Part shown: piece by piece, positions 1-64,000 of the stretch | Layout: every line of letters begins with the position of its first letter | Numbering within the stretch: the first letter of the stretch is position 1 | Source of the DNA: Paracoccaceae bacterium | GTDB lineage: Bacteria > Pseudomonadota > Alphaproteobacteria > Rhodobacterales > Rhodobacteraceae | Direction: 5' to 3' | NCBI GenBank assembly: GCA_965203605.1 | Contig: OZ241902.1 | Coordinates: 2,345,425-2,409,424, forward strand | DNA length: 64,000 nucleotides | The notes under the pieces: generated by a model | The model's input: only the letters and a program-made list of their open reading frames with translations | What the model was told of the DNA's origin: nothing | The model's database searches: none | Position numbers and translations under genes: made by a program

Positions 1-2426
1 CGAATCTCCCGGACGCGCTTTGACGTTGCGGCGGTGGGATTCTTCACATTCTGCGCCTCGTCAAGAACCGCGAGTTCAAACTCATGCTCAAGGAGATATC
101 CATGATCGCGGACAATGAGAGGATAGGTCGAGATCACCAAATGGCATTCGGGGATCTTCGTGAAGAGCGACCGCCGGCCAGGGCCATGTAGTATGAGGAG
201 TTCAAGATCCGGTGTGAACCGCGCTGCCTCACGTTGCCAGTTGCCGATCAGGCTGGTCGGCACGATCAGGAGACTTGGCCTATCGGAATTCCGCTCCAGA
301 TGAAGATGGGCGAGCAGAGCCAACGCCTGGAGGGTCTTGCCCAGTCCCATATCGTCGGAGAGCGCACCACCGAAACCGCTTTCCGACAGAGCCCGGAGCC
401 AGCCAAATCCGGATTTCTGATATGGCCGTAGCTCCGCTGTCACCGAGGCCGGCGGCTCGGTCTCGGGTGCGCTTGACAGTGTCCGAAGCCGTTCGCCAAG
501 CTCGATGATCTCTCTACCACCCTTCCAGACAACTCCGCTGCCTTCAAGCGCCGTTGCCAGTTCGGCCGCCCTGGTTGCTTCCGCAACATGAAATCCAAAC
601 AATCCCTGAGCTTCGAGAAACGCCTCCACAAAGGGCGCGATACGTTCACCTTCAACCACGACATGGGAACCGTTGGGGAGTGCCATGTAGTAGCTGGAAC
701 CGGAAAGTAGGCGCTGCAGGTCATCGCCATCCCGCAATGCGCCAAACTCGTTGAGCTGCAAGCTGTCGATGACCGCGAGAATGAGCGGCACAAACTCCAC
801 TTCGTGACCATCAGCCTCAAGCTTGAGTGAGAACTTGAACCAATCCGTGCCGCCCTCCTCAGACGACTCAAGCGAAGTCGAGAAGGTAACGGGGCCATCG
901 TGCAGGTGAAACGGCCAGGTTGGGTCAATGTTCACGTTCCATCCGTTCCGGCGCAGTTCCGGCACGACTTCAGCGACGAACCTGAGTCCGTCCTCGTAAT
1001 TGCCATACTTCTGACCGGAGGTGACCGGAAAGATGATATCCGCGTCGTTCAGTTTATTTGGATTCTCCACTCTGGTCGCGTAGAATCTCGACTCCTGCCC
1101 TCCATAGTCCTTCGCTCTGGCCTGCAGTTTGCCCAATAAACTCCTTTCCGCCATCCGATCACGGTGAACAACTGAAATGACGTCATTTCCAACTGAACGA
1201 AATGAATTGGAGCCTTCATACGGCCTGATCGTGTCCTTGAAGCTTCCATAGGAAAGTGTGAGCCTTGCGCAAGGATATACTGTCGGCGAATGAGCGTCCA
1301 GCTTTTGCTTCCGTCCCACCCGGTCGTAGTAGTGGCTGTCTTTCAGCGTCTTCCCGGATAGTGTGAGCGTCGGAACCGGATCGAGGTCGCGAATCTCCTC
1401 GGTCTTCCAGACCTTTGGCAAAGGAACCGAACCATCCAGCTTCCTTAGTTGCCGGGCGACGGATGGCGTTGATTCGGGCAGCATTGTCGGAGCGGAACAG
1501 AGCCAGGCAAGCGTCCCCTGTTCCAGATCCGTCTCCGCGGGCCCGATCGAGCCCGATGCTGGATCAAAATAGATTGGCAGCGGGAACCGCAGGAACGTGA
1601 TTCCCGGGTCATCCCGATCGGTGAACCTGACGCTCTGCGAGCCATCGTCGTTCTGGAACCATGTTACTGACGCCTTTCTTCGCGAAGACCAATACAGGAC
1701 AGGCCCTTTCAGGTCGCGGCCCCGAGCACGTCCGGTCTCCACGATCTCGCGCAGGAACGCGAAGAGTTCGTCTCCCGGCGGGAACCTGCTGGAATACCCA
1801 TACCCGACCTTCCATTGGTAGTGCTGCAGCCTGGCAAGAATGCCAACATCTTCCATTGTAAGGAATGCAGGCTTCGTCCCATGCCGGTTGTAGGTATATC
1901 CGTATTCGCGCATGTTGACGCCAAGTCCTCCATTCCTTTTCACATAAGCCTTGAATGGAACGACTTCGCCACTTCCGGAAGTTCCATTGCGTATGATATA
2001 GACCAGTTGATCTGAGCCGGTCCTGGGCTCGGCGACAGCTTGCGAATGGGACCCATCTGGCGTCGCGGTCCGCTTCGGTGACCGGTCCAGCCACTCCGCT
2101 ACGCCAGGCTGGGTCGCCAAATCGCTGATCAGACCAACACTTTGCAAGCCTTCCAGAGATGCGAGTACAGCCGCCACCGCATGTTCGCAGTTATATTCGA
2201 CCGGACAGCCGCAGTTACCATCCAGATGGACAAGCTGGCCATAACGTCCGAATTCCAGTGAGATGTCCAGGAAATGGGTCTCTCCGTAGCGCCCCGAGAC
2301 CTCGGCATAGATGTTCCCGCCCGAATCGACCTCGCACCGCCAGACCTTTCCCTGACGAAAGAGTTTCTCGCCCCTCAGATATATTCCATGGCCGACTATG
2401 TTCTTGATTTCCGTGAACAGGCTCAT
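1..2426 (-). CDS. SNF2-family DNA helicase with an N-terminal SWIM zinc finger. Only the N-terminal ~808 aa lie in the window; the gene runs off the start.
   Basis: Hand translation of the minus strand (codon low coordinate = 0 mod 3) gives ...AELRPYQKSGFGWLRALSESGFGGALSDDMGLGKTLQALALLAHL... (Q-motif/motif I, GKT at 333-341). A DEAQ-type motif II follows near 100-130. A SWIM CxCxnCxH (DGNCGCPVEYNCEHAV) sits near 2190-2260, and the start MSLFTEIKNIVGH is at 2426. The frame has no stops where spot-checked (1500-1560, 350-600). The gene is absent from the ORF track because its stop lies off-window. Confidence 0.75.
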   Translation of the reverse strand, partial: MSLFTEIKNIVGHGIYLRGEKLFRQGKVWRCEVDSGGNIYAEVSGRYGETHFLDISLEFGRYGQLVHLDGNCGCPVEYNCEHAVAAVLASLEGLQSVGLISDLATQPGVAEWLDRSPKRTATPDGSHSQAVAEPRTGSDQLVYIIRNGTSGSGEVVPFKAYVKRNGGLGVNMREYGYTYNRHGTKPAFLTMEDVGILARLQHYQWKVGYGYSSRFPPGDELFAFLREIVETGRARGRDLKGPVLYWSSRRKASVTWFQNDDGSQSVRFTDRDDPGITFLRFPLPIYFDPASGSIGPAETDLEQGTLAWLCSAPTMLPESTPSVARQLRKLDGSVPLPKVWKTEEIRDLDPVPTLTLSGKTLKDSHYYDRVGRKQKLDAHSPTVYPCARLTLSYGSFKDTIRPYEGSNSFRSVGNDVISVVHRDRMAERSLLGKLQARAKDYGGQESRFYATRVENPNKLNDADIIFPVTSGQKYGNYEDGLRFVAEVVPELRRNGWNVNIDPTWPFHLHDGPVTFSTSLESSEEGGTDWFKFSLKLEADGHEVEFVPLILAVIDSLQLNEFGALRDGDDLQRLLSGSSYYMALPNGSHVVVEGERIAPFVEAFLEAQGLFGFHVAEATRAAELATALEGSGVVWKGGREIIELGERLRTLSSAPETEPPASVTAELRPYQKSGFGWLRALSESGFGGALSDDMGLGKTLQALALLAHLHLERNSDRPSLLIVPTSLIGNWQREAARFTPDLELLILHGPGRRSLFTKIPECHLVISTYPLIVRDHGYLLEHEFELAVLDEAQNVKNPTAATSKRVREI

Positions 2427-3279
2427 CCCCGCATACACTCCTCTGGTCGGCGCGCCGGATCGAATCGGCATTCGTGATGCCGCATAGGTTGGATGCGCAC
2501 GAGGTTCCCATGCGCCCTTCTCACATGGGTTCTCGTTGGGTTGCCGAGGCCAGTGCCGAAGATTTCCGCCTCTTCGGCCCGCAGGGGCATCGATTAGCAC
2601 CGTGGATTGAACTTCCTCAAGGGAAAACCACCGATTCTGTCGTCATCAGCACAATAATCTGTGGAAAACTGTGAGCATCCCACCACCTATGGACTGATTC
2701 CCGTTCAGTCCACCTTTCGCCGTCATCGTCGATTCCGCCCATGCGCCACGACCGTAACACCGTTGACCCGGAGGTCAGCCGGACAACGGCGAGGCGCAGG
2801 TTCCGGGTTACAGTCAGGGAAGGGAGGACGGCTGGACGGAAGCACCAACACCAACCTGCATGAAAGACGAAGATGGGAAACACGCCAGTCGGCAGTTCAT
2901 GCAGAACTCCGCATAATGATGTGGATGACTTCCCTTATGGACGCGGCGGCAGGTGCACAAAGCGGACATCAGGACGGTCAGCAGGCGGTCCAGCGCGAGG
3001 TGCGACGGACTCCCTAAATCCGCTGCAACCGTCATTGACAGGCGGCGGAGCGGCGCGGAGCCGTCGGAACCCGCAAACGTGCGTGGAGATCATATCGGCA
3101 GTCCATAATCCCGGAGATGCTTCTGGAACCCGGGATCCGGGCGCTACCCGCTATCGCCGGGACCAAGTCTTCCCCAACTCGGTGTCGCCTCGGTGCGTGA
3201 GCGATAGGACTGGAAGCGGGGAACGCAGGCGGCGACCCTTGAACGTGGGAATATGTTGCCTTGGATCGGCTGAATCCGG

Positions 3280-3942
3280 TCATGGAGCCCAAGGCGACCG
3301 CTGCGTACGCGACCGCAACGCAGGCCGTCTGGAGGAGACGGCGTCATATGCAAGACGAATGGAGGGCAGCACCTCTCGGGCAGCTGTGGCGACCTCGCCG
3401 AAACCGACGGGCTCCTGTCCCGCGTCCGCCGGGAAACGGTCCACCGTCCGCAGACCGGTTCGGCGCAGTTCGGCAAACGCCGACCTGGCCACCTCGGTCA
3501 GGGCAGGCGTCAGGGCGGCATGGTCGAATTCAACAAGCAACACTGGAACCAGTATGGAAAGTCGGCGTCCTGCACGGGTAACGTCCCCGGCACGAACCCG
3601 AGCACCGCTGCACATGGTCGGATGATCCCGGCGTGTATCGCCGTTGATTCCCCGCATCATCTCCGTCAGACCTTCCCATTCCCGCTCCACGTCGTGGGCT
3701 TCCAGCGCATCCGCGAGTTCATTGAGGTCATTGCTGCGGGTGCTGACACCAAAACGTCGACGGACCGCCATTCTGCCGAAGCGGGCCGCTGCATCAGCCG
3801 AGTCCTCCGCGAGCGCCTGACCGAACCAGATCATCTCAATCTCGTCCGTCTTTGGACCGGCCACCACAGCGGCCGCACGGCCCAGGTCATTGACAATTCT
3901 CAGGATGTCATCCGCTTCTCTTGCCAGTTCTTCAGGTTGCAC
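3280..3942 (-). CDS. Hypothetical protein (~220 aa), unknown function, inside the methylase/helicase island.
   Basis: It is the C-terminal two-thirds of ORF 3280..4155(-). A GTG at 3942 is preceded by GAGGGG with 6-nt spacing. The Ala/Arg-rich product is VQPEELAREADDILRIVNDLGRAAAVVAGPKTDEIEMIW... The upstream part of the listed ORF looks like spurious extension. Confidence 0.3.
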   Translation of the reverse strand: MQPEELAREADDILRIVNDLGRAAAVVAGPKTDEIEMIWFGQALAEDSADAAARFGRMAVRRRFGVSTRSNDLNELADALEAHDVEREWEGLTEMMRGINGDTRRDHPTMCSGARVRAGDVTRAGRRLSILVPVLLVEFDHAALTPALTEVARSAFAELRRTGLRTVDRFPADAGQEPVGFGEVATAAREVLPSIRLAYDAVSSRRPALRSRTQRSPWAP

Positions 3943-4256
3943 AACTAACCCCTCGATTCCAGTGGCTCCATGTCTGGCAGGTGCCCGATGGCGATGCGTT
4001 CTTCCCACTGCCCTTCGGACGGCATGGCCAGAATGTTTCAACTCCACCGCGTGATGATGGAGCGAATCTGGTGGATCTACACATCCGGCTTCCCAAGTGA
4101 CCGCCGACAGATTCCAGCCGCTGTCGGGGTGGACGATGGGCCAGACCGTCCACAAAACTGGGGAACTGTCCAGACGTCCTCAGGTTGGCGCAGCACCTCC
4201 TGCACGGCGTCAGTGATTTTTGGATGTGAGTTTGAAGCTCTTTCATAATGACCAGA

Positions 4257-4424
4257 TTACGGAAATTCGATGGTGTTGCCACTGTCGCCATGGGATGCTT
4301 TCCACCGCGTGCGCGCCTCCAATGGCGTTTGCGCCAACTCGAATTCCGGTGCCAGACGATCGTAGCCTTCCCTATGGTCACCGTCCAAACTCCACCAGTC
4401 GTGTAGTTCGTCCAGCGTGCTCAT
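4257..4424 (-). CDS. Small ORF (55 aa) with a near-perfect Shine-Dalgarno.
   Basis: GGAGGtactggaATG at 4438-4422 gives MSTLDELHDWWSLDGDHREGYDRLAPEFELAQTPLEARTRWKASHGDSGNTIEFP. The ATGA overlaps the stop of a short upstream frame. No homology recognised. Confidence 0.3.
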   Translation of the reverse strand: MSTLDELHDWWSLDGDHREGYDRLAPEFELAQTPLEARTRWKASHGDSGNTIEFP

Positions 4425-4937
4425 TCCAGTACCTCCCCTGCGCCACGGAGCGCCACATCGACCTCCCTGCGCCGCGTGCGCCCCGCTTTCTTCATGATGT
4501 CCGTACCACCACCGATCTGCCCGCCGCAACAGCATGGAGCGCACGCGATGCCCTCCCGCCCGTTCCGCCGGATTTCGCACCAGGTGCCAGTCAGGTGCCT
4601 GGTATGCGGCGCACCCACTCGCTCAAGCCCGCCCGTGGAAATCAGCTGACCTATTCTCTATAATCTCGTCCTCATATCGGCGGGCAGCGCGTCTCGCTCC
4701 CGGTTTAGAGCTTCATCCAGAGTTCTGCTCTGCCGTATGACAGAAGAGTATGGCATTCGTGCTTGACGTTGGAGCCCAACTTTCACCCGGAGGTGCAAAG
4801 ACGGCCGTTTCGCAGCGAGGGTACCAGCGAAGTGGAGAAAATGGCCCGAAGGCGGATTCTCAACTTCCGGGCACCACACCGCCAAAATGCCGGGATGGAC
4901 GCGCCGGACTTCAATGTCAACGTCGCCGAAACATCCT

Positions 4938-5363
4938 TCAGGTACCGGGATCCAGCGCCGCGATTATTCGCTCTGCCTGTTCCTTCAGCACAGGAGTTTC
5001 CACCATGACTCCGGGCGGACGCAGATTGATGCCCTCATGCCTCGGTAGAATGTGGAAATGCAGATGAAACACTTCCTGCCCACCGGCGGTCTCACTGAAC
5101 TGCTGCAGCGTGATTCCATCTGCACTGAACGCCTTCATCGCTGCTCGGGACAGCTTCTGTACAGTACCCATACAGGCTGCCAGTTGATCTGGCGAAGCAT
5201 CGAGAATGTTCCTTGCTGACGTCTTTGGAATTACAAGATGGTGCCCGTCAGCCCTGGGCATTATATCCATGAACGCAAAGGTCTCATCGTCTTCATATAG
5301 CTCAATTGACGGAATCTCTCCGCGAAGGATCTTGGCGAATATGTTGTTTTGATCGTAGTCCAT
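4938..5363 (-). CDS. HIT-family (histidine triad) nucleotide hydrolase.
   Basis: 141 aa with the HxHxHxx motif (VFHLHFHILPR) and an ATG start at 5363. Confidence 0.85.
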   Translation of the reverse strand: MDYDQNNIFAKILRGEIPSIELYEDDETFAFMDIMPRADGHHLVIPKTSARNILDASPDQLAACMGTVQKLSRAAMKAFSADGITLQQFSETAGGQEVFHLHFHILPRHEGINLRPPGVMVETPVLKEQAERIIAALDPGT

Positions 5364-5987
5364 TGGATACCTTTCGAGTGCGAGATCCGATTTCGTCGCG
5401 AGTTAGCACGATCCAGACCTCCAGGGTAAGTGGCTTTGGTTCCTCTCTGTCCATCAGCTGCTTTTTTCGCATACCGTTCTTCGCGATCCATCGGAATTTT
5501 CCCGCCCGAACGGTGCACTAACCAGCGTCCGGTAGTGTCATCAACCAATCAAGAATGGACCGAATCAGGCTCGCAAACGGAGAATCCGCATGGACAGGAC
5601 GCGATGCGAACATATGCCGACCGCGTTCAGACTTCCCCGGAAGAAGGCCAAGGCCCGACTCCGGTTCGATCACTCGCCTGTCGATCATCCTTGGCGATGC
5701 AACGCCTCGTCGAGGAAGTGCGTCGGCTGTTTCAGGAATATCTGGGAGGTTCATCACTCACGCGGATCTGCACCGCTCTCTGGATATGTGCCGCTGGAAA
5801 GCAGAGGGCATGGTGAATGTCCCGGCGGCTACCCAACGCCATACGCTGAAGCAGCCAGACCCAATGGTCAGGAAACCTCCGTGGTAGCGTCATCATCGGC
5901 GGGGTCAGAGACTGGCGCGTCCAAATCGGTGGACGGTACAGTTGGCTGGCAGATGCGTCGTGAAAACGGTATGCGAAGGGTAGCTTG

Positions 5988-7106
5988 ATGGATATCCACC
6001 AACATGACTCTCAAGGTGTTCGGGAAATGGAGACAACGACTTTGGAGAGATGCCTGTCTGAGCCCCGGATTCGCGGAGTTGATGTCTTTTGCGGAGTAGG
6101 TGGGCTCACGAGGGGTCTGGAGGATGCAGGTATTGGCATGGATCTGGGTATCGACATCGATCCGGCCTGCGAGTATCCGTACAGCGAGAACAACCGCGCA
6201 AACTTCCTGAGAAAGTCTGTCAAGGATGTCACGGCCCGCGAATTGCGAGCCGCTTTCGGCAACGCTCAACTCAGATTGCTGGCGGGATGCGCACCATGCC
6301 AACCGTTCTCGACATACAGCCAGGGACGATCCAGTCAAACCGATGAACGCTGGAACCTGCTTTCAGAGTTCCAGCGCCTCGTCATGGAAGCACGTCCGCA
6401 TCTCGTGACAATGGAGAACGTTCCCCGCCTAGGCCGCGAACCGCTGTTCGCAGAATTCGTAGCCGCTCTCGAGGAAGACGGTTTCCATGTCTTTCACGAG
6501 GTGGTCAACTGCGCCGACTACGGCGTTCCGCAGCAGCGCAAGCGGCTGGTACTCCTGGCGTCCGTTCTTGGTCCAATCCGGCTCATGCGTCCGACGACCC
6601 CTGGTAGCCGTCGAATTACGGTTGGGCAGGCCATCGGCGCTCTTCCGGCCATCACGGCAGGCGAGATCCACAAATGCGACCCTCTCCATCAAGCGTGTAA
6701 GCTGTCGCCGCTGAACCTTGAACGCATCCGTGCGTCTCGCCCTGGCGGGACATGGCGTGACTGGGAACGGCGTCTTCAGGCCACCTGCCATCGGAAGAAG
6801 GCAGGTAAGTCGTACCCAAGTGTCTACGGCCGGATGGTTTGGACCGAACCGTCCCCCACTGTTACGACACAGTTCTATGGCTTCGGGAACGGGCGATTTG
6901 GACACCCTGAACAGGACCGCGCGATTTCATTGCGCGAGGGAGCGATTCTGCAGAGCTTTCCGGAGAACTACCGGTTCGTTCCCAAGGGCGCTCCCATCAT
7001 CAGGAAAACGGTCGGGCGTCTCATCGGAAACGCCGTGCCCGTCAGGCTGGGGACTGAAATAGGCAACAGCATGGTTCAGCACGTTGCGGAGACCGTCAAT
7101 GACTGA
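5988..7106 (+). CDS. DNA (cytosine-5)-methyltransferase, Dcm-like.
   Basis: C5-MTase motifs: I DVFCGVGGL, IV GCAPCQPFS, VI ENVPRL, VIII QQRKRLVL, X GNAVPV. The ORF track starts at TTG 5985; the ATG is at 5988. Confidence 0.9.
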   Translation: MDIHQHDSQGVREMETTTLERCLSEPRIRGVDVFCGVGGLTRGLEDAGIGMDLGIDIDPACEYPYSENNRANFLRKSVKDVTARELRAAFGNAQLRLLAGCAPCQPFSTYSQGRSSQTDERWNLLSEFQRLVMEARPHLVTMENVPRLGREPLFAEFVAALEEDGFHVFHEVVNCADYGVPQQRKRLVLLASVLGPIRLMRPTTPGSRRITVGQAIGALPAITAGEIHKCDPLHQACKLSPLNLERIRASRPGGTWRDWERRLQATCHRKKAGKSYPSVYGRMVWTEPSPTVTTQFYGFGNGRFGHPEQDRAISLREGAILQSFPENYRFVPKGAPIIRKTVGRLIGNAVPVRLGTEIGNSMVQHVAETVND

Positions 7107-9102
7107 ATTGTCACGAGCTGTGGCGCCGAACAGTCCGGACGGGACCAACTCTGGCACTCCGTTCAGGATGACCGTCGACCTGAACGTGCTCAACCATCTG
7201 GGAATCAAGCTCTACAGTTCGATTCCCGCCGTTCTCTCGGAGGCGGTGGCGAACGCCTGGGATGCCGATGCGGAATTGGTTGAGATCGAAATCGCAGGCA
7301 ACCGCATTGTCATCACCGATGACGGCCACGGAATGACCACCTCTGACATCAACTCGAAATTCCTAAAGGTCGGTTATCAGCGCCGCAGGGAGGGGCTGGC
7401 GACAACACTTCGAGGCCGCGCAGTTCTCGGAAGAAAGGGCATCGGCAAGCTATCCCTCTTTTCCATCGCCAATACGATTGAAGTGCACAGTTGCAAAGAC
7501 GGCCAACGATCCGGACTGCTACTAAGCCTACCGGGAATTCAGGAGAGCATAGATCGTCAGTCAGGGGAGTACTTTCCCGACGAGGTGCCATCGGAACGGA
7601 TTGATATCAAGGAAGGGACCCGACTCGAGATTCGCGACCTGCGGAAACGCACCACCCTGACCCCGCCTACTCTTCGGCGGCGCTTAGCAAGGCGTTTTTC
7701 TTCAATTGGGAACGACATGGACGGGATGCGCTTCGACGTCAAGATCAATGGCGAAGCGGTAACAGCCGAGGATCGGGAATTCTACCGCAAGGTAGAGTAC
7801 CTCTGGACCTTTGGCGAGCGCGGCAAGGAGGTCGCGTCGCTGGCGAAAGCAAATAAGGGGTGCTTCGCACGAAAGACCGAAGGCAACTTTTCCGGATGGA
7901 TAGGCACTGTCGCGTCCGCCGGAGATCTTGTGAGCGAGGATGGCGACAATCTAAATGACATCCAGATCATGGTGCGCGGCAAGGTGGCTCAGGAACGAAC
8001 TCTGGAAAAGTTCGGTGAAGACGGACTCTACGCCCGCTACGTCGTTGGTGAGATTCATGCGGACTGGCTTGACGACGACAACATGGAGGATATCGCAACC
8101 ACCAGCCGCCAGTCCCTCATCGAAGACGATCCTCGTGTCGAGAAACTCTGGAGAGGCATCCGCCAAGAGTTAAAGCATATACAGAACCAATGGACTGATC
8201 TGAGGACAAGGAAGGGAGTACAGGCAGCTCTCAGGGTACCGGAGGTCAAGGACTGGTTCGAAACCCTGGGAAGCGACCAGAAGTCGAAAGCCCGACAACT
8301 GTTCGGGAAAATCAACAGCCTGAAGCTTGACTTCTCGGACAAGAAGCCGCTGTTCAAGTACGGCGTACTGGCGTTCGAAAGGCTCAAGCTCCGCGATAGT
8401 CTCAGCAACCTCGACCAGCTGCAGGACGGAGATGTCGCAGGCTATCTGAAGGCATATGCCTACCATGACGACCTCGAAGCACAGCTCTACTATGAGATTT
8501 CGAAAGGTCGACTCGAGGTCATCGAGAGCTTTCAGGATCTCGTTGACCACAACAGCCTGGAGAGAGTCCTGCAGCAGTTCCTCTTCGAGCACCTGTGGCT
8601 ACTTGATCCATCCTGGGATCGCGCCACATCAGAGCCAGTGATGGAAAGAGAAGTGCGAAATGCTGTATTGGACAACGACGAGTTTGATGGAGAGTACCTG
8701 GAGGAGGTCGGGCGCATCGACATCCAATACCGGAAATCCGGTGGCAAGCACGTCATAATCGAGCTGAAGCGCGCAGGAGTCACAACGGACACATTCAAAC
8801 TTCTCAATCAGGTTCAGAAGTACCAACGTAAGCTGAAGCAAATATTGGTCCATAACGGACGATCAAACGAGGACTATGAGATCATCTGCATTGTCGGAAA
8901 GGACTTGGCGGATTGGGGGGAGCCGTCCGGTCGTGAGCAATCCAAGAAAATCCTCGACGCGGTAGGCGCACGAGTCGTTACATATGACGAAATGACGAGC
9001 AACGCTCGCCGTGCCTATAGAGAATATCTTGATGCGACGACCAGTGCCGGAAAGATACATAGGGTGATCAAGGCAATTGAAGCTGGTTTGGTGGAAGTAT
9101 GA
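7099..9102 (+). CDS. GHKL-superfamily ATPase (HATPase_c_3 / MORC-MutL-like) with a C-terminal PD-(D/E)xK-like module. Probable restriction/defence partner of the adjacent methylase.
   Basis: N-terminal Bergerat-fold boxes: N-box EAVANAWDADA, G1 DDGHGM, G2 GRKGIGKLSLFS. The C-terminal ...LWLLDPSWDRA...GRIDIQYRKSGGKHVIIELKRAG resembles a D...ExK nuclease core. ATG 7099 overlaps the dcm stop (ATGACTGA). Local GC is visibly lower than the flanks. Confidence 0.8.
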   Translation: MTELSRAVAPNSPDGTNSGTPFRMTVDLNVLNHLGIKLYSSIPAVLSEAVANAWDADAELVEIEIAGNRIVITDDGHGMTTSDINSKFLKVGYQRRREGLATTLRGRAVLGRKGIGKLSLFSIANTIEVHSCKDGQRSGLLLSLPGIQESIDRQSGEYFPDEVPSERIDIKEGTRLEIRDLRKRTTLTPPTLRRRLARRFSSIGNDMDGMRFDVKINGEAVTAEDREFYRKVEYLWTFGERGKEVASLAKANKGCFARKTEGNFSGWIGTVASAGDLVSEDGDNLNDIQIMVRGKVAQERTLEKFGEDGLYARYVVGEIHADWLDDDNMEDIATTSRQSLIEDDPRVEKLWRGIRQELKHIQNQWTDLRTRKGVQAALRVPEVKDWFETLGSDQKSKARQLFGKINSLKLDFSDKKPLFKYGVLAFERLKLRDSLSNLDQLQDGDVAGYLKAYAYHDDLEAQLYYEISKGRLEVIESFQDLVDHNSLERVLQQFLFEHLWLLDPSWDRATSEPVMEREVRNAVLDNDEFDGEYLEEVGRIDIQYRKSGGKHVIIELKRAGVTTDTFKLLNQVQKYQRKLKQILVHNGRSNEDYEIICIVGKDLADWGEPSGREQSKKILDAVGARVVTYDEMTSNARRAYREYLDATTSAGKIHRVIKAIEAGLVEV

Positions 9103-9626
9103 AGAGGTTACGTCATGCATTCTCGGATCCGCGTCATCACAATACAAATGGCCAAACAGAGCGGCCACAGCGGTATGATTGCCTCATATCGCGGAGTGCT
9201 GCCAGAGACCGCCCCTGCGACCGGAACCTGTCGCGACCCTAGCGGCATCTTGACCTGCGGCTCTCGACTGTTTCGGCGATTGCGAAGGAATGACTCAAGA
9301 GCGACTGAACGTCCTGGGCCAGAGACGTGTCTTCTAGGCTGGGCCAGTCACATCGCAGCACTACGGGCATAACATTTCTGCAATAATGGCCTCTCTGGAT
9401 GCGGCTCCAACCTGTAGCGTGCGATCACCTCGTCGGCATCCATCTGCAAATGCACCTCGTTACTGATGCCCGTCCAGCTGCGCCATCCGGTTGACATCGT
9501 CCATGGCTACCGCGACGGATGCCTGCAATCGGTGAAATCGACATGTCCGAGGTCACCTGACGGTTACGGCAGCGAATGGTCTTCAACGTAAGGGTCACAG
9601 CGGAATGGACCGTCGGCGCAAACGGC

Positions 9627-11183
9627 TCAGAAGTCCGTCGGAGCGCCACCTTCGCGCTTGCGCCTGGCGACGAAGTCGACGAGTTCTTCGTGGATCCCTG
9701 GATCCATGGGCGGCGGCTCAAAACCACGCAGTATGTCTTTGGCCAGTCGGTGCGCCCTTTCCGCGGTCCAGACCTCTCCCGCGAGTGACCAAGCCTCGTA
9801 ATTCCTCCAGTCCGAAACGAACGGCTGGTAGAAGGCCGTCTCATACCGCTCCTGGGTATGCTGGACCCCGAAGAAATGTCCGGAGCTTCCAACCTCCCTT
9901 ATCGCCTCAAGCGCGAGGTTGTCCCGGCCAGTATTCCAGATCTCAGGCTCGAAATACCTCTGGATCATCTGCAGGAGCTCGCAGTCCATGACAAACTTCT
10001 CTGGGCTGGCGATCAGCCCGCCCTCCAGCCATCCGGCGGCGTGGTAAACCATGTTCGTGCCTGACTGCACCGCCGACCAGAGGGAATTCGATGTCTCCCA
10101 CATGGATTGACCATCAGGTATGTTTGCCGTGCAGACGCCGCTCGCTCGCATCGGCAGCCCATACAGGCGTGCCATCTGACCTGTCATCTGGGTCGCGCGC
10201 ATATATTCCGGTGTGCCGAACGCAGGGGCTCCCGACTTCATGTCCACGTTGGAAGTGAACGTGCCGAAGACGCAGGCGCATCCCGGCGCGACATACTGAA
10301 ACAAAGCGATCGCACACAGCGCCTCGGCGATCGACTGCGCCACCGCACCCGCCATCGTAACCGGCGACATGGCACCTGCCAGCGTGAAGGGCGAGACCAC
10401 AACCGCCTGCCCGCGTCGAACGCACCGCAGGCATCCGTCAATCATTGGATGATCATGTTTCAGGGGTGAAGTGGAATTGATGTTGGTATACATCCGCGGC
10501 TTGGCCTGGAACTCATCCTCCGCAAGGCCACAGGCGATCCTGACCATTTCCATGACATCCTCGACTCGCTCCCTACCCAGGCTATAGGCATGCATCACCT
10601 TGTCAGTGAGCGTCAGCTTGTCGAACACGACGTCGAGGTGGCGGACCGCAGCATGGACATCCACGGGCTCGACCGGGTAGCCACCGGCAAAGTGAATGCA
10701 GTTGAAATACTGGGTCAGCCTGAGCAGGTCGGCACATTGCTCGCGGGTGCCAGGTGTCTTTCCGCCATCGAGCGACCAATGGTTCGGTGGCGAACTCACA
10801 TTGCCGAACACAATGCTGTCGCCCCCGATCTTCAAAGCCCTTCCAGGGTTGCGCGGGACGAGCATGAACTCACTTGGCGCACGGTCCAGCATTTCCATGA
10901 CGAACTCCCGGCCCATCCGCACGTTCTGCCCGCTGACGGCACAGCCGGCCTTCCGGAAAATTCCCAGACTCTCCTCGTTGAGGAATTCCACTCCGATTTC
11001 CTCCAGAATCCGCATGGCGCAGTTATGAACCGCCTGTATGCCCTCTTCGTCCAGTGGTTCAGTCGGCCGATCAGGGTTCCGGGGAATCCTCCACGACGTC
11101 TGCGAAATCGCCTCTGGGCTGTTCCTGCGTGGATTGCCGGCCCGTCCACCAGATCGTTTCCTCCGCGGTTTCGCTTCGGTCAT
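9627..11183 (-). CDS. MttB-superfamily corrinoid-dependent methyltransferase (non-pyrrolysine glycine-betaine/quaternary-amine type).
   Basis: 518 aa from MTEAKPRRKRSGG... with strong family-level similarity over its full length, e.g. FTLAGAMSPVTMAGAVAQ, YHAAGWLEGGL. There is no in-frame amber codon. The ORF-track N-terminal extension (to 11534) is discarded. Confidence 0.85.
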   Translation of the reverse strand: MTEAKPRRKRSGGRAGNPRRNSPEAISQTSWRIPRNPDRPTEPLDEEGIQAVHNCAMRILEEIGVEFLNEESLGIFRKAGCAVSGQNVRMGREFVMEMLDRAPSEFMLVPRNPGRALKIGGDSIVFGNVSSPPNHWSLDGGKTPGTREQCADLLRLTQYFNCIHFAGGYPVEPVDVHAAVRHLDVVFDKLTLTDKVMHAYSLGRERVEDVMEMVRIACGLAEDEFQAKPRMYTNINSTSPLKHDHPMIDGCLRCVRRGQAVVVSPFTLAGAMSPVTMAGAVAQSIAEALCAIALFQYVAPGCACVFGTFTSNVDMKSGAPAFGTPEYMRATQMTGQMARLYGLPMRASGVCTANIPDGQSMWETSNSLWSAVQSGTNMVYHAAGWLEGGLIASPEKFVMDCELLQMIQRYFEPEIWNTGRDNLALEAIREVGSSGHFFGVQHTQERYETAFYQPFVSDWRNYEAWSLAGEVWTAERAHRLAKDILRGFEPPPMDPGIHEELVDFVARRKREGGAPTDF

Positions 11184-11317
11184 GGTCCGCCTCCGCCTGC
11201 TGTCGGTCCCAATTGACAGGAGCCAACGACGTCCAAGTGCGAAGAATGCGACGGATTTGGTCGCATTCTCCAGCAATATCTCCATAGCCCGAGCCGAATC
11301 AGGCAACTCACAGCGAA

Positions 11318-12022
11318 TCAATCTGCGTGACCGACAATCCAGTGTGGCAGATGGCCGATGTTCGGAAGCACCGCCGTGGCAAGCGTCGCCAGATCCGACC
11401 TGGTAGCGCGCCCGTTCAGCACCGCGACTGTTCGCATGCCGGCGGCACGCCCCGCCAGAAGATCCGTTGCACTGTCGCCGACCATCAGGAGGTTGGCTGG
11501 CGAAAGCCCAATCGCCGCAGCAAAGGCCAAACACATGCCGGGCAGCGGCTTGGCACCGAATCCGCTGTCATAACCCGCGATGAATTCGAACTCCTCTCCG
11601 ACCTGCGCGGCAGAGAGGTGCGTTCTGGCCACCACCTCGGAATCGTTCGTTGCGACGCCCAGACGAAGCCCCATGGCACGAAGTTCGGCAAGAAGTGGCC
11701 CAAGTGGGACTGCCTCGGCGATTGGAACGCACGCTGCGCTCGCATTGATCGCCGCAAGTAAGTCCGCGGACTCCACGCCAGGCAAGCCCGGCATCAAACG
11801 GCGGACAATATCTTCCGGCGTCCCTGCGATCACCTCACTGTCAGGTGCAAACCTCTTTTCCTGTGGGTCGAACCCTATCAGAGCGCCAAGCGACCGCACC
11901 TCAGCGTTGTAGCTCTCGGCGAGTTCACCGAGCATCGCTTCTGCCCAGACGTTCCATGTAGCCTCGAATTCGAACAGTGTCCCATCCTTGTCAAACAGGA
12001 TCCCGAGTATCGGCTCCGCCAT
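11318..12022 (-). CDS. HAD-family hydrolase (phosphoglycolate-phosphatase-like).
   Basis: Motif I (ILFDKDGTLFEF) lies immediately after the ATG at 12022. HAD motifs IV (MVGDSATD) are present. Confidence 0.8.
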   Translation of the reverse strand: MAEPILGILFDKDGTLFEFEATWNVWAEAMLGELAESYNAEVRSLGALIGFDPQEKRFAPDSEVIAGTPEDIVRRLMPGLPGVESADLLAAINASAACVPIAEAVPLGPLLAELRAMGLRLGVATNDSEVVARTHLSAAQVGEEFEFIAGYDSGFGAKPLPGMCLAFAAAIGLSPANLLMVGDSATDLLAGRAAGMRTVAVLNGRATRSDLATLATAVLPNIGHLPHWIVGHAD

Positions 12023-12084
12023 CTTGTCCTCCCGGGCCGCATCGCGCGTTGACAGCGATGCCAGAATAATTGACAGTGACAACC

Positions 12085-12540
12085 ATGTCAGGGACAGCAC
12101 CCTATCATCTACACGCTTCGCTGGGCTACCAATTATCACTAGCGGCCCGCATTCAGGAGCGGCGCCTGGAAGAACATCTGAAATCGCTTGGCCTGACGAG
12201 AACCACCTGGTGCGTTCTTCTCGCAATTGGCAATGAGGGCTTGGCGCAGCCCTCCGACATCGCGCACTTTATTGGAATCGACCGAACAGCCGCTAGCCGT
12301 GCGCTGAGGCAGATGCAGGACCGTGGCCTGATCGACAGAGTCGCGGGTCAGGGAGATGGACGCACGCGGACCGTCGTGCTGACGGAACTCGGAACCGACC
12401 AGCTGGCCAAGGGCATACCGATGGCCGAAGACAACAATGCCGTAATGGAAGCTCAACTCGGTGAACGTGGTCGTGAAGACCTGATCCGTCTTCTGCGGAT
12501 CACACACGCAGGTGACGATATCACACTAAGCAGGATCTAG
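12085..12540 (+). CDS. MarR-family transcriptional regulator.
   Basis: Winged-HTH MarR pattern (LTRTTWCVLLAIGNEGLAQPSDIAHFIGIDRTAASRALRQMQDRGLIDR). The ATG is at 12085; the track uses TTG 12070. Confidence 0.8.
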   Translation: MSGTAPYHLHASLGYQLSLAARIQERRLEEHLKSLGLTRTTWCVLLAIGNEGLAQPSDIAHFIGIDRTAASRALRQMQDRGLIDRVAGQGDGRTRTVVLTELGTDQLAKGIPMAEDNNAVMEAQLGERGREDLIRLLRITHAGDDITLSRI

Positions 12541-12545
12541 ATCAG

Positions 12546-15500
12546 ATGGCCAAGTTTCGTTCGTACAGGAATCGGCCGCCTCACCTGGGCTCGTATCCAC
12601 TGGAGCGGCTTGCGCGGGTGGGGTCCTCCCCCAAGCTCGAACGTCTTGGGCCGATGAATGGCCTGAGTTTCCGTCGGCCGGACAATCCACTGAGTATCGT
12701 CAACGCGATGCAGGAATATCAAGCCATGCTGGACGCAACTCGGGAGGGACTCGTCAAGCGCGAGCAGGCCGAGATTCCATCAGATCCCGGACAACGGGCC
12801 GAACACCTCAAGGCTTTTGGGTATTACTGTGACGCAAGCCAGGTCGGGATTTGCGAACTCCCGGCTGCCGCGCTTCTCGACACACCCGTAACCAATCCCG
12901 ACGTTGAACGTCTCGCCGAAAAGATTCGGACGATGCAACCGAAGACGCTGGCTGCCGGAATTGACGTGATCATGGCCGGCCTTAGGGAATCACTGAGAAG
13001 ACCGCCGATGGACTGCCGCCATCATAGGCATGCACTTGTGTTTCTGTATGACATGCCGCGGACTCCAAGGGTGGACGAACCGGGTGGCGACTGGATCCAT
13101 GACGCCCAGTCACATCGAGCCTGCCTTCGGGCAATGGAGACGGCGGTGACGCTGGCGAACTACATCCGATTGTTGGGATGGGAGGCGCGGGCGCACTCGG
13201 AAGCGGCATCCGACTTACATCTCCACCAGCTCAGCGTGGCTGCCGGCCTGAACTGGATTGACGGTGACGTGGCGGTAAATCCCTTCCTTGGCCGCAACTA
13301 CGGACTGGCAGCCGTCACGACAACGCTCGAACTGGCGCCGGATGAACCCTTGGCGCCGAATCAGAAGCCGGGACTTACTTGGAGGACCGGTCTCGGCCGC
13401 CACGCCAAATCCGCCCGCAACCGCGATCCCTACCGCTCCCGCGATTTCCGCGACGGCCCTCATCCCTTCGAAACACTCAAAAGGGTCAACGAGCCCACCA
13501 CCTACATCGACCGCGATAATGTCGCCCGTGTGCCAAAGCGCGCCAACATGTTCGCGAGGTCACTGTTCGGCGATCTTGGCAAGGCCGTTCAGGAAGGAGC
13601 ACGGAACGGCAACTATGTGCGCAAATCCGCTGCCGCGTTCGCTTTCCGCCCAAGCCTCGGCGCATTCATCCTGCTGCAGGACGGCGACAGGAGAGAGGTG
13701 CATCCCTCTACGCTCGACCCGGAAACAAACGCCAACAACATCAAGGCTGCGCTCTATTTCCTTGGCATGGATGCCGTTGGGCTCTCGGCCTGTCCCGACT
13801 GGACCTACTATAGCCATGACGCGGCTGGAAATCCAATCACACCTTACCATGGGCATGCGGTCAGCATGATCGTGGACCAGGGTCATGAAACCATGGAAGG
13901 CGCGTCCGGCGATGATTGGATCGCCTGCGCCCAATCCATGCGAGCCTATCTTCGATTCTCGTTGATCGGCGGCGTCCTGGCCCAGCATATACGGAACCTT
14001 GGCTATTCGGCCAGAACACACACGGTCATGGACGACGAAGTTCTCCATCCGCCACTTCTGCTTCTTTCGGGCCTGGGGGAGGTAAGCCGTATCGGAGAGG
14101 TTATCCTCAACCCTTTCCTCGGGCCACGCCTCAAGTCCGGCGTCGTCACGACCACTATGCCCATCACGCATGATCGGCCCATCGATTTTGGCCTGCAACG
14201 GTTCTGTGAAGCCTGCAACAAATGCGCGCGCGAATGTCCGTCAGGGGCGATCACCGCAGGTCCGAAACTGATGTTCAACGGTTACGAGATATGGAAATCC
14301 GACAGCCAGAAATGCACGACCTATCGCGTAGCTCAAAAGAACGGCGCGATGTGTGGACGATGCATGAAGACCTGTCCCTGGAACCTGGAAGGTCTGTTCG
14401 CTGAAAAACCGTTCCGCTGGGTGGCAATGAAAGCGCCCTTCGCGGCCCGCGCATTGGCGAAGCTGGATGATCTGGTCGGCAATGGCGAAATCAACCCGGT
14501 CAAGAAGTGGTGGTGGGATCTCGAGATGGTTGACGACGGACCATATCGCAGATCACCGCATGACCCAAATGCCCGGGCACTCTCCAAGGGGCTGGAACTG
14601 AAGTACGAGGACCAGACACTGGCCGTCTATCCAGCACCTCTCGCACCGCCGCCGCATGCCTGGCCTTTTCCTATGGACAGAGAGGCGGGAATTGCCGCCT
14701 ACAGGGCCATGATCAGTGCTGACGAGCACAGGAAACGGCGTGCCGAAGGCAAGCCAGCTGAACACATCTATGTTGCCGAGGGAGGTGAGAGTCCTGTGCT
14801 TCAGGTCAGCGTCTCGAAGGCCGTGCGACTGACACCTGACATCACGCTGTACGAATTCAGGATGCCTGACGGATCTCTACTGCCCCGCGCCGACGCCGGA
14901 GCACATGTCGACGTGGTCGTGGCACCCGAGTTCTTCCGTCAGTATTCCCTTTCGGGGGATCCGGCTGATCGATCAAAGTACCAGATCGCAGTTCTTCGGG
15001 AAGACGACGGAAAGGGCGGCTCAAAGCTCCTGCACCGCATTTTCGAGGAGGGACGGCGAATATTCATCAGCCACCCAATCAACCACTTTCCACTCGTGGA
15101 ACATGCGTCTTTCACCTATCTCATGGGAGGGGGAATCGGAATTACACCGATGGTCGCCATGGCACACAGGCTTCATTTGATCGGCGCAGCATTCGAACTG
15201 CATTACTCCTGTTCAAAGCGCTCCAACGCCGGGTTTCTGGATATCGTTGCTGCCGCGCCATGGAACGATCATGTGACATATCACTTTTCCGATGATGGCA
15301 CGCGAGCGGTCCTCGCGGAGATTATGCGTTATCGTGAGGGAGCCCACGTGTATACCTGTGGACCGGATGCCTATATGCAGGCGGTCATTGACACCGCTTC
15401 CGCGAACGGCTTTCCGGAAGACTCGCGGCACCTTGAGTACTTCTCCGTCCCCGAACAGCCCGAATACGAGAACCATCCATTCCAACTCAGACTGATCCGG

Positions 15501-15740
15501 TCCGGCAGGACGGTCCCTGTGACTCCTGACGAAGCGGGAACTGACGCGGTGCTTTCGGCCGGCATACATGTTGACGTCAAATGCTCAGACGGACTCTGCG
15601 GCGTCTGCAGGTGCACGGTCCTGAGTGGTGAGGTCGAACACCGTGATTTCGTGCTGTCACGGAAGCAGCGTGAAACCAGCATGATCCTGTGCCAGTCGCG
15701 TGCAGCGCAGCCCAACGGGACGCTGGAAATCGATCTTTGA
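12546..15740 (+). CDS. Catabolic (NpRdhA/BhbA-type) reductive-dehalogenase-like B12/Fe-S protein fused to a VanB/phthalate-dioxygenase-reductase-type NAD(P)H:ferredoxin reductase.
   Basis: There are two tandem RdhA-like halves: ...LKAFGYYCDASQVGICEL... and ...IKAALYFLGMDAVGLSACPDWTYYSH...GLGEVSRIGEVILNPFLGPRLK... Two 4Fe-4S motifs follow (FCEACNKCARECPSGAI; C-x12-CGRCMKTCP). The C-terminus is an FNR-like domain (RQYSLS, GGGIGITPM) plus a plant-type 2Fe-2S ferredoxin (CSDGLCGVCRC). The MarR gene sits immediately upstream. Confidence 0.65.
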   Translation: MAKFRSYRNRPPHLGSYPLERLARVGSSPKLERLGPMNGLSFRRPDNPLSIVNAMQEYQAMLDATREGLVKREQAEIPSDPGQRAEHLKAFGYYCDASQVGICELPAAALLDTPVTNPDVERLAEKIRTMQPKTLAAGIDVIMAGLRESLRRPPMDCRHHRHALVFLYDMPRTPRVDEPGGDWIHDAQSHRACLRAMETAVTLANYIRLLGWEARAHSEAASDLHLHQLSVAAGLNWIDGDVAVNPFLGRNYGLAAVTTTLELAPDEPLAPNQKPGLTWRTGLGRHAKSARNRDPYRSRDFRDGPHPFETLKRVNEPTTYIDRDNVARVPKRANMFARSLFGDLGKAVQEGARNGNYVRKSAAAFAFRPSLGAFILLQDGDRREVHPSTLDPETNANNIKAALYFLGMDAVGLSACPDWTYYSHDAAGNPITPYHGHAVSMIVDQGHETMEGASGDDWIACAQSMRAYLRFSLIGGVLAQHIRNLGYSARTHTVMDDEVLHPPLLLLSGLGEVSRIGEVILNPFLGPRLKSGVVTTTMPITHDRPIDFGLQRFCEACNKCARECPSGAITAGPKLMFNGYEIWKSDSQKCTTYRVAQKNGAMCGRCMKTCPWNLEGLFAEKPFRWVAMKAPFAARALAKLDDLVGNGEINPVKKWWWDLEMVDDGPYRRSPHDPNARALSKGLELKYEDQTLAVYPAPLAPPPHAWPFPMDREAGIAAYRAMISADEHRKRRAEGKPAEHIYVAEGGESPVLQVSVSKAVRLTPDITLYEFRMPDGSLLPRADAGAHVDVVVAPEFFRQYSLSGDPADRSKYQIAVLREDDGKGGSKLLHRIFEEGRRIFISHPINHFPLVEHASFTYLMGGGIGITPMVAMAHRLHLIGAAFELHYSCSKRSNAGFLDIVAAAPWNDHVTYHFSDDGTRAVLAEIMRYREGAHVYTCGPDAYMQAVIDTASANGFPEDSRHLEYFSVPEQPEYENHPFQLRLIRSGRTVPVTPDEAGTDAVLSAGIHVDVKCSDGLCGVCRCTVLSGEVEHRDFVLSRKQRETSMILCQSRAAQPNGTLEIDL

Positions 15741-15998
15741 ATCGTTTATCCGACCGAAGACCCGGAACTGGCTGGGAACGACGAATGCCGGTCCGGGGCG
15801 ACGGCATCTGCGAAACAATGCTCGGTCCCCGTCACCGTTTCCTTCGGTCCTCCATTCCACTATGGTGGCACCGGTCCGCGACGGACCACGGACTGGCCTG
15901 CTGTTCAGGGTTTGTGGCGGCCGGGCGGTCGCCCGTGATCGGTCTGGTTTGTGCGTAGGAATACGACCTGAAAGGGAGGGAGCGGTGAATGGATGCGG

Positions 15999-16277
15999 TC
16001 AAGTCCAATGAACCTCCAAGCCGCCCGGTAAAGCGCTCCGGGCCTGCATCGGCACCTCATAGGGCAAACCTTCGGCATCACAGAAAGCGATGATCCACGC
16101 GTCGTCCGTTGCAAGGAAATCCAGGATCGAGATCAGGAAAGCAGGATCATCGGCCTGCGCCCTCAGATCTTCGGGATTCGACCCAGTCGCGCCAAGAAAT
16201 GCCGACACCAATTCTCCGTTGCCTGCGAGCCATCCCAGCGCTCTGGCCGCAATCATCTCGGCCTGATCCTGCGTCAT
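15999..16277 (-). CDS. Small conserved hypothetical protein (DUF3572-like).
   Basis: 92-aa ORF MTQDQAEMIAARALGWLAGNGELVSAFLGATGSNPEDLRA... The family assignment is from memory only. Confidence 0.5.
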   Translation of the reverse strand: MTQDQAEMIAARALGWLAGNGELVSAFLGATGSNPEDLRAQADDPAFLISILDFLATDDAWIIAFCDAEGLPYEVPMQARSALPGGLEVHWT

Positions 16278-16875
16278 CCCGGATCCCCATGTTTCAGGAG
16301 CGTCGTGCCTGCTGAAATGCCAGTCAACACTCTCCGGACCAAAGCCAGGTTTGGCCGACGGTGCCGTATGGCATTTTCAGGCGGAAGCATATTCCAACGG
16401 TTCCTTACCCTGTGTGGGTCCATCAAGTAACGCAATTGGAGGGCGCCAGTCAAAGGAGGCCATCGAATTTGGGCGCCGTTTCCAGGAATTCCGGAAAGGG
16501 CGATGAAATCCCGCGCAACCAGCAGGACTCGGTCCAGCGTACGATCCCTGTGCCGCACCGGCAATTCGGAGTTGGGTCGGAAACCGGAGGAGGCAGGCGA
16601 CTGAGTGACTGCGACCAATTTGACGCCAGCGTCGTGACTGATCGATCGCTTCCGGGACCGGCAGTGCGATTGGGACATGTTGATGCCCAACGAACGGGTC
16701 GGTCACGAAGCCATGGCCCAGCACCCAGACCTTCGGGCACGAAACGCTGCCGGCAGCGAATCCGGAAGACAATGGATACTCCCTGAAGCGAACCGGCACG
16801 CAGCCAATTCCAGCTTCCACTCCCACCTCCCCTCCGCTAGACACCGCGCAGACCGGAGCCACGGAACAGAGACCC

Positions 16876-19800
16876 ATGCCGAAGGAAAAAACCTTCAACG
16901 CCGCTGAGGCAGAGCCAAGAATTTACGAGACCTGGGAAAGGGCAGGCGCATTCATGGCGGGCGCGAACGCCTCCAGAAAGGAAACTTTCTGCATCATGAT
17001 CCCGCCACCAAACGTGACCGGTAGCCTGCATATGGGTCACGCGTTCAATAACACGTTACAGGATATCCTTGTCCGTTGGCACAGAATGCGTGGCTTTGAC
17101 ACGCTGTGGCAGCCGGGAACAGATCATGCAGGCATTGCGACCCAGATGGTGGTCGAACGCGAATTGGCCAATGAGGGCGAGGCCAACCGCCGCCAACTCG
17201 GTCGCGAGAAGTTCATTGAAAGGGTCTGGCAGCAAAAGATCAGGTCCCGAGGCAACATCATCGGTCAGCTCAAGCGCCTCGGAGCGTCCTGCGACTGGAG
17301 TCGGGAAGCCTTTACCATGGGCGGTGCGCCAGGCGACCCAGACACTGGTTCGGGCGCTCCGAATTTTCATGATGCGGTCATCCGGGTATTTGTCGACATG
17401 TATCAGAAGGGTCTCATCTACCGCGGCAAACGACTGGTGAACTGGGATCCGCACTTCGAAACGGCCATCTCGGATCTAGAGGTCGAAAACGTCGAAACGC
17501 CCGGCCAGATGTGGCACTTCAGGTACCCGCTCGCAGGCGGCGAGACATATCTCTACGTCGAGAAGGATGACGATGGAAACGTCGTTCTGGAAGAGCGACG
17601 GAACTATATCTCGATCGCGACCACTCGGCCCGAGACCATGCTCGGCGACGGGGCCGTCGCGGTCCATCCGTCCGACGAACGCTACGCCCCGATCATCGGC
17701 AGGCTTTGCGAAATCCCTGTCGGTCCGAAGGGCTACCGTCGTCACATTCCGATTATTGTCGATGAATATCCTGATCCCGGTTTTGGCTCAGGCGCCGTCA
17801 AGATCACCGGCGCCCACGACTTCAACGACTATGCCGTTGCGAAGCGTGCCGGCATTCCATGCTACCGTCTGATGGACACAAAGGCGCAGATGCGCGAAGA
17901 CGGAATTCCGTATGCTGAGGCGGCTGCCGTGGCTCTCTCGGTCGCCCGTGGCGAGCGGTCGCTATCCGAATCCGAAACTGACGCACTCAATCTGGTTCCC
18001 GACGACCTACGTGGCCTGGACCGATACGAAGCCCGCGACAGAGTGATCCAGCAGATCACCGACGAAGGTCTGGCGGTGGTGTCATTGGACAAGGATGGCA
18101 ACACCGTTCCAATGGTCGAGACGAAGCCAATCATGCTTCCAATCGGCGACCGGTCCAAGACAGTCATCGAACCGATGCTCACCGACCAATGGTTCGTCGA
18201 TGCCGATAGGATTGTCGGACCGGCCATCGAGGCCGTCCGCGTCGGTGAGACCCTCATCCTACCGGAAGCGGACAGAAAGGTCTATTTCCATTGGCTGGAG
18301 AATATCGAACCCTGGTGCATATCGAGGCAGCTATGGTGGGGCCATCGGATTCCGGTTTGGTACGGCTTCGACCTCCCATGCGAAGGCTCCCTCGACCTTG
18401 ATGGAGACGGCTCCCTCAGGGAAACCGACCTTTCCCGGATACTCTCACGCAAGGCTTTGCTGGAGCAGGGTGAGAGCCACCGCAGTGCAGCGGATTTCGA
18501 ATCAGTCGCCACGCAATTCCGCGATGTGGTCGAATCTCTTCCAGCACCCCTCTCGCGTGCGCCGGTTGTTGAGGTGTCTGACCGTGATGAGGCCATCAGC
18601 ATGTTTGAAACATGCCTTGCCGACCAGGCATCTTCCGCGCCCGTCTATCCAGTTTGGCGCGATCCAGACGTACTGGACACCTGGTTTTCGTCGGGATTGT
18701 GGCCCATTGGGACGCTGGGTTGGCCCAACGATACAGACGCGTTGCGAAAGTACTTTCCCACCAACGTTCTTGTGACCGGTTTCGACATTATCTTCTTCTG
18801 GGTGGCCAGAATGATGATGATGCAGTTTGCCGTCGTTGGCCGCAGACCTTTCGACACGGTCTATGTCCACGCGCTTGTGCGCGATGCCAAGGGCAAGAAG
18901 ATGTCGAAGTCACTTGGCAATGTCCTGGATCCGCTGGAATTGATCGACGACTACGGCGCCGATGCGGTAAGGTTCACTTTGGCCGCCATGGCCGCCATGG
19001 GGCGTGATCTGAGGCTTTCGACCGAGCGGGTCGCCGGTTATAGGAATTTCGGCACCAAACTCTGGAATGCCCTTCGCTTCGCCGAAATGAACGGTGCGTA
19101 CGACTCGGCCACCATAGAGTTCCGCGCGAATATGGTCTCCAATCCAAACATCGCCAGCTACCTGGGTATTCGACGGAAGGAACGGAATTGCGACGATACC
19201 GCCGAGGGGCCTGACACCCTATCCAGCCATGAGGCCGAATCCCTCAGCACATTCCTTGCACAGTTACACACGGCCGATAGATGGATCGTCGGTGAGACCG
19301 CAAAGGTCCGGGAGGTGATCGATCAAGCCCTGGCCGCCTATCGATTCAACGACGCAGCCAACGCAATCCATGGCTTCGTCTGGGGCAAGGTCTGCGACTG
19401 GTACGTCGAGTTCTCCAAACCGCTTCTAAACAGCGAAGATCCACGGACGTCGCAATTGACCCGCGCCGTCATGGGCTGGGTCATGGATCAGTGCCTGATT
19501 CTGATGCATCCGATAATGCCCTTCATAACGGAAGAACTGTGGCAGACGACGGCCGTTCGCTCAAAGGCGCTCATCCACGCCGACTGGCCCTGTTACAACG
19601 CGTCCGAACTTGTCGATAGGGATTCGGACCGTGAGATGAACTGGGTGATCGCATTGATCGAAGCCATTCGTTCCGCCCGTGCACAGATGCATGTCCCGGC
19701 AGGCCTCCATGTTCCCATGATCCAGCTTGACCTGGATCAGGCTGGACGGACAGCATGGGCCAATAACGAGAGCCTCATCAAAAGGCTTGCGCGCCTGGAC

Positions 19801-20100
19801 ACCCTGCAGGAAGCCAGCGAAATTCCCAAGGGATCGATCACGATCACGGTCGAAGGCGGCAGATTCTGCATTCCGCTGTCCGGAATCATCGATGTGAACG
19901 CGGAAAGGGACCGACTGGAGAAATCCCTAACCAAGCTCGAAAGGGAACTTGCCGGATTGGAGGCGCGACTGTCTAACGCAAACTTCGTCGCATCAGCACC
20001 GGAACAGGTTGTCGAAGACACCCGTCAGAAATTAGCGACCAGAGAGGACGAAACAGCGGCCATCAAGGAAGCGCTGCTGCGTCTCTCAGACCTTTCGTGA
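16876..20100 (+). CDS. valS: Valine--tRNA ligase.
   Basis: 1074 aa with the HMGH ([15 protein letters not shown]) and KMSKS ([11 protein letters not shown]) class-I signatures and a C-terminal coiled coil. It is longer than typical ValS (see findings). Confidence 0.95.
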
Positions 20101-20318
20101 CTCCGAATTCCCCTCGGGTCCGACCCGGCTTACACGGTCATCACGAGCGACCGGCCCCCTATCGGTCGCATCCGCCAAGTCCGCGAATTCATTTCACCTG
20201 CATCGGCCGGGCATGGCCACTGACCACCTTCATCATCCCCTGATCAACAAGGCTCCGTAACTCCGGCGCGACAATCAATGCCTCAAGATCGATTGTGGCA
20301 ACCGGACCCATGCGCAGG

Positions 20319-21524
20319 TCAATCGGATTCGACTTCGGCGCAAATTCTGGCTGCGGCCGCAAGTGCGCCCTTGCCATGTGGAATCCCGAGAGCCACCAGA
20401 CCAGCCTCAACAGCACCAAGAAGACCGAGAACCATGTGCGCATTCACATGGCCCATATGACCCAATCGGAAGAATCCCAGCCCCTTCGGATCATCGGGCT
20501 CGGCCATGCCCAGTCCAATGCCAAGCGTCACTCCCGCGTTCTCGGACAGCCACTTACGCAGGTGAGCGCCGTGGGGAGCACCTATGCGAACGCTCGTCAC
20601 CGCACAGGATCTCTTCTCGGGGTGGTTGATGTTCAGTTTCATGGGGCCCTCCACCGACCAGGAGTCAAACGCTGCCCAAATGGCTCGCGCCAACCTCTCG
20701 TGTCGCGCCCAGACGTTCTCGATCCCTTCCTCCAGGATCATATCAAGAGCGGCCCGCAGGCCGAACAGGTGATGGGTTGGCGCAGTTCCGCCAAAGTGCT
20801 GGTAGAATTCCATTGGATTGGCCCGAGGTCTCCAATCCCAATAGGCGCTGGTGCGGTCAGCCCGATCGCGGGCTTCGTCCGCCTTTGGGCCAAAATAGAC
20901 GAACGCCACGCCGGGCGGCGTCATCAGTCCTTTCTGGCTACCAGCGACCATGACATCGGCTCCCCATGCATCCATTTCGAACCTGTCACAGGCAAGCGAA
21001 GCGATACAATCCACCATCAGGATTGCCGGATGCCCAACTCGGTCTAGAGCGGCTCGAACCGCCGCAACATCGTTCCTGACGCCCGTGGATGTGTCAGTAT
21101 GCACCATGATCACCGACTTGAATCCACAGGCTCGGTCCGCGGCCAGTTCCGCTTCGACCCGTGTCACGTCAATGTCCGACGATCTCCCGAAGTCGACAAT
21201 CCGGCAATCGACGCCCAGCCGCCGAGCCATCTCCGCCCAACCCAACCCAAACAGACCGGATGCAAGCACCAGTGCACGGTCTCCACGCGAATGGGTATTG
21301 GCTATCGCTGCCTCCCATGCACCATGTCCGTTGGCGATGTAGATGGCCAGGTCACTCTCGGTGCGGGCAACTGACTTCAGGTCGACAATCAGACTTTCCG
21401 TCATTTCGACAAGCTTGCCCTCGTAGATATTGGGCGCAGGCCGGTGCATTGCCTGCAATACCCTATCGGGCACGACCGACGGTCCCGGAATTGCAAGATA
21501 GTGGCGACCCTGCGTGAGTGTCAT
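20319..21524 (-). CDS. Class-V (serine/alanine--glyoxylate-type) pyridoxal-phosphate aminotransferase.
   Basis: 401 aa with an SgaA/AGXT-like fold sequence (...VAGSQKGLMTPPGVAFV..., PLP-lysine context). Confidence 0.85.
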   Translation of the reverse strand: MTLTQGRHYLAIPGPSVVPDRVLQAMHRPAPNIYEGKLVEMTESLIVDLKSVARTESDLAIYIANGHGAWEAAIANTHSRGDRALVLASGLFGLGWAEMARRLGVDCRIVDFGRSSDIDVTRVEAELAADRACGFKSVIMVHTDTSTGVRNDVAAVRAALDRVGHPAILMVDCIASLACDRFEMDAWGADVMVAGSQKGLMTPPGVAFVYFGPKADEARDRADRTSAYWDWRPRANPMEFYQHFGGTAPTHHLFGLRAALDMILEEGIENVWARHERLARAIWAAFDSWSVEGPMKLNINHPEKRSCAVTSVRIGAPHGAHLRKWLSENAGVTLGIGLGMAEPDDPKGLGFFRLGHMGHVNAHMVLGLLGAVEAGLVALGIPHGKGALAAAARICAEVESD

Positions 21525-21931
21525 GCAACTGTCTCCCTGGACACTGGCGTGAAGACTGGGCCCCAGATTGCCCAGACCCGTTCCGGCTCTCTTGCCACTT
21601 CCTTCGAAACTATGTAAGTCAGGAAAATTCCTTCAGCGGAAACGACATGCCGCACGCACCGAGTCCCTTGCCTCAATCGCAAGCCCCGCTCAACGCCATA
21701 TGTGGAATCCCGGCCCAGCCGCTTCCATCCGCAAAGCGGGATGTGCGCAACTCCGACAGTGCGTACCCCTTACATCCGTCTCTGAACAACGTCGTGCCCC
21801 TGTCGACGTGTCGGTCTTCGGTCCGCTGTCTGCGTCGGGCGCTTCTGATCCCTGCAAGTCATCGATCACTCTTCCAAATGCCCGGAATGAATGGCTAATC
21901 TGGCCCGGTTGCACGAATTGACTTTCGGGCG

Positions 21932-23740
21932 GTGAGTGGATCATTGCGTCGCTGGTTCCGATATCTGACTTCCCCGCTGGTTTTTCAGCCGGTTCGAAGA
22001 AACCCGAGGGAGTCGCTGGCCTCCTGGTCGTGGCTCTGGAAGAATTACCTGCGACAGCACACCCGCCGCTTTTTCGCCGCTGTCATTCTTCTTGCGGTCG
22101 AAGGCGCAATGATTGGATTCCTGAGCTGGATCGTAAGACCCATGTTTGATCAGGTCTTTGTCGCGGGAAACCGCGGCGCCGTCGGCTGGGTGGCCACCGC
22201 GGTGTTCTGCATTTTTCTGGTCCGAGCCGTGGCTGGCTTCGGCAGCCGGGTGTTGATGACCACGGTAACCCAGCGAATCACCGCATCACTGAGGGCAAAC
22301 ATCCTGCGACATATGTTGAGTCTCGACAGCGCGTTCTTCCAGAAGCGGTCGCCCGGAAAACTGAGTGAACTGGTGCGGGGTGACACGGAGATCCTGTCCG
22401 GCAAGCTACCGATGCTCCTTTCGACGGTCGGCCGGGACGTGGTGGCCTTGATCGCTCTCTTCGCAGTGGCGATTTCCATCGACTGGATGTGGACGGTCAT
22501 CGCCGTCGCGGCTGTGCCAGCCCTGCTTTGGCCCGTGAGGCGACTGCACCGGAAGGTGGAGAGGCGAACCGGGCGAGCGCGGAACGCAGCGGAAACACTG
22601 GCGGAGCGACTCAACGAAACCCTTCACGGAGTTGATACGATCAAGCTGAACAACATCGAGGGTCACCGTTCGAGGCGTTACTCCAACGATCTCGATCTGT
22701 ACGTCAAGGAGGAGGTGCAGTCCGAACTTGGACGGGCAGGAATCCCAGCAATCACCGACATCGTGGCTGGAATCGGCTTTTTCGGCGTGCTGATCTACGG
22801 TGGACTCCAGATCATTGGCGGAGAGAAGACGATCGGCGAGTTCATGTCGTTCTTCACCGCAATGGGTCTGGTATTCGAGCCACTCAGACGGGTAGGAAAC
22901 GTTTCGGGGCAATGGGTGACCGCACATACATCGCTGAAACGACTCCACCAGACATTCGATGAGCGTCCGGCGATCAAGTCACCCGCATCTCCGGCAAGGC
23001 CTGCGACTCCGCCGGAAGCCGCGGATCTGGCGCTGAAGGACGTTGAATTCGCATATGGCGACCAGCCGGTCCTGCGCGGCACGACCTTCCGCGCCGAAGC
23101 TGGCAAGACGACCGCGCTGGTTGGGGTATCGGGCGCGGGCAAGAGTACGGTCTTCCGGACACTGACCAGATTGGCAGACCCCCAGGCGGGCTATGTTACC
23201 ATAGGTGGCACGGACATCAGACAGTTGGATCTCCGATTCTTGCGCGGGCTGTTCTCTGTGGTGACCCAGGATGCCCATCTGTTTGACGAATCAATTCGCG
23301 ATAACATCGTACTTGACCGCGATAGCCCACAGTTGAAGGAGACATTGGACGCCGCTCATGTTACCGAATTCACTGATAGAATGAAGGATGGGATCGCCAC
23401 GCGAGCCGGTACGCGTGGATCCGAACTTTCGGGCGGACAGAGGCAAAGAGTGGCCATTGCGCGGGCACTCCATCGAAACACGCCATTCCTGCTGCTTGAC
23501 GAGGCGACGTCCGCCCTGGACGCGCAGTCCGAAGCACTGGTTCAGGAAGCACTGGAACGGCTGAGCGCGGGACGGACAACACTCGTAATCGCCCACCGAC
23601 TGGCGACGATTCGTTCAGCCGACAGGATCGTCGTCATGGACGAAGGACAGGTCGTGGACGAGGGCACACATGACGAACTCATCAGTCGCGAGGGGATTTA
23701 TGCGCACCTATACTGGCTTCAGTTTCGGAAGCGCAGATGA
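21932..23740 (+). CDS. ABC exporter, fused permease/ATP-binding protein (MsbA-like).
   Basis: N-terminal 6-TM region, Walker A GVSGAGKST, signature LSGGQRQRVAIARAL, Walker B LLLDEATSALD. GTG start. Confidence 0.9.
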   Translation: MSGSLRRWFRYLTSPLVFQPVRRNPRESLASWSWLWKNYLRQHTRRFFAAVILLAVEGAMIGFLSWIVRPMFDQVFVAGNRGAVGWVATAVFCIFLVRAVAGFGSRVLMTTVTQRITASLRANILRHMLSLDSAFFQKRSPGKLSELVRGDTEILSGKLPMLLSTVGRDVVALIALFAVAISIDWMWTVIAVAAVPALLWPVRRLHRKVERRTGRARNAAETLAERLNETLHGVDTIKLNNIEGHRSRRYSNDLDLYVKEEVQSELGRAGIPAITDIVAGIGFFGVLIYGGLQIIGGEKTIGEFMSFFTAMGLVFEPLRRVGNVSGQWVTAHTSLKRLHQTFDERPAIKSPASPARPATPPEAADLALKDVEFAYGDQPVLRGTTFRAEAGKTTALVGVSGAGKSTVFRTLTRLADPQAGYVTIGGTDIRQLDLRFLRGLFSVVTQDAHLFDESIRDNIVLDRDSPQLKETLDAAHVTEFTDRMKDGIATRAGTRGSELSGGQRQRVAIARALHRNTPFLLLDEATSALDAQSEALVQEALERLSAGRTTLVIAHRLATIRSADRIVVMDEGQVVDEGTHDELISREGIYAHLYWLQFRKRR

Positions 23741-23777
23741 ACCGGGCAGGTGTCAGCGCCCGAAATTCGAATCCGGC

Positions 23778-24512
23778 CTACCTAAGATAGGTGCGACTGA
23801 GCCGTTCAGGATCCGCTCCAAGCAGATACTGGATCAGTATGCCTAGGTTGCGGCTCCCCCGCCGAAACCATCCCCGTTGAAGATAGCGCTCAGCGCTTGT
23901 CCGGGCTGTGGTTGGCAACGCCCGGAGGCGCCCTCGCAGAGCACGGGCCAACGCGATATCCTCCATCAGCGGAATATCGGTGAATCCGCCTATCTCCCTG
24001 TACAATTCACGGGAAACCAGCAGGCCTTGATCACCGTATGGAAGACCGAACCCCCGTGATCGGATATTGGCCCAACCAGCGACAAGCCTTGGCGCCAAAC
24101 CACTTGAGCGAAAGGCAAGGTGGAAATACCCCGCTGAGTCCGGGAAGCGGCGCATATGGGCCGTGATGGTATCTGGCCAGCAGTCGTCCAGCCAGGTATC
24201 CGCATGGAGGAACAGCAGCCACTCGCCGCCGGCGGCGGCGGCTCCACGCTTAAGCTGTCCTCCCCGGCTAGCTGGACCTGTTACCAATATAGCCCCTGCA
24301 GAGTCAGCGATGAACCGGGTGGAATCTTCCGAGCCACCATCACTCACCACCAGTTCGCGCACCAGTCCAGCCTCAAGGCCCACGCCAAGCGAATCGAGAG
24401 TCGATGGCAATTCATCTCCTGAATTGAGCGTCGGGACTATGATTGACAGGGGTGCGCGCACACCACTCTCCCACTGGATCGTGCCTGTGTTCGGTACATC
24501 TGGCGCTGGCAT
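23778..24512 (-). CDS. Family-2 glycosyltransferase.
   Basis: LSIIVPTLN...DGGSED...LFLHADT GT2 motifs. The start was moved to the internal ATG (MPAPDVP...). Confidence 0.8.
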   Translation of the reverse strand: MPAPDVPNTGTIQWESGVRAPLSIIVPTLNSGDELPSTLDSLGVGLEAGLVRELVVSDGGSEDSTRFIADSAGAILVTGPASRGGQLKRGAAAAGGEWLLFLHADTWLDDCWPDTITAHMRRFPDSAGYFHLAFRSSGLAPRLVAGWANIRSRGFGLPYGDQGLLVSRELYREIGGFTDIPLMEDIALARALRGRLRALPTTARTSAERYLQRGWFRRGSRNLGILIQYLLGADPERLSRTYLR

Positions 24513-24721
24513 CTGCCGAGCAAAGCCATCTGAAACCCATGCACACTGGCATATGGACCAACGCTCTGCCCGTCGAACAACAGCGGAATTCCTCCCCATT
24601 CGAGTGACAACCGCGGTCAACATCATGTGCCCGCGTCCGATATTTCAAAGACGGTTGCGGAAGTTTTCCTTGGCACCAACTTTCCCTATATTGCATGAGT
24701 TGGTCAGAAAGGAACCGGGGA

Positions 24722-25477
24722 ATGAAGGGTGAGAGATGCCTGGACAGGCAATTGCTTCGCGTTGAAGGGGCGGACAGGGAGCGGTTTCTTCAGGGCTTGG
24801 TCACAAACGACGTTCGGAAGCTCGCTGACGGCCTGGTGTACGCCGCGCTTCTGACACCACAGGGGAAATATCTTGCGGACTTCTTTCTGGTTCCGGCCGA
24901 CGATGCGGTCCTGCTGGATGTCAAGGAAAGCCTGGCTCAGGGACTGTCGCATCGCCTTGGCATGTACAGATTGCGTGCGGACGTCACGGTCGCCACATCC
25001 GACGCTCCTGTCTATCGAGGGCTCGGGGATGGACCTGCCGGAAGTTTCCGGGACCCTCGGGACCGCAGCCTCGGCTGGCGCCACTACGGCGCTCTGGACA
25101 TCGAATTGACCAGGTTCGACTGGGACGCCAGGCGTGTCGCCGCATGTGTGCCCGAATCGGGCATTGAATTGATCCCCAACGGTTCATTCATTCTCGAAGC
25201 GAACTTCGAGCGGCTGAACGGAGTCGATTTCGCCAAGGGCTGCTATGTCGGTCAGGAAGTGACCGCTCGGATGAAGCACAAAGCGAACCTTCGCAAGGGT
25301 CTTGCCTCTGTCAGGGTCGAGGGAGGCGCCCCTCAAGGAACCGAGATCCGTGCTGACGGGAAACCAGCAGGAACGCTCTTCACCCAATCCGGTGGCCGGG
25401 GACTCGCGTACCTGCGGTTCGACCGGGCTCGCGGCGACATGACGGCAGGTGATGCTGTGGTGCGCCTCGATCAATAG
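24722..25477 (+). CDS. ygfZ: YgfZ/CAF17-type folate-binding Fe-S cluster repair protein.
   Basis: KGCYVGQE signature. The start was placed at the ATG with an AAGGA RBS (MKGERCL...). Confidence 0.85.
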   Translation: MKGERCLDRQLLRVEGADRERFLQGLVTNDVRKLADGLVYAALLTPQGKYLADFFLVPADDAVLLDVKESLAQGLSHRLGMYRLRADVTVATSDAPVYRGLGDGPAGSFRDPRDRSLGWRHYGALDIELTRFDWDARRVAACVPESGIELIPNGSFILEANFERLNGVDFAKGCYVGQEVTARMKHKANLRKGLASVRVEGGAPQGTEIRADGKPAGTLFTQSGGRGLAYLRFDRARGDMTAGDAVVRLDQ

Positions 25478-25489
25478 CGGCTGCCAAAA

Positions 25490-26053
25490 TCAGGCCCTTT
25501 CGGCGTATTCCATTGTTTCTGTGTTGACCACGATTTTTTCGTCGGTCCCAACAAACGGCGGAACCATGACGCGGACGCCGTTGTCCAGAACCGCCGGCTT
25601 GAAGGAGTTGGCAGCGGTCTGTCCCTTTACCGCCGGTTCGGTTTCCACAATCGTGCAGGTCACTTTCTGCGGCAGTTTGGCATTCAGTGCCTCCTGCCCG
25701 TAATATTCGATCTGGACCGTCATTCCGTCCTGAAGAAATGGACGACGGTCGCCGAGAATCCCCCCAGGAAGTTCAATCTGTTCGAAGGAATCGCTGTCCA
25801 TGAACACAAGTGTTTCGCCGGCCTCGTAGAGGAACTGCTGGTCTTTCTGTTCGAGGCGGACGCGTTCGACCCTGTCGGCACTGCGGAACCTCTCGTTGAG
25901 TTTCGATCCATTTCGAAGGTTGCGCAACTCGACCTGCGCAAAGGCGCCACCTTTCCCCGGCTTGACATGTTCAACCTTTACGGCGGTCCATAGTCCGCCA
26001 TTATGTTCAAGGACATTTCCGGGGCGAATCTCGTTTCCATTGATTTTCGGCAT
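25490..26053 (-). CDS. efp: Elongation factor P.
   Basis: 187 aa, [46 protein letters not shown]... with the canonical KPGKG loop. Confidence 0.95.
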
Positions 26054-26245
26054 AGTATCGATCCGTTTCGTTGACTTGATCGGATGTCGGAATGCTATAT
26101 ATACATGTCGGAATCGACGAACAAGGCGTCAGGGATATTTGAACAACTCGGGAAAGTATGCAATTTCTGCATATCAGCCATTCCAAATCGGAAGCCCGGA
26201 ATCGTTCGATGCTGCCATATTGTTCGCTGCAAGAAAAAAGGAAAT

Positions 26246-26581
26246 ATGGGACGTGAGATGAGTGACTCCGTTGACGGTACGGCATTCAATTTCGAACAGG
26301 GCCAGCGTTCGCGCAAGCTTTTCGCGGCGGTGGTTCTCGCGGCACTGGATGACGCGATCGCAGACGACAAGAAATACGGAAACGGTCCGGAGCAGATTGC
26401 GCGCTGGGCAAGGTCGCGTGACGGGCGCGAGGTTCTCTCCTGCGCAGGACTCGATCCAAACGAGCCAGTAGTGAAGGGCTTGATGAATTTCGTGGAAAAG
26501 GGAATTCGCACGTCGGTGGCCCTTAGCCGAGAGGAGAGCGAACGCCGCAAGGCTGCGGCACAGCAGCCTGAAGCCGCTTAG
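26246..26581 (+). CDS. Hypothetical protein (~111 aa).
   Basis: Internal ATG of ORF 26084..26581 (MGREMSDSVDGTAFNFEQGQRSRKLFAAVVLAALDDAIADD...). The upstream part of the listed ORF is low-complexity and AT-rich. Confidence 0.35.
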   Translation: MGREMSDSVDGTAFNFEQGQRSRKLFAAVVLAALDDAIADDKKYGNGPEQIARWARSRDGREVLSCAGLDPNEPVVKGLMNFVEKGIRTSVALSREESERRKAAAQQPEAA

Positions 26582-26639
26582 GAAAGTGGAACTGCGGTCG
26601 ACACGCTGTCCGGTAATCAGACAGCCGTTGGTTGATCTA

Positions 26640-27509
26640 GGGCCTGTTGACAATCATGTTGCCGCCACCACGCCGGCGACGAGATGGATCCCCGCCGCGA
26701 AGCTCGCGTCCGTCTTGTCGTACCTCGTCGCCACCGCCCGGAACTCCTTGATTTTGGCGAAGAAATTCTCGACCTGGTGCCGCCACCCGTACATCTCCCG
26801 GTCATGCTCCCGGGGTTCCGTCCGGTTCCGCCTCGACGGGATCACCGGCACCGCGCCGCGTCTCTCCACATCCTCGAGCAGCCAGTCCGCGTCGAACGCC
26901 CTGTCCCCGACCAGCGCCCCGAAGGGGAGCCCGTCCAGAAGCTTCGCCGTCCCCGCGAGGTCGTGGGCCTGGCCGGGAAGGATCACGAAGCGGACCAGGT
27001 ATCCGAGCGCGTCCACGACCGCCACGACCTTGCTCGTCAGGCCGCCCCGGGAGCGGCCGATCCCCTGGCGGCAGGTCCCCCTTTTGCGCCCGCCGCCTTC
27101 CGGTGCGCCTGCATGATCGTGCCGTCGACGAACACCCATTCGAGGTCGAAATCCTCCGACAAGGCATTGAAAACGCGCTCGAAAACCCCGGACAGCGCCC
27201 AGCGGCGGAACCGCTTGAACACATTGTTCCAGTTGCCGAAGCGCTCCGGAAGGTCCCGCCACGGCGATCCCGTGCGGAACCGCCAGAGCACCGCCTCCAC
27301 GAACTGCCGGTTGTCCGCCGCGGTGGCGCCGGGATCGGTCGCCCTGCCGGGCAGCATGGGCTCGATCCGCGCCCACATGGCGTCGGTCAGCACCGTCCTG
27401 TCCGCATTCATCATGTCCCCTGCTCTCTTGCCTGTGCCGCCGTTCCGGCGTGCATCGCGGCTGGATAACAGGGGACGCGCCGAATCGCAACCCAATTGTC
27501 AACAGGCCC
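26640..27509 (-). mobile_element. IS5-family insertion sequence (IS427/IS1031-like), 870 bp.
   Basis: Terminal inverted repeats GGGCCTGTTGACAAT (26640-26654) and ATTGTCAACAGGCCC (27495-27509). Flanking TA/TA duplication inside a CTAG target (gatcTA|IS|TAgaag). It contains orfA/orfB transposase reading frames. Confidence 0.85.
26654..27495 (-). CDS. IS5-family DDE transposase, orfA-orfB with a probable programmed -1 frameshift.
   Basis: orfA 27037..27495 (...WRDLPERFGNWNNVFKRFRRW...). orfB continues in the -1 frame (...GRSRGGLTSKVVAVVDALGYLVRFVILPGQAHD...RYDKTDASFAAG). The A-AAA-GGG-GG slippery run near 27085 is typical of the IS427 group. Confidence 0.8.
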
Positions 27510-28048
27510 TAGAAGACAAAATGCCAAATTCCGCTTGTGGACAGTTGCGCCAATGCCAGTAGGATGACCGCAGGACGCGTGACCCACGAGTTGAAACGGA
27601 CAAGCAGGAACCCGCAGAGAACCATTGAGGCACCCAGTTCAATGGGCCCGACGACATGGGCCCAATTGCTGCTGTCCCAATAGCTCAACGGGCTTTCGAA
27701 CACCCAATTCGATATTGGCCAGAAGTGCATCCTCGCGTCATCGCCATGTAGGGGAAAATCGAAAGCCAGATGAAGGAGGCCGGATCCTGTGAAAGCAAAC
27801 AGCGTCGGCCATCGTCGCCATAACGCGACCATCAGCAACATTCCCCAGAGGACGAAGCTGTTGTCGACGGCAAAGACGCGCTGCCATGCGTCAGAGTAGT
27901 ACAGTTCCCGAAAGACCGTGTCGGCTGGAATGCCGAGGACGAAAACGGAAACACCAACCATCGCATAAAGGGATGCGTCTGGCGCAAAGGCGCCGGCAGC
28001 TGACGCAGTTGTGACTTTCGGTTGACCTGGACGTCCGAAAGCCGCCAT
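27509..28048 (-). CDS. Integral membrane protein, possibly a membrane-bound metal-dependent hydrolase (YdjM/DUF457-like).
   Basis: Hydrophobic 180 aa from the internal ATG, with His/Asp-rich segments (HLAFDFPLHGDDARMHFWP). Its TAG stop (27509-27511) is formed at the IS right end and TSD. Confidence 0.4.
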   Translation of the reverse strand: MAAFGRPGQPKVTTASAAGAFAPDASLYAMVGVSVFVLGIPADTVFRELYYSDAWQRVFAVDNSFVLWGMLLMVALWRRWPTLFAFTGSGLLHLAFDFPLHGDDARMHFWPISNWVFESPLSYWDSSNWAHVVGPIELGASMVLCGFLLVRFNSWVTRPAVILLALAQLSTSGIWHFVF

Positions 28049-28637
28049 GCCGAAGATTAGATGCGCAGGCGTATTCACTGAACTACCTTTCCGCTGCCGC
28101 GAACAGCCATTTCTGCATTGATCTACCGACACCGCGTCCGGTGGTGTACCGCTGACTGCCAGTTGCACCGAACGGCATGGAATACTGCGACTCCGCAGAA
28201 GGGCATCGCCCGAGCGACCGCTAATGGACAAGCCAACATTCCATCACGCCAAGGCAACTCCTGCAATGACTGACGGCGCCGGATCTATCAGTCTCGGACG
28301 GGCGGCGACCGTCCAGATTATCCAGAAATGCGGCAACGGGCGCGACGAGCGGGCATCAGCGATAACGGCTCTATGCTCCCCGACTCCGACCGAAGGCAAT
28401 TTCCTGGCGGCATGGAGCAAATGGGAAGCCACGTTCCCTTATCAATAGCCAATTGGCAAACGGATGCATCTCGCAAGCCAGCCCAATGAGAACCAACTCG
28501 GCGCATTGTGTGAACTTGATTCCGCTTGCAGGGCCCAACCGCCGGATATATTCGCCATCAAGCCTGTTCGTCCTTTCATGCCCGGCATTTTTCCCTATCG
28601 GAAACCGAATGGTGGATAGCGCAGAAAGAGGCTGATC

Positions 28638-30101
28638 ATGGCCAGAGCCATCATGATACAGGGAACGGGTTCGAATGTCGGCAAGTCTCTGGTTGTTGCA
28701 GGCCTCGCCCGAGCGCTTGCGAACCGGGGGCTTTCGGTGGCACCGTTCAAGCCACAGAATATGTCCAACAATTCGGCGGTCACCATTGATGGAGGTGAAA
28801 TTGGTCGGGCTCAGGCGCTGCAGGCTCGAGCTGCGAGGCAACCACCGACTGTTGACATGAATCCGGTTCTCCTGAAACCTGAATCTGAAACCGGTGCCCA
28901 GGTCGTGGTTCAGGGCCGCCGGATGACAACGGTGAAGGCGGGCTGTTACGCTAATCTAAAGCCGAAACTACTCCCCAGGGTGATGGAGAGTTTTGCCAGA
29001 CTCGCCAGATCTGCCGATCTTGTCCTGATCGAAGGCGCAGGCAGTCCAGCGGAAACGAATTTACGTGAGGGAGACATTGCAAACATGGGCTTTGCCGAAG
29101 CCGCTGACGTGCCCGCCCTACTTGTCGCGGACATCCACCGGGGAGGGGTGATAGCCCAGCTGGTTGGAACCCATGAGGTTCTTGAGCCGACAGACAGAGG
29201 CCGGATTTCAGCGTTTCTGATCAATAAGTTTCGTGGAGATGTTTCGCTATTTCAAAACGCGGTGCCGGAGATCGAGCGGCGTACAGGCTGGACAGGCCTC
29301 GGCGTTCTTCCATGGTTCAACGAAGCCTGGAAACTGCCGGCCGAGGACGTAATGGACATTGATTCCGCCTCTGGTGGACCACTCAGGATCGCGGTGCCCC
29401 GCTTGAGCCGGATCGCGAATTTCGACGACCTTGACCCGCTTGTGGCGGAACCAGGGGTAACCGTCGAAATCGTGGAACCAGGACGCGCACTTCCTGGCGA
29501 TGCGAATCTCGTGCTGATTCCGGGCTCGAAATCGACGATCGGGGATCTCTGCGACTTCCGAAACCAAGGCTGGGACATCGATCTTCTGGCTCACGTAAGG
29601 CGTGGTGGCCACGTTCTTGGTATCTGCGGAGGCTATCAGATGCTAGGAATGGAGATCATCGACGCCCAAGGCATCGAAGGCATGGCTGGACGTTTTCCCG
29701 GCCTCGGTCTCTTGAATGTGGTGACCGAAATGTGCCCGGAAAAACGGACCACGAGAACGGAAGCGGTCTATCCGGTGACAGGCGATAGGGTATCGGGATA
29801 CGAGATTCACCTTGGCCAGACGGAAGGCCCTGATCGGGAGCGGGCATGGTTGCGTATCGGTGAACGCACCGAAGGGGCGGCCAGTCCGGACGGACGGGTG
29901 CGCGGCTGCTATCTCCACGGAATATTTTCATCGGACGGCTTCAGAAGTTCTTTCCTTTCTGAATTGGGAGGTGAAGGAAGTGGAATTTGCCATGACTCAA
30001 TGACGGATACAACTCTGGAGGAATTGGCGGTGCATCTGGAAAGACACATGGATATCGACACTCTCTTGAACCTAACGGGAGAGACGCATCGCGGAGCATG
30101 A
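28638..30101 (+). CDS. cobQ: Cobyric acid synthase.
   Basis: 487 aa, [27 protein letters not shown]..., with a DTB-synthetase-like N-domain plus a GATase-1 C-domain ([10 protein letters not shown]). Confidence 0.95.
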
Positions 30102-30297
30102 ACGGGCTGAATGTCCGATCAATCCCATCGGAGGCATGGCTGCAAGGGTGAAGGGGCCGTACAGACCTTGGAGAGAAGCGGATTGCAGGGAGCGACTGCG
30201 TCGACACGAACAGGCTTCACCTGACGTCCACGCTTATCGATCTAAATTATCGAGATTAAATCATATATCTTACCAAAAAGCAAGATTACATTCCAAT

Positions 30298-31123
30298 TCA
30301 TAACACTTCAGTCGCACTGTCTTCCTCAGTGACCATCCGCACTCGGCAATTCAATTCCGCAGTTCTTGGAACTTTCCATTGCACCACTCGGACTGGAAGT
30401 GGGGTTTCGAAATTTTCCTGCCTCCCACTCCAAATGACTATTCGATGACCAAGGCGGCCTGCGTTTGCCGATGGCGCACTGGGAGCATTTCCGATCCGCT
30501 CATTGAATGTCGCCATGGCGCGGTCGCCGGCGTTTCGGTCAGCGGACGATATACCCCAGTCGCAGAGGATAACGTCGCCGCTCGCGATCACGCTGGACTT
30601 CCGCCGCGACATCCTCCGCACCGCATCGGTGAACAGACTCGGCATCATTCACACACGCCTGCGAAAAATGTCTCCGCTTCAGAAGTCACGGAAGGTGCGG
30701 AGCGGATGTTCGTCCCGTTCCGTATCGGCCTCGCCATGAATGGTAAAGCACTGTTCGTCCACGTCACGCACCCCGACAACTCCGCAGGTGCCAAACGCGC
30801 GGTCGTCCTCGAGGCCGTACTGGAAGTCTCACCTGTAGCCGATGCGCTCGCCATAAATGGGGCGAACGGAACGAATCTCGGGACGGTGCCGCCGGGTTGG
30901 GATTCCGCACCCAGATCGGTACCGCGCCCGTATCCGTGACCACATGATCACACAGTATCCGGACCTGCTCGTGGGGCATGTGTCGTTGTATCGAATCCCA
31001 ACCAAGAGGTTTGCACCGTATCTGGATGTCACCGTCGGTCAGCGCCGCTTTCCATCGGCCCACCGAACATCCGGGTGGCGCCAAGAATGGCACTGGCGCC
31101 CTCCAGTCCGCCATCACCGCCAA
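30298..31123 (-). pseudogene. Possible decayed gene: three consecutive minus-strand ORFs in three different frames.
   Basis: ORFs 30764..31123, 30645..30854 and 30298..30648 abut head-to-tail on the same strand in frames 2, 0 and 1. None has recognisable homology. Confidence 0.2.
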
Positions 31124-32972
31124 TCACGACCGTACGCGGTAGGTTCAGGCCACTGACCAGTTCCGGATGTTCCTGAATCGCCTCCAGGATGGCCTCCAGC
31201 ATGCGCAGCCGGACAACCTCGCTCTGGCCAATGACATCCACCCGCGCCTGTTCACCTGCCGCCAGCGCTTCCAGGTAGGCCTGCTCCGCCCGACCCTCGT
31301 CCGCCCGCCGCTCAACGGCGATGGCAGCGCGTTCTCGGGCGATCTGCTCAGTCACCAGCACCGCCTGCTGGTCCGCTGTCGCCTTCTCGCGCTCGGTTTC
31401 GATGCGCTCCACCTGAGCCAGCCGCTCCTGAATGGTGGCAGCGCGGAACTGAACCGCCAGCTGCTCGCGCTTTCGCGCCACCAGAAGTTCGGCGGGAATA
31501 TCAACATTGCCGATTTTCACCCCGACAATGGAAATCCCGGCGTCCTCGCCTGCCGATTCCATCGCCCGGGTCACCAGGCGTTCCAGCAGTTCGCGGTTCT
31601 CGATGAAATCCAGCACCAGCGTCCCCCGTCGTACCGTCATGTCCGGATCGGGAAGGTTCCGCCGCCCGTCGGCGATATCCGCCTCCAATCGCCGCAGTTC
31701 CGTCGCCACCGCCTCTGGCACCGGGGCATCCGGCGCGATGGACGTCCGGAGCAGCTGGAGTTCGGTCTCCAGCGTCTCAAGCTGGCGCAGGGCCTCGTCA
31801 TGGGCGACACGGTTGGGAACCTCAATTGTGCCACCGCCGATGTTGCGCAGCACCGACCGTAGGTTCGGGGTGATGAACCGGTCGCGCACCGCCTCCAGAT
31901 TGCCTACCGCCGCCACCGTTGCCGGTGCCCGGTCCGGCGGCACCTGAGCCTGAATCCTCACGTCCACATGCACCGTCCAGCCCTCGACTTTCACCGCCAC
32001 GGCATTGCCGGCCGCATCCTCGCGGGCGGGCACCGTTATCGGCGTCCGTTCCTGGGTCACCGACCCGTCCGCCGCCATTTCCAGATCAATGCGCGACGAC
32101 CGGTAGCCACCAGCATAGGTCCAGACATTGGTGCGGGTCTCCAGTAGCGTGACTTCGTAAGCCATGCGGTTGAGGAAATAGGTGCCCGGCGGCAGGGGTT
32201 CCTCCCAAGTGCCGCGACAACCCACCGGCACCAACTCGACACTGACGCTGCCCACCGTCTGACGTTCAGTCCTGGAACAGTCCACGACCTCGCCCGGCCG
32301 CGTGGGCATGTCCGCCGGACGGCGTCCCTCGTTCACCGCTGACTTGATCACCGCGACGGCGCCGTTGGGAACGACCGTCGCCCTGGTGGTCTCGTCGACC
32401 TCCACCTTGAACAGGTGCGTGTTGATCGGATAGGCACCCGGACGCAGCACCGTAGTCTGTGGTCCTTTGGTACCTCGGTAGGTCACCCCGTCGATCTCTC
32501 GGCCCTCCATGAACCCGACGGCGTCCATGAAGAGTTTCGCCGGCACTGGCGGCGCGATGACCGACCCCTCCGGGAGCGCCTGGCCATCACGGGCCGACAC
32601 GAGGCCGTAATGGCCTTCCGGCACCACCGTATAGGGCACCTTCTGGGTTATGTAGATGAGACCGACGAAAGGTTCGAACTGGAATCCCGGCGGCAGGGTA
32701 CGGGCCTGCAGGCCACGCTCGCCGCCCGTAGCAATGAGCCGTCCATCCTGAAGGTCCGTTCCAAGGTAGACCCGGTCAAGGACCATGATCTCCCGCCCGC
32801 CCGGCATGACAAAATGAACCGGCAGCTGTAACAGCACAGCCAGTAGCAGGCAGAGATGACCGACCATGCCGCGCAGGACTGGCGGAATTTCCCACAGTCC
32901 GTCCAGCGGACGCAGAAAATACCATAGAACCGCGCTGGACAGGAAAATCAGTGAAAGGACAAAAGCGAACAT
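31029..32972 (-). CDS. SPFH/Band-7 family protein (flotillin/YqiK-like).
   Basis: N-terminal TM helix (MFAFVLSLIFLSSAVLWYFL), an SPFH core, then a long Ala/Glu-rich coiled-coil tail. ATG 32972 is preceded by AGGAGG with 6-nt spacing. The track ORF extends spuriously to 33140. Confidence 0.85.
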   Translation of the reverse strand: MFAFVLSLIFLSSAVLWYFLRPLDGLWEIPPVLRGMVGHLCLLLAVLLQLPVHFVMPGGREIMVLDRVYLGTDLQDGRLIATGGERGLQARTLPPGFQFEPFVGLIYITQKVPYTVVPEGHYGLVSARDGQALPEGSVIAPPVPAKLFMDAVGFMEGREIDGVTYRGTKGPQTTVLRPGAYPINTHLFKVEVDETTRATVVPNGAVAVIKSAVNEGRRPADMPTRPGEVVDCSRTERQTVGSVSVELVPVGCRGTWEEPLPPGTYFLNRMAYEVTLLETRTNVWTYAGGYRSSRIDLEMAADGSVTQERTPITVPAREDAAGNAVAVKVEGWTVHVDVRIQAQVPPDRAPATVAAVGNLEAVRDRFITPNLRSVLRNIGGGTIEVPNRVAHDEALRQLETLETELQLLRTSIAPDAPVPEAVATELRRLEADIADGRRNLPDPDMTVRRGTLVLDFIENRELLERLVTRAMESAGEDAGISIVGVKIGNVDIPAELLVARKREQLAVQFRAATIQERLAQVERIETEREKATADQQAVLVTEQIARERAAIAVERRADEGRAEQAYLEALAAGEQARVDVIGQSEVVRLRMLEAILEAIQEHPELVSGLNLPRTVVIGGDGGLEGASAILGATRMFGGPMESGADRR

Positions 32973-33636
32973 CGTCAACCTCCTATACGTTGGATTTTCG
33001 TCGGACTCCTTGTGTCCGACCATTGTCTGATCAAACGATTTCCCCGTAACGGCGGTGCACCGCGCCAGAAGCGCCAACCTGTTCGATCCAGGCGCTTCCA
33101 CACCCCGAAATACGATTCGATCAGCCGCCTTCGTTTCCACGGGGCTTCGGACAGTCCTCAGGACCGAACGGTCCAGTCAGGGAGCAGGTCCTCAAAAGGC
33201 AGGGCTGCGCCAGTCACCCATGTGACCTGCCCGCCGAGCGCCAGCGGCCACTGCCGTTCCAGTCAGTGATGCCGCACGACGCGAGCCTGATGGATGGTCC
33301 TTTCGGCCAGAACGGCCGTCAGGAACTTGTGGTGCAGCCATGACCGGGCACTGTCGCTGTCGGGTCTTGGCAGGTGGCCGGGAAACACGGATACGTTCCC
33401 TCCCAGCGGGACTTCAGCCCTCCCAGATCCGGGAGGCGGGAATCCCGTTTCCAGACCATTTCCTCCGGGCTTCCGCCCGGCTCTAACACTTCTGCGCCAA
33501 TGCCCCGATCCCAGTCGGCATGGGTTCCTCCTGCGATCTGCACATCCAGCTTCAGGATACAGGAAGCTGACTCCAGCCGCAACCCAAAAATGTTCCGCTT
33601 TTGTTCGTGAGTCTCCCATTCGTCGATTGGCATTGC

Positions 33637-33996
33637 TCACTTCTGTCGCCCAGTGAGTGCATGCTGAACTTCCCGGGCAACAAATTGCCGAATTCTGTCG
33701 GTGATCCGTTCACCTGTCTCGCCCCGAAGCTCTTCGCGCACGAGATCGGATACCATGCTTCGCAGCAGTTCCCTATCAACCGGGGCCTGCACCCCATGTG
33801 GCGGTCTTTCGCCAGCAGGATCGACGGATGCAAGCTCAGGTCCAATGCCATCGCGTGTATCAGCGTTACCGATGGACGCAGGGTCAATTGCATCCGGGTC
33901 GACCCGCATCTCAGGGGTCAACAGAAACGGCTCGGCTCCGGTTCCTGACATAATGCTCCCACGCAATTGATCCACTACTGAAGGCGAGGAAGCCAA
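33637..33996 (-). CDS. Hypothetical small protein (start uncertain: TTG 33996 or ATG 33951).
   Basis: 119-aa ORF ending ...ITDRIRQFVAREVQHALTGRQK. A second small ORF (33319..33633) starts 4 nt after its stop. Confidence 0.3.
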   Translation of the reverse strand: MASSPSVVDQLRGSIMSGTGAEPFLLTPEMRVDPDAIDPASIGNADTRDGIGPELASVDPAGERPPHGVQAPVDRELLRSMVSDLVREELRGETGERITDRIRQFVAREVQHALTGRQK

Positions 33997-34141
33997 TCAT
34001 GGCAACCGGCCAATTTCCAAAGCCCTTTCCTGGTTCCACTTCAGAAGTGCCGTGCGGCATATCCCGACAGAGGGATTGGGGTGCTAAATCCCGCTTAGCG
34101 GAACGTATTTCATTCGAGGCCAGCGCCCGCGGACCGATCAA

Positions 34142-35587
34142 CTACTGCTTTTGGAGAGCTTCAAGAACACGATCAAGATCGCTCCCGCGCTTGCTCAAGG
34201 ATCTGCCCGGACGGGACTTCGAATTCGCCAGATTGTAATGAACCGCAGGATCATATGTAACAATGCCAAGCCCTAGATTCTCTGCATTCAGAACGCCCAT
34301 CGCAGAAAGAAGGTAGTACCGAGAGACAAACTGCTGAACCTCCGCGCCAATGAGGTTTGACCTCGCGTCAAGAAGTTCCTGTTCGGCATCGAGGACGTCA
34401 AGGGTGGTGCGTGAACCAAACCGGGCTTCTTCCCGGGCACCATCGTAAGCGAGTTGGCTGGCGGTTACCTGTAGCCTGCTTGCCTCCGTTCGCGCGGCCG
34501 ACACCTGTAGCAGTGACCACGCTCTTCCCACTCCAAGTTCCACATTTACGACAGATTGCAGGAGAGCGGCACGCGCGGCATCCCGACGGTCCCCCAACTG
34601 CCGCAGGGCGGAAGCCGAACCACCACGGAAAATCGGAAGGGTTGCGCGCAGGCTCGCGCCGTAACTGTGATCGGAATCGTCATCTATGGAGAGATTCAGA
34701 CCTGTCGTGACAATAAGGCCCTGCGCAGCACGGAGGCGTTGGGCATTTGCTTCAGCAGCATTGACACTGCGCTGCGCTTCCTTGATCCGCGGATGGGTTC
34801 TGACAGCAATTCCCTTCGCATCTTCTTCAGAAGTCGCCAGCGCCGGCGTCGTTTCCGGCCAATCCAGCTCCGCAGGCAGTCGGCCGACCACAGACCTGTA
34901 AGTCTCCCGCGCCACCACGAGGTCACCTTCCGCCGCCGCGAGATTGCCACGGGCGGCCGACAGACGTGCCTCCGCGATCGACACATCCGTCCGTGTTGCC
35001 TCGCCTACATTGAATCTGTCCCTGGCGGCGCGCAGCTCCTCGGTGATCAATTCCACATTGTTGTCACGCAACGAAACGAACTGCGTAGCCCTAATTACCT
35101 CCATATACGCCTCAACGGCATCCAGAAGAACTTCCTGCTCCACCCGCATCAGCGCCGCACGCAAACCAAGAACCGTTTCCTTGGCTGCCTCCGCGGCATG
35201 ACGTGTGACGCCATTGTCGAAGACCGTCAATTCCATGGCGAGCGCCACCGAACCGGACCAATGCTCTCCCTCCCTGTTTCGCTCCGGACCGATCGCATTA
35301 GCTTGGGTAACGAAGTTCAGCACGGGCTGGAGAGTCGCGTATGCCTGCGCGACATCTTCGTCGGCTGCACGAAGAAGTGCGCGCTGCTGCTCAATCAGGT
35401 TTGAATTCTCATACGCACCTACAAGTGCATCGGCCAAGGTCTCGGCCCCAGCATCGTGGGTGAAGGCGGTTCCCATCGCGATACCGACAGACAGTATCGG
35501 GAACTTCAGTATGCAACCCAACGAACGGCCCATTCCAGCCCCGCTCCGCCCCGAAACAACGTTCATCCCAGTCCCCCAATCGATCAT
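34142..35587 (-). CDS. TolC-family outer-membrane efflux/secretion channel.
   Basis: 481 aa with a signal-peptide-like N-terminus and two OEP repeats (…LIEQQRALLRAADEDVAQAYA…, …LLSAMGVLNAENLGL). The tolC-pcm adjacency is typical of Rhizobiales. Confidence 0.85.
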   Translation of the reverse strand: MIDWGTGMNVVSGRSGAGMGRSLGCILKFPILSVGIAMGTAFTHDAGAETLADALVGAYENSNLIEQQRALLRAADEDVAQAYATLQPVLNFVTQANAIGPERNREGEHWSGSVALAMELTVFDNGVTRHAAEAAKETVLGLRAALMRVEQEVLLDAVEAYMEVIRATQFVSLRDNNVELITEELRAARDRFNVGEATRTDVSIAEARLSAARGNLAAAEGDLVVARETYRSVVGRLPAELDWPETTPALATSEEDAKGIAVRTHPRIKEAQRSVNAAEANAQRLRAAQGLIVTTGLNLSIDDDSDHSYGASLRATLPIFRGGSASALRQLGDRRDAARAALLQSVVNVELGVGRAWSLLQVSAARTEASRLQVTASQLAYDGAREEARFGSRTTLDVLDAEQELLDARSNLIGAEVQQFVSRYYLLSAMGVLNAENLGLGIVTYDPAVHYNLANSKSRPGRSLSKRGSDLDRVLEALQKQ

Positions 35588-36213
35588 AGCTGAAATCCCC
35601 TCTCCGGAGCAAATCCCTGCAGCACAGGAGCCATTGCATTGAATGCGTCCCGCCAGTCTATCGAATCGCCCTTCCTTCGACCGATCCGGCAGACGCCGAA
35701 GTCTCCCTGAACGAAAATCGCCCCAATGCGCCCACCATCCTTGATCTGGCCCAAGATAGCACTTGGGAGCTTCTCGATTCCACCCTGAAGCACCACCACG
35801 TCATATGGGCCGTGCCGTGGTTCACCTTGAGAAAGAGGAGCGACGAAGACCGCGACATTGTCAACACCTTCAACCACAAGTCTGGATTCCGCCTCAGCGG
35901 CCAGTTCGACATCTTCCTCGACGGCAATAACCACTTCTGCCAAGCGAGCGATGACGGCCGATGAGTAGCCCAATCCACAGCCCAGATCCAGAACGAGCTC
36001 ATCTGGCTGTATGTCAAGCGCATCAAGCAATTTCGCCAGCGTCCGGGGATCCAGAATCACCCGCTGGCCGCCGAGAGCGATCGGACCGTCACAGTAGGCT
36101 GTCCCTCTCGAGCCATCTGGCACAAACTCCTCTCTCGGCACCGATAGCATCGCGCTTATGATCGGAAATTTGGTGACGTCGGCAGGCCGAACCTGCGTGT
36201 CGACCATGGTCAT
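35584..36213 (-). CDS. pcm: Protein-L-isoaspartate O-methyltransferase.
   Basis: SAM-MTase motif I LDLGCGLGYSSAVIARLA plus a PCMT-type C-terminus. The start could be 36207-36237. Its stop overlaps the tolC start by 4 nt. Confidence 0.85.
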   Translation of the reverse strand: MTMVDTQVRPADVTKFPIISAMLSVPREEFVPDGSRGTAYCDGPIALGGQRVILDPRTLAKLLDALDIQPDELVLDLGCGLGYSSAVIARLAEVVIAVEEDVELAAEAESRLVVEGVDNVAVFVAPLSQGEPRHGPYDVVVLQGGIEKLPSAILGQIKDGGRIGAIFVQGDFGVCRIGRRKGDSIDWRDAFNAMAPVLQGFAPERGFQL

Positions 36214-36602
36214 GCGTTGGGTGGGAATTTCAGTCATCAGGATCAGGCCTCGTGGAACCGCCAGTCTCGAAGTCTTTCTGCCACGTAACGGAGGCAGCGG
36301 CAACTGCCGACGGACTGATGGTCAAGTGCGATCCCATACCGAATGCCATCGGACTTATGGATATTGTATATGCCAAATGCCTGCGTCCGGGCAAACCCTC
36401 ATGTCGACGTACGATCTCCACTGCGCGTACCCTGCCCCATCCAGCAGCAAGTGCCCATAGACGCGCAGGTATCGGCGGCAATGTCTACACGTCAACGGGA
36501 TCACTCCCAACCAGGATCACCGGGCCCACTTTAGTTCCCGACCGGCGGCGAAACCGTGCTTGCCATTGTGCCGATCATGACCTAAACTTCCGTCGCGTCG
36601 CA

Positions 36603-36676
36603 GGTGAGTTGGCGGAGAGGCTACGCAGCGGACTGCAAATCCGTGTACACCGGTTCGAATCCGGTACTCACCTCCA
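36603..36676 (+). tRNA. tRNA-Cys (GCA).
   Basis: 74 nt. Acceptor stem GGTGAGT/ACTCACC, anticodon loop CTGCAAA, T-arm GGTTCGAATCC, 3' CCA encoded. It aligns position-by-position with E. coli tRNA-Cys. Confidence 0.9.
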
Positions 36677-36882
36677 ACCATTCCTCACCTTCCCGAACAG
36701 CGCAGATTCGCTTCCGATACCCACTCCAGCCGAAGCGTCCACGAGCTACGGCACTGGCTGCAGCCATCCCTTTCGTGGTGTGCCCGGTTGGGATGTATCC
36801 GAACCCTGGTCGGCAAAATACCGACACCTTGGCTCAATCCAGCGCCAGACCAGCATTCCGGCCTCTCGAATGGACCGTCGCT

Positions 36883-37776
36883 CTATGTGAGTATTCCCTT
36901 CTCGCGAGCGAGTTCCGTCACGCGCCGCTGCAGTTTCTCAAACGCCCGGACCTCAATCTGCCGAACGCGTTCGCGGCTAACGCCATATTGACCGGATAGC
37001 TCCTCAAGCGTCATCGGCTGCTCCTGCAAACGCCTTTGCGTGAGGATGTCCTGCTCACGTTCATTCAGCACAGCCAGCGCCTCGGCAAGAAGTTCACGCC
37101 TGACGTCCAGTTCATCCTTATCCTCATACGCCGCCGCTTGATCCGCGTCCTCGTCCTCCAGCCAGTCCTGCCATTCCGTTGAGCTATCCCCATCGGCTCC
37201 ACCAACAAGGGAGTTGAGCGACGCGTCACTCCCGGAAATCCGACGGTTCATCGAGATGACTTCGTCTTCGGAAACACCGAGATCCGACGCGATCTTCCTG
37301 ACCTTGTCAGGATGCAGATCCCCGTCCTCCAAAGCACCGATTCGAGCCTTCGCCTTGCGAAGGTTGAAGAACAGCTTTTTCTGCGCCGATGTCGTGCCGA
37401 GTTTAACCAGTGACCAGGACCGCAGGATGTACTCCTGGATCGACGCACGGATCCACCACATGGCATATGTGGCTAGCCGGAATCCTCTTTCAGGGTCAAA
37501 ACGCCTGACGGCCTGCATCAGACCGACATTGGCTTCGGAAATCACCTCCGCCTGTGGCAATCCATAGCCTCGGTAACCCATTGCGATCTTTGCCGCCAAT
37601 CTCAGGTGTGAGGTCACCAAACGATGCGCCGCACTCGTATCCTGTCGCTCCACCCATGCCTTCGCCAGCATATATTCCTCTTCCGGCTCCAGCATCGGAA
37701 ACCTTCTGATCTCCTGCAAATAGCGGTTCAGCCCCTGCTCAGGACTCGGAGCCGGCAGATTCGCGTAATTACCCAT
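36883..37776 (-). CDS. rpoH: RNA polymerase sigma-32 factor.
   Basis: 297 aa with the RpoH box (QKKLFFNLRKAKAR) and sigma-70 regions 2 and 4. Confidence 0.95.
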   Translation of the reverse strand: MGNYANLPAPSPEQGLNRYLQEIRRFPMLEPEEEYMLAKAWVERQDTSAAHRLVTSHLRLAAKIAMGYRGYGLPQAEVISEANVGLMQAVRRFDPERGFRLATYAMWWIRASIQEYILRSWSLVKLGTTSAQKKLFFNLRKAKARIGALEDGDLHPDKVRKIASDLGVSEDEVISMNRRISGSDASLNSLVGGADGDSSTEWQDWLEDEDADQAAAYEDKDELDVRRELLAEALAVLNEREQDILTQRRLQEQPMTLEELSGQYGVSRERVRQIEVRAFEKLQRRVTELAREKGILT

Positions 37777-37928
37777 GAGCTTTCCTCATGCCCTATGTTT
37801 ATCGTGTTAACATCAATCTAGGACCACTGTACCGACAATTCAAGGATGCAACACATCTTTTCGGTTCGTCACAGACACCGTTATCTGCCGATGCGCCGAC
37901 ATCTGCCAGCGACTCTCACGCCGATGTG

Positions 37929-38960
37929 TCAACAAGTGTTCCTCAGGGCTTCAAGAAGCGCTGCCAGATCATGCGGAGCAGGCGCGTCAAACCGAAGGAA
38001 CTCACGGCTCACCGGATGAGCGAATCCAAGGCTTCGCGCGTGAAGCGCCTGCCTCGGAAAGCCCGCTGCCAGTTCCACAACGGACCTGTCCAATGAACTG
38101 GTGGAAAGCACACGCTTCCTCCCATACAGAGGATCGCCGATCAACCCGTGGCCCACATAGGCAAGATGCGTCCGGATCTGGTGGGTTCGTCCGGTTTCGA
38201 GCCAACAGTCAAGCCGAGCGACTTCGGGCGGAGCGCCGAATTCCTCGACCACACGGATCCGTGTCACGGCGTCGCGTCCACCTTCGAACCTGACCGCTTG
38301 GCGCTGTCGGTCCGTCCGATGCCTGCCAAGCTGGGTCCTGACCCGAATCGTCCCACCTTCCTCGAAACCAACGCCCCGGATGCCCCTCAATCGGGGATCG
38401 GATACGCTGGGAACGCCGTAGCAGACAGCCGTATAGATACGTTCAACCTCATGCCTCTCGAACTGACGTGCCAACCCAAGATGCGCACGGTCGGACTTTG
38501 CGACCACAAGCAGCCCAGACGTGCCTTTGTCGATCCTGTGAACAATTCCCGGGCGCCGTGCCCCGCCCACGCCGGACAGACCGCTTCCGCAATGAGCCAG
38601 AAGCGCATTGACGAGCGTACCCGACGGCGTCCCCGGGGCAGGATGGACAACTGTTCCCGCGGGCTTGTCAACGACGATCAGTTCGTCATCCTCGAACACC
38701 ACGTCCAACGGAATGCTCTCAGCCCCAATGTGGCTGTCCATCGCGTCTGGCACCGCAATCTCGAAAGTCTCGCCTGCGGCGACTCTTGCATCTGGATCGA
38801 TCACTGGAACGCCATCGCGCACCACTGCTCCACCGAGGATCAGACGGGCCAGCCGTGAACGGCTGAGAGCGGCGCTTTCTGGAACATCGCGCGCCAATGC
38901 GCTATCAAGACGCGATGGAGGGTCAGCTGCGACCGTCACCACCAAGCGGGAAGAGGACAT
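37929..38960 (-). CDS. rluD: 23S rRNA pseudouridine synthase, RluA family (RluD-like).
   Basis: N-terminal S4 domain (RLDSALA...SRSRLARLI). Catalytic HRIDKGTSGLLVVAK motif with the conserved Asp. Confidence 0.9.
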   Translation of the reverse strand: MSSSRLVVTVAADPPSRLDSALARDVPESAALSRSRLARLILGGAVVRDGVPVIDPDARVAAGETFEIAVPDAMDSHIGAESIPLDVVFEDDELIVVDKPAGTVVHPAPGTPSGTLVNALLAHCGSGLSGVGGARRPGIVHRIDKGTSGLLVVAKSDRAHLGLARQFERHEVERIYTAVCYGVPSVSDPRLRGIRGVGFEEGGTIRVRTQLGRHRTDRQRQAVRFEGGRDAVTRIRVVEEFGAPPEVARLDCWLETGRTHQIRTHLAYVGHGLIGDPLYGRKRVLSTSSLDRSVVELAAGFPRQALHARSLGFAHPVSREFLRFDAPAPHDLAALLEALRNTC

Positions 38961-39264
38961 GGGCGAGATCTCCGATCATGGCACCAGATCGCTGAGATTC
39001 CTGCGAATGCTGGTCACCGTGCTGACCTCCGTGATGATTGCTGGATTCATAATCCTGATCGTCTTTCTTGTCACTCGCTTTCCCGATGACCCCGGTCTTG
39101 TGCCACCTGATCAGATCAATCTACCCACGGGTGTCAGGGCGGTTGCATTCACTCAAGCCGAAAAGTGGTTCGCCATCGTGACAGACAGAGACCAGGTTCT
39201 TATCTTTGATCGTGCGGACAACAGGCTCATTCAGACCATCGAAATCGTGCATTCAGGGCAATAA
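38959..39264 (+). CDS. Small membrane protein (101 aa, one TM helix).
   Basis: Internal ATG of ORF 38608..39264: MGEISDHGTRSLRFLRMLVTVLTSVMIAGFIILIVFLV... Its start is divergent from, and shares 2 nt with, the rluD start. Confidence 0.4.
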   Translation: MGEISDHGTRSLRFLRMLVTVLTSVMIAGFIILIVFLVTRFPDDPGLVPPDQINLPTGVRAVAFTQAEKWFAIVTDRDQVLIFDRADNRLIQTIEIVHSGQ

Positions 39265-39552
39265 CGGCACCTGACCAGAAAAAACGCGAACCTATCGCCG
39301 ACGAATTTCCTGGAACCTTGCGACGACCCAAACGGCGGTCCGATCCGATGTGGCGAAGATCATGACGGTGGTTCGGCCAACCGCTGCCAAGAGTCGCGAA
39401 GATCCACCCCTCGCAGACGGATTCTGGGCCAGCGGTGATGGCGTCCAGGAATCGGGTCGCGATCGATCGCATCAAGATCGGAGATATCCGGTCCCGCTGG
39501 GCTTTGTTCGATGCGTTCACCAACCATCGGCAACTGCTCGGCTGTTAATCCA

Positions 39553-40104
39553 CTACCGACCCAAGTCCGCCAATTTGGCCTGCAGGTCAGCAAGCTGTCG
39601 TTTGATTTCATCAAGCTCACCGGAATTCGCCGATGGAGATTCCGATTCATCCTTCCGAGCCGATTCATTACCGGCCCACCCTCCGGTCATTGCCTTGAAA
39701 AACGCCTCCTGCTGCAGCTTCACCGCCTCGAATCCCGGCATCGCAGCCATCGGATTGGCGAAATTCTCCATCATCCTGAACTGACCTTCGCGCAGCATCT
39801 CAAAACCGGCCGACAGGAACTGCGGAACAACTGAATGAACTCCGGTCGAGTAGCTTCTCACAAGATCGGTCAACACATCCACCGGCAGTACGTTGTCACC
39901 CTGGCTTTCGTGGTCGGCAATGATCTGAAGAAGGTACTGTTTGGTTAGGTCGTCACCGGACTTCAGGTCCAGGATCTGTACATCCCGACCTTCCCGAATG
40001 AACCGCGCGATGTCTTCGAGCGTTACGTAGTCGCTGGTTTCCGTATTGTACAGCCTTCGACTGGCATAACGTTTGATCAGCAAGGGCTCCGATCCAGCGG
40101 CCAT
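39553..40104 (-). CDS. phaR: PHA synthesis repressor PhaR.
   Basis: LIKRYASRRLYNTETSDYVTLEDI PHB/PHA accumulation-regulator DNA-binding domain at the N-terminus. Confidence 0.9.
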   Translation of the reverse strand: MAAGSEPLLIKRYASRRLYNTETSDYVTLEDIARFIREGRDVQILDLKSGDDLTKQYLLQIIADHESQGDNVLPVDVLTDLVRSYSTGVHSVVPQFLSAGFEMLREGQFRMMENFANPMAAMPGFEAVKLQQEAFFKAMTGGWAGNESARKDESESPSANSGELDEIKRQLADLQAKLADLGR

Positions 40105-40240
40105 GGGCATCCTCCGATCCAGCGGCACACCCGAACCCTAAGGCCTTGCGCGACGGAAAAAAAGGGGCGAGAACTGAACTCGCCCCAGTTTGCTGCGTCG
40201 GCAGGAGGAGATCCGACGCGAGGGAAACTCCTTCGCTGGC

Positions 40241-40693
40241 CTACTTGGCCACTGCGGTCGCCTTCTTGGCCGCGGCTGTCATTTCCGCCGTGGCCTTCTT
40301 GACGGCGGCGGTGGCGTCTTCCGACACGTCCTTGCCCGCAGCCAGCATGAGTTCGACCGTTTCCATCTGAACCTTCTTGGCAATCTCGGCGAAAGCCGAC
40401 ATCGACTCGGCGGCGATTTCCGCCTGGGCCGACGCAAAGTCAGTCATCGCCTTGGTGTAGTCGGCGGGGTCGTCCTTGACCTTCGTGACGTCAGCCACCT
40501 TGGCAAGAGTCTGTTTGGTCCACTTGGCGGATACCTCGGCCGAGTTCTCAGCCGCTTCAACCGCCACCTTGGACAATTTCTCGCCCAATGCAGCCTGGGT
40601 CCTGAAGACATCCTGCATTGCTGACATGTCAACCGGAAACACCCCCAGCATGTCCTTCATCAATTTCGTGTAGTCCTGTGCATTGACAGCCAT
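40241..40693 (-). CDS. phaP: Phasin (PHA granule-associated protein).
   Basis: 150-aa Ala/Lys/Glu-rich amphipathic protein (MAVNAQDYTKLMKDMLGVFPVDMSAMQDVFRTQAALGEKLSKVAVEAA...). It sits between phaR and phaC. Confidence 0.8.
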   Translation of the reverse strand: MAVNAQDYTKLMKDMLGVFPVDMSAMQDVFRTQAALGEKLSKVAVEAAENSAEVSAKWTKQTLAKVADVTKVKDDPADYTKAMTDFASAQAEIAAESMSAFAEIAKKVQMETVELMLAAGKDVSEDATAAVKKATAEMTAAAKKATAVAK

Positions 40694-40816
40694 CTCTGAA
40701 TCTCCATTCGCTACTCTGTGCGCTTCTGTATCGACGCAGACATAGATGCTGCATTGCAGCATTTCAAGTGATATTTTGCCGCATCGCAGAAAAATACTGC
40801 CGGACGCTGGCTGTCC

Positions 40817-42607
40817 TCACTGACTCCCGGCAAAAACATAGGTTCCCGGAGCCGGTGCCATCATGGGGTTCTCCGAGCCACCGAGCTGGCGGGCAGGAAT
40901 TCGCTCGCCGGAGTGCATCGCAAGCCATTCGCCCCACCGCGGCCACCAGCTACCTTCATGGGCCTCCGCCCCCTCACGCCACGCTTCGGGCTTCAGATCC
41001 ATGTCATCATTGGTGAAATGTCCGTATTTTCTCTTTCCAGGTGGATTGATGATGCCGGCGATGTGCCCGGATTCGGACAGAATGAAACGCTTCGACTCAG
41101 ATCCCATTCTCGAAAACCCTGTGAAGCTGGACGTCCAGGCTGCGATGTGGTCGGTTTCGCAGGCAATGGCGCATAGGGGCACCTGAACGTCTTTCACGGA
41201 AAGCCTTTCGCCGAGTATTTCCAGTCCGCCATCGGAGAACCGGTTCTCCTGGCAAAGCCAGCGAAGGTATTCGACGGCCATTCTTCCCGGAAGATTGGTG
41301 CCGTCGCCATTCCAGTACAGCAGGTCAAATGCCGGAGGCGGTTCTCCCAACATGTAACTGCGGACCGCTGGACCATAGACCAGGTCGTTGGCCCTGAGGA
41401 ACGAGAAGGTCCTCGCCATGAGAAAGCTCTCAAGCATACCATTCCGCTCACATTCGGCCTCGATGGCCCCAACGAAATCATCCGTCAGGAACGGCGTGAA
41501 CTCACCCTGGTCCGAGAAGTCGGTAAGGGTGGTGAAAAACGTTGCCGACCTGACCGAACTGTCCTTTTTCGCTTTCAGGTAAGACAGCGTCAGCGCAAGA
41601 GCCGTCCCGCCAATGCAATAGCCGACCGCGTTGACCTGACTTTCGCCGGCTATCCTCCGCACCTGCTCGATGGCCGTCAGATAGCCCTCCTGCATATAGG
41701 TATCGATGCCGACATCGGCATAGGACGCGTCCGGGTTTTTCCAGCTGACCACGAACAGCGTGAAACCCTGCTCGACGATCCAGCGAATCAGTGAATTGGC
41801 GGGCCGGAGGTCCATGATATAGAACTTGTTGATCCACGGTGGGAATACGACCAGCGGCACCTCGTGGGCGGTCTCGGTCACCGGTCTGTACTGGATCAGT
41901 TCAAACATCCGGTTCCGGAAAACCACCGCACCTTCGGTCGTTGCGATGTTGCCGCCAACGGTGAATGCATCCCTGTCCGCCAGTGTGACCATCAGACCAT
42001 CCTTGCTGGACTCGATGTCCCGTACAAGATTCTCGAGACCGTCGACCAACGACTGCCCGTCAGTCTCCACCGCTCTCGACAGGGCTTCAGGATTGGTCGC
42101 CAGAAAGTTCGTCGGCGCCAACATGTCGATGATCTGACCTGCGAAGTACTCCACACGGCGCCGTTCAGTATCATCGAGTCCATCCAAGCCCTCCAGCGAC
42201 GCCCTGATCGCGTCGGCGTTCAGGAGATACTGCCGACGCACAAAGGAAAAATAGGGATGGGTCGTCCACATGTCGCTGGAAAAGCGTCGGTCCTTCGGTG
42301 TACCTTCGCCGTCCTCGGCCGACCTGCCGGTCATAAGTGCGTTCTGAGCCTGCACATAGTGCTCCAGCGTCCTGCTCCAGTAGCCAACCTGGCTTTCAAG
42401 AATTCTTGTGGGGTCGCTCATCATCTGGGCCCACCAGGCACCGGCGGCTTTCAGAAAGAGGTCCATACCCGGCCCCTGGAGGTCGGGGCTTACCTGCCGC
42501 CTGTTTGCGAGCGCGGACACCATACGCTGCGAAAGCTCCTCGATTCTGGCAAGGTTTGCCTGCAGTTTGCCAATATTCCGCCCTACGGCACCATCATCTG
42601 TTGTCAT
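40817..42607 (-). CDS. phaC: Class I poly(3-hydroxyalkanoate) synthase.
   Basis: 596 aa with the lipase-box GYCIGGT and a conserved alpha/beta-hydrolase C-domain. Confidence 0.95.
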   Translation of the reverse strand: MTTDDGAVGRNIGKLQANLARIEELSQRMVSALANRRQVSPDLQGPGMDLFLKAAGAWWAQMMSDPTRILESQVGYWSRTLEHYVQAQNALMTGRSAEDGEGTPKDRRFSSDMWTTHPYFSFVRRQYLLNADAIRASLEGLDGLDDTERRRVEYFAGQIIDMLAPTNFLATNPEALSRAVETDGQSLVDGLENLVRDIESSKDGLMVTLADRDAFTVGGNIATTEGAVVFRNRMFELIQYRPVTETAHEVPLVVFPPWINKFYIMDLRPANSLIRWIVEQGFTLFVVSWKNPDASYADVGIDTYMQEGYLTAIEQVRRIAGESQVNAVGYCIGGTALALTLSYLKAKKDSSVRSATFFTTLTDFSDQGEFTPFLTDDFVGAIEAECERNGMLESFLMARTFSFLRANDLVYGPAVRSYMLGEPPPAFDLLYWNGDGTNLPGRMAVEYLRWLCQENRFSDGGLEILGERLSVKDVQVPLCAIACETDHIAAWTSSFTGFSRMGSESKRFILSESGHIAGIINPPGKRKYGHFTNDDMDLKPEAWREGAEAHEGSWWPRWGEWLAMHSGERIPARQLGGSENPMMAPAPGTYVFAGSQ

Positions 42608-42707
42608 CGCCAGGAATCCGTCTATTTTGCACTTGCAGCATAAAACGTGTAGCCAATTCGGTAAACGCGGCTTTTTGACATGCGTCGAACAACAAGGAGC
42701 AGTGCGT

Positions 42708-44018
42708 ATGCACTACATGGCAAACTACGACCTAATGGAGACGGTCCGCAACACCAACCAATGGCTTGGCGCCACAGCGCTTGCGATCGGATCATACCCA
42801 GTGACCGGTCTGTTGCCCCTTCCGTTCTTTCCGTTGCTCTCGGCTTGGGGTGAGGTGACGGAGCGCGCATTCGCCCGCATTGTCGCCAAGCCTGACTGGG
42901 GCATTCGGACATTCACCTGCGAGGATGGGCGCGACCGCTTGGTTGATATCGTGACCGTGGTCGAAAGACCGTTCGGAGACCTCATCCACTTTCGTGTCCA
43001 GGGGCGCCCACCCCAGCCTCGCCGGGTGCTTCTGGTCGCGCCAATGTCGGGTCACCACTCAACGCTGCTGCGATCGACTGTGAAGAGCCTGATCACGAAC
43101 TGTGAAGTCTATGTGACGGATTGGCACAACGCCCGCGACATTCCGGTTTCGATGGGGAAGTTCGATATTGAGGACCATACCCGTTATCTCGCTGACTTCA
43201 TGCGGGACCTAGGCCCGGACATCCATGTCATCGCCATCTGCCAACCGGCTCCTTTGGCGTTGGCAGCCACGGCGCTTCTTGCCGAACAGGATCCGAAAGC
43301 ACAGCCACGTACATTGACACTGATTGGCGGACCGGTCGATCCAGACGCCGCGCCAACGGAAGTCACCGACTTCGGACGCCGCCTGACGATGGGTCAACTT
43401 GAGGGCCTTGCCATCCAAAGGGTTGGATTCAAATACGCTGGAGCGGGTCGTTTGGTCTATCCGGGTATGCTGCAATTGGCGGGCTTCATTTCGATGAACC
43501 CGGAAAGCCATTCCAAGGCCTTCACCGAACAGATAATCCGCGTCGCCAAGGGTGAGGCTGGTGACCATGATCGGCATAATCGGTTCTACGACGAGTATCT
43601 CGCCGTGATGGACATGACGGCGGAATTCTACCTTTCAACCGTCAAACGAATTTTCAAGTCGCGCGAAATCGCCCGCAACAGATTCTTCGTCGGCGATAGC
43701 CATGTCGACATCGGGAAGATAACGGACGTCGCTGTAAAGGTGGTTGAAGGCGAGGAGGATGACATCAGTGCTCCCGGTCAATGTCTCGCGGCGCTTGATC
43801 TGCTGACAGGCCTCCCTTCGGAAATGAAGGCCAGTCACCTTGAACCCGGTGCGGGTCATTACGGGATATTTGCAGGCCGGTCCTGGCGCGAAAACATCCG
43901 CCCGCTCGTGCTAGACTTCATTGAGAGCAATTCCGGTCGGGCGCGGAGACCGCCCTCAGGTCCGAAGACCTCTCCAGACCAGACACTCATGAAACCGACG
44001 GCGGGCGCAGCTCAGTGA
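42708..44018 (+). CDS. phaZ: Intracellular poly(3-hydroxybutyrate) depolymerase.
   Basis: 436 aa from MHYMANYDLMETVRNTNQW... (PHB_depo_C family signature region). It is divergent from phaC with a 100-bp intergenic region. Confidence 0.9.
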   Translation: MHYMANYDLMETVRNTNQWLGATALAIGSYPVTGLLPLPFFPLLSAWGEVTERAFARIVAKPDWGIRTFTCEDGRDRLVDIVTVVERPFGDLIHFRVQGRPPQPRRVLLVAPMSGHHSTLLRSTVKSLITNCEVYVTDWHNARDIPVSMGKFDIEDHTRYLADFMRDLGPDIHVIAICQPAPLALAATALLAEQDPKAQPRTLTLIGGPVDPDAAPTEVTDFGRRLTMGQLEGLAIQRVGFKYAGAGRLVYPGMLQLAGFISMNPESHSKAFTEQIIRVAKGEAGDHDRHNRFYDEYLAVMDMTAEFYLSTVKRIFKSREIARNRFFVGDSHVDIGKITDVAVKVVEGEEDDISAPGQCLAALDLLTGLPSEMKASHLEPGAGHYGIFAGRSWRENIRPLVLDFIESNSGRARRPPSGPKTSPDQTLMKPTAGAAQ

Positions 44019-44817
44019 GCGTCGCGTCGACGCGACAGCTCCCAAATCCACCAGGCACCCCCCACAGTTCCAGTCACCCCAATGTGGACGGATAGAGGTC
44101 GCTTTCCTGTCCCTCCGGCCGCCTAGCCCAGGCGAAGGAAGCCTGGATCTGGCCGAATCCCGGCAAAGCGGCATCGCCCCTTGGGCACAAACCAGTTCCT
44201 GCGAGGCAACCGTCGGCACAAGTTGATTCCTTGATCTGAAGGTCACGGTTCCATCCGCTCCGGCGGATTCTCTTGATGCCCCACTCCCATTCCGAACGGC
44301 AACGCCGTCCCCGGAACGGCTATTGTCCCTTGCCGAGGCAGCCTGTCCGCGCCGCGCCCGCCCTCGCCAGGGCGGGTCGCGTCCGTCCGGCAACGGCTTT
44401 CGGATAGACTTACTGCGCCGCGCACGATCTTTTCGATCCTCAAACCCATGACATGGGGTGACCCGATAGGGCAGGAGAACTCTCTTTGTCTGACGCACAT
44501 TCTTTGTTTGCAATCGGCGTCCGTATTGGTCAAGAAGGTCAAGGAAGATAGACGAAGGGTTTCCACCTCGCGCGAGCGCGACGGTCGTACTTCTGTGCAA
44601 CGCCAGAGCGCTGAAGGAGCCTCTCGAAGCGGCCACCGGAGAGCGCCTCAGCGACTGTGGAGAAAAGGGCATCGCAGGTGATGTCGTTTAGGTCAAACGC
44701 AACAGGATCGTGGATGCGGTGCGCTGGCGCATGGACGCCGGAGTGGCCGCAGGCGGGACTCCCGTTCGCCCCGCCGGCCGTCGGCGGCATGGCCCGGCGC
44801 CGCGCAGGGAGGCATAG

Positions 44818-45504
44818 ATGACCCGGCAGCGACTTCCGATCGGGATCCAGGACTTCCGGACCATCCGGAGCGGGGGCTTCCACTATGTCGACAAGACCCC
44901 GCTGGTCCGGCGGCTGGTGGACGAGGGGCGCCACTACTTCCTGTCCCGCCCGCGCCGCTTCGGCAAGAGCCTGCTGCTCGACACGCCGGGATCGCTGTTC
45001 GCCTGCGACGAGGCCCTGTTCCGGGGGCTGGACATCCACCCGCACTGGGACTGGTCCGCGCCGCACCCGGTGGTGCGGCTGAGCTTCGGCGGGAAGTACA
45101 GCGAGCCGGGGGAGATCGCAGGGGACATCATCGAGCAGCTGGAGGGCATCGAGAGCGAGCACGATCCTGCGCCTGCCCGGACATCCGATACCGGCCCGAG
45201 GCGTCTCCGCAACCTTCTCCGTCGTCTTCACGGCGCCACCGGCCGGCCGGTGGCGGTGCTGGTGGACGAGTACGACAAGCCGATCCTGGACGTGCTGCAT
45301 GACCCGGACCTGGCGAGGGCCAACCGGGACCACCTGCGGGGCTTCTACGGCATCGTCAAGGACAGCGCCCGGCATGTCCGCTTCACCTTCGTCACCGGGG
45401 TGAGCATGTTCTCGAAGGCCAGCCTGTTCCCGGGCCTCAACAATCTGGAGGACATCAGCCTCGACCCGCGCTTCGCCGCGGTCTGCGGCTACCGGGAGGA
45501 GGAC
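44818..45504 (+). pseudogene. N-terminal fragment of a PF09820 AAA-ATPase-like / PDDEXK_9 protein, truncated by IS insertion.
   Basis: MTRQRLPIGIQDFRTIRSGGFHYVDKTPLVRRLVDEGRHYFLSRPRRFGKSLLLDT matches the PF09820 N-terminal consensus. The reading frame ends in a TGA supplied by the IS end (45511-45513). Confidence 0.75.
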
Positions 45505-45524
45505 CTCTCTTGAGTAAAACATCC

Positions 45525-46916
45525 CTAACCCACTGATTCCAGGGTATTTCCGGATTCCGGGCTTTCGGGGATCCTGACGAGCTGGTAGCCGAGCTGTCTG
45601 GCCCGTCGGCCGAGGTTCGTGACGGTTCGGTTGACGCGGCGGCGCTCGTAGGCATCCATCCCGCGCTCCACGTATTCCTCCCCGTTCGTGACGAGTGTGT
45701 ACACGAGGCAGGCAAGTTCGCGGGCGGTCGCGGTGACCGCCACCGGCGCGTCCTTCCGGGCGAGGCGGGCGCGGTGCCGGGCGCCGATGAACGTCTGGCT
45801 CCTGCGGGCGGACATGGCGGCCATGCGCAGGGCCTGCGCGACCCTGTTGACGACCTTGGGCGGGCGCCCCGGCAGGGACTTTCCGCCGCTGATCCGGGTT
45901 CCCGGCGCCAGCCCCAGCCAGGAGCTGAAGTGCTGCGCCGAGGGGAAGGCCGACATGTCCGGGCCGACCTCCGCCGCGATGGTGAGGGCCGTGCCCACCC
46001 CGATGGTGGGGATGGCGGTGAGGTCGACGCCCATCATCCCGCGCAGCGCCTGCGCCATCGCCCTGTCCCCCGCTTTCCGTCCGCCAGCGGCGCCCCGACG
46101 GGCCTTCGGTGCGGCGCGAACGGGGTCCGGGGCGTCCCCGGCCGCATCCGCCGGACCGCCATCCGACCCTCCGTCACCCCCCTGCGGCGTCAGGCCGTCG
46201 ATCGCCTCCGCGATCCGCGCCCCGCAGGTCCCGATCTGCTGCGTGAGGAAATCGAAGCGCTCCAGCGCCTGCTCCAGCGCGAACAGGTGCTCGTCGCGCC
46301 AGGTGCCCTGAAGCGCGTCGGCGATCCTCTCCCCGCCCGCCCTTATCCGCCGGTTGCGGAGCGCCGCCAGCCGCGCCGGGCTGCGCTCGCCGTCGACGAT
46401 CGCCCGCAGGATCCTCAGGCCGGTGGCGCCGGTGATGTCGCTGATCACCGAGTCGAGGCGCACGTTCATCTCCGTCAGCGCCTTCTGCATGTGCAGGACA
46501 CAGCGCGAGCGGTCCTCGGTCAGCCGCTTCGCCTGACGCACGTACGAACGCAGCGGGCAGACGTCATCGCCGGGACGGAAGGCCCCCCGCAGGAGCCCGT
46601 ACGACAGGAGCTGCCGGATCCACTGGCAGTCCAGGACGTCGCTCTTGCGCCCCGAGATCTGCTTCGTCATCCGTGGCGGCACCAGCATCACCTCGAAGCC
46701 GGCCCGGTCCAGGACCTCGAAGACCGGGATCCAGTACACCGAGGTCGACTCCATCGCCACCTTCCCGACCCCGCAGGACGACAGCCAATCCGCCATCTCC
46801 TCAAGGTCCGGCGTGAAGGCCCCGAACGACCGCACCGGCTCCGCGAACCGGTCCGCATCGACCGCGACATAGTGTGTGTCCTTGCCGATATCGATCCCGG
46901 CGCAGTCCCGGGTCAC
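45525..46916 (-). CDS. IS110-family (DEDD) transposase/recombinase, element A copy 1.
   Basis: ...TRDCAGIDIGKDTHYVAVD...ESTSVYW... RuvC-like DEDD domain plus a C-terminal Transposase_20-type domain. Probable GTG start at 46916. The track's TTG 46973 start lies inside element B's left end. Confidence 0.85.
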   Translation of the reverse strand: MTRDCAGIDIGKDTHYVAVDADRFAEPVRSFGAFTPDLEEMADWLSSCGVGKVAMESTSVYWIPVFEVLDRAGFEVMLVPPRMTKQISGRKSDVLDCQWIRQLLSYGLLRGAFRPGDDVCPLRSYVRQAKRLTEDRSRCVLHMQKALTEMNVRLDSVISDITGATGLRILRAIVDGERSPARLAALRNRRIRAGGERIADALQGTWRDEHLFALEQALERFDFLTQQIGTCGARIAEAIDGLTPQGGDGGSDGGPADAAGDAPDPVRAAPKARRGAAGGRKAGDRAMAQALRGMMGVDLTAIPTIGVGTALTIAAEVGPDMSAFPSAQHFSSWLGLAPGTRISGGKSLPGRPPKVVNRVAQALRMAAMSARRSQTFIGARHRARLARKDAPVAVTATARELACLVYTLVTNGEEYVERGMDAYERRRVNRTVTNLGRRARQLGYQLVRIPESPESGNTLESVG

Positions 46917-47049
46917 GATCTCCAGATGCCATGAGACACGCCGCCGTTTGCCTTCGCGGGTGATTCGGTGCAAGGGAATGACGATGTTTCAACATGTTGT
47001 GGCGGGGGGCCATTTGACGGCAACCCCCGCCCTGTGAAAGGAGAATGAA

Positions 47050-48417
47050 ATGACTGATTCGAAAACCCCCTTCGAGGGCGACGTTACCACGGTCTACGCG
47101 GCGTTGGAAGTGAGCGGCACCAGCTGGATACTGGCGGTGGGCGATCCGTCCGACACGTCGAAAGCCGGCGTGCACAGACTGGCGCCGCATGACGTTGACG
47201 GCCTGCTGGGCAGGCTCGGGCGGGCGCGGGAGCGCGCTGTCGGGGCCGCCGGCGATGTCCGGGTGAAGCTGGTGTACGAGGCTGGCTACGAGGGCTTCTG
47301 GCTGGCCCGCCGGCTGGAGGGGGAGGACCCCGGGGTTGTGGTCTGCGACCCCGCGAGCCTGGAGGTGGTGCGCAGGAAGAAAAAGGTGAAGACGGACCGG
47401 ATCGACGCCCGCCGGATGGTCCGGGCGCTCAGGGCGTGGGACGGCGGCGACCGGGACGCGATGTCGCGGGTGCGGGTCCCGACGGTCGCGGAGGAGGACA
47501 GGAAGCGGCTTCTGCGCCGGCGGGAGCGTCTGGTGCAGGAGCGCCGCCGGCTCGCGAACGCGGTGGGTGGGCTTCTGAGGCTGCACGGCATATGCGGTGC
47601 GCGTCCGGAGAGGCCGGGGTTCCGGGAGCGGCTCGTCGGGATGGAGACCGGCTACGGGACGCCGCTGCCGCCGGAGCTGCTCGCGGAGATTGGGGGCATG
47701 CTGGATCGGCTGGAGCTGGTGGCCGCGGAGCTGAAGGTGGTCGAGGCGAGGAAGGCGGAGATTCTGGAGGCGTCGGGCCGGGCCCTCGACAGCCTTCACG
47801 CGGATGCCGACCGGCCTCCCGCCGCCCCGGCTCCCCGGAAGGAGGCGCCCGATCCGGAAAGAGCCGCCCGGAAGGAGGGGTCGCGCGGAGCGGATCCGGC
47901 CGGTGCGCCCGCTGGCAGGCCGCGGGCGGCCCCGGCGAACACCCACCACGCGGCGGCGCTGGTCCGGCTTCGCGGGATCGGCCCGAACGACGCGCTGATG
48001 CTGGGCGGCGAGCTCTTCTACCGGGAGTTCCGCAACCGCCGGCAGCTGGCCAGCCTCGCGGGGCTGGCGCCGGTGCCCTTCGCGAGCGGGGGCGTCGACC
48101 ACGACCAGGGGATCAGCAAGTCCGGCAGCGCCATGCTGCGCAGGCACCTCGTGCAGATGGCCTGGCGCTGGCTGCAACACCAGCCGGAGAGTGCGCTGTC
48201 CGCGTGGTTCCGGAGCTACGTGAGCGCCCGCGACGGGCGGTCGCGCAGGCGGGGGATCGTGGCGCTGGCGCGTAAGCTGCTGGTCGCGCTGTGGCGGTTC
48301 GCCACCACCGGGCTGGTGCCGGAGGGCGCCGTCCTGTCCGGGGCACGGGGGTGGGAGGGCAACGGAACACCCGGGCGGCCCGACGGGGCCTCCGGGGAAC
48401 CCGGGCAGGGCGTGTGA
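47050..48417 (+). CDS. IS110-family (IS1111-group-like) transposase/recombinase, element B copy 1 (stop-loss variant, 455 aa).
   Basis: MTDSKTPFEGDVTTVYAALEVSGTSWILAVGD...VKLVYEAGYEGFW... The copy-1 tail reads GARGWEGNGTPG... because the TAG seen in copies 2 and 3 is TGG here. Confidence 0.85.
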   Translation: MTDSKTPFEGDVTTVYAALEVSGTSWILAVGDPSDTSKAGVHRLAPHDVDGLLGRLGRARERAVGAAGDVRVKLVYEAGYEGFWLARRLEGEDPGVVVCDPASLEVVRRKKKVKTDRIDARRMVRALRAWDGGDRDAMSRVRVPTVAEEDRKRLLRRRERLVQERRRLANAVGGLLRLHGICGARPERPGFRERLVGMETGYGTPLPPELLAEIGGMLDRLELVAAELKVVEARKAEILEASGRALDSLHADADRPPAAPAPRKEAPDPERAARKEGSRGADPAGAPAGRPRAAPANTHHAAALVRLRGIGPNDALMLGGELFYREFRNRRQLASLAGLAPVPFASGGVDHDQGISKSGSAMLRRHLVQMAWRWLQHQPESALSAWFRSYVSARDGRSRRRGIVALARKLLVALWRFATTGLVPEGAVLSGARGWEGNGTPGRPDGASGEPGQGV

Positions 48418-48552
48418 CCGCAGGAGGGCCTGGTTCGCCGCAGGACGCGGCACCGTCCATTCCAGATGGGTCCCGCCCCCCGGAACGTCGCACCGGCCCG
48501 AATCGGGCATGATGGTCACGGGGCCGGCACCGGCCAACCGAACCGGATAAGA

Positions 48553-49180
48553 GGCTGGACGCGTCGTTGAGCGCGTCATGGAACAGCGACGTTCTGTCTG
48601 GACTTCCCCGTTGGCGCGGAAGCCGCCCCCAGACGGAGGAACCGACGATGTGAGGCCATGAAAGGGATTCATGAAAAAGGGCTTGACCTGGCGGGTCTCA
48701 TAAGAGCCCTCCGGCCCTGCCTCTTCCCTTTCCCTTCCGCTTGCGTGGCATGTCATTCCCTCCTCCGGCCATCTCGCTCCATCAGGTTCGGGGAGGAACC
48801 ACGGCGCATTCCCAATCTCTTGAACGAGGTCACGGGGAGACCCCCGCACCATCAGTGACAGACGCCGGTCACGGTTCGGGCCAGGCTCTTATACGGGTGA
48901 CGTGCACGCCAAAGTACTACGGGCCTCGACTGCCCCGACCACCACCGAGTTGACACCAGCGGCGGCGGAGGGGCAACCCTCCCGTTTTACTTTCGCGACA
49001 GCGCCGCCGCCCCGCGACGGTTTGGGCTCTTATGAGACCCGCCAGGTCAAGCCCTTTTTCATGAATCCCTTTCATGGCCTCACATCGTCGGTTCCTCCGT
49101 CTGGGGGCGGCTTCCGCGCCAACGGGGAAGTCCAGACAGAACGTCGCTGTTCCATGACGCGCTCAACGACGCGTCCAGCC
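48553..49180. repeat. 154-bp perfect inverted repeat (48553-48706 / 49027-49180) flanking a 320-bp non-coding core (48707-49026).
   Basis: gctggacgcgtcgttgagcgcg...gggtctcataagag on the left is the exact reverse complement of ctcttatgagaccc...cgcgctcaacgacgcgtccagc on the right. No credible ORF lies in the core. Confidence 0.9.
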
Positions 49181-49201
49181 TCTCTCTTGAGTAAAACATC
49201 C

Positions 49202-50593
49202 CTAACCCACTGATTCCAGGGTATTTCCGGATTCCGGGCTTTCGGGGATCCTGACGAGCTGGTAGCCGAGCTGTCTGGCCCGTCGGCCGAGGTTCGTGAC
49301 GGTTCGGTTGACGCGGCGGCGCTCGTAGGCATCCATCCCGCGCTCCACGTATTCCTCCCCGTTCGTGACGAGTGTGTACACGAGGCAGGCAAGTTCGCGG
49401 GCGGTCGCGGTGACCGCCACCGGCGCGTCCTTCCGGGCGAGGCGGGCGCGGTGCCGGGCGCCGATGAACGTCTGGCTCCTGCGGGCGGACATGGCGGCCA
49501 TGCGCAGGGCCTGCGCGACCCTGTTGACGACCTTGGGCGGGCGCCCCGGCAGGGACTTTCCGCCGCTGATCCGGGTTCCCGGCGCCAGCCCCAGCCAGGA
49601 GCTGAAGTGCTGCGCCGAGGGGAAGGCCGACATGTCCGGGCCGACCTCCGCCGCGATGGTGAGGGCCGTGCCCACCCCGATGGTGGGGATGGCGGTGAGG
49701 TCGACGCCCATCATCCCGCGCAGCGCCTGCGCCATCGCCCTGTCCCCCGCTTTCCGTCCGCCAGCGGCGCCCCGACGGGCCTTCGGTGCGGCGCGAACGG
49801 GGTCCGGGGCGTCCCCGGCCGCATCCGCCGGACCGCCATCCGACCCTCCGTCACCCCCCTGCGGCGTCAGGCCGTCGATCGCCTCCGCGATCCGCGCCCC
49901 GCAGGTCCCGATCTGCTGCGTGAGGAAATCGAAGCGCTCCAGCGCCTGCTCCAGCGCGAACAGGTGCTCGTCGCGCCAGGTGCCCTGAAGCGCGTCGGCG
50001 ATCCTCTCCCCGCCCGCCCTTATCCGCCGGTTGCGGAGCGCCGCCAGCCGCGCCGGGCTGCGCTCGCCGTCGACGATCGCCCGCAGGATCCTCAGGCCGG
50101 TGGCGCCGGTGATGTCGCTGATCACCGAGTCGAGGCGCACGTTCATCTCCGTCAGCGCCTTCTGCATGTGCAGGACACAGCGCGAGCGGTCCTCGGTCAG
50201 CCGCTTCGCCTGACGCACGTACGAACGCAGCGGGCAGACGTCATCGCCGGGACGGAAGGCCCCCCGCAGGAGCCCGTACGACAGGAGCTGCCGGATCCAC
50301 TGGCAGTCCAGGACGTCGCTCTTGCGCCCCGAGATCTGCTTCGTCATCCGTGGCGGCACCAGCATCACCTCGAAGCCGGCCCGGTCCAGGACCTCGAAGA
50401 CCGGGATCCAGTACACCGAGGTCGACTCCATCGCCACCTTCCCGACCCCGCAGGACGACAGCCAATCCGCCATCTCCTCAAGGTCCGGCGTGAAGGCCCC
50501 GAACGACCGCACCGGCTCCGCGAACCGGTCCGCATCGACCGCGACATAGTGTGTGTCCTTGCCGATATCGATCCCGGCGCAGTCCCGGGTCAC
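49202..50593 (-). CDS. IS110-family transposase, element A copy 2 (identical to copy 1).
   Basis: Identical 482-aa track translation to 45525..46973. Confidence 0.85.
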   Translation of the reverse strand: MTRDCAGIDIGKDTHYVAVDADRFAEPVRSFGAFTPDLEEMADWLSSCGVGKVAMESTSVYWIPVFEVLDRAGFEVMLVPPRMTKQISGRKSDVLDCQWIRQLLSYGLLRGAFRPGDDVCPLRSYVRQAKRLTEDRSRCVLHMQKALTEMNVRLDSVISDITGATGLRILRAIVDGERSPARLAALRNRRIRAGGERIADALQGTWRDEHLFALEQALERFDFLTQQIGTCGARIAEAIDGLTPQGGDGGSDGGPADAAGDAPDPVRAAPKARRGAAGGRKAGDRAMAQALRGMMGVDLTAIPTIGVGTALTIAAEVGPDMSAFPSAQHFSSWLGLAPGTRISGGKSLPGRPPKVVNRVAQALRMAAMSARRSQTFIGARHRARLARKDAPVAVTATARELACLVYTLVTNGEEYVERGMDAYERRRVNRTVTNLGRRARQLGYQLVRIPESPESGNTLESVG

Positions 50594-50726
50594 GATCTCC
50601 AGATGCCATGAGACACGCCGCCGTTTGCCTTCGCGGGTGATTCGGTGCAAGGGAATGACGATGTTTCAACATGTTGTGGCGGGGGGCCATTTGACGGCAA
50701 CCCCCGCCCTGTGAAAGGAGAATGAA

Positions 50727-52031
50727 ATGACTGATTCGAAAACCCCCTTCGAGGGCGACGTTACCACGGTCCAGTCGGCGTTGGAAGTGAGCGGCACCAG
50801 CTGGATACTGGCGGTGGGCGATCCGTCCGACACGTCGAAAGCCGGCGTGCACAGACTGGCGCCGCATGACGTTGACGGCCTGCTGGGCAGGCTCGGGCGG
50901 GCGCGGGAGCGCGCTGTCGGGGCCGCCGGCGATGTCCGGGTGAAGCTGGTGTACGAGGCTGGCTACGAGGGCTTCTGGCTGGCCCGCCGGCTGGAGGGGG
51001 AGGACCTCGAGGTTGTGGTCTGCGACCCCGCGAGCCTGGAGGTGGTGCGCAGGAAGAAAAAGGTGAAGACGGACCGGATCGACGCCCGCCGGATGGTCCG
51101 GGCGCTCAGGGCGTGGGACGGCGGCGACCGGGACGCGATGTCGCGGGTGCGGGTCCCGACGGTCGCGGAGGAGGACAGGAAGCGGCTTCTGCGCCGGCGG
51201 GAGCGTCTGGTGCAGGAGCGCCGCCGGCTCGCGAACGCGGTGGGTGGGCTTCTGAGGCTGCACGGCATATGCGGTGCGCGTCCGGAGAGGCCGGGGTTCC
51301 GGGAGCGGCTCGTCGGGATGGAGACCGGCTACGGGACGCCGCTGCCGCCGGAGCTGCTCGCGGAGATTGGGGGCATGCTGGATCGGCTGGAGCTGGTGGC
51401 CGCGGAGCTGAAGGTGGTCGAGGCGAGGAAGGCGGAGATTCTGGAGGCGTCGGGCCGGGCCCTCGACAGCCTTCACGCGGATGCCGACCGGCCTCCCGCC
51501 GCCCCGGCTCCCCGGAAGGAGGCGCCCGATCCGGAAAGAGCCGCCCGGAAGGAGGGGTCGCGCGGAGCGGATCCGGCCGGTGCGCCCGCTGGCAGGCCGC
51601 GGGCGGCCCCGGCGAACACCCACCACGCGGCGGCGCTGGTCCGGCTTCGCGGGATCGGCCCGAACGACGCGCTGATGCTGGGCGGCGAGCTCTTCTACCG
51701 GGAGTTCCGCAACCGCCGGCAGCTGGCCAGCCTCGCGGGGCTGGCGCCGGTGCCCTTCGCGAGCGGGGGCGTCGACCACGACCAGGGGATCAGCAAGTCC
51801 GGCAGCGCCATGCTGCGCAGGCACCTCGTGCAGATGGCCTGGCGCTGGCTGCAACACCAGCCGGAGAGTGCGCTGTCCGCGTGGTTCCGGAGCTACGTGA
51901 GCGCCCGCGACGGGCGGTCGCGCAGGCGGGGGATCGTGGCGCTGGCGCGTAAGCTGCTGGTCGCGCTGTGGCGGTTCGCCACCACCGGGCTGGTGCCGGA
52001 GGGCGCCGTCCTGTCCGGGGCACGGGCGTAG
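50727..52031 (+). CDS. IS110-family transposase, element B copy 2 (434 aa).
   Basis: Same protein as copy 1 except TTVQSA vs TTVYAA, EDLEVV vs EDPGVV, and a TAG stop after ...SGARA. Confidence 0.85.
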   Translation: MTDSKTPFEGDVTTVQSALEVSGTSWILAVGDPSDTSKAGVHRLAPHDVDGLLGRLGRARERAVGAAGDVRVKLVYEAGYEGFWLARRLEGEDLEVVVCDPASLEVVRRKKKVKTDRIDARRMVRALRAWDGGDRDAMSRVRVPTVAEEDRKRLLRRRERLVQERRRLANAVGGLLRLHGICGARPERPGFRERLVGMETGYGTPLPPELLAEIGGMLDRLELVAAELKVVEARKAEILEASGRALDSLHADADRPPAAPAPRKEAPDPERAARKEGSRGADPAGAPAGRPRAAPANTHHAAALVRLRGIGPNDALMLGGELFYREFRNRRQLASLAGLAPVPFASGGVDHDQGISKSGSAMLRRHLVQMAWRWLQHQPESALSAWFRSYVSARDGRSRRRGIVALARKLLVALWRFATTGLVPEGAVLSGARA

Positions 52032-52230
52032 GAGGGCAACGGAACACCCGGGCGGCCCGACGGGGCCTCCGGGGAACCCGGGCAGGGCGTGTGACCGCAG
52101 GAGGGCCTGGTTCGCCGCAGGACGCGGCACCGTCCATTCCAGATGGGTCCCGCCCCCCGGAACGTCGCACCGGCCCGAATCGGGCATGATGGTCACGGGG
52201 CCGGCACCGGCCAACCGAACCGGATAAGAG

Positions 52231-52703
52231 GCTGGACGCGTCGTTGAGCGCGTCATGGAACAGCGACGTTCTGTCTGGACTTCCCCGTTGGCGCGGAAGC
52301 CGCCCCCAGACGGAGGAACCGACGATGTGAGGCCATGAAAGGGATTCATGAAAAAGGGCTTGACCTGGCGGGTCTCATAAGAGCCCTCCGGCCCTGCCTC
52401 TTCCCTTTCCCTTCCGCTTGCGTGGCATGTCATTCCCTCCTCCGGCCATCTCGCTCCATCAGGTTCGGGGAGGAACCACGGCGCATTCCCAATCTCTTGA
52501 ACGAGGTCACGGGGAGACCCCCGCACCATCAGTGACAGACGCCGGTCACGGTTCGGGCCAGGCTCTTATACGGGTGACGTGCACGCCAAAGTACTACGGG
52601 CCTCGACTGCCCCGACCACCACCGAGTTGACACCAGCGGCGGCGGAGGGGCAACCCTCCCGTTTTACTTTCGCGACAGCGCCGCCGCCCCGCGACGGTTT
52701 GGG
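52231..52703. repeat. Second copy of the left palindrome arm plus the 320-bp core. The right arm is replaced by inverted element B3.
   Basis: Sequence identical to 48554..49026. The next bases (ctcttatccggttcgg...) are the reverse complement of the B right end. Confidence 0.85.
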
Positions 52704-52902
52704 CTCTTATCCGGTTCGGTTGGCCGGTGCCGGCCCCGTGACCATCATGCCCGATTCGGGCCGGTGCGACGTTCCGGGGGGCGGGACCCATCTGGAATGG
52801 ACGGTGCCGCGTCCTGCGGCGAACCAGGCCCTCCTGCGGTCACACGCCCTGCCCGGGTTCCCCGGAGGCCCCGTCGGGCCGCCCGGGTGTTCCGTTGCCC
52901 TC

Positions 52903-54207
52903 CTACGCCCGTGCCCCGGACAGGACGGCGCCCTCCGGCACCAGCCCGGTGGTGGCGAACCGCCACAGCGCGACCAGCAGCTTACGCGCCAGCGCCACGA
53001 TCCCCCGCCTGCGCGACCGCCCGTCGCGGGCGCTCACGTAGCTCCGGAACCACGCGGACAGCGCACTCTCCGGCTGGTGTTGCAGCCAGCGCCAGGCCAT
53101 CTGCACGAGGTGCCTGCGCAGCATGGCGCTGCCGGACTTGCTGATCCCCTGGTCGTGGTCGACGCCCCCGCTCGCGAAGGGCACCGGCGCCAGCCCCGCG
53201 AGGCTGGCCAGCTGCCGGCGGTTGCGGAACTCCCGGTAGAAGAGCTCGCCGCCCAGCATCAGCGCGTCGTTCGGGCCGATCCCGCGAAGCCGGACCAGCG
53301 CCGCCGCGTGGTGGGTGTTCGCCGGGGCCGCCCGCGGCCTGCCAGCGGGCGCACCGGCCGGATCCGCTCCGCGCGACCCCTCCTTCCGGGCGGCTCTTTC
53401 CGGATCGGGCGCCTCCTTCCGGGGAGCCGGGGCGGCGGGAGGCCGGTCGGCATCCGCGTGAAGGCTGTCGAGGGCCCGGCCCGACGCCTCCAGAATCTCC
53501 GCCTTCCTCGCCTCGACCACCTTCAGCTCCGCGGCCACCAGCTCCAGCCGATCCAGCATGCCCCCAATCTCCGCGAGCAGCTCCGGCGGCAGCGGCGTCC
53601 CGTAGCCGGTCTCCATCCCGACGAGCCGCTCCCGGAACCCCGGCCTCTCCGGACGCGCACCGCATATGCCGTGCAGCCTCAGAAGCCCACCCACCGCGTT
53701 CGCGAGCCGGCGGCGCTCCTGCACCAGACGCTCCCGCCGGCGCAGAAGCCGCTTCCTGTCCTCCTCCGCGACCGTCGGGACCCGCACCCGCGACATCGCG
53801 TCCCGGTCGCCGCCGTCCCACGCCCTGAGCGCCCGGACCATCCGGCGGGCGTCGATCCGGTCCGTCTTCACCTTTTTCTTCCTGCGCACCACCTCCAGGC
53901 TCGCGGGGTCGCAGACCACAACCTCGAGGTCCTCCCCCTCCAGCCGGCGGGCCAGCCAGAAGCCCTCGTAGCCAGCCTCGTACACCAGCTTCACCCGGAC
54001 ATCGCCGGCGGCCCCGACAGCGCGCTCCCGCGCCCGCCCGAGCCTGCCCAGCAGGCCGTCAACGTCATGCGGCGCCAGTCTGTGCACGCCGGCTTTCGAC
54101 GTGTCGGACGGATCGCCCACCGCCAGTATCCAGCTGGTGCCGCTCACTTCCAACGCCGCGTAGACCGTGGTAACGTCGCCCTCGAAGGGGGTTTTCGAAT
54201 CAGTCAT
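52903..54207 (-). CDS. IS110-family transposase, element B copy 3 (inverted; 434 aa).
   Basis: Reverse-complement copy of B (element 52704..54336). Its left end, tccagatgcc..., abuts AAA-ATPase gene sequence directly. Confidence 0.85.
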   Translation of the reverse strand: MTDSKTPFEGDVTTVYAALEVSGTSWILAVGDPSDTSKAGVHRLAPHDVDGLLGRLGRARERAVGAAGDVRVKLVYEAGYEGFWLARRLEGEDLEVVVCDPASLEVVRRKKKVKTDRIDARRMVRALRAWDGGDRDAMSRVRVPTVAEEDRKRLLRRRERLVQERRRLANAVGGLLRLHGICGARPERPGFRERLVGMETGYGTPLPPELLAEIGGMLDRLELVAAELKVVEARKAEILEASGRALDSLHADADRPPAAPAPRKEAPDPERAARKEGSRGADPAGAPAGRPRAAPANTHHAAALVRLRGIGPNDALMLGGELFYREFRNRRQLASLAGLAPVPFASGGVDHDQGISKSGSAMLRRHLVQMAWRWLQHQPESALSAWFRSYVSARDGRSRRRGIVALARKLLVALWRFATTGLVPEGAVLSGARA

Positions 54208-54336
54208 TTCATTCTCCTTTCACAGGGCGGGGGTTGCCGTCAAATGGCCCCCCGCCACAACATGTTGAAACATCGTCATTCCCTTGCACCGAATCACCCG
54301 CGAAGGCAAACGGCGGCGTGTCTCATGGCATCTGGA

Positions 54337-55211
54337 CCGGGTGTTCGCGCCGGAACTCGACGGGCTGGACCGGGACAGGATCCGCACCTGAGTACGACGG
54401 CTACCGCTGGCGCGGCGGGGAGCGGGTCTACAATCCCCACGACGTGCTGCTGCTGCTGCGCAACCGCGAGTTCCGTCCGTACTGGTTCGAGACCGGGTCG
54501 CCGGACTTCCTGTTCCGCATGCTGGCGGAGCGGTCGGTGAGCCCGATGGAGCTGGAGGGGCGGCTGGCGGACATGGCCCTGGTCTCGAAGTTCGATGTGG
54601 GCGACATCGGCATCGAGGCGCTGCTCTTCCAGACCGGCTACCTCACCATCGCAGGCGAGGAGAGGCAGGGCCACAGGACCCTCTACCGTCTGGACTATCC
54701 CAACCTCGAGGTCCGGCTCAGCCTGAACGACGGGCTGCTGGCCTGGCTGGGCAAGAAGGGCGCCGAGCCCCTGGAGCGCGGCCGGGAGCTCTGTGCGCTG
54801 CTGGAGGCGCACGACTTCGCGGGTTTCCGCGCGACGCTGCGGGCCTGGCTGTCGGGGATCCCCTACCAGTGGCACGCGAAGGGCGACCTCGCGCGGTACG
54901 AGGCGTGGTACGCGAGCCTCCTGTACATGTGCCTGCGCGCGGTGGGCGCGGACCTGGCGGTGGAGGAGGCCTCCTCGCGCGGCCGTGCGGACATGGTGCT
55001 GCGTCTCGGCGGGCAGGTCTTCGTGATCGAGTTCAGGATGGCCGAGAACGAGGATGGCGGCGAGGCCGCGCTCGAGGCGGCGATGGCGCAGATGCGCGGG
55101 CGGGGCTATGCGGAGAGGCACCGCGTGGCCGACTCACCGGTCCACCTGATCGCGGTGGCCTGCGGGCGCGAGGTGCGCAACCTCCTCGACATCCGCGCCG
55201 AGCCCGCATGA
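54337..55211 (+). pseudogene. C-terminal fragment of the PF09820/PDDEXK_9 AAA-ATPase-like gene. It carries an internal +1 frameshift.
   Basis: ...YRWRGGERVYNPHDVLLLLRNREFRPYWFETGSPDFLF... continues the family. The upstream frame reads VFAPELDGLDRDRIRT then TGA (54389-54391). A single inserted A (cacctgAgtacgac) explains the frame change. Confidence 0.7.
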
Positions 55212-56191
55212 GCGGGGTTAGTGCGATCCGGATCCCGGTCCTCGGTGCGGAACCGCCGCCCCTGAACAACCGAGAATCCCGCCCTGGCCATCCCGGGCCG
55301 TGCGCGCCATCAGTCACTCAATTGCATCCGCGAAAGGCCCTGCGACGGGCAAACCATGCCGCCTTCGCCCCTTCCTCGGACGTCCTGGTCTGGTTGCGGA
55401 CGAGTTAATCATGACCGGCAAAGGAGGCATCGGCCGAACTCGCCGCTTCGAAAGGCTCGCGACGGGGAATTCGGCGGCGAGCCCGGCCTTGGCCGTCTGT
55501 TCCAACTGGGTGTAGCCCAGCTTTCTATACGCAAGCGTTCTCTGGTCCATTGTTGTGGGACGCCTGCCGGGCAGCCGCCACATGAACCGGCCGGCGGCTC
55601 GCATTCAGAGACGCACTTCCATTCAGAAGTGCAATGTCAGCCATTTCAGCAATACGGGCGCAGCCCGGAGCGGGGGAAATGGCCGGAACGCGGGGTTTCC
55701 GGTCCCCCGGGCACTGCAATGTCATTCGGTTGGCAGGATCCAGTGCCATTGTTTCTCGTCAAATCCTCAAATGGGGATCGGGACATGGTGGTGATGAGGT
55801 GGATAGCGCAACATGATAGGAGTTGTGGGTATGGGTATTGATGCGCTTGAACGGTAAAATCGCTTTACCGAATGCCATTGCCGGGCACTGCGGATCGAGC
55901 CCCGGGACGGTCGGAATGCCGTCGGGATAGAAGTTACCCGCGCTGTCCGGGTGGTGCAACGCCTCCGCCGGGGCGGGGAGCGACCGTCCGGGGTGCGTGC
56001 AGTCCGCGCTCCCGCTGTGGAAATAGCCGGTGTTGCGCTTCGGAATGGGAGTGGGGATGTCAATGCACCTGTGTCAGTGACTTTCGTCACCGAACTCCGT
56101 TGAAAACGCATGATCGATGCTCGCCCGCCATGCCCCGGTAGCGCCTTACGAATCGGACAACGTCCGGAAGCGTTGCCTCATGGGTCCCAAC

Positions 56192-56947
56192 TCAATGGGC
56201 TGTCCAGCCACCATCGACCAGAATCGAGGTTCCCGTCACCATTGCCGAAGCATCCGATGCCAGAAAGACCACGGCCCCCATGACGTCCTCAATCTCAGCG
56301 ATGCGGCCAAGCTTGATCATTGAAATGATCCAGTCGCGCTTAACCGGATCGTTCAGGGTCGCTTCGCTCAGGGGTGTGCGGATAAATGTCGGACAGACTG
56401 TATTGACACGTATTCCGCGCTCACCCCATTCGATCGCCATCGCTTTGGTAAAACCCTCGACACCATGTTTGGTGCCACAATACACAGCGCGCTCGATTCC
56501 TCCTATATGGCCCATCTGACTGGATATCTGGATAATCGACCCCCCTTGGCCCATCTGGGCCGCCGCTTCCCGCGCAAGAAAGTAAGCGGCACGGAAATTG
56601 ACGGTGGCGACGGCATCGAAGTCGTCCACCGTCGTTTGCAGCGCTGGCGAATGACGGGCGAGACCCGCTGAATTCACAACAATCTCGAATGGCCCATGAT
56701 CGGCGAAAAGGGTGCGCACGGCTTCGAGGTCCGTCACATCAAGAACAACGGCTTTCGCATCGAGGCCGGCTTCGCGCATTGAGGTCTCCGCATCCTGCAA
56801 TTCGCTCCTTCCGCGCGCCGCGATGACTGATTCGGCACCAGCTTCCGCCAGCCCTACCGCACAGCCGAGTCCGATTCCGCGTGAGCCGCCGGTTATGAGC
56901 GCACGGCGGCCGTCAAGGCGAAACGATGGAGTTCTTGGCAGTCTCAT
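56192..56947 (-). CDS. Short-chain dehydrogenase/reductase (SDR) family oxidoreductase.
   Basis: TGGSRGIG cofactor motif; 251 aa. Confidence 0.9.
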   Translation of the reverse strand: MRLPRTPSFRLDGRRALITGGSRGIGLGCAVGLAEAGAESVIAARGRSELQDAETSMREAGLDAKAVVLDVTDLEAVRTLFADHGPFEIVVNSAGLARHSPALQTTVDDFDAVATVNFRAAYFLAREAAAQMGQGGSIIQISSQMGHIGGIERAVYCGTKHGVEGFTKAMAIEWGERGIRVNTVCPTFIRTPLSEATLNDPVKRDWIISMIKLGRIAEIEDVMGAVVFLASDASAMVTGTSILVDGGWTAH

Positions 56948-57615
56948 TGTCGGTCTCCTGGAATGTCAGGATAACGGATACCGCGATACGGCGGAAAATC
57001 GGAATAGCGGCCTGCCCGCTCCGGATCCGGCGTCATGCCGGGCTTGGCGAGTGCGCCCTTCGGACGGATATAGCTCAGAATACGGCGTTCACGATGTGCC
57101 TGCCGCCACGACAGGTTGAAGACCGCGTTCTTCGGAAAAAACCAGACCTCCTGAAAATCAAGGTGATCGTAGAGCCACCAAGCAAGATCGCGCCAGTCCC
57201 GACCGCGCCGATACTGCGGAGCGAACCACGGTATTCCAACCGTAACGCAGGCTCCGGTCCGCCCTTCGGAATCGCACCTGTCCCAGATATGGTTGGCATG
57301 GTTCGCTTCATTCCGGGCGCACTTCTGCGGCTTTACCTGCGTCGCCCCGAACCGGTTCATCTCCGGACTGCGATACCCGGACCGGATGTCGATCGGCCCA
57401 AATGTCTCAACCAGGGGATCCAGCAGGTGCTCGGCAATGTGTCTGCCCGCCGCGAGCGCGATGTCTGGCGTTTCCGGAATGTTCTGGATCGCGTGAAAGT
57501 TCGCGATTTCGCTCGTCAGGAAATTACGCATCTCGAAATGGCGGGACAGGCGTTGCCTTCCGAATTCCTCAAGCGAAACGTAGCTTCGAGGGTGCCTCAC
57601 GCTGCCCCATTCCAC
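56944..57615 (-). CDS. Hypothetical protein, possibly a peptidase-M15-like metallohydrolase fold.
   Basis: Contains SGYRSPEMN (the SGYRS motif of VanY/M15-type enzymes). Its stop overlaps the SDR start (ATGA). Weak call. Confidence 0.35.
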   Translation of the reverse strand: MEWGSVRHPRSYVSLEEFGRQRLSRHFEMRNFLTSEIANFHAIQNIPETPDIALAAGRHIAEHLLDPLVETFGPIDIRSGYRSPEMNRFGATQVKPQKCARNEANHANHIWDRCDSEGRTGACVTVGIPWFAPQYRRGRDWRDLAWWLYDHLDFQEVWFFPKNAVFNLSWRQAHRERRILSYIRPKGALAKPGMTPDPERAGRYSDFPPYRGIRYPDIPGDRQ

Positions 57616-58028
57616 TGAAATTCCCCATCCGGACCGAGCGGTGAGTAAGGGTTATGGGCAATCTCCCACACGTGGCCGTCAGGATCGGCAAAGTAGGCGA
57701 TATGACCACCCCAGAAGATGTCGTGCGGCTCCTTGATGCCGCGACCACCCGCCACAAGAGCGGCCTGATATATTGGCGCGACCTCTTCTTTCGTCGCGAC
57801 ATTGTAACCCAACGTAATGCCGGAAAACCCGGCAGTGCCAGAGGCGTCGATTCCCATATCCCTTGCAAGTGCGTCCCGGGAATAGAGCCCCAGCGTCTGT
57901 CCAATCAGGTCAAACGCGATGACTCCGTCGGGACTCTCCACCCTCTTCCAGCCCAAGGCCTGGTAGAAGGCTGCCGCCCGCTCCATATCAGCCACGGCAA
58001 GGGTGATCAGACTGATGCGCTGTTCCAT
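57597..58028 (-). CDS. VOC-family (glyoxalase/bleomycin-resistance fold) protein.
   Basis: 143 aa, MEQRISLITLAVADMERAAAFYQALGWKRVE... Confidence 0.8.
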   Translation of the reverse strand: MEQRISLITLAVADMERAAAFYQALGWKRVESPDGVIAFDLIGQTLGLYSRDALARDMGIDASGTAGFSGITLGYNVATKEEVAPIYQAALVAGGRGIKEPHDIFWGGHIAYFADPDGHVWEIAHNPYSPLGPDGEFQWNGAA

Positions 58029-58174
58029 GCGATTTCTCCAAGCAGTCCATACAGATGAGGAATCTGGATTCCGAACCCAATACCTGACCCGTCCTCTTCC
58101 ATCGGCAGGCCTCCTGCACCTTGGGTGACCGCAGGCTTGCCCCTTCCGGCCGCGGTACCGCCAGCACTCCAGAG

Positions 58175-58975
58175 CTACCGATCCCGGATTCCAAGCACCT
58201 CTTCAACGCTCACCTCGATCAGCTTAAGGCACTTCTGGCTGGAAAACCGATGGTCGGCATCCTTCACCAGCGTCAGACGGATATCGTTGCCTTCAGCATG
58301 GGTCAGAAGCCGCATCGCGACCGAGACCTCCACATCCCCATCCGCTGTACCATGCAGCAGACGCACAGGGAACGGAAGCGAAAGCGGTCTTCGGAGCACC
58401 AGATTCTCGCGGCCGTCCTCAATCAGTCTGCGGGTGATGACATACGGCTCATCCGAATAATCGCTCGGAAGCGCCACCTGCCCCTTTTCGATGAGCCTGC
58501 GCCGCTGTGCCTCCGAAAAACCTTCCCACAGAGAATCCTCCGTGAAATCCGGTGCGGCAGCAATCCCAACAAAACCTCTGATCCTCAACTTCCCCTTCAG
58601 TTTCGTCACGAGATTCAGCGCGATCCAGCCTCCCATGGACGAACCGACAAGCACAACCGAACCACCGATCAGTTCTGACAGCGCAGTGGCGGCATCATCG
58701 GTCCAATCGCCAATGCAGCCGTCCTCGAAATCTCCCGAACTCCTTCCATGACCTGAATAGTCGAACCTCAGATAGGCACGACCGCATCGCCGGGCCCAAG
58801 CCTCCAAATGAACGGCCTTGGTTCCATCCATGTCGGAACGGAACCCACCGAGAAAGACAACGCAGGGCCCATCGCCTTTGGTTAGACGATAGGCAATACG
58901 GCGCCCCAGCGGCGTTTCCAGAGTTCTTTGTTCAGGCACTTCATGTCTCACAGTTCGGGTCTCGAGAGTTCGCAT
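58175..58975 (-). CDS. Alpha/beta-fold hydrolase.
   Basis: GSSMGGW nucleophile elbow (GxSxG) and an HGxxxS-type oxyanion region. The start could be 58975 or 59065. Confidence 0.8.
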
Positions 58976-59106
58976 ATTCAGGGTTACGGCGAAAACCCCT
59001 GTCACGAAACCAGTTGACAACGTCAGCTGTCGAGACCAATAGCGCAGCGGAAACCATACCCGCAACCGGGCGTTCCGTGGGCGCCAGACCGACGAGGAGA
59101 GCCAGC

Positions 59107-61065
59107 ATGGCCCAGATTTCCCTTATCTTCCCCGATGACAGTATCCGCAGTTACGAATCGGGTATCACCCCAATGGAGGTGGCGGCCTCGATCGCACCTT
59201 CCCTTGCCAGAAAGGCCATTTCCGCGAGTCTCGACAACCTACATTTCGACCTGCAATGGCCCATCGAACGGGACGGTCGGATATCGATCCACACTTTGGG
59301 AGATGACACCCAGGCACTGGAGCTGATCCGCCACGACTGCGCACATATCATGGCGCGTGCGGTGCAGGAGATCTGGCCGGATGCGAAGGTCACGATCGGG
59401 CCCGTAATCGAAAATGGTTGGTACTACGATTTTGACAGGAACGAGCCGTTCACCCCAGACGATCTCGGCGTTATCGAAAGCAGAATGAAGGAAATCATCA
59501 ATCGCCGCGATCCAATTACGACGGAGGTATGGGAGCGCGTGCGGGCAGCCAAGCACTATGCCGCAAATCATGAACCGTACAAGGTCGAGCTGCTGGAGGC
59601 GATTCCGGAAGGAGAGCCTATCCGCATGTATTGGCACGGTCACTGGCAGGATCTCTGTCGCGGGCCCCATTTGCAGCACACCGGTCAGGTGCCTGCCGAC
59701 GCCTTCAAGCTGACCAGTGTCGCCGGGGCATATTGGCGTGGCGACAGTTCGCGCCCCATGCTGCAACGCATTTACGGAGTCGCTTTCAGGAACCGAGGGG
59801 ATCTCAGGGCTCACCTGCTGATGCTGGAGGAAGCGGCGAAGCGTGACCATCGCAGGATCGGTCGCGAGATGGACCTCTTTCACATGCAGGAGGAAGCTCC
59901 CGGACAGGTGTTCTGGCATCCAAACGGTTGGAAGATATTCACGACCCTTCAGGACTACATGCGCCGCAAGCAGACTCAGGGCGGCTATCTTGAGGTCAAC
60001 ACGCCTCAGGTGGTCGATCGCAAGCTCTGGGAGGAATCCGGACATTGGGAAAAATTCCAGGAGCACATGTTCATCGTTGAGGTCGACGAGGAACATGCCC
60101 GAGAAAAGGCAATCAGCGCACTCAAGCCAATGAACTGTCCCTGCCATGTTCAGATATACAACCAGGGCCTCAAATCCTATCGGGATCTCCCTTTGCGCAT
60201 GGCAGAGTTCGGTTCCTGCAACCGTTACGAACCCTCTGGTGCGCTTCATGGAATGATGCGGGTTCGCGGATTCACCCAGGATGACGCCCATATTTTCTGT
60301 ACCGAGGACCAGATCGAGAGCGAAACCTCGACCTACATCGATTGGCTGACGGAAGTGTACACCGAACTCGGCTTCCCTCGGTTCCAGGTGAAGTTCTCTG
60401 ACCGACCTGAAGTCAGGGCGGGCGCTGACGAAGTTTGGGACCGTGCGGAACGGGCCCTGCTTGAAGCCACCCGCAAAGCAGGTCTCGAACCCGAACTCAA
60501 TCCGGGTGAGGGCGCATTCTACGGCCCCAAACTCGAGTTCGTCCTTACGGACGCCATCGGCCGGGACTGGCAATGCGGAACGCATCAGGTGGATTTCGTG
60601 CTGCCCGAACGGCTCGGAGCCTCCTATATCGGCCCGGACGGTGACCGACATCGACCCGTCATGCTGCATCGAGCCTGTCTGGGCTCATTCGAACGCTTCA
60701 TCGGTATCCTGATCGAAAGCCATGCCGGCAGACTACCCTTTTGGCTCGCTCCCCGTCAGGTCGTTGTCGCCTCAATCGTCTCGGATGCCGACGACTATGT
60801 TCGCGAGGTGGCCACCACTCTGAGAGCCCGGGGGCTCAGGGCTGAACCGGACGTGAGAAACGAGAAAATAGGTTACAAGGTCCGCGAGCATTCACTCGCG
60901 AAGGTTCCCGTGATTCTGGCTTGCGGAATGAAGGAAACCGCCGATGGGACGGTCTCGGTGCGACGACTTGGAGAGAAACGGACGCAGGTCATGGCGCTCG
61001 GTGAAATTGCGGACGCGCTCAGTTCCGAATCGATTCCACCAGATTTACGGGTGGGTCCAGGGTGA
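59107..61065 (+). CDS. thrS: Threonine--tRNA ligase.
   Basis: 652 aa from [11 protein letters not shown], with TGS, editing, class-II core and anticodon-binding domains. The ATG is at 59107; the track starts 31 codons upstream. Confidence 0.95.
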
Positions 61066-61503
61066 CCATGCCATAGGCCGAGATGGCACCGACTGCGCCT
61101 GGCGGATGAGGCTGAGGGAGTGGCGACAATGGAATTCCGTCGCAATCCGGGACGGTGATGGCCCTGGACCCGGCATATCTCTCAATTCCCGGCGCGACCC
61201 GGTAGCTGAGGCGGTTCCGCACTTTGGCGGGGTCGGGGTCTGCAGCCTGCCGTGGTGCGTTTCCACCGACATTGATTGGGGCTCATGGCAGATCACGAAG
61301 TCACGCTGACGAATTCCGTGCCAGGTGCACGGTCAAAAGGGCTTGCGAATCCCTTCCTCCAACTCACGGCGGAACCGCCGGCAGCCAGTCCAATCACAAA
61401 ATTCGCACGCACCTGTTATTGGATGATGGCGCTGCGCGGGCTATAGGTGATTCGTCGTCGCAGGATGCGATGAATCGGATCAGCTACTCACAGGAGAATC
61501 CCA

Positions 61504-61806
61504 ATGTCGACCACAGTAAAGACACTCGCCGTCGCCAGCGCCGTTGCCGCTGCCATTGCAGGCCAAGCCACCGTCGCGGCCGCCCAGACCAAGGACAAGT
61601 GCTACGGAGTTTCCCTCGCGGGCAAGAACGACTGCGCCGCTGGCCCAGGCACGACCTGCGCCGGGACGTCGACCGTCGACTATCAGGGCAACGCCTGGAC
61701 TTTGGTCGACGCTGGCACCTGCATGGAAATCGAACTGCCTGCGATGGCGGACGGCACGCCCCGCCAGGGATCGCTGGAAGCGCTGGACCGCGACCTCCCG
61801 TCCTGA
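61504..61806 (+). CDS. bufA: DUF2282-family secreted Cys-containing peptide precursor (bufferin-type RiPP precursor).
   Basis: AGGAGA RBS. Sec signal [28 protein letters not shown], then [44 protein letters not shown] with 4 Cys in the DUF2282 pattern. Confidence 0.8.
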
Positions 61807-61924
61807 TTTCCGCGTGGCCTCCGGTGTTCGCATGCCGGAGGCCACCGTTCGCGATTGCGGTCGAAAGAACCGGGACATCGCCTTATCCAGAGGTCTGGAT
61901 GCGCCAGAACAAAGGGCGTCAGGA

Positions 61925-62785
61925 ATGCTTGACCAGGTTTCGAGTCGCTTTGGCTGCCTGCCCAACGCTCCAGGTGTCGGCTATAAGCCTCAGCACTTTC
62001 AGGATGTCCTGAACAATCCCGGCCCGGTTCTATGGTTGGAAATCCATGCCGAGAACTACATGGGCGACGGCGGCCGACCATTGGCGCAGCTGAGGGAACT
62101 GGCGGAACGCTTTCCGATCTCTATCCATGGTGTGGGCCTGTCAATCGGAGGCGAGGCGCCTCTTGATGCCGAGCATCTTGCAAGAATGCGGCATTTGGTT
62201 GAATGGCTGAAACCGGCGAGTTTCTCGGAACATCTTGCGTGGTCAACGCATGACACCCATTTCCTGAACGATCTCCTTCCCCTGCCCTACAATTCCAGGA
62301 CCCTTGCACGGGTATGCGAGCACATAGATGAAGTGCAGAGCGCAACCGGACGAAGGATGCTGCTCGAGAACCCGTCAACCTATCTTGCGTTCTCGGAAAC
62401 GACGCTGACGGAAATTGAGTTCCTGACCGAAATCACCCGCCGAACGGGATGTGGGTTGCTGCTCGATGTCAATAACGTCTTCGTGAGTGCAACCAACCAG
62501 CAGACGGACGCAAACAGCTACATCGACAGTTTCCCCCTTCATCTTGTCGGTGAGATCCATCTGGGTGGCCACGATGTGGACTCCGACGAAACCGGTGCTC
62601 CACTGTTGATAGACGATCACGGCCGTGAGGTGATCGATCCCGTCTGGACGCTGTATGAGCGGACGATCATGCGCGGTGGACAGAAACCAACACTGATTGA
62701 ATGGGACAACAATGTTCCGGATTGGGCAGAACTCGCTTCGGAGGCCCAACGGGCTGCGACGGTTCTTGAAGCCGCTCCCGCATGA
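61925..62785 (+). CDS. bufB: DUF692 / MNIO (multinuclear non-heme iron oxidative) RiPP-modifying enzyme.
   Basis: 286 aa from MLDQVSSRFGCLPNAPGVGYKPQHF...; TIM-barrel xylose-isomerase-like UPF0276 family. It lies directly downstream of the DUF2282 gene. Confidence 0.85.
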   Translation: MLDQVSSRFGCLPNAPGVGYKPQHFQDVLNNPGPVLWLEIHAENYMGDGGRPLAQLRELAERFPISIHGVGLSIGGEAPLDAEHLARMRHLVEWLKPASFSEHLAWSTHDTHFLNDLLPLPYNSRTLARVCEHIDEVQSATGRRMLLENPSTYLAFSETTLTEIEFLTEITRRTGCGLLLDVNNVFVSATNQQTDANSYIDSFPLHLVGEIHLGGHDVDSDETGAPLLIDDHGREVIDPVWTLYERTIMRGGQKPTLIEWDNNVPDWAELASEAQRAATVLEAAPA

Positions 62786-63534
62786 TGGCTGGGCAGACGG
62801 AATTCGTTGATGCGCTTCTGAACCCCACGCTTTCGGTCCCAGCTGGATTGACCAATCCAGGCGGCGGCGGGGCGATCAAGCGGTTTGACGTCTACCGCAA
62901 CAATGTCGTGGTCAGTCTGACGGCGGCACTCGAAGTCGCGTTTCCAGTAGTCCGCAAACTGGTTGGGGAGTCCAGCTTCATGGAGATCTCCAGAACTTAC
63001 GTGCGGAAGTACCCGCCTGATTCCCCGCTTCTGATGCTCTACGGAATGCAAATGCCTGAATTCCTTGCGGAGTTCGAGCCTGCCCGACAGATCGGCTACC
63101 TTCCCGATACCGCGCGATTGGAACTGGCGCTTCGAGAATCCTATCACGCCGCTGATTCGGTGCCGTTGGCGCCAACCGAGCTGCAGATCCCCACAGATCG
63201 TCTGATGGCATCGGTCGTGAGGCTTGCACCATCGGTTCGGTTGGTGCGGTCCGTCTGGCCGATCCACGGCATTTGGCGCTTCAACATGGAACATGGGGCG
63301 CCGAAACCACCGGTCCGCGGCGAGAACGTACTGGTAACCCGCCCGGAATTCGATCCGCAGCTATCGACTTTGGCATCGGGTGGCGGTACGTTTGTGGCGG
63401 CTCTGTTGATGGGCGCGAACTTCGGCACGGCACTGAATGCCGCGATGGACAAAGTGCCGGAGTTTGATCTGTCCAGCACACTTGGCACACTTCTTCGAGG
63501 CGGTGCGCTAACAGGGCTTGACGAGGATGGCTAG
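62782..63534 (+). CDS. bufC: DUF2063-family partner protein of MNIO enzymes.
   Basis: The RFDVYRNN hallmark near the N-terminus. The start overlaps the DUF692 stop (ATGA). Confidence 0.8.
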   Translation: MMAGQTEFVDALLNPTLSVPAGLTNPGGGGAIKRFDVYRNNVVVSLTAALEVAFPVVRKLVGESSFMEISRTYVRKYPPDSPLLMLYGMQMPEFLAEFEPARQIGYLPDTARLELALRESYHAADSVPLAPTELQIPTDRLMASVVRLAPSVRLVRSVWPIHGIWRFNMEHGAPKPPVRGENVLVTRPEFDPQLSTLASGGGTFVAALLMGANFGTALNAAMDKVPEFDLSSTLGTLLRGGALTGLDEDG

Positions 63535-64000
63535 ATGAACGGATTAGTTTCCCCTTACGCCGCTGCTCTTGCCTGGACAGACAGGTTTGCCAGGTTCCTG
63601 CTGCCCACATTGGCGCGATTTATCTTCGCGGCGGTTCTGCTGGTCTACTACTGGAATTCCGGCCTTACCAAGCTTGGTGACGGCATCAAGGGTCTGTTGA
63701 GCCCCACCTTCAACGCGTTCGCGCAGATATTTCCGAAAGGCGCCGCAGCCGTCGGCTATGACATCACCCAAGCGACATCGTTCCAGAAGTTTGTCACGCT
63801 GGCTGGAACATGGGCTGAGTTCGTGCTTCCTGCGCTCATTGTCGCCGGGTTGCTCACCCGGCTGGCAGCGTTTGGAATGATTGGCTTTGTTGTCGTTCAG
63901 AGCCTCACTGATATCTGGGGACACGATGCCGACGCCGGGACGGTCGGATCATGGTTTGACATAAGTTCAGGTGCGCCAATCCTTGATCAACGCGCTTTCT
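63535..64000 (+). CDS. DoxX-family membrane protein (partial; continues past the window end).
   Basis: The ATG at 63535 overlaps the preceding TAG. The hydrophobic product is MNGLVSPYAAALAWTDRFARFLLPTLARFIFAAVLLVYYWNSGLTKLGDG... Confidence 0.7.
   Translation, partial: MNGLVSPYAAALAWTDRFARFLLPTLARFIFAAVLLVYYWNSGLTKLGDGIKGLLSPTFNAFAQIFPKGAAAVGYDITQATSFQKFVTLAGTWAEFVLPALIVAGLLTRLAAFGMIGFVVVQSLTDIWGHDADAGTVGSWFDISSGAPILDQRAF

Follow-up and report, generated by a model that had tools for sequence, protein, structure and literature searches.

The first 9 kb of the analysed DNA, a 64-kb window of a Paracoccaceae bacterium genome, contain genes for an SNF2 helicase, a C5 cytosine DNA methyltransferase, and a GHKL ATPase-nuclease, which raises the question of whether the three proteins form one defence system, as the preliminary description of the locus suggested. 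Profile matches and a predicted protein structure indicate that positions 6027–9102 very probably encode an intact two-gene Type II restriction-modification (R-M) system of the BbrUII/HgiDII family. It consists of the methyltransferase gene (M; 6027–7106, plus strand, 359 residues) and the restriction endonuclease gene (R; 7099–9102, plus strand, 667 residues). The SNF2 helicase open reading frame (ORF) starts at position 2426 or 2471 on the minus strand and runs past the left end of the window, in agreement with the outward transcription described for it, and its product matches PF00176 from residue 669. The region had been described as combining only three genes; however, a conserved 220-residue ORF (3280–3942, minus strand), a HIT gene (4938–5363, minus strand), and small ORFs are located between the SNF2 gene and the methyltransferase gene.

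The identification of M as a C5 methyltransferase gene is borne out by matches of its product to PF00145 (8.4e-48), TIGR00675 (dcm), and the PADLOC models MTase_II (1.3e-84) and DrmMII (7.7e-87). The catalytic motifs FCGVGG (residue 21), PCQPFS (90), ENV (130), QQRKR (169), and GNAVP (334) are all present, so that the set of motif classes FxGxG, PCQ, ENV, QxRxR, and GNAVP is complete. The start of M was placed at the ATG codon at position 6027; the mechanically delimited ORF begins at a TTG codon at 5985. The intergenic region between the HIT gene and M (5364–6026), which presumably contains the promoter and regulatory sequences of the M-R operon, has 78% nucleotide identity in relatives that retain M. 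A gene for a controller (C) protein is absent from this upstream region, and a scan of positions 5300–9700, including the sequence upstream of M, identified no sigma-70-like or consensus promoter.

The product of R matches the NCBIfam equivalog model NF050001.1 ('BbrUII/HgiDII family restriction enzyme') over its full length, profile positions 1–659 of 659, with a score of 773.8 bits (cutoff 550; E-value 1.5e-232), and the PADLOC model REase_II (PDLC03419, 2e-90). Judged by these profile matches, R is a member of the BbrUII/HgiDII family, and its link to the named enzymes runs solely through the NCBIfam model. More than 6000 homologues of R were found, the closest of which belong to Rhodobacteraceae, Rhodospirillaceae, and Rhizobiaceae. 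The NCBIfam matches of R beyond NF050001, to HSP90, sacsin, MutL, and NucS, are weak and below the cutoffs, and a sequence search of the PDB returned a weak match to MutL alone (E-value 0.046). The ORF beginning at the ATG codon at 7099 overlaps the stop codon of the methyltransferase by eight nucleotides, as described previously. Other possible starts are the TTG codon at 7084 (672 residues) and the ATG codon at 7168 (644 residues). The methionine at 7168 is conserved in the family and may be the true start, in which case M and R would not overlap.

The N-terminal part of R is a GHKL (Bergerat-fold) ATPase domain (residues ~25–200; 7171–7698, plus strand, as for the domains below), which matches PF13589 with an E-value of 2e-18. 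The HATPase_c_3 span, residues 48–155 in the mechanically delimited 672-residue ORF starting at TTG 7084, corresponds to about residues 43–150 in the 667-residue numbering used here. Motif I of the GHKL domain comprises E48, N52, and D57; motif II D74-x-G76-x-G78; motif III G111-RKGIGKLSLFS-122; and motif IV G173 and T174. The GHKL domain is followed by a β-rich transducer or S5-like middle domain (residues ~201–343; 7699–8127), recognised from fold matches of the AF2 model, and by a long helical linker or arm (residues ~345–481; 8131–8541), in which DSSP assigned helices to residues 345–378, 392–407, 412–440, and 446–481. The pLDDT of the model is 85–95 over the GHKL domain and 52–75 over the linker. 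In Foldseek searches with the full-length model, the GHKL and middle domains matched TRAP1/Hsp90 (1e-13), MORC2 (9cdh, 3e-11), and the N-terminal domain of MutL (9n2k, 5e-11) over 370–480 aligned columns. Together with the PF13589 match and the invariant motifs, the MutL-, MORC-, and Hsp90-like middle domain supports the GHKL ATPase N-terminus proposed previously.

The C-terminal domain of R (residues ~488–650; 8560–9048) has no Pfam match at E ≤ 0.01. Conserved motifs and a fold search, in which the domain model resembled NucS, Shedu, FokI, and other PD-(D/E)xK nucleases, point to a PD-(D/E)xK nuclease. The motif residues are E488, D541 (codon 8719–8721), E555-x-K557 (8761–8769), and Q571-xxx-Y575. 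The sequences GRIDIQ and VIIELK, from which a PD-(D/E)xK-like core had been proposed, contain D541 and E555-x-K557, respectively. Every GHKL motif and the nuclease motifs D-ExK-QxxxY are present in R and do not vary among 40 homologues with 46–83% identity, and the proposal of a nuclease core thus held.

The N-terminal GHKL domain of R.HgiDII was described in 2008, when its C-terminal domain was 'unassigned to any known fold' (PMC2441816). The pair described here resembles HgiDII from Herpetosiphon and BbrUII from Bifidobacterium breve UCC2003 in the full-length match of R above the NF050001 equivalog cutoff, the N-terminal GHKL domain, the pairing with an M.HgiDII-type m5C methyltransferase, and the two-gene operon in which M precedes R. 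It differs from HgiDII in that the C-terminus of R is assigned to the PD-(D/E)xK fold. The architecture of R is that of paraMORC3 proteins, which combine GHKL and S5 domains with an RE-fold nuclease containing E-D-ExK motifs, and for some of which a role in repair has been raised (Iyer, Abhiman & Aravind 2008, PMC2292703). R shares with them the domain composition and the E-D-ExK motifs of a nuclease related to the RecB-like ones, the association with cytosine methyltransferases and Vsr, and the sporadic, laterally mobile distribution; it also carries the QxxxY motif. paraMORC3 proteins were defined by comparative genomics, and many of them stand alone or beside helicases, whereas the subfamily of R is tightly coupled to a C5 methyltransferase.

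R shares the module of GHKL and middle domains with eukaryotic and prokaryotic MORC ATPases and with MutL. However, R gave no match to a MORC-specific domain: it matched the generic HATPase_c_3 and HATPase_c models alone in Pfam and no MORC-specific model in Pfam or NCBIfam. Hsp90/TRAP1 scores at least as well as MORC2 in the fold search, and the PD-(D/E)xK nuclease of R is different from the C-terminal metal-site endonuclease of MutL. The label 'MORC-like' given to R previously therefore expresses a superfamily-level resemblance only, and the architecture fits paraMORC3. The accompanying statement that proteins of this kind have been predicted from comparative genomics alone is inapplicable to R, which belongs to a named restriction-enzyme family with described relatives; furthermore, the GHKL-Shedu protein VcSduA (Shedu type 1D, Vibrio cholerae WASA lineage) was mutagenised in 2025, and its E27A and K557A mutants lost anti-phage defence (PMC12137116). 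VcSduA has the same N-terminal GHKL ATPase motifs I–IV and a C-terminal PD-(D/E)xK nuclease, and its defence depends on both activities. It is encoded by a single gene without a methyltransferase and is detected as DUF4263, whereas R has a cognate methyltransferase, so that self would be discriminated from non-self by methylation.

The linkage of M and R was analysed in 80 loci containing R homologues, which are from different species of many phyla and extend 10 kb to either side. Of the 80 loci, 70 contain a C5 methyltransferase homologue; in about 62 this gene immediately precedes the R homologue in the same orientation, at a distance of –39 to +175 bp. Among the partner methyltransferases of 62 loci, conservation is 53% in the target-recognition region and 48% in the catalytic motifs. 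The position of a methyltransferase gene upstream of R, often overlapping it, in so many phyla marks the two as cognate, in agreement with the R-M-type pairing suggested previously. Vsr genes occur near the pair in 30 of the 80 loci, and none was found in the 64-kb window.

The M-R pair is accessory, mobile DNA. It adjoins integrases, GmrSD, and HEPN genes in loci L002–L004, and a Rhizobium plasmid carries it together with Vsr. A P2-like phage carries the pair annotated as ParaMORC3 and Dcm, and the phage homologue of R is full-length with 37% identity. The R-M system lies in a variable region between the FCD/SGL genes and MttB. Just outside the left end of the window are an IS1595 element and a HindIII-like R-M system, and in loci L001 and L005 the neighbours comprise R-M genes of the HindIII-like type, an IS1595 element, HIT, and MttB. 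The pair is not flanked by convincing direct or inverted repeats, the nearest tRNA is at least 36.6 kb away from it, and positions 1–12 kb contain no Rfam families.

In syntenic close relatives R is precisely missing, and the methyltransferase has a new C-terminal tail. The relatives L089–L091 have 28 bp in place of positions 7093–9520 of the window. These bacteria have lost R and retain an orphan methyltransferase, which is the usual path of R-M decay, and since they live without R, the system is dispensable. The absence of R from close relatives and the unrelated genomic contexts of the pair show that M and R are not a housekeeping pair. With R precisely deleted and an orphan methyltransferase with an altered tail left in a close relative, the locus illustrates R-M decay in a clean natural case.

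The base composition contributes less to this picture than was thought. The GC content of R is 54.4%, compared to 58.7 ± 1.7% in host-like 2-kb windows, and no other such window is lower (z = –2.6). The description of the region as a low-GC island was, however, overstated, because the GC content of the methyltransferase gene is 59.2% and R is the only low part. Third codon positions have a GC fraction of 0.65 in R, 0.656 in M, and 0.639 in the SNF2 gene; since the value of R equals those of its neighbours, the dip reflects amino-acid composition and not foreign codon usage, and low GC is a weak sign of the horizontal acquisition for which it was taken.

The alternative that survives best, which we nevertheless consider unlikely, is that R is a stand-alone Shedu-type (paraMORC3/type 1D) immune nuclease that responds to an infection signal and not to unmethylated sites, and that the methyltransferase is functionally independent of it, for example an orphan or regulatory enzyme. 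VcSduA, which has the same GHKL and PD-(D/E)xK layout, defends alone, but the match of R to the PADLOC SduA/DUF4263 model is marginal (E-value 0.0083), and NF050001 is named after two enzymes that are listed as restriction enzymes. Several Cenarchaeum copies are among the family loci without an adjoining C5 methyltransferase; against these stand the loci, more than three-quarters of the sample, in which a methyltransferase with a conserved target-recognition region directly precedes R. The relatives that keep the methyltransferase without R could be read as evidence of its independence, but an orphan methyltransferase is also what the decay of an R-M system leaves behind.

Less probable still is a single defence system of three components, R-M-like and of the MORC/helicase type, made up of the SNF2 helicase, the C5 methyltransferase, and the GHKL-nuclease; this reading is already largely refuted. 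In its favour are described operons of MORC and paraMORC genes with SF-II helicases, including SWI2/SNF2 (PMC2292703), and the presence of all three genes within 9 kb of each other in a variable region. However, the SNF2 gene is 3.6 kb away from the methyltransferase gene and on the opposite strand, with the HIT gene, the 220-residue ORF, and small ORFs intervening, and homologues of SNF2, HIT, and MttB are present in none of the 80 loci within 10 kb of R. Close relatives from which R was deleted keep the SNF2 gene in place, and SNF2 homologues with 51–77% identity elsewhere sit in other contexts without nearby R-M genes. Few genuine full-length relatives emerged when the whole SNF2 protein was used as the query, because eukaryotic SNF2 proteins sharing words with it dominated the list of candidates. 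The SNF2 protein matches the PADLOC models DpdE (PDLC02842, the best match, 1.7e-54), ZorD, and DrmD, but no NCBIfam defence-helicase model came near its cutoff, with DrmD and DpdE far below. The SNF2 helicase, the HIT gene, and the 220-residue ORF are therefore neighbours and not components of the R-M system.

Taken with the match of M to DrmMII, the DpdE and DrmD matches of the SNF2 protein could also suggest DISARM class 2 (DrmMII with DrmA/B/C/E) or Dpd, which includes the DpdE helicase. This reading was rejected because the core partner genes are absent: a PADLOC scan of five proteins from positions 1–9.1 kb found no homologues of DrmA, DrmB, DrmC, or DpdA-D, and the matches represent generic C5-methyltransferase and SNF2 similarity. 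The SWIM zinc finger attributed to the SNF2 protein is only partly borne out. Residues 72–82 (CGCPVEYNCEH) form a SWIM-like CxCx7CxH motif, but the Pfam SWIM model does not match the protein at E ≤ 0.01, and the zinc finger therefore rests on the motif. A 76-residue ORF following the SNF2 gene was considered as an IS-truncated copy of the 128/129-residue ORFs that follow SNF2 homologues; it has no homology to them, and the idea was rejected.

The remaining alternative, in which the two genes serve methylation-linked repair or act as a modification-dependent module and not as a classical R-M system, with a MutL-like ATPase-nuclease that processes T:G mismatches from m5C deamination or cuts methylated foreign DNA, is the most improbable of all: it would fit the resemblance of the R N-terminus to MutL, the co-occurrence of Vsr with the pair, including that on the plasmid, and the repair role raised for some paraMORC3 proteins, but the enzymes that gave the family its name have restriction activity, Vsr accompanies many ordinary m5C R-M systems and is missing here, and a modification-dependent nuclease would be toxic to its own cell if encoded beside the methyltransferase that supplies its substrate.

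As a Type II R-M system, the pair would function through methylation of host DNA by the m5C methyltransferase, which would protect the recognition site, and cleavage of unmethylated incoming DNA by the C-terminal PD-(D/E)xK domain of R (D541, E555, and K557). The N-terminal GHKL ATPase and middle domains of R probably dimerise on ATP, by analogy with MutL, Hsp90, and MORC, and R would probably require ATP. The dimer would gate the nuclease or position it on DNA, as proposed for VcSduA. The recognition site is probably GTCGAC, as extrapolated from two characterised members of the family. M.HgiDII, an m5C methyltransferase, modifies GTCGAC and is homologous to M.BbrUII (PMC5867850); M.BbrUII was also called an N6-adenine methylase (PMC5829577), which conflicts with the former report. 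GTCGAC shows no depletion in the window, which contains 35 sites compared to 25.3 ± 5 expected (Markov observed/expected ratio 1.10); this is neutral for specificity, since a host that methylates its sites has no need to avoid them. BbrUII was reportedly described as a SalI isoschizomer by O'Connell Motherway et al. in 2009, and enzymes of the HgiDII/BbrUII type have for decades been catalogued simply as Type IIP 'SalI isoschizomers'.

Since the family already has a name and the SNF2 helicase stands outside the pair, the R-M finding is real but ordinary and no surprise to a specialist. Its value for annotation is small, as the NCBI pipeline and tools of the DefenseFinder/PADLOC type would already call a Type II R-M system. 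Three points are of modest value: the assignment of the nuclease, with its unvarying D-ExK-QxxxY core and its structural proximity to NucS and Shedu; the connection that this assignment makes between a classical family of restriction enzymes and the paraMORC3/GHKL-Shedu defence proteins; and the natural case of R-M decay. We speculate, tentatively and with more doubt than confidence, that HgiDII/BbrUII-type enzymes are ATP-gated, Shedu-like clamp nucleases. If this were true, the family would link classical methylation-based R-M systems, in evolution and in mechanism, to single-gene GHKL-Shedu (paraMORC3) immune nucleases, and the GHKL dimer, not the nuclease domain, would perform sequence recognition and licensing. 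The genome containing R and its relative with R deleted would then be a natural isogenic test pair.

The end of the R ORF is separated from the stop codon of MttB by 524 bp (9103–9626), in agreement with the approximately 500 bp of non-coding DNA noted in the preliminary description. The first 418 bp of this sequence (9103–9520) are present or absent together with R, as seen in the relatives L089–L091. The segment contains no recognisable gene, RNA, or repeat, with no Rfam family and no tRNA, and blastn and tblastx searches against all fetched loci found no similarity to it. A terminator-like hairpin is located within the segment at positions 9168–9148 on the minus strand.

The C5 cytosine methyltransferase gene M (6027–7106, +; PF00145, E = 8e-48) carries the full set of catalytic motifs, and its stop overlaps by 8 nt the start of the R gene (ATG 7099 to 9102, +), which encodes a protein of 667 residues. 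Profile comparisons identify the pair as a member of the named and widespread Type II restriction-modification (R-M) family BbrUII/HgiDII. The R protein scores 773.8 bits (E = 1.5e-232) against the NCBIfam equivalog NF050001, "BbrUII/HgiDII family restriction enzyme", for which the cutoff is 550, and the match takes in the entire 659-position profile. Two PADLOC models of Type II REases also matched the protein, the better one over its full length (E = 2e-90). More than 6,000 proteins are homologous to the R protein at E ≤ 1e-5, and at least 584 loci encoding homologues are present among species-representative genomes of many bacterial phyla and archaea.

The preliminary description had read the R protein as a GHKL ATPase joined to a nuclease of the restriction fold, which is borne out by invariant motifs and a structure model. 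When 40 homologues with 46–83% identity were aligned, the four Bergerat-fold motifs (E48/N52/D57, D74-x-G-x-G78, G111-RKGIGKLSLFS-122 and G173-T174) proved invariant, as did the C-terminal residues E488, D541, E555-x-K557 and Q571-xxx-Y575. D541 and E555-x-K557 form the core GRIDIQ...VIIELK noticed at the outset, and a RecB-like QxxxY helix follows. The AlphaFold2 model (mean pLDDT 76) contains a GHKL domain and a β-rich middle domain, which match TRAP1/Hsp90, MORC2 and the N-terminal domain of MutL (Foldseek, 1e-13 to 5e-11). Beyond the middle domain, a long helical arm leads to a C-terminal α/β domain. The match to PADLOC SduA (DUF4263/Shedu) is marginal (E = 0.0083), and the MORC-specific test gave a negative result.

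The unit is the two-gene M-R module, and the SNF2 helicase is only its neighbor. We searched 80 homologous loci, each with up to 10 kb of flanking sequence per side, with the proteins of the window. A homologue of the C5 methyltransferase is present in 70 of them; in about 62 it is located directly upstream of the R homologue on the same strand, with a gap of -39 to +175 bp, and aligns over nearly its full length with 45–61% identity. Four of the ten loci lacking a methylase match have upstream sequences too short to judge. Homologues of the SNF2, HIT, 220-aa or MttB proteins were found in none of the 80 loci within these flanks, and SNF2 homologues with 51–77% identity reside in other contexts without R-M genes. 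The helicase was therefore rejected as a component, and the helicase linkage characteristic of MORC/helicase operons, which had been expected for the GHKL protein, is missing. The initial view of an R-M-type defence with a GHKL-nuclease fusion was thus right in kind, but not with respect to the helicase or to novelty, since the family already has a name. PADLOC matches to DrmMII, DpdE and DrmD reflect generic family resemblance rather than DISARM or Dpd systems, the core genes of which are absent from the scanned proteins.

Elsewhere the M-R pair has unrelated surroundings. It adjoins genes for phage-type integrases, GmrSD and HEPN, and a Rhizobium plasmid carries it together with a Vsr gene. 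A P2-like coliphage also has the pair, in its variable region (Escherichia phage PhiR44_1, PV340563.1, 4992–8040), where depositors placed the label "ParaMORC3" beside "Dcm protein". The full-length R homologue of this phage (37% identity) is convergent with the Dcm methylase, and the two lie between gpQ (portal) and gpA (replication). Candidatus Poribacteria genomes are over-represented among the 80 loci. A metagenome-assembled genome of the sponge-symbiont archaeon Cenarchaeum sp. (OY282369.1) encodes at least six full-length GHKL-nuclease homologues (L057, L064, L066, L078, L082 and L086). At four of these loci (L057, L066, L082 and L086), no homologue of the C5 methylase lies within 10 kb; the sole one at L078 is distant, about 1.9 kb upstream on the opposite strand.

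Three contigs of related genomes carry a methylase from the same cluster at 90% identity or higher, in loci that are syntenic with the window (85–93% nucleotide identity) and share the order of SGL/FCD genes, SNF2, HIT, methylase, MttB, HAD hydrolase and MarR. In these relatives, 28 bp stand in place of window positions 7093–9520. The replaced 2428 bp cover the final 14 nt of M, all of R and the 418 bp that follow R. Because the replacement starts inside the end of M, the methylase reads into a new tail of 22 residues instead of the last four residues of the window protein, and it has no partner nuclease. It is far more likely that the relatives lost the R gene from an ancestral M-R pair than that the window lineage gained R alone, given that the left edge of the difference is inside the terminal part of M and that M and R move as a pair elsewhere. 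Loss of R is a well-known course of R-M decay, which leaves an orphan methylase behind. Of the 524 non-coding bases between the R gene and the 3' end of the convergent MttB gene (9627–11183, −), most (9103–9520) are present or absent together with R. They contain no detectable gene, RNA family or tRNA, no repeat, and no sequence that matches other loci.

The surroundings may fairly be described as a variable, defence-rich region. Window positions 3000–4454, between the SNF2 and HIT genes and with the 220-aa ORF inside them, are replaced in the relatives. About 1.3–4.2 kb past the left end of the window, beside the SNF2 gene of the same genome (L005, 16686–19607), is a second R-M system that consists of a transposase of the IS1595 family, a 322-residue N6_N4 DNA methylase and a convergent endonuclease of the HindIII family (PF09518, 1.5e-93). 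Close relatives have a DruA-like gene (PF14236) at this position. The segment that replaces 3000–4454 in the relatives (7784–8483 in L089) contains a Gp49-type, toxin-like gene (PF05973) and a 56-aa ORF.

The methylase would, by homology, mark the recognition site with m5C, and DNA lacking this mark would be cut by the endonuclease. The target-recognition region of the partner methylases (aa 186–290) has a mean identity of 53%, compared with 48% for motifs I–VIII; its equal conservation argues for one recognition sequence common to the family. O'Connell Motherway and colleagues reportedly described BbrUII in 2009 as an isoschizomer of SalI. GTCGAC is the documented target of M.HgiDII, an m5C methylase to which M.BbrUII is homologous (PMC5867850). 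M.BbrUII has also been described as an N6-adenine methylase (PMC5829577), which we take to be a mix-up with BbrUIII. Our best guess is that the window system probably recognizes GTCGAC; this sequence is not depleted in the window, which is uninformative on specificity.

Conservation and fold suggest that D541, E555 and K557 would cleave the DNA. GHKL modules of MutL, Hsp90, MORC and topoisomerases dimerize in an ATP-dependent manner and act as clamps, and the ATPase of the R protein may have a similar role. In VcSduA, a related GHKL-Shedu protein, the ATPase mutant E27A and the nuclease mutant K557A both lose anti-phage defence, and nuclease control by the ATPase was proposed in that study (PMC12137116). 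VcSduA is encoded by a single gene, whereas the R protein is paired with a methylase. The invariant ATP-binding motifs argue that ATP binding matters in BbrUII/HgiDII-family enzymes too. A 2008 classification of Type II enzymes recorded a GHKL domain in R.HgiDII. The R protein fits the architecture of paraMORC3 (Iyer et al. 2008), in which GHKL and S5 domains precede a C-terminal RecB-like E-D-ExK nuclease; its defining study found paraMORC3 in the company of cytosine methylases and Vsr (PMC2292703). In the scheme of Gu et al., proteins with a GHKL domain belong to the type 1D Shedu nucleases, and many genes for Shedu proteins were noted to reside within R-M loci (bioRxiv 10.1101/2023.08.10.552793). 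We speculate, tentatively, that the "ordinary" Type II enzymes BbrUII/HgiDII could be clamp nucleases gated by ATP and form a bridge between R-M and Shedu, which would be moderately interesting if true. The added value of our analysis is small: a fold assignment for the nuclease domain of the family, an explicit link of classical restriction enzymes to paraMORC3/GHKL-Shedu proteins, and a natural variant from which R is cleanly deleted.

The helicase, methylase and ATPase-nuclease genes named in the preliminary description are all present in the first 9 kb, but they are neither its sole genes nor contiguous, since a HIT-family gene (4938–5363, −; PF01230, 3e-25) and a 220-aa ORF of unknown function (3280–3942, −) intervene; a small ORF on the minus strand also lies between the SNF2 and HIT genes. 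The SNF2 gene starts at 2426 (or 2471) on the minus strand and is cut off by the left end of the window, which holds 808 aa, with PF00176 from aa 669. The complete protein in the ENA contig copy of the locus (L005, 12938–16333) has 1131 aa with SNF2-rel_dom and Helicase_C domains. It contains a SWIM-like CxCx7CxH motif (aa 72–82), and the Pfam SWIM model gave no match at E ≤ 0.01. The product on the 5.7-Mb NCBI contig has 869 aa (P0125; 100% identical, 74% coverage), and in the relative L090 the gene is broken into three ORFs. These discrepancies may reflect frameshifts or indel errors of long-read assemblies with low coverage. Few full-length relatives of the helicase were found; almost the entire protein aligns with the PADLOC DpdE model PDLC02842 (1.7e-54), and Dpd genes are absent nearby. 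The 220-aa ORF upstream of SNF2 is also conserved next to the 77%-identical homologue (L093), and the two genes may form a separate mobile module of unknown function. The 51%-identical homologue (L092) adjoins an integrase and IS elements.

The proposed low-GC island did not hold up. The R gene alone is low (54.4% GC compared with 58.7 ± 1.7% for host-like 2-kb windows, of which it is the lowest), the methylase has 59.2% GC, and R has the same GC3 (0.65) as its neighbors. The only tRNA gene of the window, tRNA-Cys (GCA; 36603–36676, +), is far from the R-M pair. Positions 44000–56000 have 65–74% GC, compared with about 58.7% elsewhere, and resemble a cluster of mobile elements of foreign composition. 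They include a near-exact tandem duplication (45505 to ~49000 and 49182 to ~52680; offset 3677 bp) with a fully identical run of 1590 bp. Each copy contains an IS110-family transposase (45525–46973, −, in the first) and a 683-aa ORF without a Pfam family (46801–48852, −), which is related to a 653-aa ORF at 52579–54540 (+); a PDDEXK_9 protein is encoded at 54234–55211 (+).

Follow-up and report, generated by a model that had tools for sequence, protein, structure and literature searches.

A marR–rdhA pair of a Paracoccaceae bacterium encodes a probable self-sufficient catabolic reductive dehalogenase of ortho-halogenated phenolics

The marR–rdhA Locus

The DNA analyzed here is a stretch of 64,000 nucleotides (the window) from a Paracoccaceae bacterium (GCA_965203605.1, OZ241902.1:2345425-2409424). 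It carries an intact marR–rdhA pair, a two-gene unit that is presumably co-transcribed, with a gap of 5 nt between the marR stop codon and the rdhA ATG (Table 1). The second gene, rdhA-PDOR, encodes the 1064-aa protein described by an earlier reading of this DNA (the sequence-only reading), and position 12085, at which that reading opened the locus, is the marR ATG; the longest marR ORF begins at a TTG at 12070. The MarR regulator reported directly upstream was also found, matching PF12802 (52.2 bits, cutoff 27) and PF01047 (40.6 bits, cutoff 24.6), and a gene with exactly this 151-aa product has been called in public data. No named NCBIfam equivalog reaches its cutoff with this protein; the highest-scoring one is Saro_0803 (53 bits vs 200).

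Table 1. Features of the marR–rdhA locus and its neighbors (window positions; residues are those of the RdhA-PDOR protein).
Feature	Position	Strand	Basis or remark
MttB-superfamily methyltransferase	9627..11183	-	PF06253 725 bits; TIGR02369 263 bits vs cutoff 525
HAD-superfamily hydrolase, phosphatase type	11318..12022	-	motif I FDKDGTL; PF00702, PF13419
TTGACA box, -35-like	12049..12054	+	15 nt upstream of palindrome; putative promoter element
Putative MarR operator TTGACAGTGACAA	12070..12082	.	one mismatch to palindrome TTGACAnTGTCAA
marR	12085..12540	+	151-aa MarR-family winged-helix regulator
rdhA-PDOR	12546..15740	+	1064-aa probable self-sufficient catabolic reductive dehalogenase; stop codon included
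Insert of ~49 aa, residues 107-155	12864..13010	+	three-way alignment: common to BhbA, missing in NpRdhA
Vestigial cobalamin-binding core, residues 159-269	13020..13352	+	internal repeat of 434-546
Functional cobalamin-binding core, residues 431-548	13836..14189	+	S464, M465, Y468, K530; TIGR02486, PceA and NpRdhA mapping
Two [4Fe-4S] motifs	14205..14378	+	CEACNKCARECP (aa 554-565) and C590-x12-CGRCMKTCP; R594 between
FNR-like flavin and NAD(P)H-binding module, residues 746-975	14781..15470	+	RQYS, GGGIGITP, CGP
Plant-type [2Fe-2S] ferredoxin domain, residues 976-1064	15471..15740	+	PF00111 at 39 bits
DUF3572 protein, convergent with rdhA	15999..16277	-	PF12096 111 bits; present in 61/80 loci

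Domain Architecture and Active Site

The protein was described by the sequence-only reading as two tandem RdhA-type halves of which the first is degenerate, and the internal repeat agrees with this: residues 159-269 are 35% identical to residues 434-546 (E=5e-14), with Cys193 in place of the catalytic Tyr and Gly253 in place of the catalytic Lys. The protein also aligns to the N-terminal domain of NpRdhA. By analogy with that enzyme (PMC10463259), the vestigial core would not bind cobalamin; its predicted fold is mostly of high confidence (pLDDT 80-95 in the AlphaFold model). The insert that precedes it is predicted to be helical, at moderate to high confidence. It is the counterpart of the fusion-specific insert described for JtRdhA by Fisher et al. 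(2023), who model it as folding over the active site (PMC10463259).

In the second half, the GLGE-type core motif proposed earlier is present as GLGEVSRIGEVILNPFLGPR (aa 509-528). Alignment to NpRdhA and BhbA, suggested by the sequence-only reading as a check, placed all six active-site residues: F291, S422, M423, Y426, K488 and R552 of NpRdhA correspond to F336, S464, M465, Y468, K530 and R594 of the window protein and are shared with BhbA. F336 is contributed by the lid region preceding the cobalamin-binding core. All six are invariant in the 122-123 family sequences over which residue conservation was counted, including the substrate-binding R594. Two 4Fe-4S motifs had also been predicted; the first stands as CEACNKCARECP, and the second is real with a different spacing from the CxxC..CxxxCP given for it, namely C590-x12-C603-x2-C606-x3-C610-P. 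Their cysteines (C554, C557, C560 and C564; C590, C603, C606 and C610) are invariant in 123/123 sequences, and PF13484 and PF12838 match this region.

The C-terminal part carries the FNR-like domain and the 2Fe-2S ferredoxin that had been read from the motifs RxYS and GGGIGITP, located here at aa 798-801 (RQYS) and 861-868. The reductase module matches phthalate dioxygenase reductase (2pia, E=2.8e-50 over residues 751-1056) and 6kbh (E=2.7e-56), and its flavin and NAD(P)H-binding part is modelled at a pLDDT of about 85-95 with a fold matching CYP116B and PDR modules in Foldseek. The 2Fe-2S ligands (C1013-x4-C1018-x2-C1021-x27-C1049) are invariant in the family, which completes the set of 12 conserved Fe-S cysteine ligands. 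A comparable design is found in the CYP116B class VII P450s (PDB 6KBH, 6LAA), where a catalytic domain is also fused to a PDR-type reductase; the C-terminal FMN/NAD(P)H/[2Fe-2S] module is homologous to theirs and to that of 2PIA, whereas the catalytic domains are unrelated (a haem P450 there, a predicted corrinoid and Fe-S domain here). In the AlphaFold model the pLDDT falls below 50 at the cofactor-binding loops (494-529, 564-609 and 646-703), so that the model gives no basis for judging interdomain geometry or electron-transfer distances.

Family Membership and Relation to Characterized Enzymes

Searches with TIGR02486 and PF13486 had been proposed to check the RdhA assignment, and they gave different outcomes. 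TIGR02486, the NCBIfam RdhA model, scores 205.1 bits against a curated cutoff of 160.35, with its best stretch at residues 438-645, whereas PF13486 (Pfam Dehalogenase) returns nothing even at E<=10 for the whole protein or its parts. None of the 120 closest relatives has PF13486 in its precomputed Pfam list either, and the silence of this model looks like a limit in its sensitivity toward the catabolic clade. Epoxyqueuosine reductase (QueG), which the sequence-only reading named as the best match that would speak against it, reaches 21.7 bits against a cutoff of 200, and the reading is not refuted on this count. Among solved structures the closest is that of NpRdhA from Nitratireductor pacificus pht-3B (PDB 4RAS, 6ZXU, 6ZXX, 6ZY1), the best match both in sequence (E=3.9e-163) and in fold (target-normalised TM 0.76 for the predicted model, followed by CYP116B and PDR reductase modules). 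Sequence matches as strong as those to NpRdhA and to phthalate dioxygenase reductase are not expected by chance.

The founding enzyme of this architecture is BhbA of the bromoxynil pathway in Comamonas sp. 7D-2 (WP_015585978, plasmid pBHB), to which the window protein is 49.2% identical over 1059 aligned positions. The likeness extends over the full length, as the sequence-only reading had anticipated, and comprises the vestigial domain, the insert, the cobalamin core, two [4Fe-4S] motifs, the PDOR module and the six active-site residues. Identity to NpRdhA in the same three-way alignment is 45.0% over 664 aligned positions; both proteins have the vestigial duplicate, the Tyr-Lys dyad and the Arg, Ser, Met and Phe residues, whereas NpRdhA lacks the insert, and it is naturally truncated, with no PDOR module and a dependence on separate redox partners (PMC10463259). 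The nearest characterized enzymes compared are thus just 45-49% identical, which counts against the explanation favored below.

JtRdhA of Jhaorihella thermophila (WP_104007082), itself from a marine Rhodobacterales, has the same described architecture and set of active-site residues. It is the only kinetically characterized fused enzyme. Driven by NADPH, it removes bromine and iodine from ortho-halophenols with tight coupling, and chlorinated analogs act on it only as inhibitors (PMC10463259). The 80 best genome loci, each at least 68% identical to the window protein, include none from Jhaorihella, so that JtRdhA is probably less than 68% identical to it if a Jhaorihella genome is in the collection. 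The window protein is an uncharacterized member of an enzyme type that has already been described and whose biochemistry is published (PMC10463259, PMC7565698).

Membership of the RdhA family could also suggest a respiratory enzyme for organohalide respiration, such as PceA of Sulfurospirillum multivorans (PDB 4UQU), whose homologous cobalamin core and two [4Fe-4S] clusters align with the window protein over residues 449-656 (E=2e-29). PceA, however, is a dimer with a Tat signal and an RdhB anchor, and has neither the vestigial domain nor a fused reductase. In the window protein the absence of a Tat signal was noted earlier and holds, since the sole RR in the first 60 residues (43-44) has no hydrophobic region behind it; no membrane helix is predicted (maximum 19-residue hydropathy of 1.28) and no RdhB-like anchor ORF was found nearby. 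On these sequence features RdhA-PDOR appears to be soluble and cytoplasmic. It also has its own NAD(P)H reductase module and a vestigial duplicate domain, the hallmark of catabolic RdhAs (PMC10463259). A respiratory role has next to no probability, being effectively refuted by the anatomy of protein and locus.

Regulator and Putative Operator

The MarR gene accompanies rdhA in 45 of the 80 best genome loci and is missing from the other 35, so that the regulator is dispensable for the gene; it has been lost repeatedly among the orthologous loci, a new observation. The sequence-only reading compared its position with that of RdhR. The Dehalococcoides literature describes Rdh2R as a regulator of the MarR type, and the likeness of RdhR/Rdh2R to the window MarR is at the family level, both being of the MarR type.

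The 62-bp intergenic region between marR and the divergent HAD gene carries a conserved palindrome, TTGACAnTGTCAA, newly noted here as a candidate MarR operator. When up to two mismatches are allowed, 38 of 44 MarR-containing loci have it close to the marR start, with two copies in 10 of them and a modal offset of -15, against a background of 0.0064 per 140 nt; the same palindrome occurs at offset -17 in an Aminobacter plasmid. The window copy, TTGACAGTGACAA, starts 15 nt ahead of the marR ATG and stops 3 nt short of it, which leaves no room for a Shine-Dalgarno sequence. In most MarR-containing orthologous loci a TTGACA box is located at a similar spacing upstream of the palindrome. The marR transcript is apparently leaderless, and the palindrome would overlap its -10 and start region. 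At this site MarR most likely acts as repressor of its own promoter and with it of rdhA, and a phenolic ligand would free it from the DNA.

Distribution and Genomic Neighborhood

The architecture was called rare by the sequence-only reading, which does not hold: relatives are found in 531 reference species genomes, mostly of marine Rhodobacterales, among which the enzyme type is common. The chromosomal neighborhood is conserved among relatives. Across the 80 loci, the HAD gene adjoins the rdhA locus in 70 and the MttB-like gene, downstream of the HAD gene and with no in-frame amber codon, is present in 52. Both are conserved neighbors, and a functional tie to rdhA is putative. BhbA, on the other hand, is encoded on a conjugative IncP plasmid within a catabolic cluster (ligAB, a TTT binding protein and IS3) and has no MarR, whereas the gene studied here lies on the chromosome, among conserved neighbors of a housekeeping type, and has a MarR gene in front.

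This neighborhood admits the idea that RdhA-PDOR is tied to the MttB-family methyltransferase, for example as a reductive activator or electron supplier for corrinoid-dependent methyl transfer. The MttB-like gene lies within about 1.4 kb in those 52 loci, the HAD-MttB pair diverges from marR-rdhA over their common intergenic region, a paralog on a Jannaschia plasmid adjoins betaine transport and methyltransferase genes, and there is a very weak match to the RamA model (14.4 bits). That match, however, spans the Fe-S motif alone and is far under the cutoff of 500; a Pfam scan of all but several small ORFs turned up no gene for a corrinoid protein; the association is missing at the BhbA, Aminobacter, Nitratireductor, Yoonia and TM1040 contexts; and conserved synteny in related genomes sufficiently explains the adjacency. 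Such a tie is therefore very unlikely.

In Nitratireductor OM-1 the context of the paralog comprises pobA and protocatechuate dioxygenase genes. TRAP transporters accompany the copies in Yoonia and Aminobacter, joined in Yoonia by a nitrilase; together with BhbA these contexts point to catabolism of the halogenated hydroxybenzoate type. No aromatic ring-cleavage or uptake genes adjoin the window copy, so that a catabolic role lacks the local pathway support that BhbA has. A cobQ gene in the same window was counted as support for cofactor supply.

Substrate Class and Proposed Mechanism

The substrate, which the sequence-only reading held to be beyond prediction, can be approached as a class. 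Because the phenol-hydroxyl- and halide-binding residues are invariant, the sequence points to ortho-halogenated phenolics, and analogy with NpRdhA, BhbA and JtRdhA suggests bromo- or iodophenolics. For the exact natural substrate the earlier caution stands, given that NpRdhA and BhbA have a different hydrophobic half of the pocket. With respect to NpRdhA, five hydrophobic positions and one entrance position differ (F290, K307, F310, P311, A419 and N452 being M, A, Y, V, C and V in the window protein), and BhbA has F339, S361, S465 and A498 where the window protein has M335, Y357, C461 and V494. The orthologs have a conserved hydrophobic pocket of their own (M335, Y357, V358, C461 and V494), which is specific to this group and is a new observation.

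That pocket would also suit a B12/Fe-S reductase of the same fold and cofactors acting on a marine metabolite other than an organohalide (an epoxide, or a QueG-like leaving group), with a housekeeping role in roseobacters. Such a role would fit a chromosomal gene whose inheritance looks vertical, with HAD and DUF3572 neighbors across many genera, its presence in so many species genomes and the lack of adjacent catabolic genes. However, the residues that contact the phenol hydroxyl and halide in NpRdhA (S422, Y426, K488 and R552) are invariant, the QueG score is low, and every characterized member of the subfamily dehalogenates ortho-halophenols (PMC10463259), which makes this alternative improbable.

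The preferred explanation, very probably correct as a whole, is a MarR-repressed marR-rdhA unit encoding a soluble, self-sufficient catabolic dehalogenase of ortho-halophenolics. Its foundation in the sequence is the homology, the order of the domains and the conserved cofactor ligands, catalytic residues and operator. By analogy with its characterized relatives the product is most likely a cytoplasmic, NAD(P)H-driven, vitamin-B12-dependent enzyme that removes Br or I from ortho-halogenated phenols. The sequence-only reading is supported in its overall outline, with qualifications on rarity, the RdhR likeness and the substrate. Electrons would pass from NAD(P)H to the flavin (FMN, as in PDR and JtRdhA), to the [2Fe-2S] cluster, to the two [4Fe-4S] clusters and to a base-off corrinoid seated in the second RdhA half. 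The ortho-halogenated phenolic would bind above the cobalt with its halogen directed toward the metal, while S464, K530 and R594 would hold its hydroxyl. Hydrogen would take the place of the halogen in a reaction that uses two electrons and a proton supplied by the Y468/K530 dyad. The N-terminal half would serve as a cofactor-less structural duplicate, substituting for the second subunit of the dimeric respiratory RdhAs.

Concluding Remarks

Within the preferred explanation, a further and tentative possibility is that the ortholog group is an ancient, vertically inherited chromosomal gene of Rhodobacterales for one natural marine organohalogen, such as algal or invertebrate bromophenolics, and not a BhbA-like xenobiotic accessory. 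The operator and MarR might then be an ancestral sensor lost in several clades, and expression possibly coordinated with the HAD-MttB pair through the shared intergenic region. The group's own conserved pocket and a chromosomal position fixed across many genera speak in favor of it. If this is true, abundant aerobic marine heterotrophs would have reductive debromination among their routine traits.

Family assignment and domain architecture

The 1064-aa RdhA-PDOR fusion protein is a further member of a described enzyme type and brings no new principle. It passes the curated NCBIfam reductive dehalogenase model TIGR02486 (205 bits; cutoff 160) and scores only 21.7 bits with the model of the sister family QueG (cutoff 200), so the RdhA identity proposed by the sequence-only reading holds, and epoxyqueuosine reductase is not the better match. 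PF13486, to which that reading had also pointed, does not match the protein in a Pfam search even at E<=10 (Pfam returned Fe-S and ferredoxin domains only), and the precomputed domain annotations of the 120 closest relatives all lack it too. The Pfam model appears not to be sensitive enough for this clade, and PF13486 was set aside as a family test in view of the decisive matches to the curated NCBIfam model and to solved structures. The best solved structure by sequence is NpRdhA (4RAS, 6ZXU; E=3.9e-163), over residues 5-105 and 156-730, followed by the respiratory enzyme PceA over the cobalamin and Fe-S core (E=2e-29). The C-terminal part resembles phthalate dioxygenase reductase (E=2.8e-50) and also the reductase modules found in self-sufficient CYP116B P450s (E=2.7e-56). 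An AlphaFold2 model built with 54 family sequences as input (mean pLDDT 71, pTM 0.70) is confident in the N-terminal domain and the reductase module and poor in the cofactor loops, an uncertainty that precludes judging cluster-to-cluster distances. Foldseek with this model again placed NpRdhA first (target-normalised TM 0.76, E=5e-50), followed by PDR-type modules. Ros_A3X954, a Roseobacter debrominase of 2026, was dropped as a comparator, being a different small RDase without the fusion.

The motifs quoted from the sequence were all located on the 1064-aa ORF. Both 4Fe-4S motifs are present, the second needing correction from its earlier shorthand to C590-x12-C603-x2-C606-x3-C610-P. The tandem RdhA halves reflect a real internal duplication, since residues 159-269 align with residues 434-546 at 35% identity (E=5e-14). 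The N-terminal copy is degenerate, with the catalytic Tyr and Lys replaced by Cys193 and Gly253, respectively, which fits the vestigial domain by which catabolic RdhAs are defined, one that lacks cobalamin and imitates the dimer partner found in respiratory enzymes (PMC10463259). A three-way alignment gives 49.2% identity to BhbA from Comamonas sp. 7D-2 (1059 aligned positions) and 45.0% to NpRdhA (664 aligned positions). A segment of about 49 residues (107-155), common to the window protein and BhbA and missing in NpRdhA, corresponds to the fusion-specific insert modelled by Fisher et al. as folding over the active site (PMC10463259). NpRdhA differs from the window protein in lacking both this insert and the reductase module. 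As had been noted, there is no Tat signal; neither a twin-arginine signal nor a membrane helix is predicted in the protein, and no RdhB-like small membrane ORF was found near rdhA.

Features of the rdhA locus (positions in the window, or residues of the 1064-aa protein where marked aa)
Feature	Position	Strand	Occurrence in the 80 best loci	Remarks
MttB-superfamily methyltransferase gene	9627-11183	-	52/80	PF06253 725 bits, below TIGR02369 cutoff; no in-frame amber codon
HAD-type phosphatase gene, DxDxT type	11318-12022	-	70/80	MttB gene lies downstream; pair divergent from marR-rdhA
TTGACA box	12049-12054			in the HAD-marR intergenic region
Pseudo-palindrome TTGACAGTGACAA	12070-12082			ends 3 nt before marR ATG
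marR	12085-12540	+	45/80	ATG at 12085, stop ends at 12540; immediately 5' of rdhA
rdhA-PDOR	12546-15740	+		1064 aa
RdhA core motif GLGEVSRIGEVILNPFLGPR	aa 509-528
4Fe-4S motif CEACNKCARECP	aa 554-565
RQYS	aa 798-801			reductase module
GGGIGITP	aa 861-868			reductase module
Plant-type 2Fe-2S pattern	aa C1013, C1018, C1021, C1049
DUF3572 gene			61/80	convergent

Active site, substrate and mechanism

The active-site residues of NpRdhA known from the literature are F291, S422, M423, Y426, K488 and R552 (PMC10463259, PMC7565698). All six are conserved in the alignment with NpRdhA and BhbA that had been suggested earlier, as F336, S464, M465, Y468, K530 and R594, and together with the eight cysteines of the two [4Fe-4S] clusters and the four of the [2Fe-2S] cluster they are invariant in 122-123 family sequences. 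In complexes of NpRdhA with substrate, the phenol hydroxyl is bound by S422, K488 and R552, and Y426 is placed to protonate the dehalogenated carbon; F290, F310, P311, A419 and M423 form a hydrophobic wall, A419 lines the second-bromine pocket and K307 stands at the pocket entrance (PMC7565698). The window protein retains all of these polar and catalytic residues, so the substrate class can be predicted by analogy as ortho-halogenated phenolics, most likely bromo or iodo as in JtRdhA (PMC10463259). The sequence-only reading had held that the substrate cannot be predicted, which stands for the exact natural substrate and not for the class.

The hydrophobic and entrance positions of the window protein are M335, Y357, V358, C461 and A352, and NpRdhA N452 is replaced by V494. 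Within the orthologue group five of these residues are strongly kept (M335 in 106/122 sequences, Y357 in 118/122, V358 in 115/122, C461 in 117/122 and V494 in 119/122). Position 352, at the entrance, holds one or another small residue (A in 58, T in 48 and S in 14 of the 122). The pocket residues also differ from those of BhbA. Judged from these alignments, the predicted substrate pocket is distinct and specific to the orthologue group.

For the window protein itself, homology, domain order and residue conservation are demonstrated; the reaction outlined here is modelled on structural and EPR work on NpRdhA and on the kinetics of JtRdhA. Electrons would pass from NAD(P)H to FMN, the [2Fe-2S] cluster, the two [4Fe-4S] clusters and finally base-off cobalamin, where a cobalt-halogen adduct would form and the Tyr-Lys dyad would deliver the proton, with Br and I preferred over Cl (PMC7565698, PMC10463259). 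A CobQ-type cobyric acid synthase (PF07685, 185 bits) is encoded at 28638-30101 (+), which indicates that the host genome makes its own corrinoid and fits a B12-dependent RdhA. No cobalamin riboswitch or other RNA element was found near the operon, the sole Rfam match in the whole window being a tRNA at 36603-36673.

MarR, its candidate operator and its probable loss

The MarR-type ORF does begin at the start proposed for it and directly precedes rdhA; its stop is separated from the rdhA ATG by 5 nt, with AGGA 11 nt upstream of that ATG. The HAD-marR intergenic region is 62 bp long. A consensus of its pseudo-palindrome, TTGACAnTGTCAA, is found with <=2 mismatches close to the start of marR in 38 of 44 orthologous loci that have a MarR gene, twice in 10 of those 38, at a modal position of -15, the same as in the window (background rate 0.0064 per 140 nt). 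The pattern is over-represented in the window as a whole (6 matches vs 1.3 expected), and the site at 12070 is the sole one-mismatch match. The element also precedes marR-rdhA, at offset -17, on an Aminobacter plasmid from a different order (RdhA 56% identical). We infer that TTGACAGTGACAA is the MarR operator, overlapping the -10 and start region, and that marR would be translated from a leaderless or nearly leaderless mRNA. MarR adjoins three of the more distant paralogues as well, and in a cold-seep survey regulators of the IclR and MarR types were noted close to cytosolic rdhA genes (PMC12219181).

Repeated loss of an ancestral MarR is probable, since the loci without it group by clade (no member of a Yoonia/Loktanella clade of 21 or of a Litoreibacter clade of 6 has it) and every outlying clade has it; about nine state changes are needed over the 81 leaves of the tree. 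In a close relative (locus L002, RdhA 85% identical), a 73-aa MarR remnant lies upstream of rdhA (5536-5754), which suggests ongoing regulator decay in that lineage. In 13/36 MarR-less loci the operator half-sites persist upstream of rdhA as a split inverted repeat, TTGACAY-N10-30-RTGTCAA, which may bind a regulator whose gene lies elsewhere or may form a leader hairpin. Such half-sites (for example TTGACACCGGACCC...GACGGTGTCAA) lie directly 5' of rdhA, no more than about 60 nt away, in loci of Yoonia/Loktanella type that have no MarR (L034, L036, L037, L045, L048, L054, L055, L057-L059, L068-L070 and L074).

Distribution and genomic context

The sequence-only reading is supported overall, save that it called the architecture rare. 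A relative is encoded in 531 reference species genomes, and among the best 80 of these, 78 match query residues 1 (or 3) to 1064, the other two (L056, L064) being cut by contig ends. The 120 best database matches are all full-size (1040-1087 aa, 71-95% identical), mostly from marine Paracoccaceae and Roseobacteraceae, and several already carry the name 'reductive dehalogenase'. Among reference genomes, a 'Rhodobacter sp.' MAG is nearest (RdhA 86% identical), and public data already contain the exact window protein sequence.

The gene neighbourhood varies remarkably little among the 80 best loci. Unlike BhbA, which belongs to a plasmid catabolic cluster, the window gene is chromosomal and syntenic and has a MarR-operator module. 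The neighbouring HAD gene was rejected as a haloacid dehalogenase because its motif I is of the DxDxT phosphatase type and its best models are phosphatases. A possible functional link to the MttB-like and betaine genes was examined in six paralogue contexts; the association recurs only once and was therefore treated as synteny; no corrinoid-protein gene was found among the window ORFs scanned. The remainder of the window has ordinary chromosomal content (ValS, YgfZ, CobQ, PhaC, PhaZ, ThrRS), in which no aromatic ring-cleavage or uptake genes were found.

The plasmid-borne, more distant paralogues have neighbours with plain roles in catabolism or transport: BhbA lies with ligAB and a TTT binding protein, the Nitratireductor OM-1 copy with pobA and protocatechuate dioxygenase genes, and the Yoonia and Aminobacter copies beside TRAP transporters, the former also with a nitrilase. 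For the whole subfamily, these contexts support substrates of the halogenated hydroxybenzoate type. At L084 (Yoonia sp. SS1-5 plasmid, 7001-10199), the rdhA paralogue matches in two pieces, has no CDS in PLSDB's incomplete gene table and may be a pseudogene; it lies between a MarR-TRAP transporter cluster and nitrilase-family genes, recalling the bromoxynil pathway (nitrilase, then BhbA).

Elsewhere in the window, a C5 cytosine DNA methylase (5985-7106, +; PF00145; PADLOC MTase_II/DrmMII, ~290 bits) and a 672-aa HATPase_c_3 protein, which scores 302 bits with a PADLOC Type II restriction enzyme model, share an overlap of 23 nt; the two make up a Type II restriction-modification pair (5985-9102, +) outside the conserved rdhA synteny. 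A PhaC PHA synthase (-) diverges from a PHB depolymerase (+) at 40817-44018, where the longest-ORF calls overlap by ~200 nt. At ~44000-56000, GC jumps from ~0.58 to 0.67-0.72, and this block holds three 100%-identical IS110-family copies (482-aa transposase, GC3 0.90), two direct and 3677 nt apart (45505, 49182) and the third inverted (1633-nt arms 46921-48553 and 50598-52230 vs 52704-54336), which could reflect transposition in the recent past or an artefact of assembly. At 61544-63534 (+), a protein of the MbnB/TglH/ChrH (DUF692) family (345 bits) and the 250-aa ORF that follows, overlapping it by 4 nt, may form a RiPP-type modification pair.

Implications

Reductive dehalogenases that tolerate oxygen and are driven by NADPH hold appeal for the aerobic bioremediation of brominated phenolics, flame retardants and herbicides among them. 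To our knowledge, biochemical study of such enzymes is confined to BhbA and JtRdhA. The present locus represents a well-conserved orthologue group whose substrate pocket is distinct. Worth keeping are the operator motif, the way in which MarR loss is distributed and the pocket particular to the group, and the candidate operator and regulator pair could help to find the natural inducer. The enzyme may belong to the roseobacter core and act on one specific organobromine of natural marine origin, and as a widespread chromosomal trait of marine Rhodobacterales it bears on natural bromine cycling in oxic seawater.

Follow-up and report, generated by a model that had tools for sequence, protein, structure and literature searches.

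A bufferin-type operon located downstream of thrS and conserved in Rhodobacterales

Four co-directional genes located at the right end of the stretch of DNA analyzed here (64,000 nucleotides, hereafter the window) raise the question of whether this Paracoccaceae bacterium encodes a complete bufferin system and whether such a system would play the role described in other bacteria. Bufferins, also called captophorins, were first described in 2024 and thousands of them are now known. A sequence-only reading had proposed that the region carries genes encoding a DUF2282 precursor, an MNIO enzyme, its DUF2063 partner and a DoxX protein. Open reading frames and Pfam matches were found for all four of them at these places, on the + strand (61504-64000) and in the canonical order bufA-bufB-bufC-bufD:

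61492-61496, + strand: ribosome-binding site AGGAG, read from the sequence, 7 nt 5' of the bufA ATG.
61504-61806, + strand: bufA, precursor of 100 aa; PF10048 (DUF2282/BufA1), 84.1 bits, E 6.6e-24.
61925-62785, + strand: bufB, enzyme of 286 aa from the MNIO family (formerly DUF692); PF05114, 346.5 bits.
62782-63534, + strand: bufC, partner protein of 250 aa; PF09836 (DUF2063), 79.6 bits, residues 5-95.
63535-64000 (window end), + strand: bufD, first 155 of the 240 codons of a DoxX gene; PF07681, 31.7 bits (cut-off 23.6), measured on the 155 residues inside the window.

The profile HMM matches are strong, the gene order is canonical and chance is ruled out. Other details of that reading also hold: the ribosome-binding site of the precursor gene is strong and is found at the same place (consensus AAGGGA/AGGAG) in the upstream alignment of relatives, the bufC ATG overlaps the bufB stop codon as ATGA (62782-62785), and the DoxX gene, which begins straight after the bufC TAG, runs off the window end. 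The locus carries all the features that define a Buf1-type cluster at the sequence level, in agreement with the proposed bufferin-type identity. Gene content, family membership, catalytic residues, conserved cysteines, the fold of BufC and synteny are established by this analysis. We consider that the window probably encodes (probability of roughly 0.8) a bufferin operon of the Buf1 (DUF2282) type that is complete (bufABCD), with chemistry, export and copper role as in Caulobacter, and nothing in the sequence of the locus contradicts this reading. The locus is an ordinary member of the bufferin family, conserved across Rhodobacterales, and conceptually it brings nothing new. For Rhodobacter, Paracoccus or roseobacters, our literature search found no paper specific to this operon.

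The operon had been placed directly downstream of thrS and described as probably belonging to the core genome. The thrS gene (59014-61065) is indeed located upstream of bufA on the same strand, with a spacer of 438 nt, and the thrS-bufABCD synteny is kept in 75 of 81 Rhodobacterales loci, which supports the core-genome proposal for this order. Depending on the gene, 73 to 80 of the 81 related loci carry it, with a fixed gene order and start/stop overlap. Since it is fixed beside thrS in this way, the operon is probably a vertically inherited core locus. A RiPP operon behaves here like core genes throughout a marine order that is ecologically dominant and for which copper toxicity is relevant. 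Beyond the window, the sequence was followed on a metagenomic contig (L001) that corresponds to it (identical over the 6400 bases compared), covers its last ~6.9 kb and extends about 9 kb past its end.

Such strict conservation next to thrS could also point to a housekeeping rather than a stress function. The same chemistry and the same product would then serve as a periplasmic metal handler that is constitutive or differently regulated, and not as a copper-induced emergency buffer. For instance, it could store copper or deliver it to cuproenzymes, or it could protect against another metal or against oxidative stress. The region located upstream of bufA bears on this alternative, and three elements were recognized there:

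61406-61422, + strand: CACGcacctGTTATTGG, promoter-proximal half of a palindrome that Rhodobacterales conserve ahead of bufA.
61423-61447, + strand: putative promoter, with -35-like ATGATGG (61423-61429), 10-nt spacer and -10-like GCTATAGG (61440-61447).
61448-61482, + strand: stem-loop in the presumed 5' UTR, core ATTCGTCG...CGATGAAT, MFE -18.8 kcal/mol, z -2.6.

The full palindromic element is TCACG-N5-CGTG-N3-CACG-N5-CGTGA (~30 bp), and its distal half is absent in the window, so that the strict two-box pattern has no match there. In related loci (~0.75 Mb), 42 of the 43 matches to this strict pattern are located upstream of bufA, and the proximal box lies 84-127 nt ahead of the bufA ATG in 52 of 78 loci. 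When these 52 upstream regions are aligned, the consensus at the position of the putative promoter is TGAnC ... GnCTAnnT, which we take to resemble the Caulobacter consensus TTGACGS-N10-14-GCTANAWC. Positions 61423-61447 may thus hold a promoter of the housekeeping type of Alphaproteobacteria. A scan of 60900-64000 using the E. coli consensus detected no E. coli-type promoter, and the terminator scan of the same region gave just two weak terminator-like sites, both on the minus strand and within genes. The 5' stem-loop is also a recurrent feature: 36 of 52 loci have a stem of 5 bp or more that is anchored at a conserved TCG(C) (mean of 5.7 and maximum of 14 in 500 shuffles), with 28 different arm pairs among loci. 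No known riboswitch or small RNA was found in the leader using Rfam; at gathering thresholds, the sole match in the whole window is a tRNA (36603-36673), and a permissive search of 61000-62000 gave only a chance snoRNA-like match (E 0.86).

The SigF-type motif GTAACC-N16-CGAA, with at most two mismatches, has no match in the thrS-bufA spacer (61066-61503). In the whole window, 57 scattered matches to this pattern were counted, the largest count in shuffled sequences being 56. Furthermore, no sigma factor or NrsF gene is present among the called genes of L001. Since neither the SigF-type motif nor sigF/nrsF was found in these regions, a copper-stress trigger, and with it the cryptic state until copper induction put forward by the sequence-only reading, is an extrapolation, and the regulation in Rhodobacterales must, judging from the upstream sequences, differ from the Caulobacter model. 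No sequence similar to the CopR, CueR or CsoR consensus sites was seen upstream of bufA, which counts as weak negative evidence.

Three other upstream candidates were rejected. TGTAACA corresponds to the context of the thrS stop codon (...CTG TAA) in Ruegeria-like genomes. TGTTTCA-N14-CGT has too short a spacing for an ECF-type promoter and most of its copies are without the AAC core; it is counted as conserved sequence only. A sigma-54 reading of TGGC...TGA was discarded because no TTGC is present at the right spacing.

These upstream data suggest a tentative scenario, doubtful rather than probable as a whole. In Rhodobacterales, the bufferin operon, as a vertically inherited core locus downstream of thrS, would have had the SigF/NrsF switch swapped for a housekeeping-type promoter under the control of a regulator that binds the clade-specific palindrome. 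It would have a constitutive or differently triggered periplasmic copper role, and the lineage of the window would have lost the distal half of the operator.

The role as a constitutive or differently regulated metal handler draws on the same observations, i.e. the fixed position beside thrS, the missing SigF motif and sigF/nrsF genes, the housekeeping look of the promoter and a palindrome that suggests a different regulator; the literature itself also allows other metals and stresses. However, all characterized members bind copper and protect against copper, regulators need not adjoin the operon that they control (the sigF/nrsF search covered L001), and the promoter is a putative one, assigned from its letters. 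We therefore hold this alternative, in any of its forms, to be distinctly unlikely and retain the copper-protecting bufferin operon as the preferred reading.

For this bufferin operon, we infer the chemistry, export route, copper binding and physiological role from the bufferin family, and the mechanism is proposed by analogy with buf1 of Caulobacter vibrioides (PMC11626156). BufA would be synthesized as a precursor of 100 aa. BufB, an iron enzyme, would use O2 in the cytoplasm to oxidize Cys44 and Cys52 of BufA to 5-thiooxazoles (-4 Da each), while BufC would hold the precursor via its recognition-element-like domain. The modified precursor would then be exported by the Sec system and cut by signal peptidase after Ala27, and a Cys33-Cys73 disulfide would form in the periplasm. 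The folded product of 73 residues would bind Cu(I)/Cu(II) through the sulfurs and nitrogens of its thiooxazoles, and free periplasmic copper would fall. The role of DoxX would be accessory.

The features of BufA are consistent with this scheme. The PF10048 match spans residues 30-78 and positions 1-50 of the 53 of the profile, and NCBI and UniRef already list orthologues with 80% identity under the name 'BufA1 family periplasmic bufferin-type metallophore'. A Sec signal peptide is predicted by sequence rules for residues 1-27 (cleavage VAAA|Q), with a basic Lys6 and the sole hydrophobic stretch of the protein (approximately residues 4-27) followed by A-A-A|Q; in relatives, the AxA site is found 4-6 residues ahead of CysI. 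The four cysteines (Cys33, Cys44, Cys52 and Cys73, in the motifs KCYG, NDC, TTC and GTC) do not vary among 78 BufA sequences from Rhodobacterales. Their spacing (11/8/21) is that of Cys12/23/31/52 of Caulobacter BufA1, as deduced from the residue numbering in the body of PMC11626156. The precursor thus has the predicted cleavage site and the cysteine conservation whose lack would have spoken against a bufferin.

The idea that the MNIO enzyme makes thiooxazoles from cysteines is retained for the two central residues but not for all four, the outer two being expected to form a disulfide. In Caulobacter bufferin 1, only CysII and CysIII are converted to 5-thiooxazoles, and CysI and CysIV form a disulfide (PMC11626156); the 5-thiooxazole assignment was independently confirmed (PMC13097082). 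The shift of -4 Da per modified cysteine given in the sequence-only reading is consequently not expected for all four cysteines; the expected total is -10 Da, since two thiooxazoles and one disulfide would form (PMC11626156). The predicted core of 73 aa (Gln28-Ser100, with cysteines at core positions 6, 17, 25 and 46) would have a mass of 7491.44 Da before modification and of 7481.36 Da in its mature form. The operator pattern and the masses predicted for the product offer handles for a second, marine bufferin model.

MNIO enzymes catalyze several reactions, and highly similar enzymes were first assigned oxazolone-thioamide products. BufB could accordingly install another modification, such as a methanobactin-like oxazolone-thioamide, or modify other residues than those of Caulobacter bufferin 1. 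However, BufB reaches 375.9 bits with the "MNIO family bufferin maturase" equivalog of NCBIfam (NF050167 MNIO_BufB, cut-off 310), and it stays below the cut-offs of the HvfB (233 against 360), ApyH, MbnB (46.8 bits) and ChrH models. Moreover, the structure of oxazolin was revised to 5-thiooxazole and all characterized DUF2063-dependent MNIO enzymes install this group (PMC13097082). Considering also that the cysteines are spaced exactly as in BufA1, we regard another modification as very improbable.

The active site of BufB provides further support for the preferred reading. Among solved structures, 3BWW is the closest (E 1e-44). All the iron ligands are present (H68, H103, E148, D181, N184, H212, D230, H232 and E259) and align with H54, H90, E133, D163, N166, H192, D208, H210 and E239 of MbnB, whose ligands were taken from PMC9060507. 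The 7TCR alignment gives seven of these correspondences directly, and those of H68 and E259 were obtained from the alignments with 3BWW, 8HCI and 7DZ9 plus spacing. D261, the Asp of an E-x-D motif, is equated with FonB-D249, a catalytic base, and is proposed as the catalytic Asp. All 80 relatives compared have the nine ligands and D261 unchanged; loss of the conserved iron-binding residues, which would have argued against the bufferin proposal, is thus not observed.

The partner protein could not be linked to a known structure by sequence, as a search of BufC against the PDB gave no match even at E 1 and a fold search was needed. The AlphaFold2 model (pLDDT 92.8) consists of a helical N-terminal domain and a beta/alpha C-terminal half, which looks like a RiPP recognition element in the model. 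In the PDB, the folds that match best are those of TglI (8HCI_A, E 8.4e-6) and NGO1945 (3DEE, E 1.3e-4), which are both MNIO partner proteins, and weak matches were obtained with MbnC and the recognition-element protein TbiB1. Mere adjacency of genes that form no peptide-modification system, as in the older database names that persist on close homologues ('integral membrane protein' for DUF2282, 'DNA-binding domain' protein for DUF2063), can practically be dismissed, since the only hydrophobic segment of BufA is its predicted N-terminal signal peptide, the fold of BufC matches MNIO partners and not transcription factors, the start/stop overlap and gene order are fixed across the loci carrying each gene, and the published biochemistry of the orthologous system effectively refutes it, Caulobacter BufB and BufC together modifying BufA upon in vitro reconstitution (PMC11626156).

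The bufferin operon contains one more conserved element, located between the precursor and enzyme genes:

61815-61844, + strand: 13-bp GC-rich stem-loop that starts 9 nt after the bufA stop codon and has no U-tract.

Predicted folds of the bufA-bufB spacer place a stem-loop a short distance past the stop codon of bufA in 79 of 79 loci with unrelated sequences (mean z -3.1, 78% with z < -2). A stem-loop behind the precursor gene is hence universal in the loci tested in this clade. It is likely a partial terminator or an RNA-stabilizing element that would probably keep the precursor mRNA in excess over the enzyme mRNA. The last gene, bufD, encodes 240 aa in full (6427-7149 of L001) and a DoxX gene is present in 73 of the 81 related loci. 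In Caulobacter, DoxX is dispensable for both the modification and the copper phenotype (PMC11626156).

Buf1 of Caulobacter vibrioides (CCNA_03363-03366, bufferin 1; PMC11626156) has the same four genes in the same order, a Sec signal peptide on a precursor with equally spaced cysteines, and an enzyme of the family for which BufB of the window scores above the equivalog cut-off. Whereas the Caulobacter cluster is experimentally characterized, that of the window is known from its sequence alone and is without adjacent sigF/nrsF and without a GTAACC-N16-CGAA promoter. The sigF/nrsF pair or a SigF-type promoter is frequent in Buf1 clusters and is not a core feature. The predicted core peptide of the window is longer than that of bufferin 1 (73 versus 68 residues), has only 5 residues before CysI and has a longer tail after CysIV, which ends in a conserved L-x-R-D-L-P motif. 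The window DoxX protein also differs by a low-complexity C-terminal extension of ~70 residues that is not conserved.

The gig (gold-induced genes) operon of Cupriavidus metallidurans and its Legionella and Bordetella homologues are orthologous four-gene Buf1-type operons (PMC11626156). However, these are metal-induced or virulence-regulated accessory loci, whereas the window operon is fixed beside thrS across a whole order. The EGKCG-repeat captophorins (oxazolin [hvf, H. influenzae], fontiphorin and gonophorin) also rely on an MNIO enzyme with a DUF2063 partner, often with DoxX, and on a precursor with a signal peptide, and their products carry copper-binding 5-thiooxazoles. Their precursors consist of unstructured repeats with many modified cysteines, whereas the DUF2282 type is a folded domain with two modified cysteines, and BufB of the window lies under the HvfB cut-off.

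In the methanobactin system (MbnABC), an MNIO iron enzyme and its partner likewise modify cysteines of a ribosomal peptide to give a copper ligand, and the iron ligands are conserved in BufB. In contrast, the product is an oxazolone-thioamide that is exported for copper scavenging, the leader differs from a Sec signal, the partner MbnC belongs to a different family, and BufB matches MbnB only distantly. Finally, the marine genus Microbulbifer has the bulbicupramide cluster (PMC12538549), which is of the MNIO type, concerns a copper-binding peptide and is obligately conserved throughout the genus; this parallels the clade-wide conservation observed for the window operon. The bulbicupramide cluster belongs to Gammaproteobacteria and has another precursor type, whereas the conservation of the window operon spans many Rhodobacterales genera with thrS synteny.

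The coordinates and gene description given by the sequence-only reading, which proposed a copper-induced bufferin operon at 61504-64000, are right according to the ORF listing and direct reading, and all four genes lie on the + strand. The profile search that it had suggested retrieved all four expected families, with a single strong Pfam match for each gene:

59014-61065, same strand, thrS, 438 nt upstream of bufA (domains tRNA-synt_2b, HGTP_anticodon, tRNA_SAD and TGS)
61492-61496, +, AGGAG, 7 nt 5' of the bufA ATG
61504-61806, +, bufA, precursor of 100 aa; PF10048 (DUF2282), 84.1 bits
61925-62785, +, bufB, MNIO enzyme of 286 aa; PF05114 (MbnB_TglH_ChrH), 346.5 bits
62782-63534, +, bufC, partner protein of 250 aa; PF09836 (DUF2063), 79.6 bits
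from 63535, +, bufD, right after the bufC TAG and incomplete at the window end; PF07681 (DoxX), 31.7 bits for a cut-off of 23.6

The bufB stop and the bufC ATG overlap (ATGA), and an opposite-strand alpha/beta hydrolase gene (Pfam) is located upstream of thrS. BufB scores 375.9 against the NCBIfam equivalog 'MNIO family bufferin maturase' (curated cut-off 310) and falls under the cut-off of each of the HvfB, ApyH, MbnB and ChrH models. An exact look-up of BufC led to the metagenome contig L001. Over the 6400 compared bases, this contig does not differ from the window, and the complete DoxX that it encodes has 240 aa (L001:6427-7149). At the sequence level, the locus thus has all the defining features of a Buf1-type bufferin cluster. 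With at least 7999 BufA relatives scored, the bufferin family is a large one; it was described in 2024-2026 and has already entered annotation pipelines, and the locus is therefore another member of something known. For instance, Pfam labels on the L001 genes already read 'BufA1' and 'HvfC_N', and BufA orthologues with 80% identity bear the name 'BufA1 family periplasmic bufferin-type metallophore' in NCBI/UniRef. A 5.7-Mb NCBI contig also carries exactly the same proteins, without names. Any remaining novelty would be in the regulation and the role in Rhodobacterales, not in the system itself.

Lack of the iron-binding residues of the MNIO enzyme would have spoken against the initial proposal. 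In MbnB, the iron ligands are His54, His90, Glu133, Asp163, Asn166, His192, Asp208, His210 and Glu239 (PMC9060507). Alignments of BufB to 7TCR, 3BWW, 8HCI and 7DZ9 give H68, H103, E148, D181, N184, H212, D230, H232 and E259 as their equivalents, so that all nine ligands are present. Furthermore, D261, within E-W-D, is aligned to the Asp of E-x-D, which we equate with FonB-D249, the proposed catalytic base. The nine ligands and D261 are invariant in 80/80 BufB sequences from Rhodobacterales.

The precursor likewise has the predicted cleavage site and conserved cysteines whose absence would have argued against a BufA. Its sole hydrophobic segment (about residues 4-27) ends in A-A-A|Q, and relatives also have an AxA site 4-6 residues ahead of the first Cys. 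C33, C44, C52 and C73 are invariant among 78 sequences, and their spacing (11/8/21) is that of Cys12/23/31/52 in BufA1 of Caulobacter vibrioides. In this bacterium, BufB1 and BufC1 are necessary and sufficient for the conversion of CysII and CysIII of BufA1 to 5-thiooxazoles (-4 Da each), a disulfide links CysI to CysIV, and the Sec signal peptide, which is not needed for modification, exports BufA1 and is then cleaved (PMC11626156). DoxX is needed neither for modification nor for the copper phenotype, and the product, a ligand of both Cu(I) and Cu(II), allows better growth under copper stress (PMC11626156). The 5-thiooxazole assignment has been independently confirmed and extended to all tested DUF2063-dependent MNIO enzymes (PMC13097082).

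By analogy, we infer for the window locus the mechanism of this characterised family. Cleavage after Ala27 would release a 73-residue acidic core (predicted pI 4.2), in which Cys44 and Cys52 would become thiooxazoles and Cys33 and Cys73 would form a disulfide. The mature core would have a computed monoisotopic mass of 7481.36 Da, versus 7491.44 Da when unmodified. The shift of -4 Da per modified Cys announced from the sequence has the right value, but only two of the four cysteines are expected to be modified, as in Caulobacter BufA1.

The window BufA differs from Caulobacter BufA1 by a longer C-terminal tail with L-x-R-D-L-P. Since the R-D pair of this motif, which is outside the Pfam domain, is invariant in all 78 sequences, the tail is suggested to have a function, perhaps in recognition by BufC. 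Five relatives (L005, L018, L031, L050 and L070) have longer precursors (115-123 aa), in which the usual tail is swapped for, or lengthened by, a motif resembling ...EA(D/Q)G(Y/F)xGLARDLPEG.... In two other loci, L017 (Tropicimonas-like MAG, about 4386-4929) and L035 (Aliiruegeria lutimaris, about 4383-4929), the 250 nt 5' of bufA code for the C-terminal portion of another BufA-like precursor and the precursor genes are therefore in tandem, an arrangement that agrees with tandem precursors already reported in the literature.

Since a sequence search of BufC against PDB gave no match, its homologues were collected (2743 at E <= 0.001), 54 of them were aligned and the structure was predicted (mean pLDDT 92.8, pTM 0.88). 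Foldseek against PDB matched this model to TglI, which partners the MNIO enzyme TglH (8HCI_A, E 8.4e-6), to the DUF2063 protein NGO1945 of N. gonorrhoeae (3DEE, E 1.3e-4) and, weakly, to MbnC and to the RiPP-recognition-element protein TbiB1 (over about 75 residues). These matches of the predicted fold fit the published description of BufC, with an N-terminal DUF2063 domain and a C-terminal recognition-element-like domain.

When one genome was scanned for each species, at least 578 BufB relatives were identified. The best 80 of these all belong to Rhodobacterales (Paracoccaceae/Roseobacteraceae; 68-81% identity), which places the window in this order. The window proteins were compared by tblastn with 81 loci: BufA has a match in 80, BufB in 81, BufC in 79 and DoxX in 73, ThrS is found upstream on the same strand in 75, and an ArsC-family gene (opposite strand) and a cold-shock protein gene are found downstream in 63 and 61, respectively. 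These counts support, for Rhodobacterales, the earlier view that the operon is probably core-genome. Unlike the Caulobacter model, the window locus has a fixed place beside thrS, and its DoxX has a non-conserved tail. This Pro/Ser/Asp-rich C-terminal extension (about 70 residues) appears lineage-specific, since tblastn matches stop before it in most relatives. A YHS-domain protein (putative metal-binding; L001:8345-8803, about 3.9 kb past the window end) with a twin-arginine-like signal (LTRRTAIG...) is encoded further downstream, past arsC and the cold-shock gene. Only L001 and L002, the closest relative, have this protein in common, and it is therefore outside the conserved neighbourhood. 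We found no paper on this operon in Rhodobacterales, nor does this order appear by name in a large survey of MNIO clusters.

In 56 loci, thrS and bufA are directly adjacent (gap <= 441 nt). The gap of the window is the longest of these (typically 200-250 nt); its extra ~200 nt, within 61066-61503, contain neither an Rfam match nor a convincing ORF. The Caulobacter model has a SigF/NrsF module, which the window locus lacks: 61066-61503, where it had been advised to look for an ECF-sigma site, contains no copy of the SigF promoter motif GTAACC-N16-CGAA (PMC3511200), even when 2 mismatches are allowed, and the genes called on L001 include neither a sigma factor nor NrsF.

Relatives share another upstream consensus, TGTTnCA-N5-TCACG-N5-CGTG-N3-CACG-N5-CGTGAnTGG, followed by TGAnC, a short spacer and GnCTAnnT. 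It includes a palindrome of ~30 bp (TCACG-N5-CGTG-N3-CACG-N5-CGTGA), often preceded by TGTTTCA. The proximal box is located 84-127 nt 5' of the bufA ATG in 52/78 loci, and 42 of the 43 matches to the strict two-box palindrome on both strands of about 0.75 Mb of related loci are at this upstream position (for instance L059:4099-4160 and L045:4489-4550). The window and L002 have the proximal half only (61406-61422, CACGcacctGTTATTGG). Thus, the operon may or may not be silent until induced by copper, as had been proposed from the sequence. The palindrome, which matched none of the regulator sites that we could name, is a putative operator of some regulator. The alphaproteobacterial housekeeping promoter consensus is TTGACGS-N10-14-GCTANAWC, and TGAnC...GCTAnnnT is a putative promoter of this type.

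Moreover, the putative -10 element is followed by a hairpin (61448-61482, -18.8 kcal/mol, z -2.6). A leader stem that is anchored at the conserved TCG(C) and has 5 bp or more occurs in 36/52 loci (500 shuffles: mean 5.7, maximum 14), with 28 different arm pairs: the arms vary and pairing is kept. This frequency above shuffles and this diversity of arms suggest selection on pairing, and the hairpin might stabilise the 5' end or have a regulatory function. In the bufA-bufB spacer, a stem-loop is predicted shortly 3' of the bufA stop in all 79 loci tested, with unrelated sequences (mean z -3.1; z < -2 in 78%). That of the window (61815-61844) is GC-rich, with a 13-bp stem and no U-tract; a U-run follows only in some relatives. 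We interpret it as a probable partial terminator or stabiliser that would yield more precursor mRNA than enzyme mRNA. Such hairpin-based excess is known in other peptide-natural-product operons.

Elsewhere, the window carries a cluster of IS110-family insertion sequences (45505-54540), with a unit in direct repeat at a 3677-bp spacing (45505 and 49182) and a 1633-bp stretch present three times (46921-48553, 50598-52230 and, inverted, 52704-54336). DEDD_Tnp_IS110 and Transposase_20 domains are encoded by the ORFs 45525-46973(-) and 47050-48417(+), and an ORF with a PD-(D/E)XK nuclease domain is located at 54234-55211. Since every copy is 100% identical, these repeats suggest recent transposition or assembly duplication.
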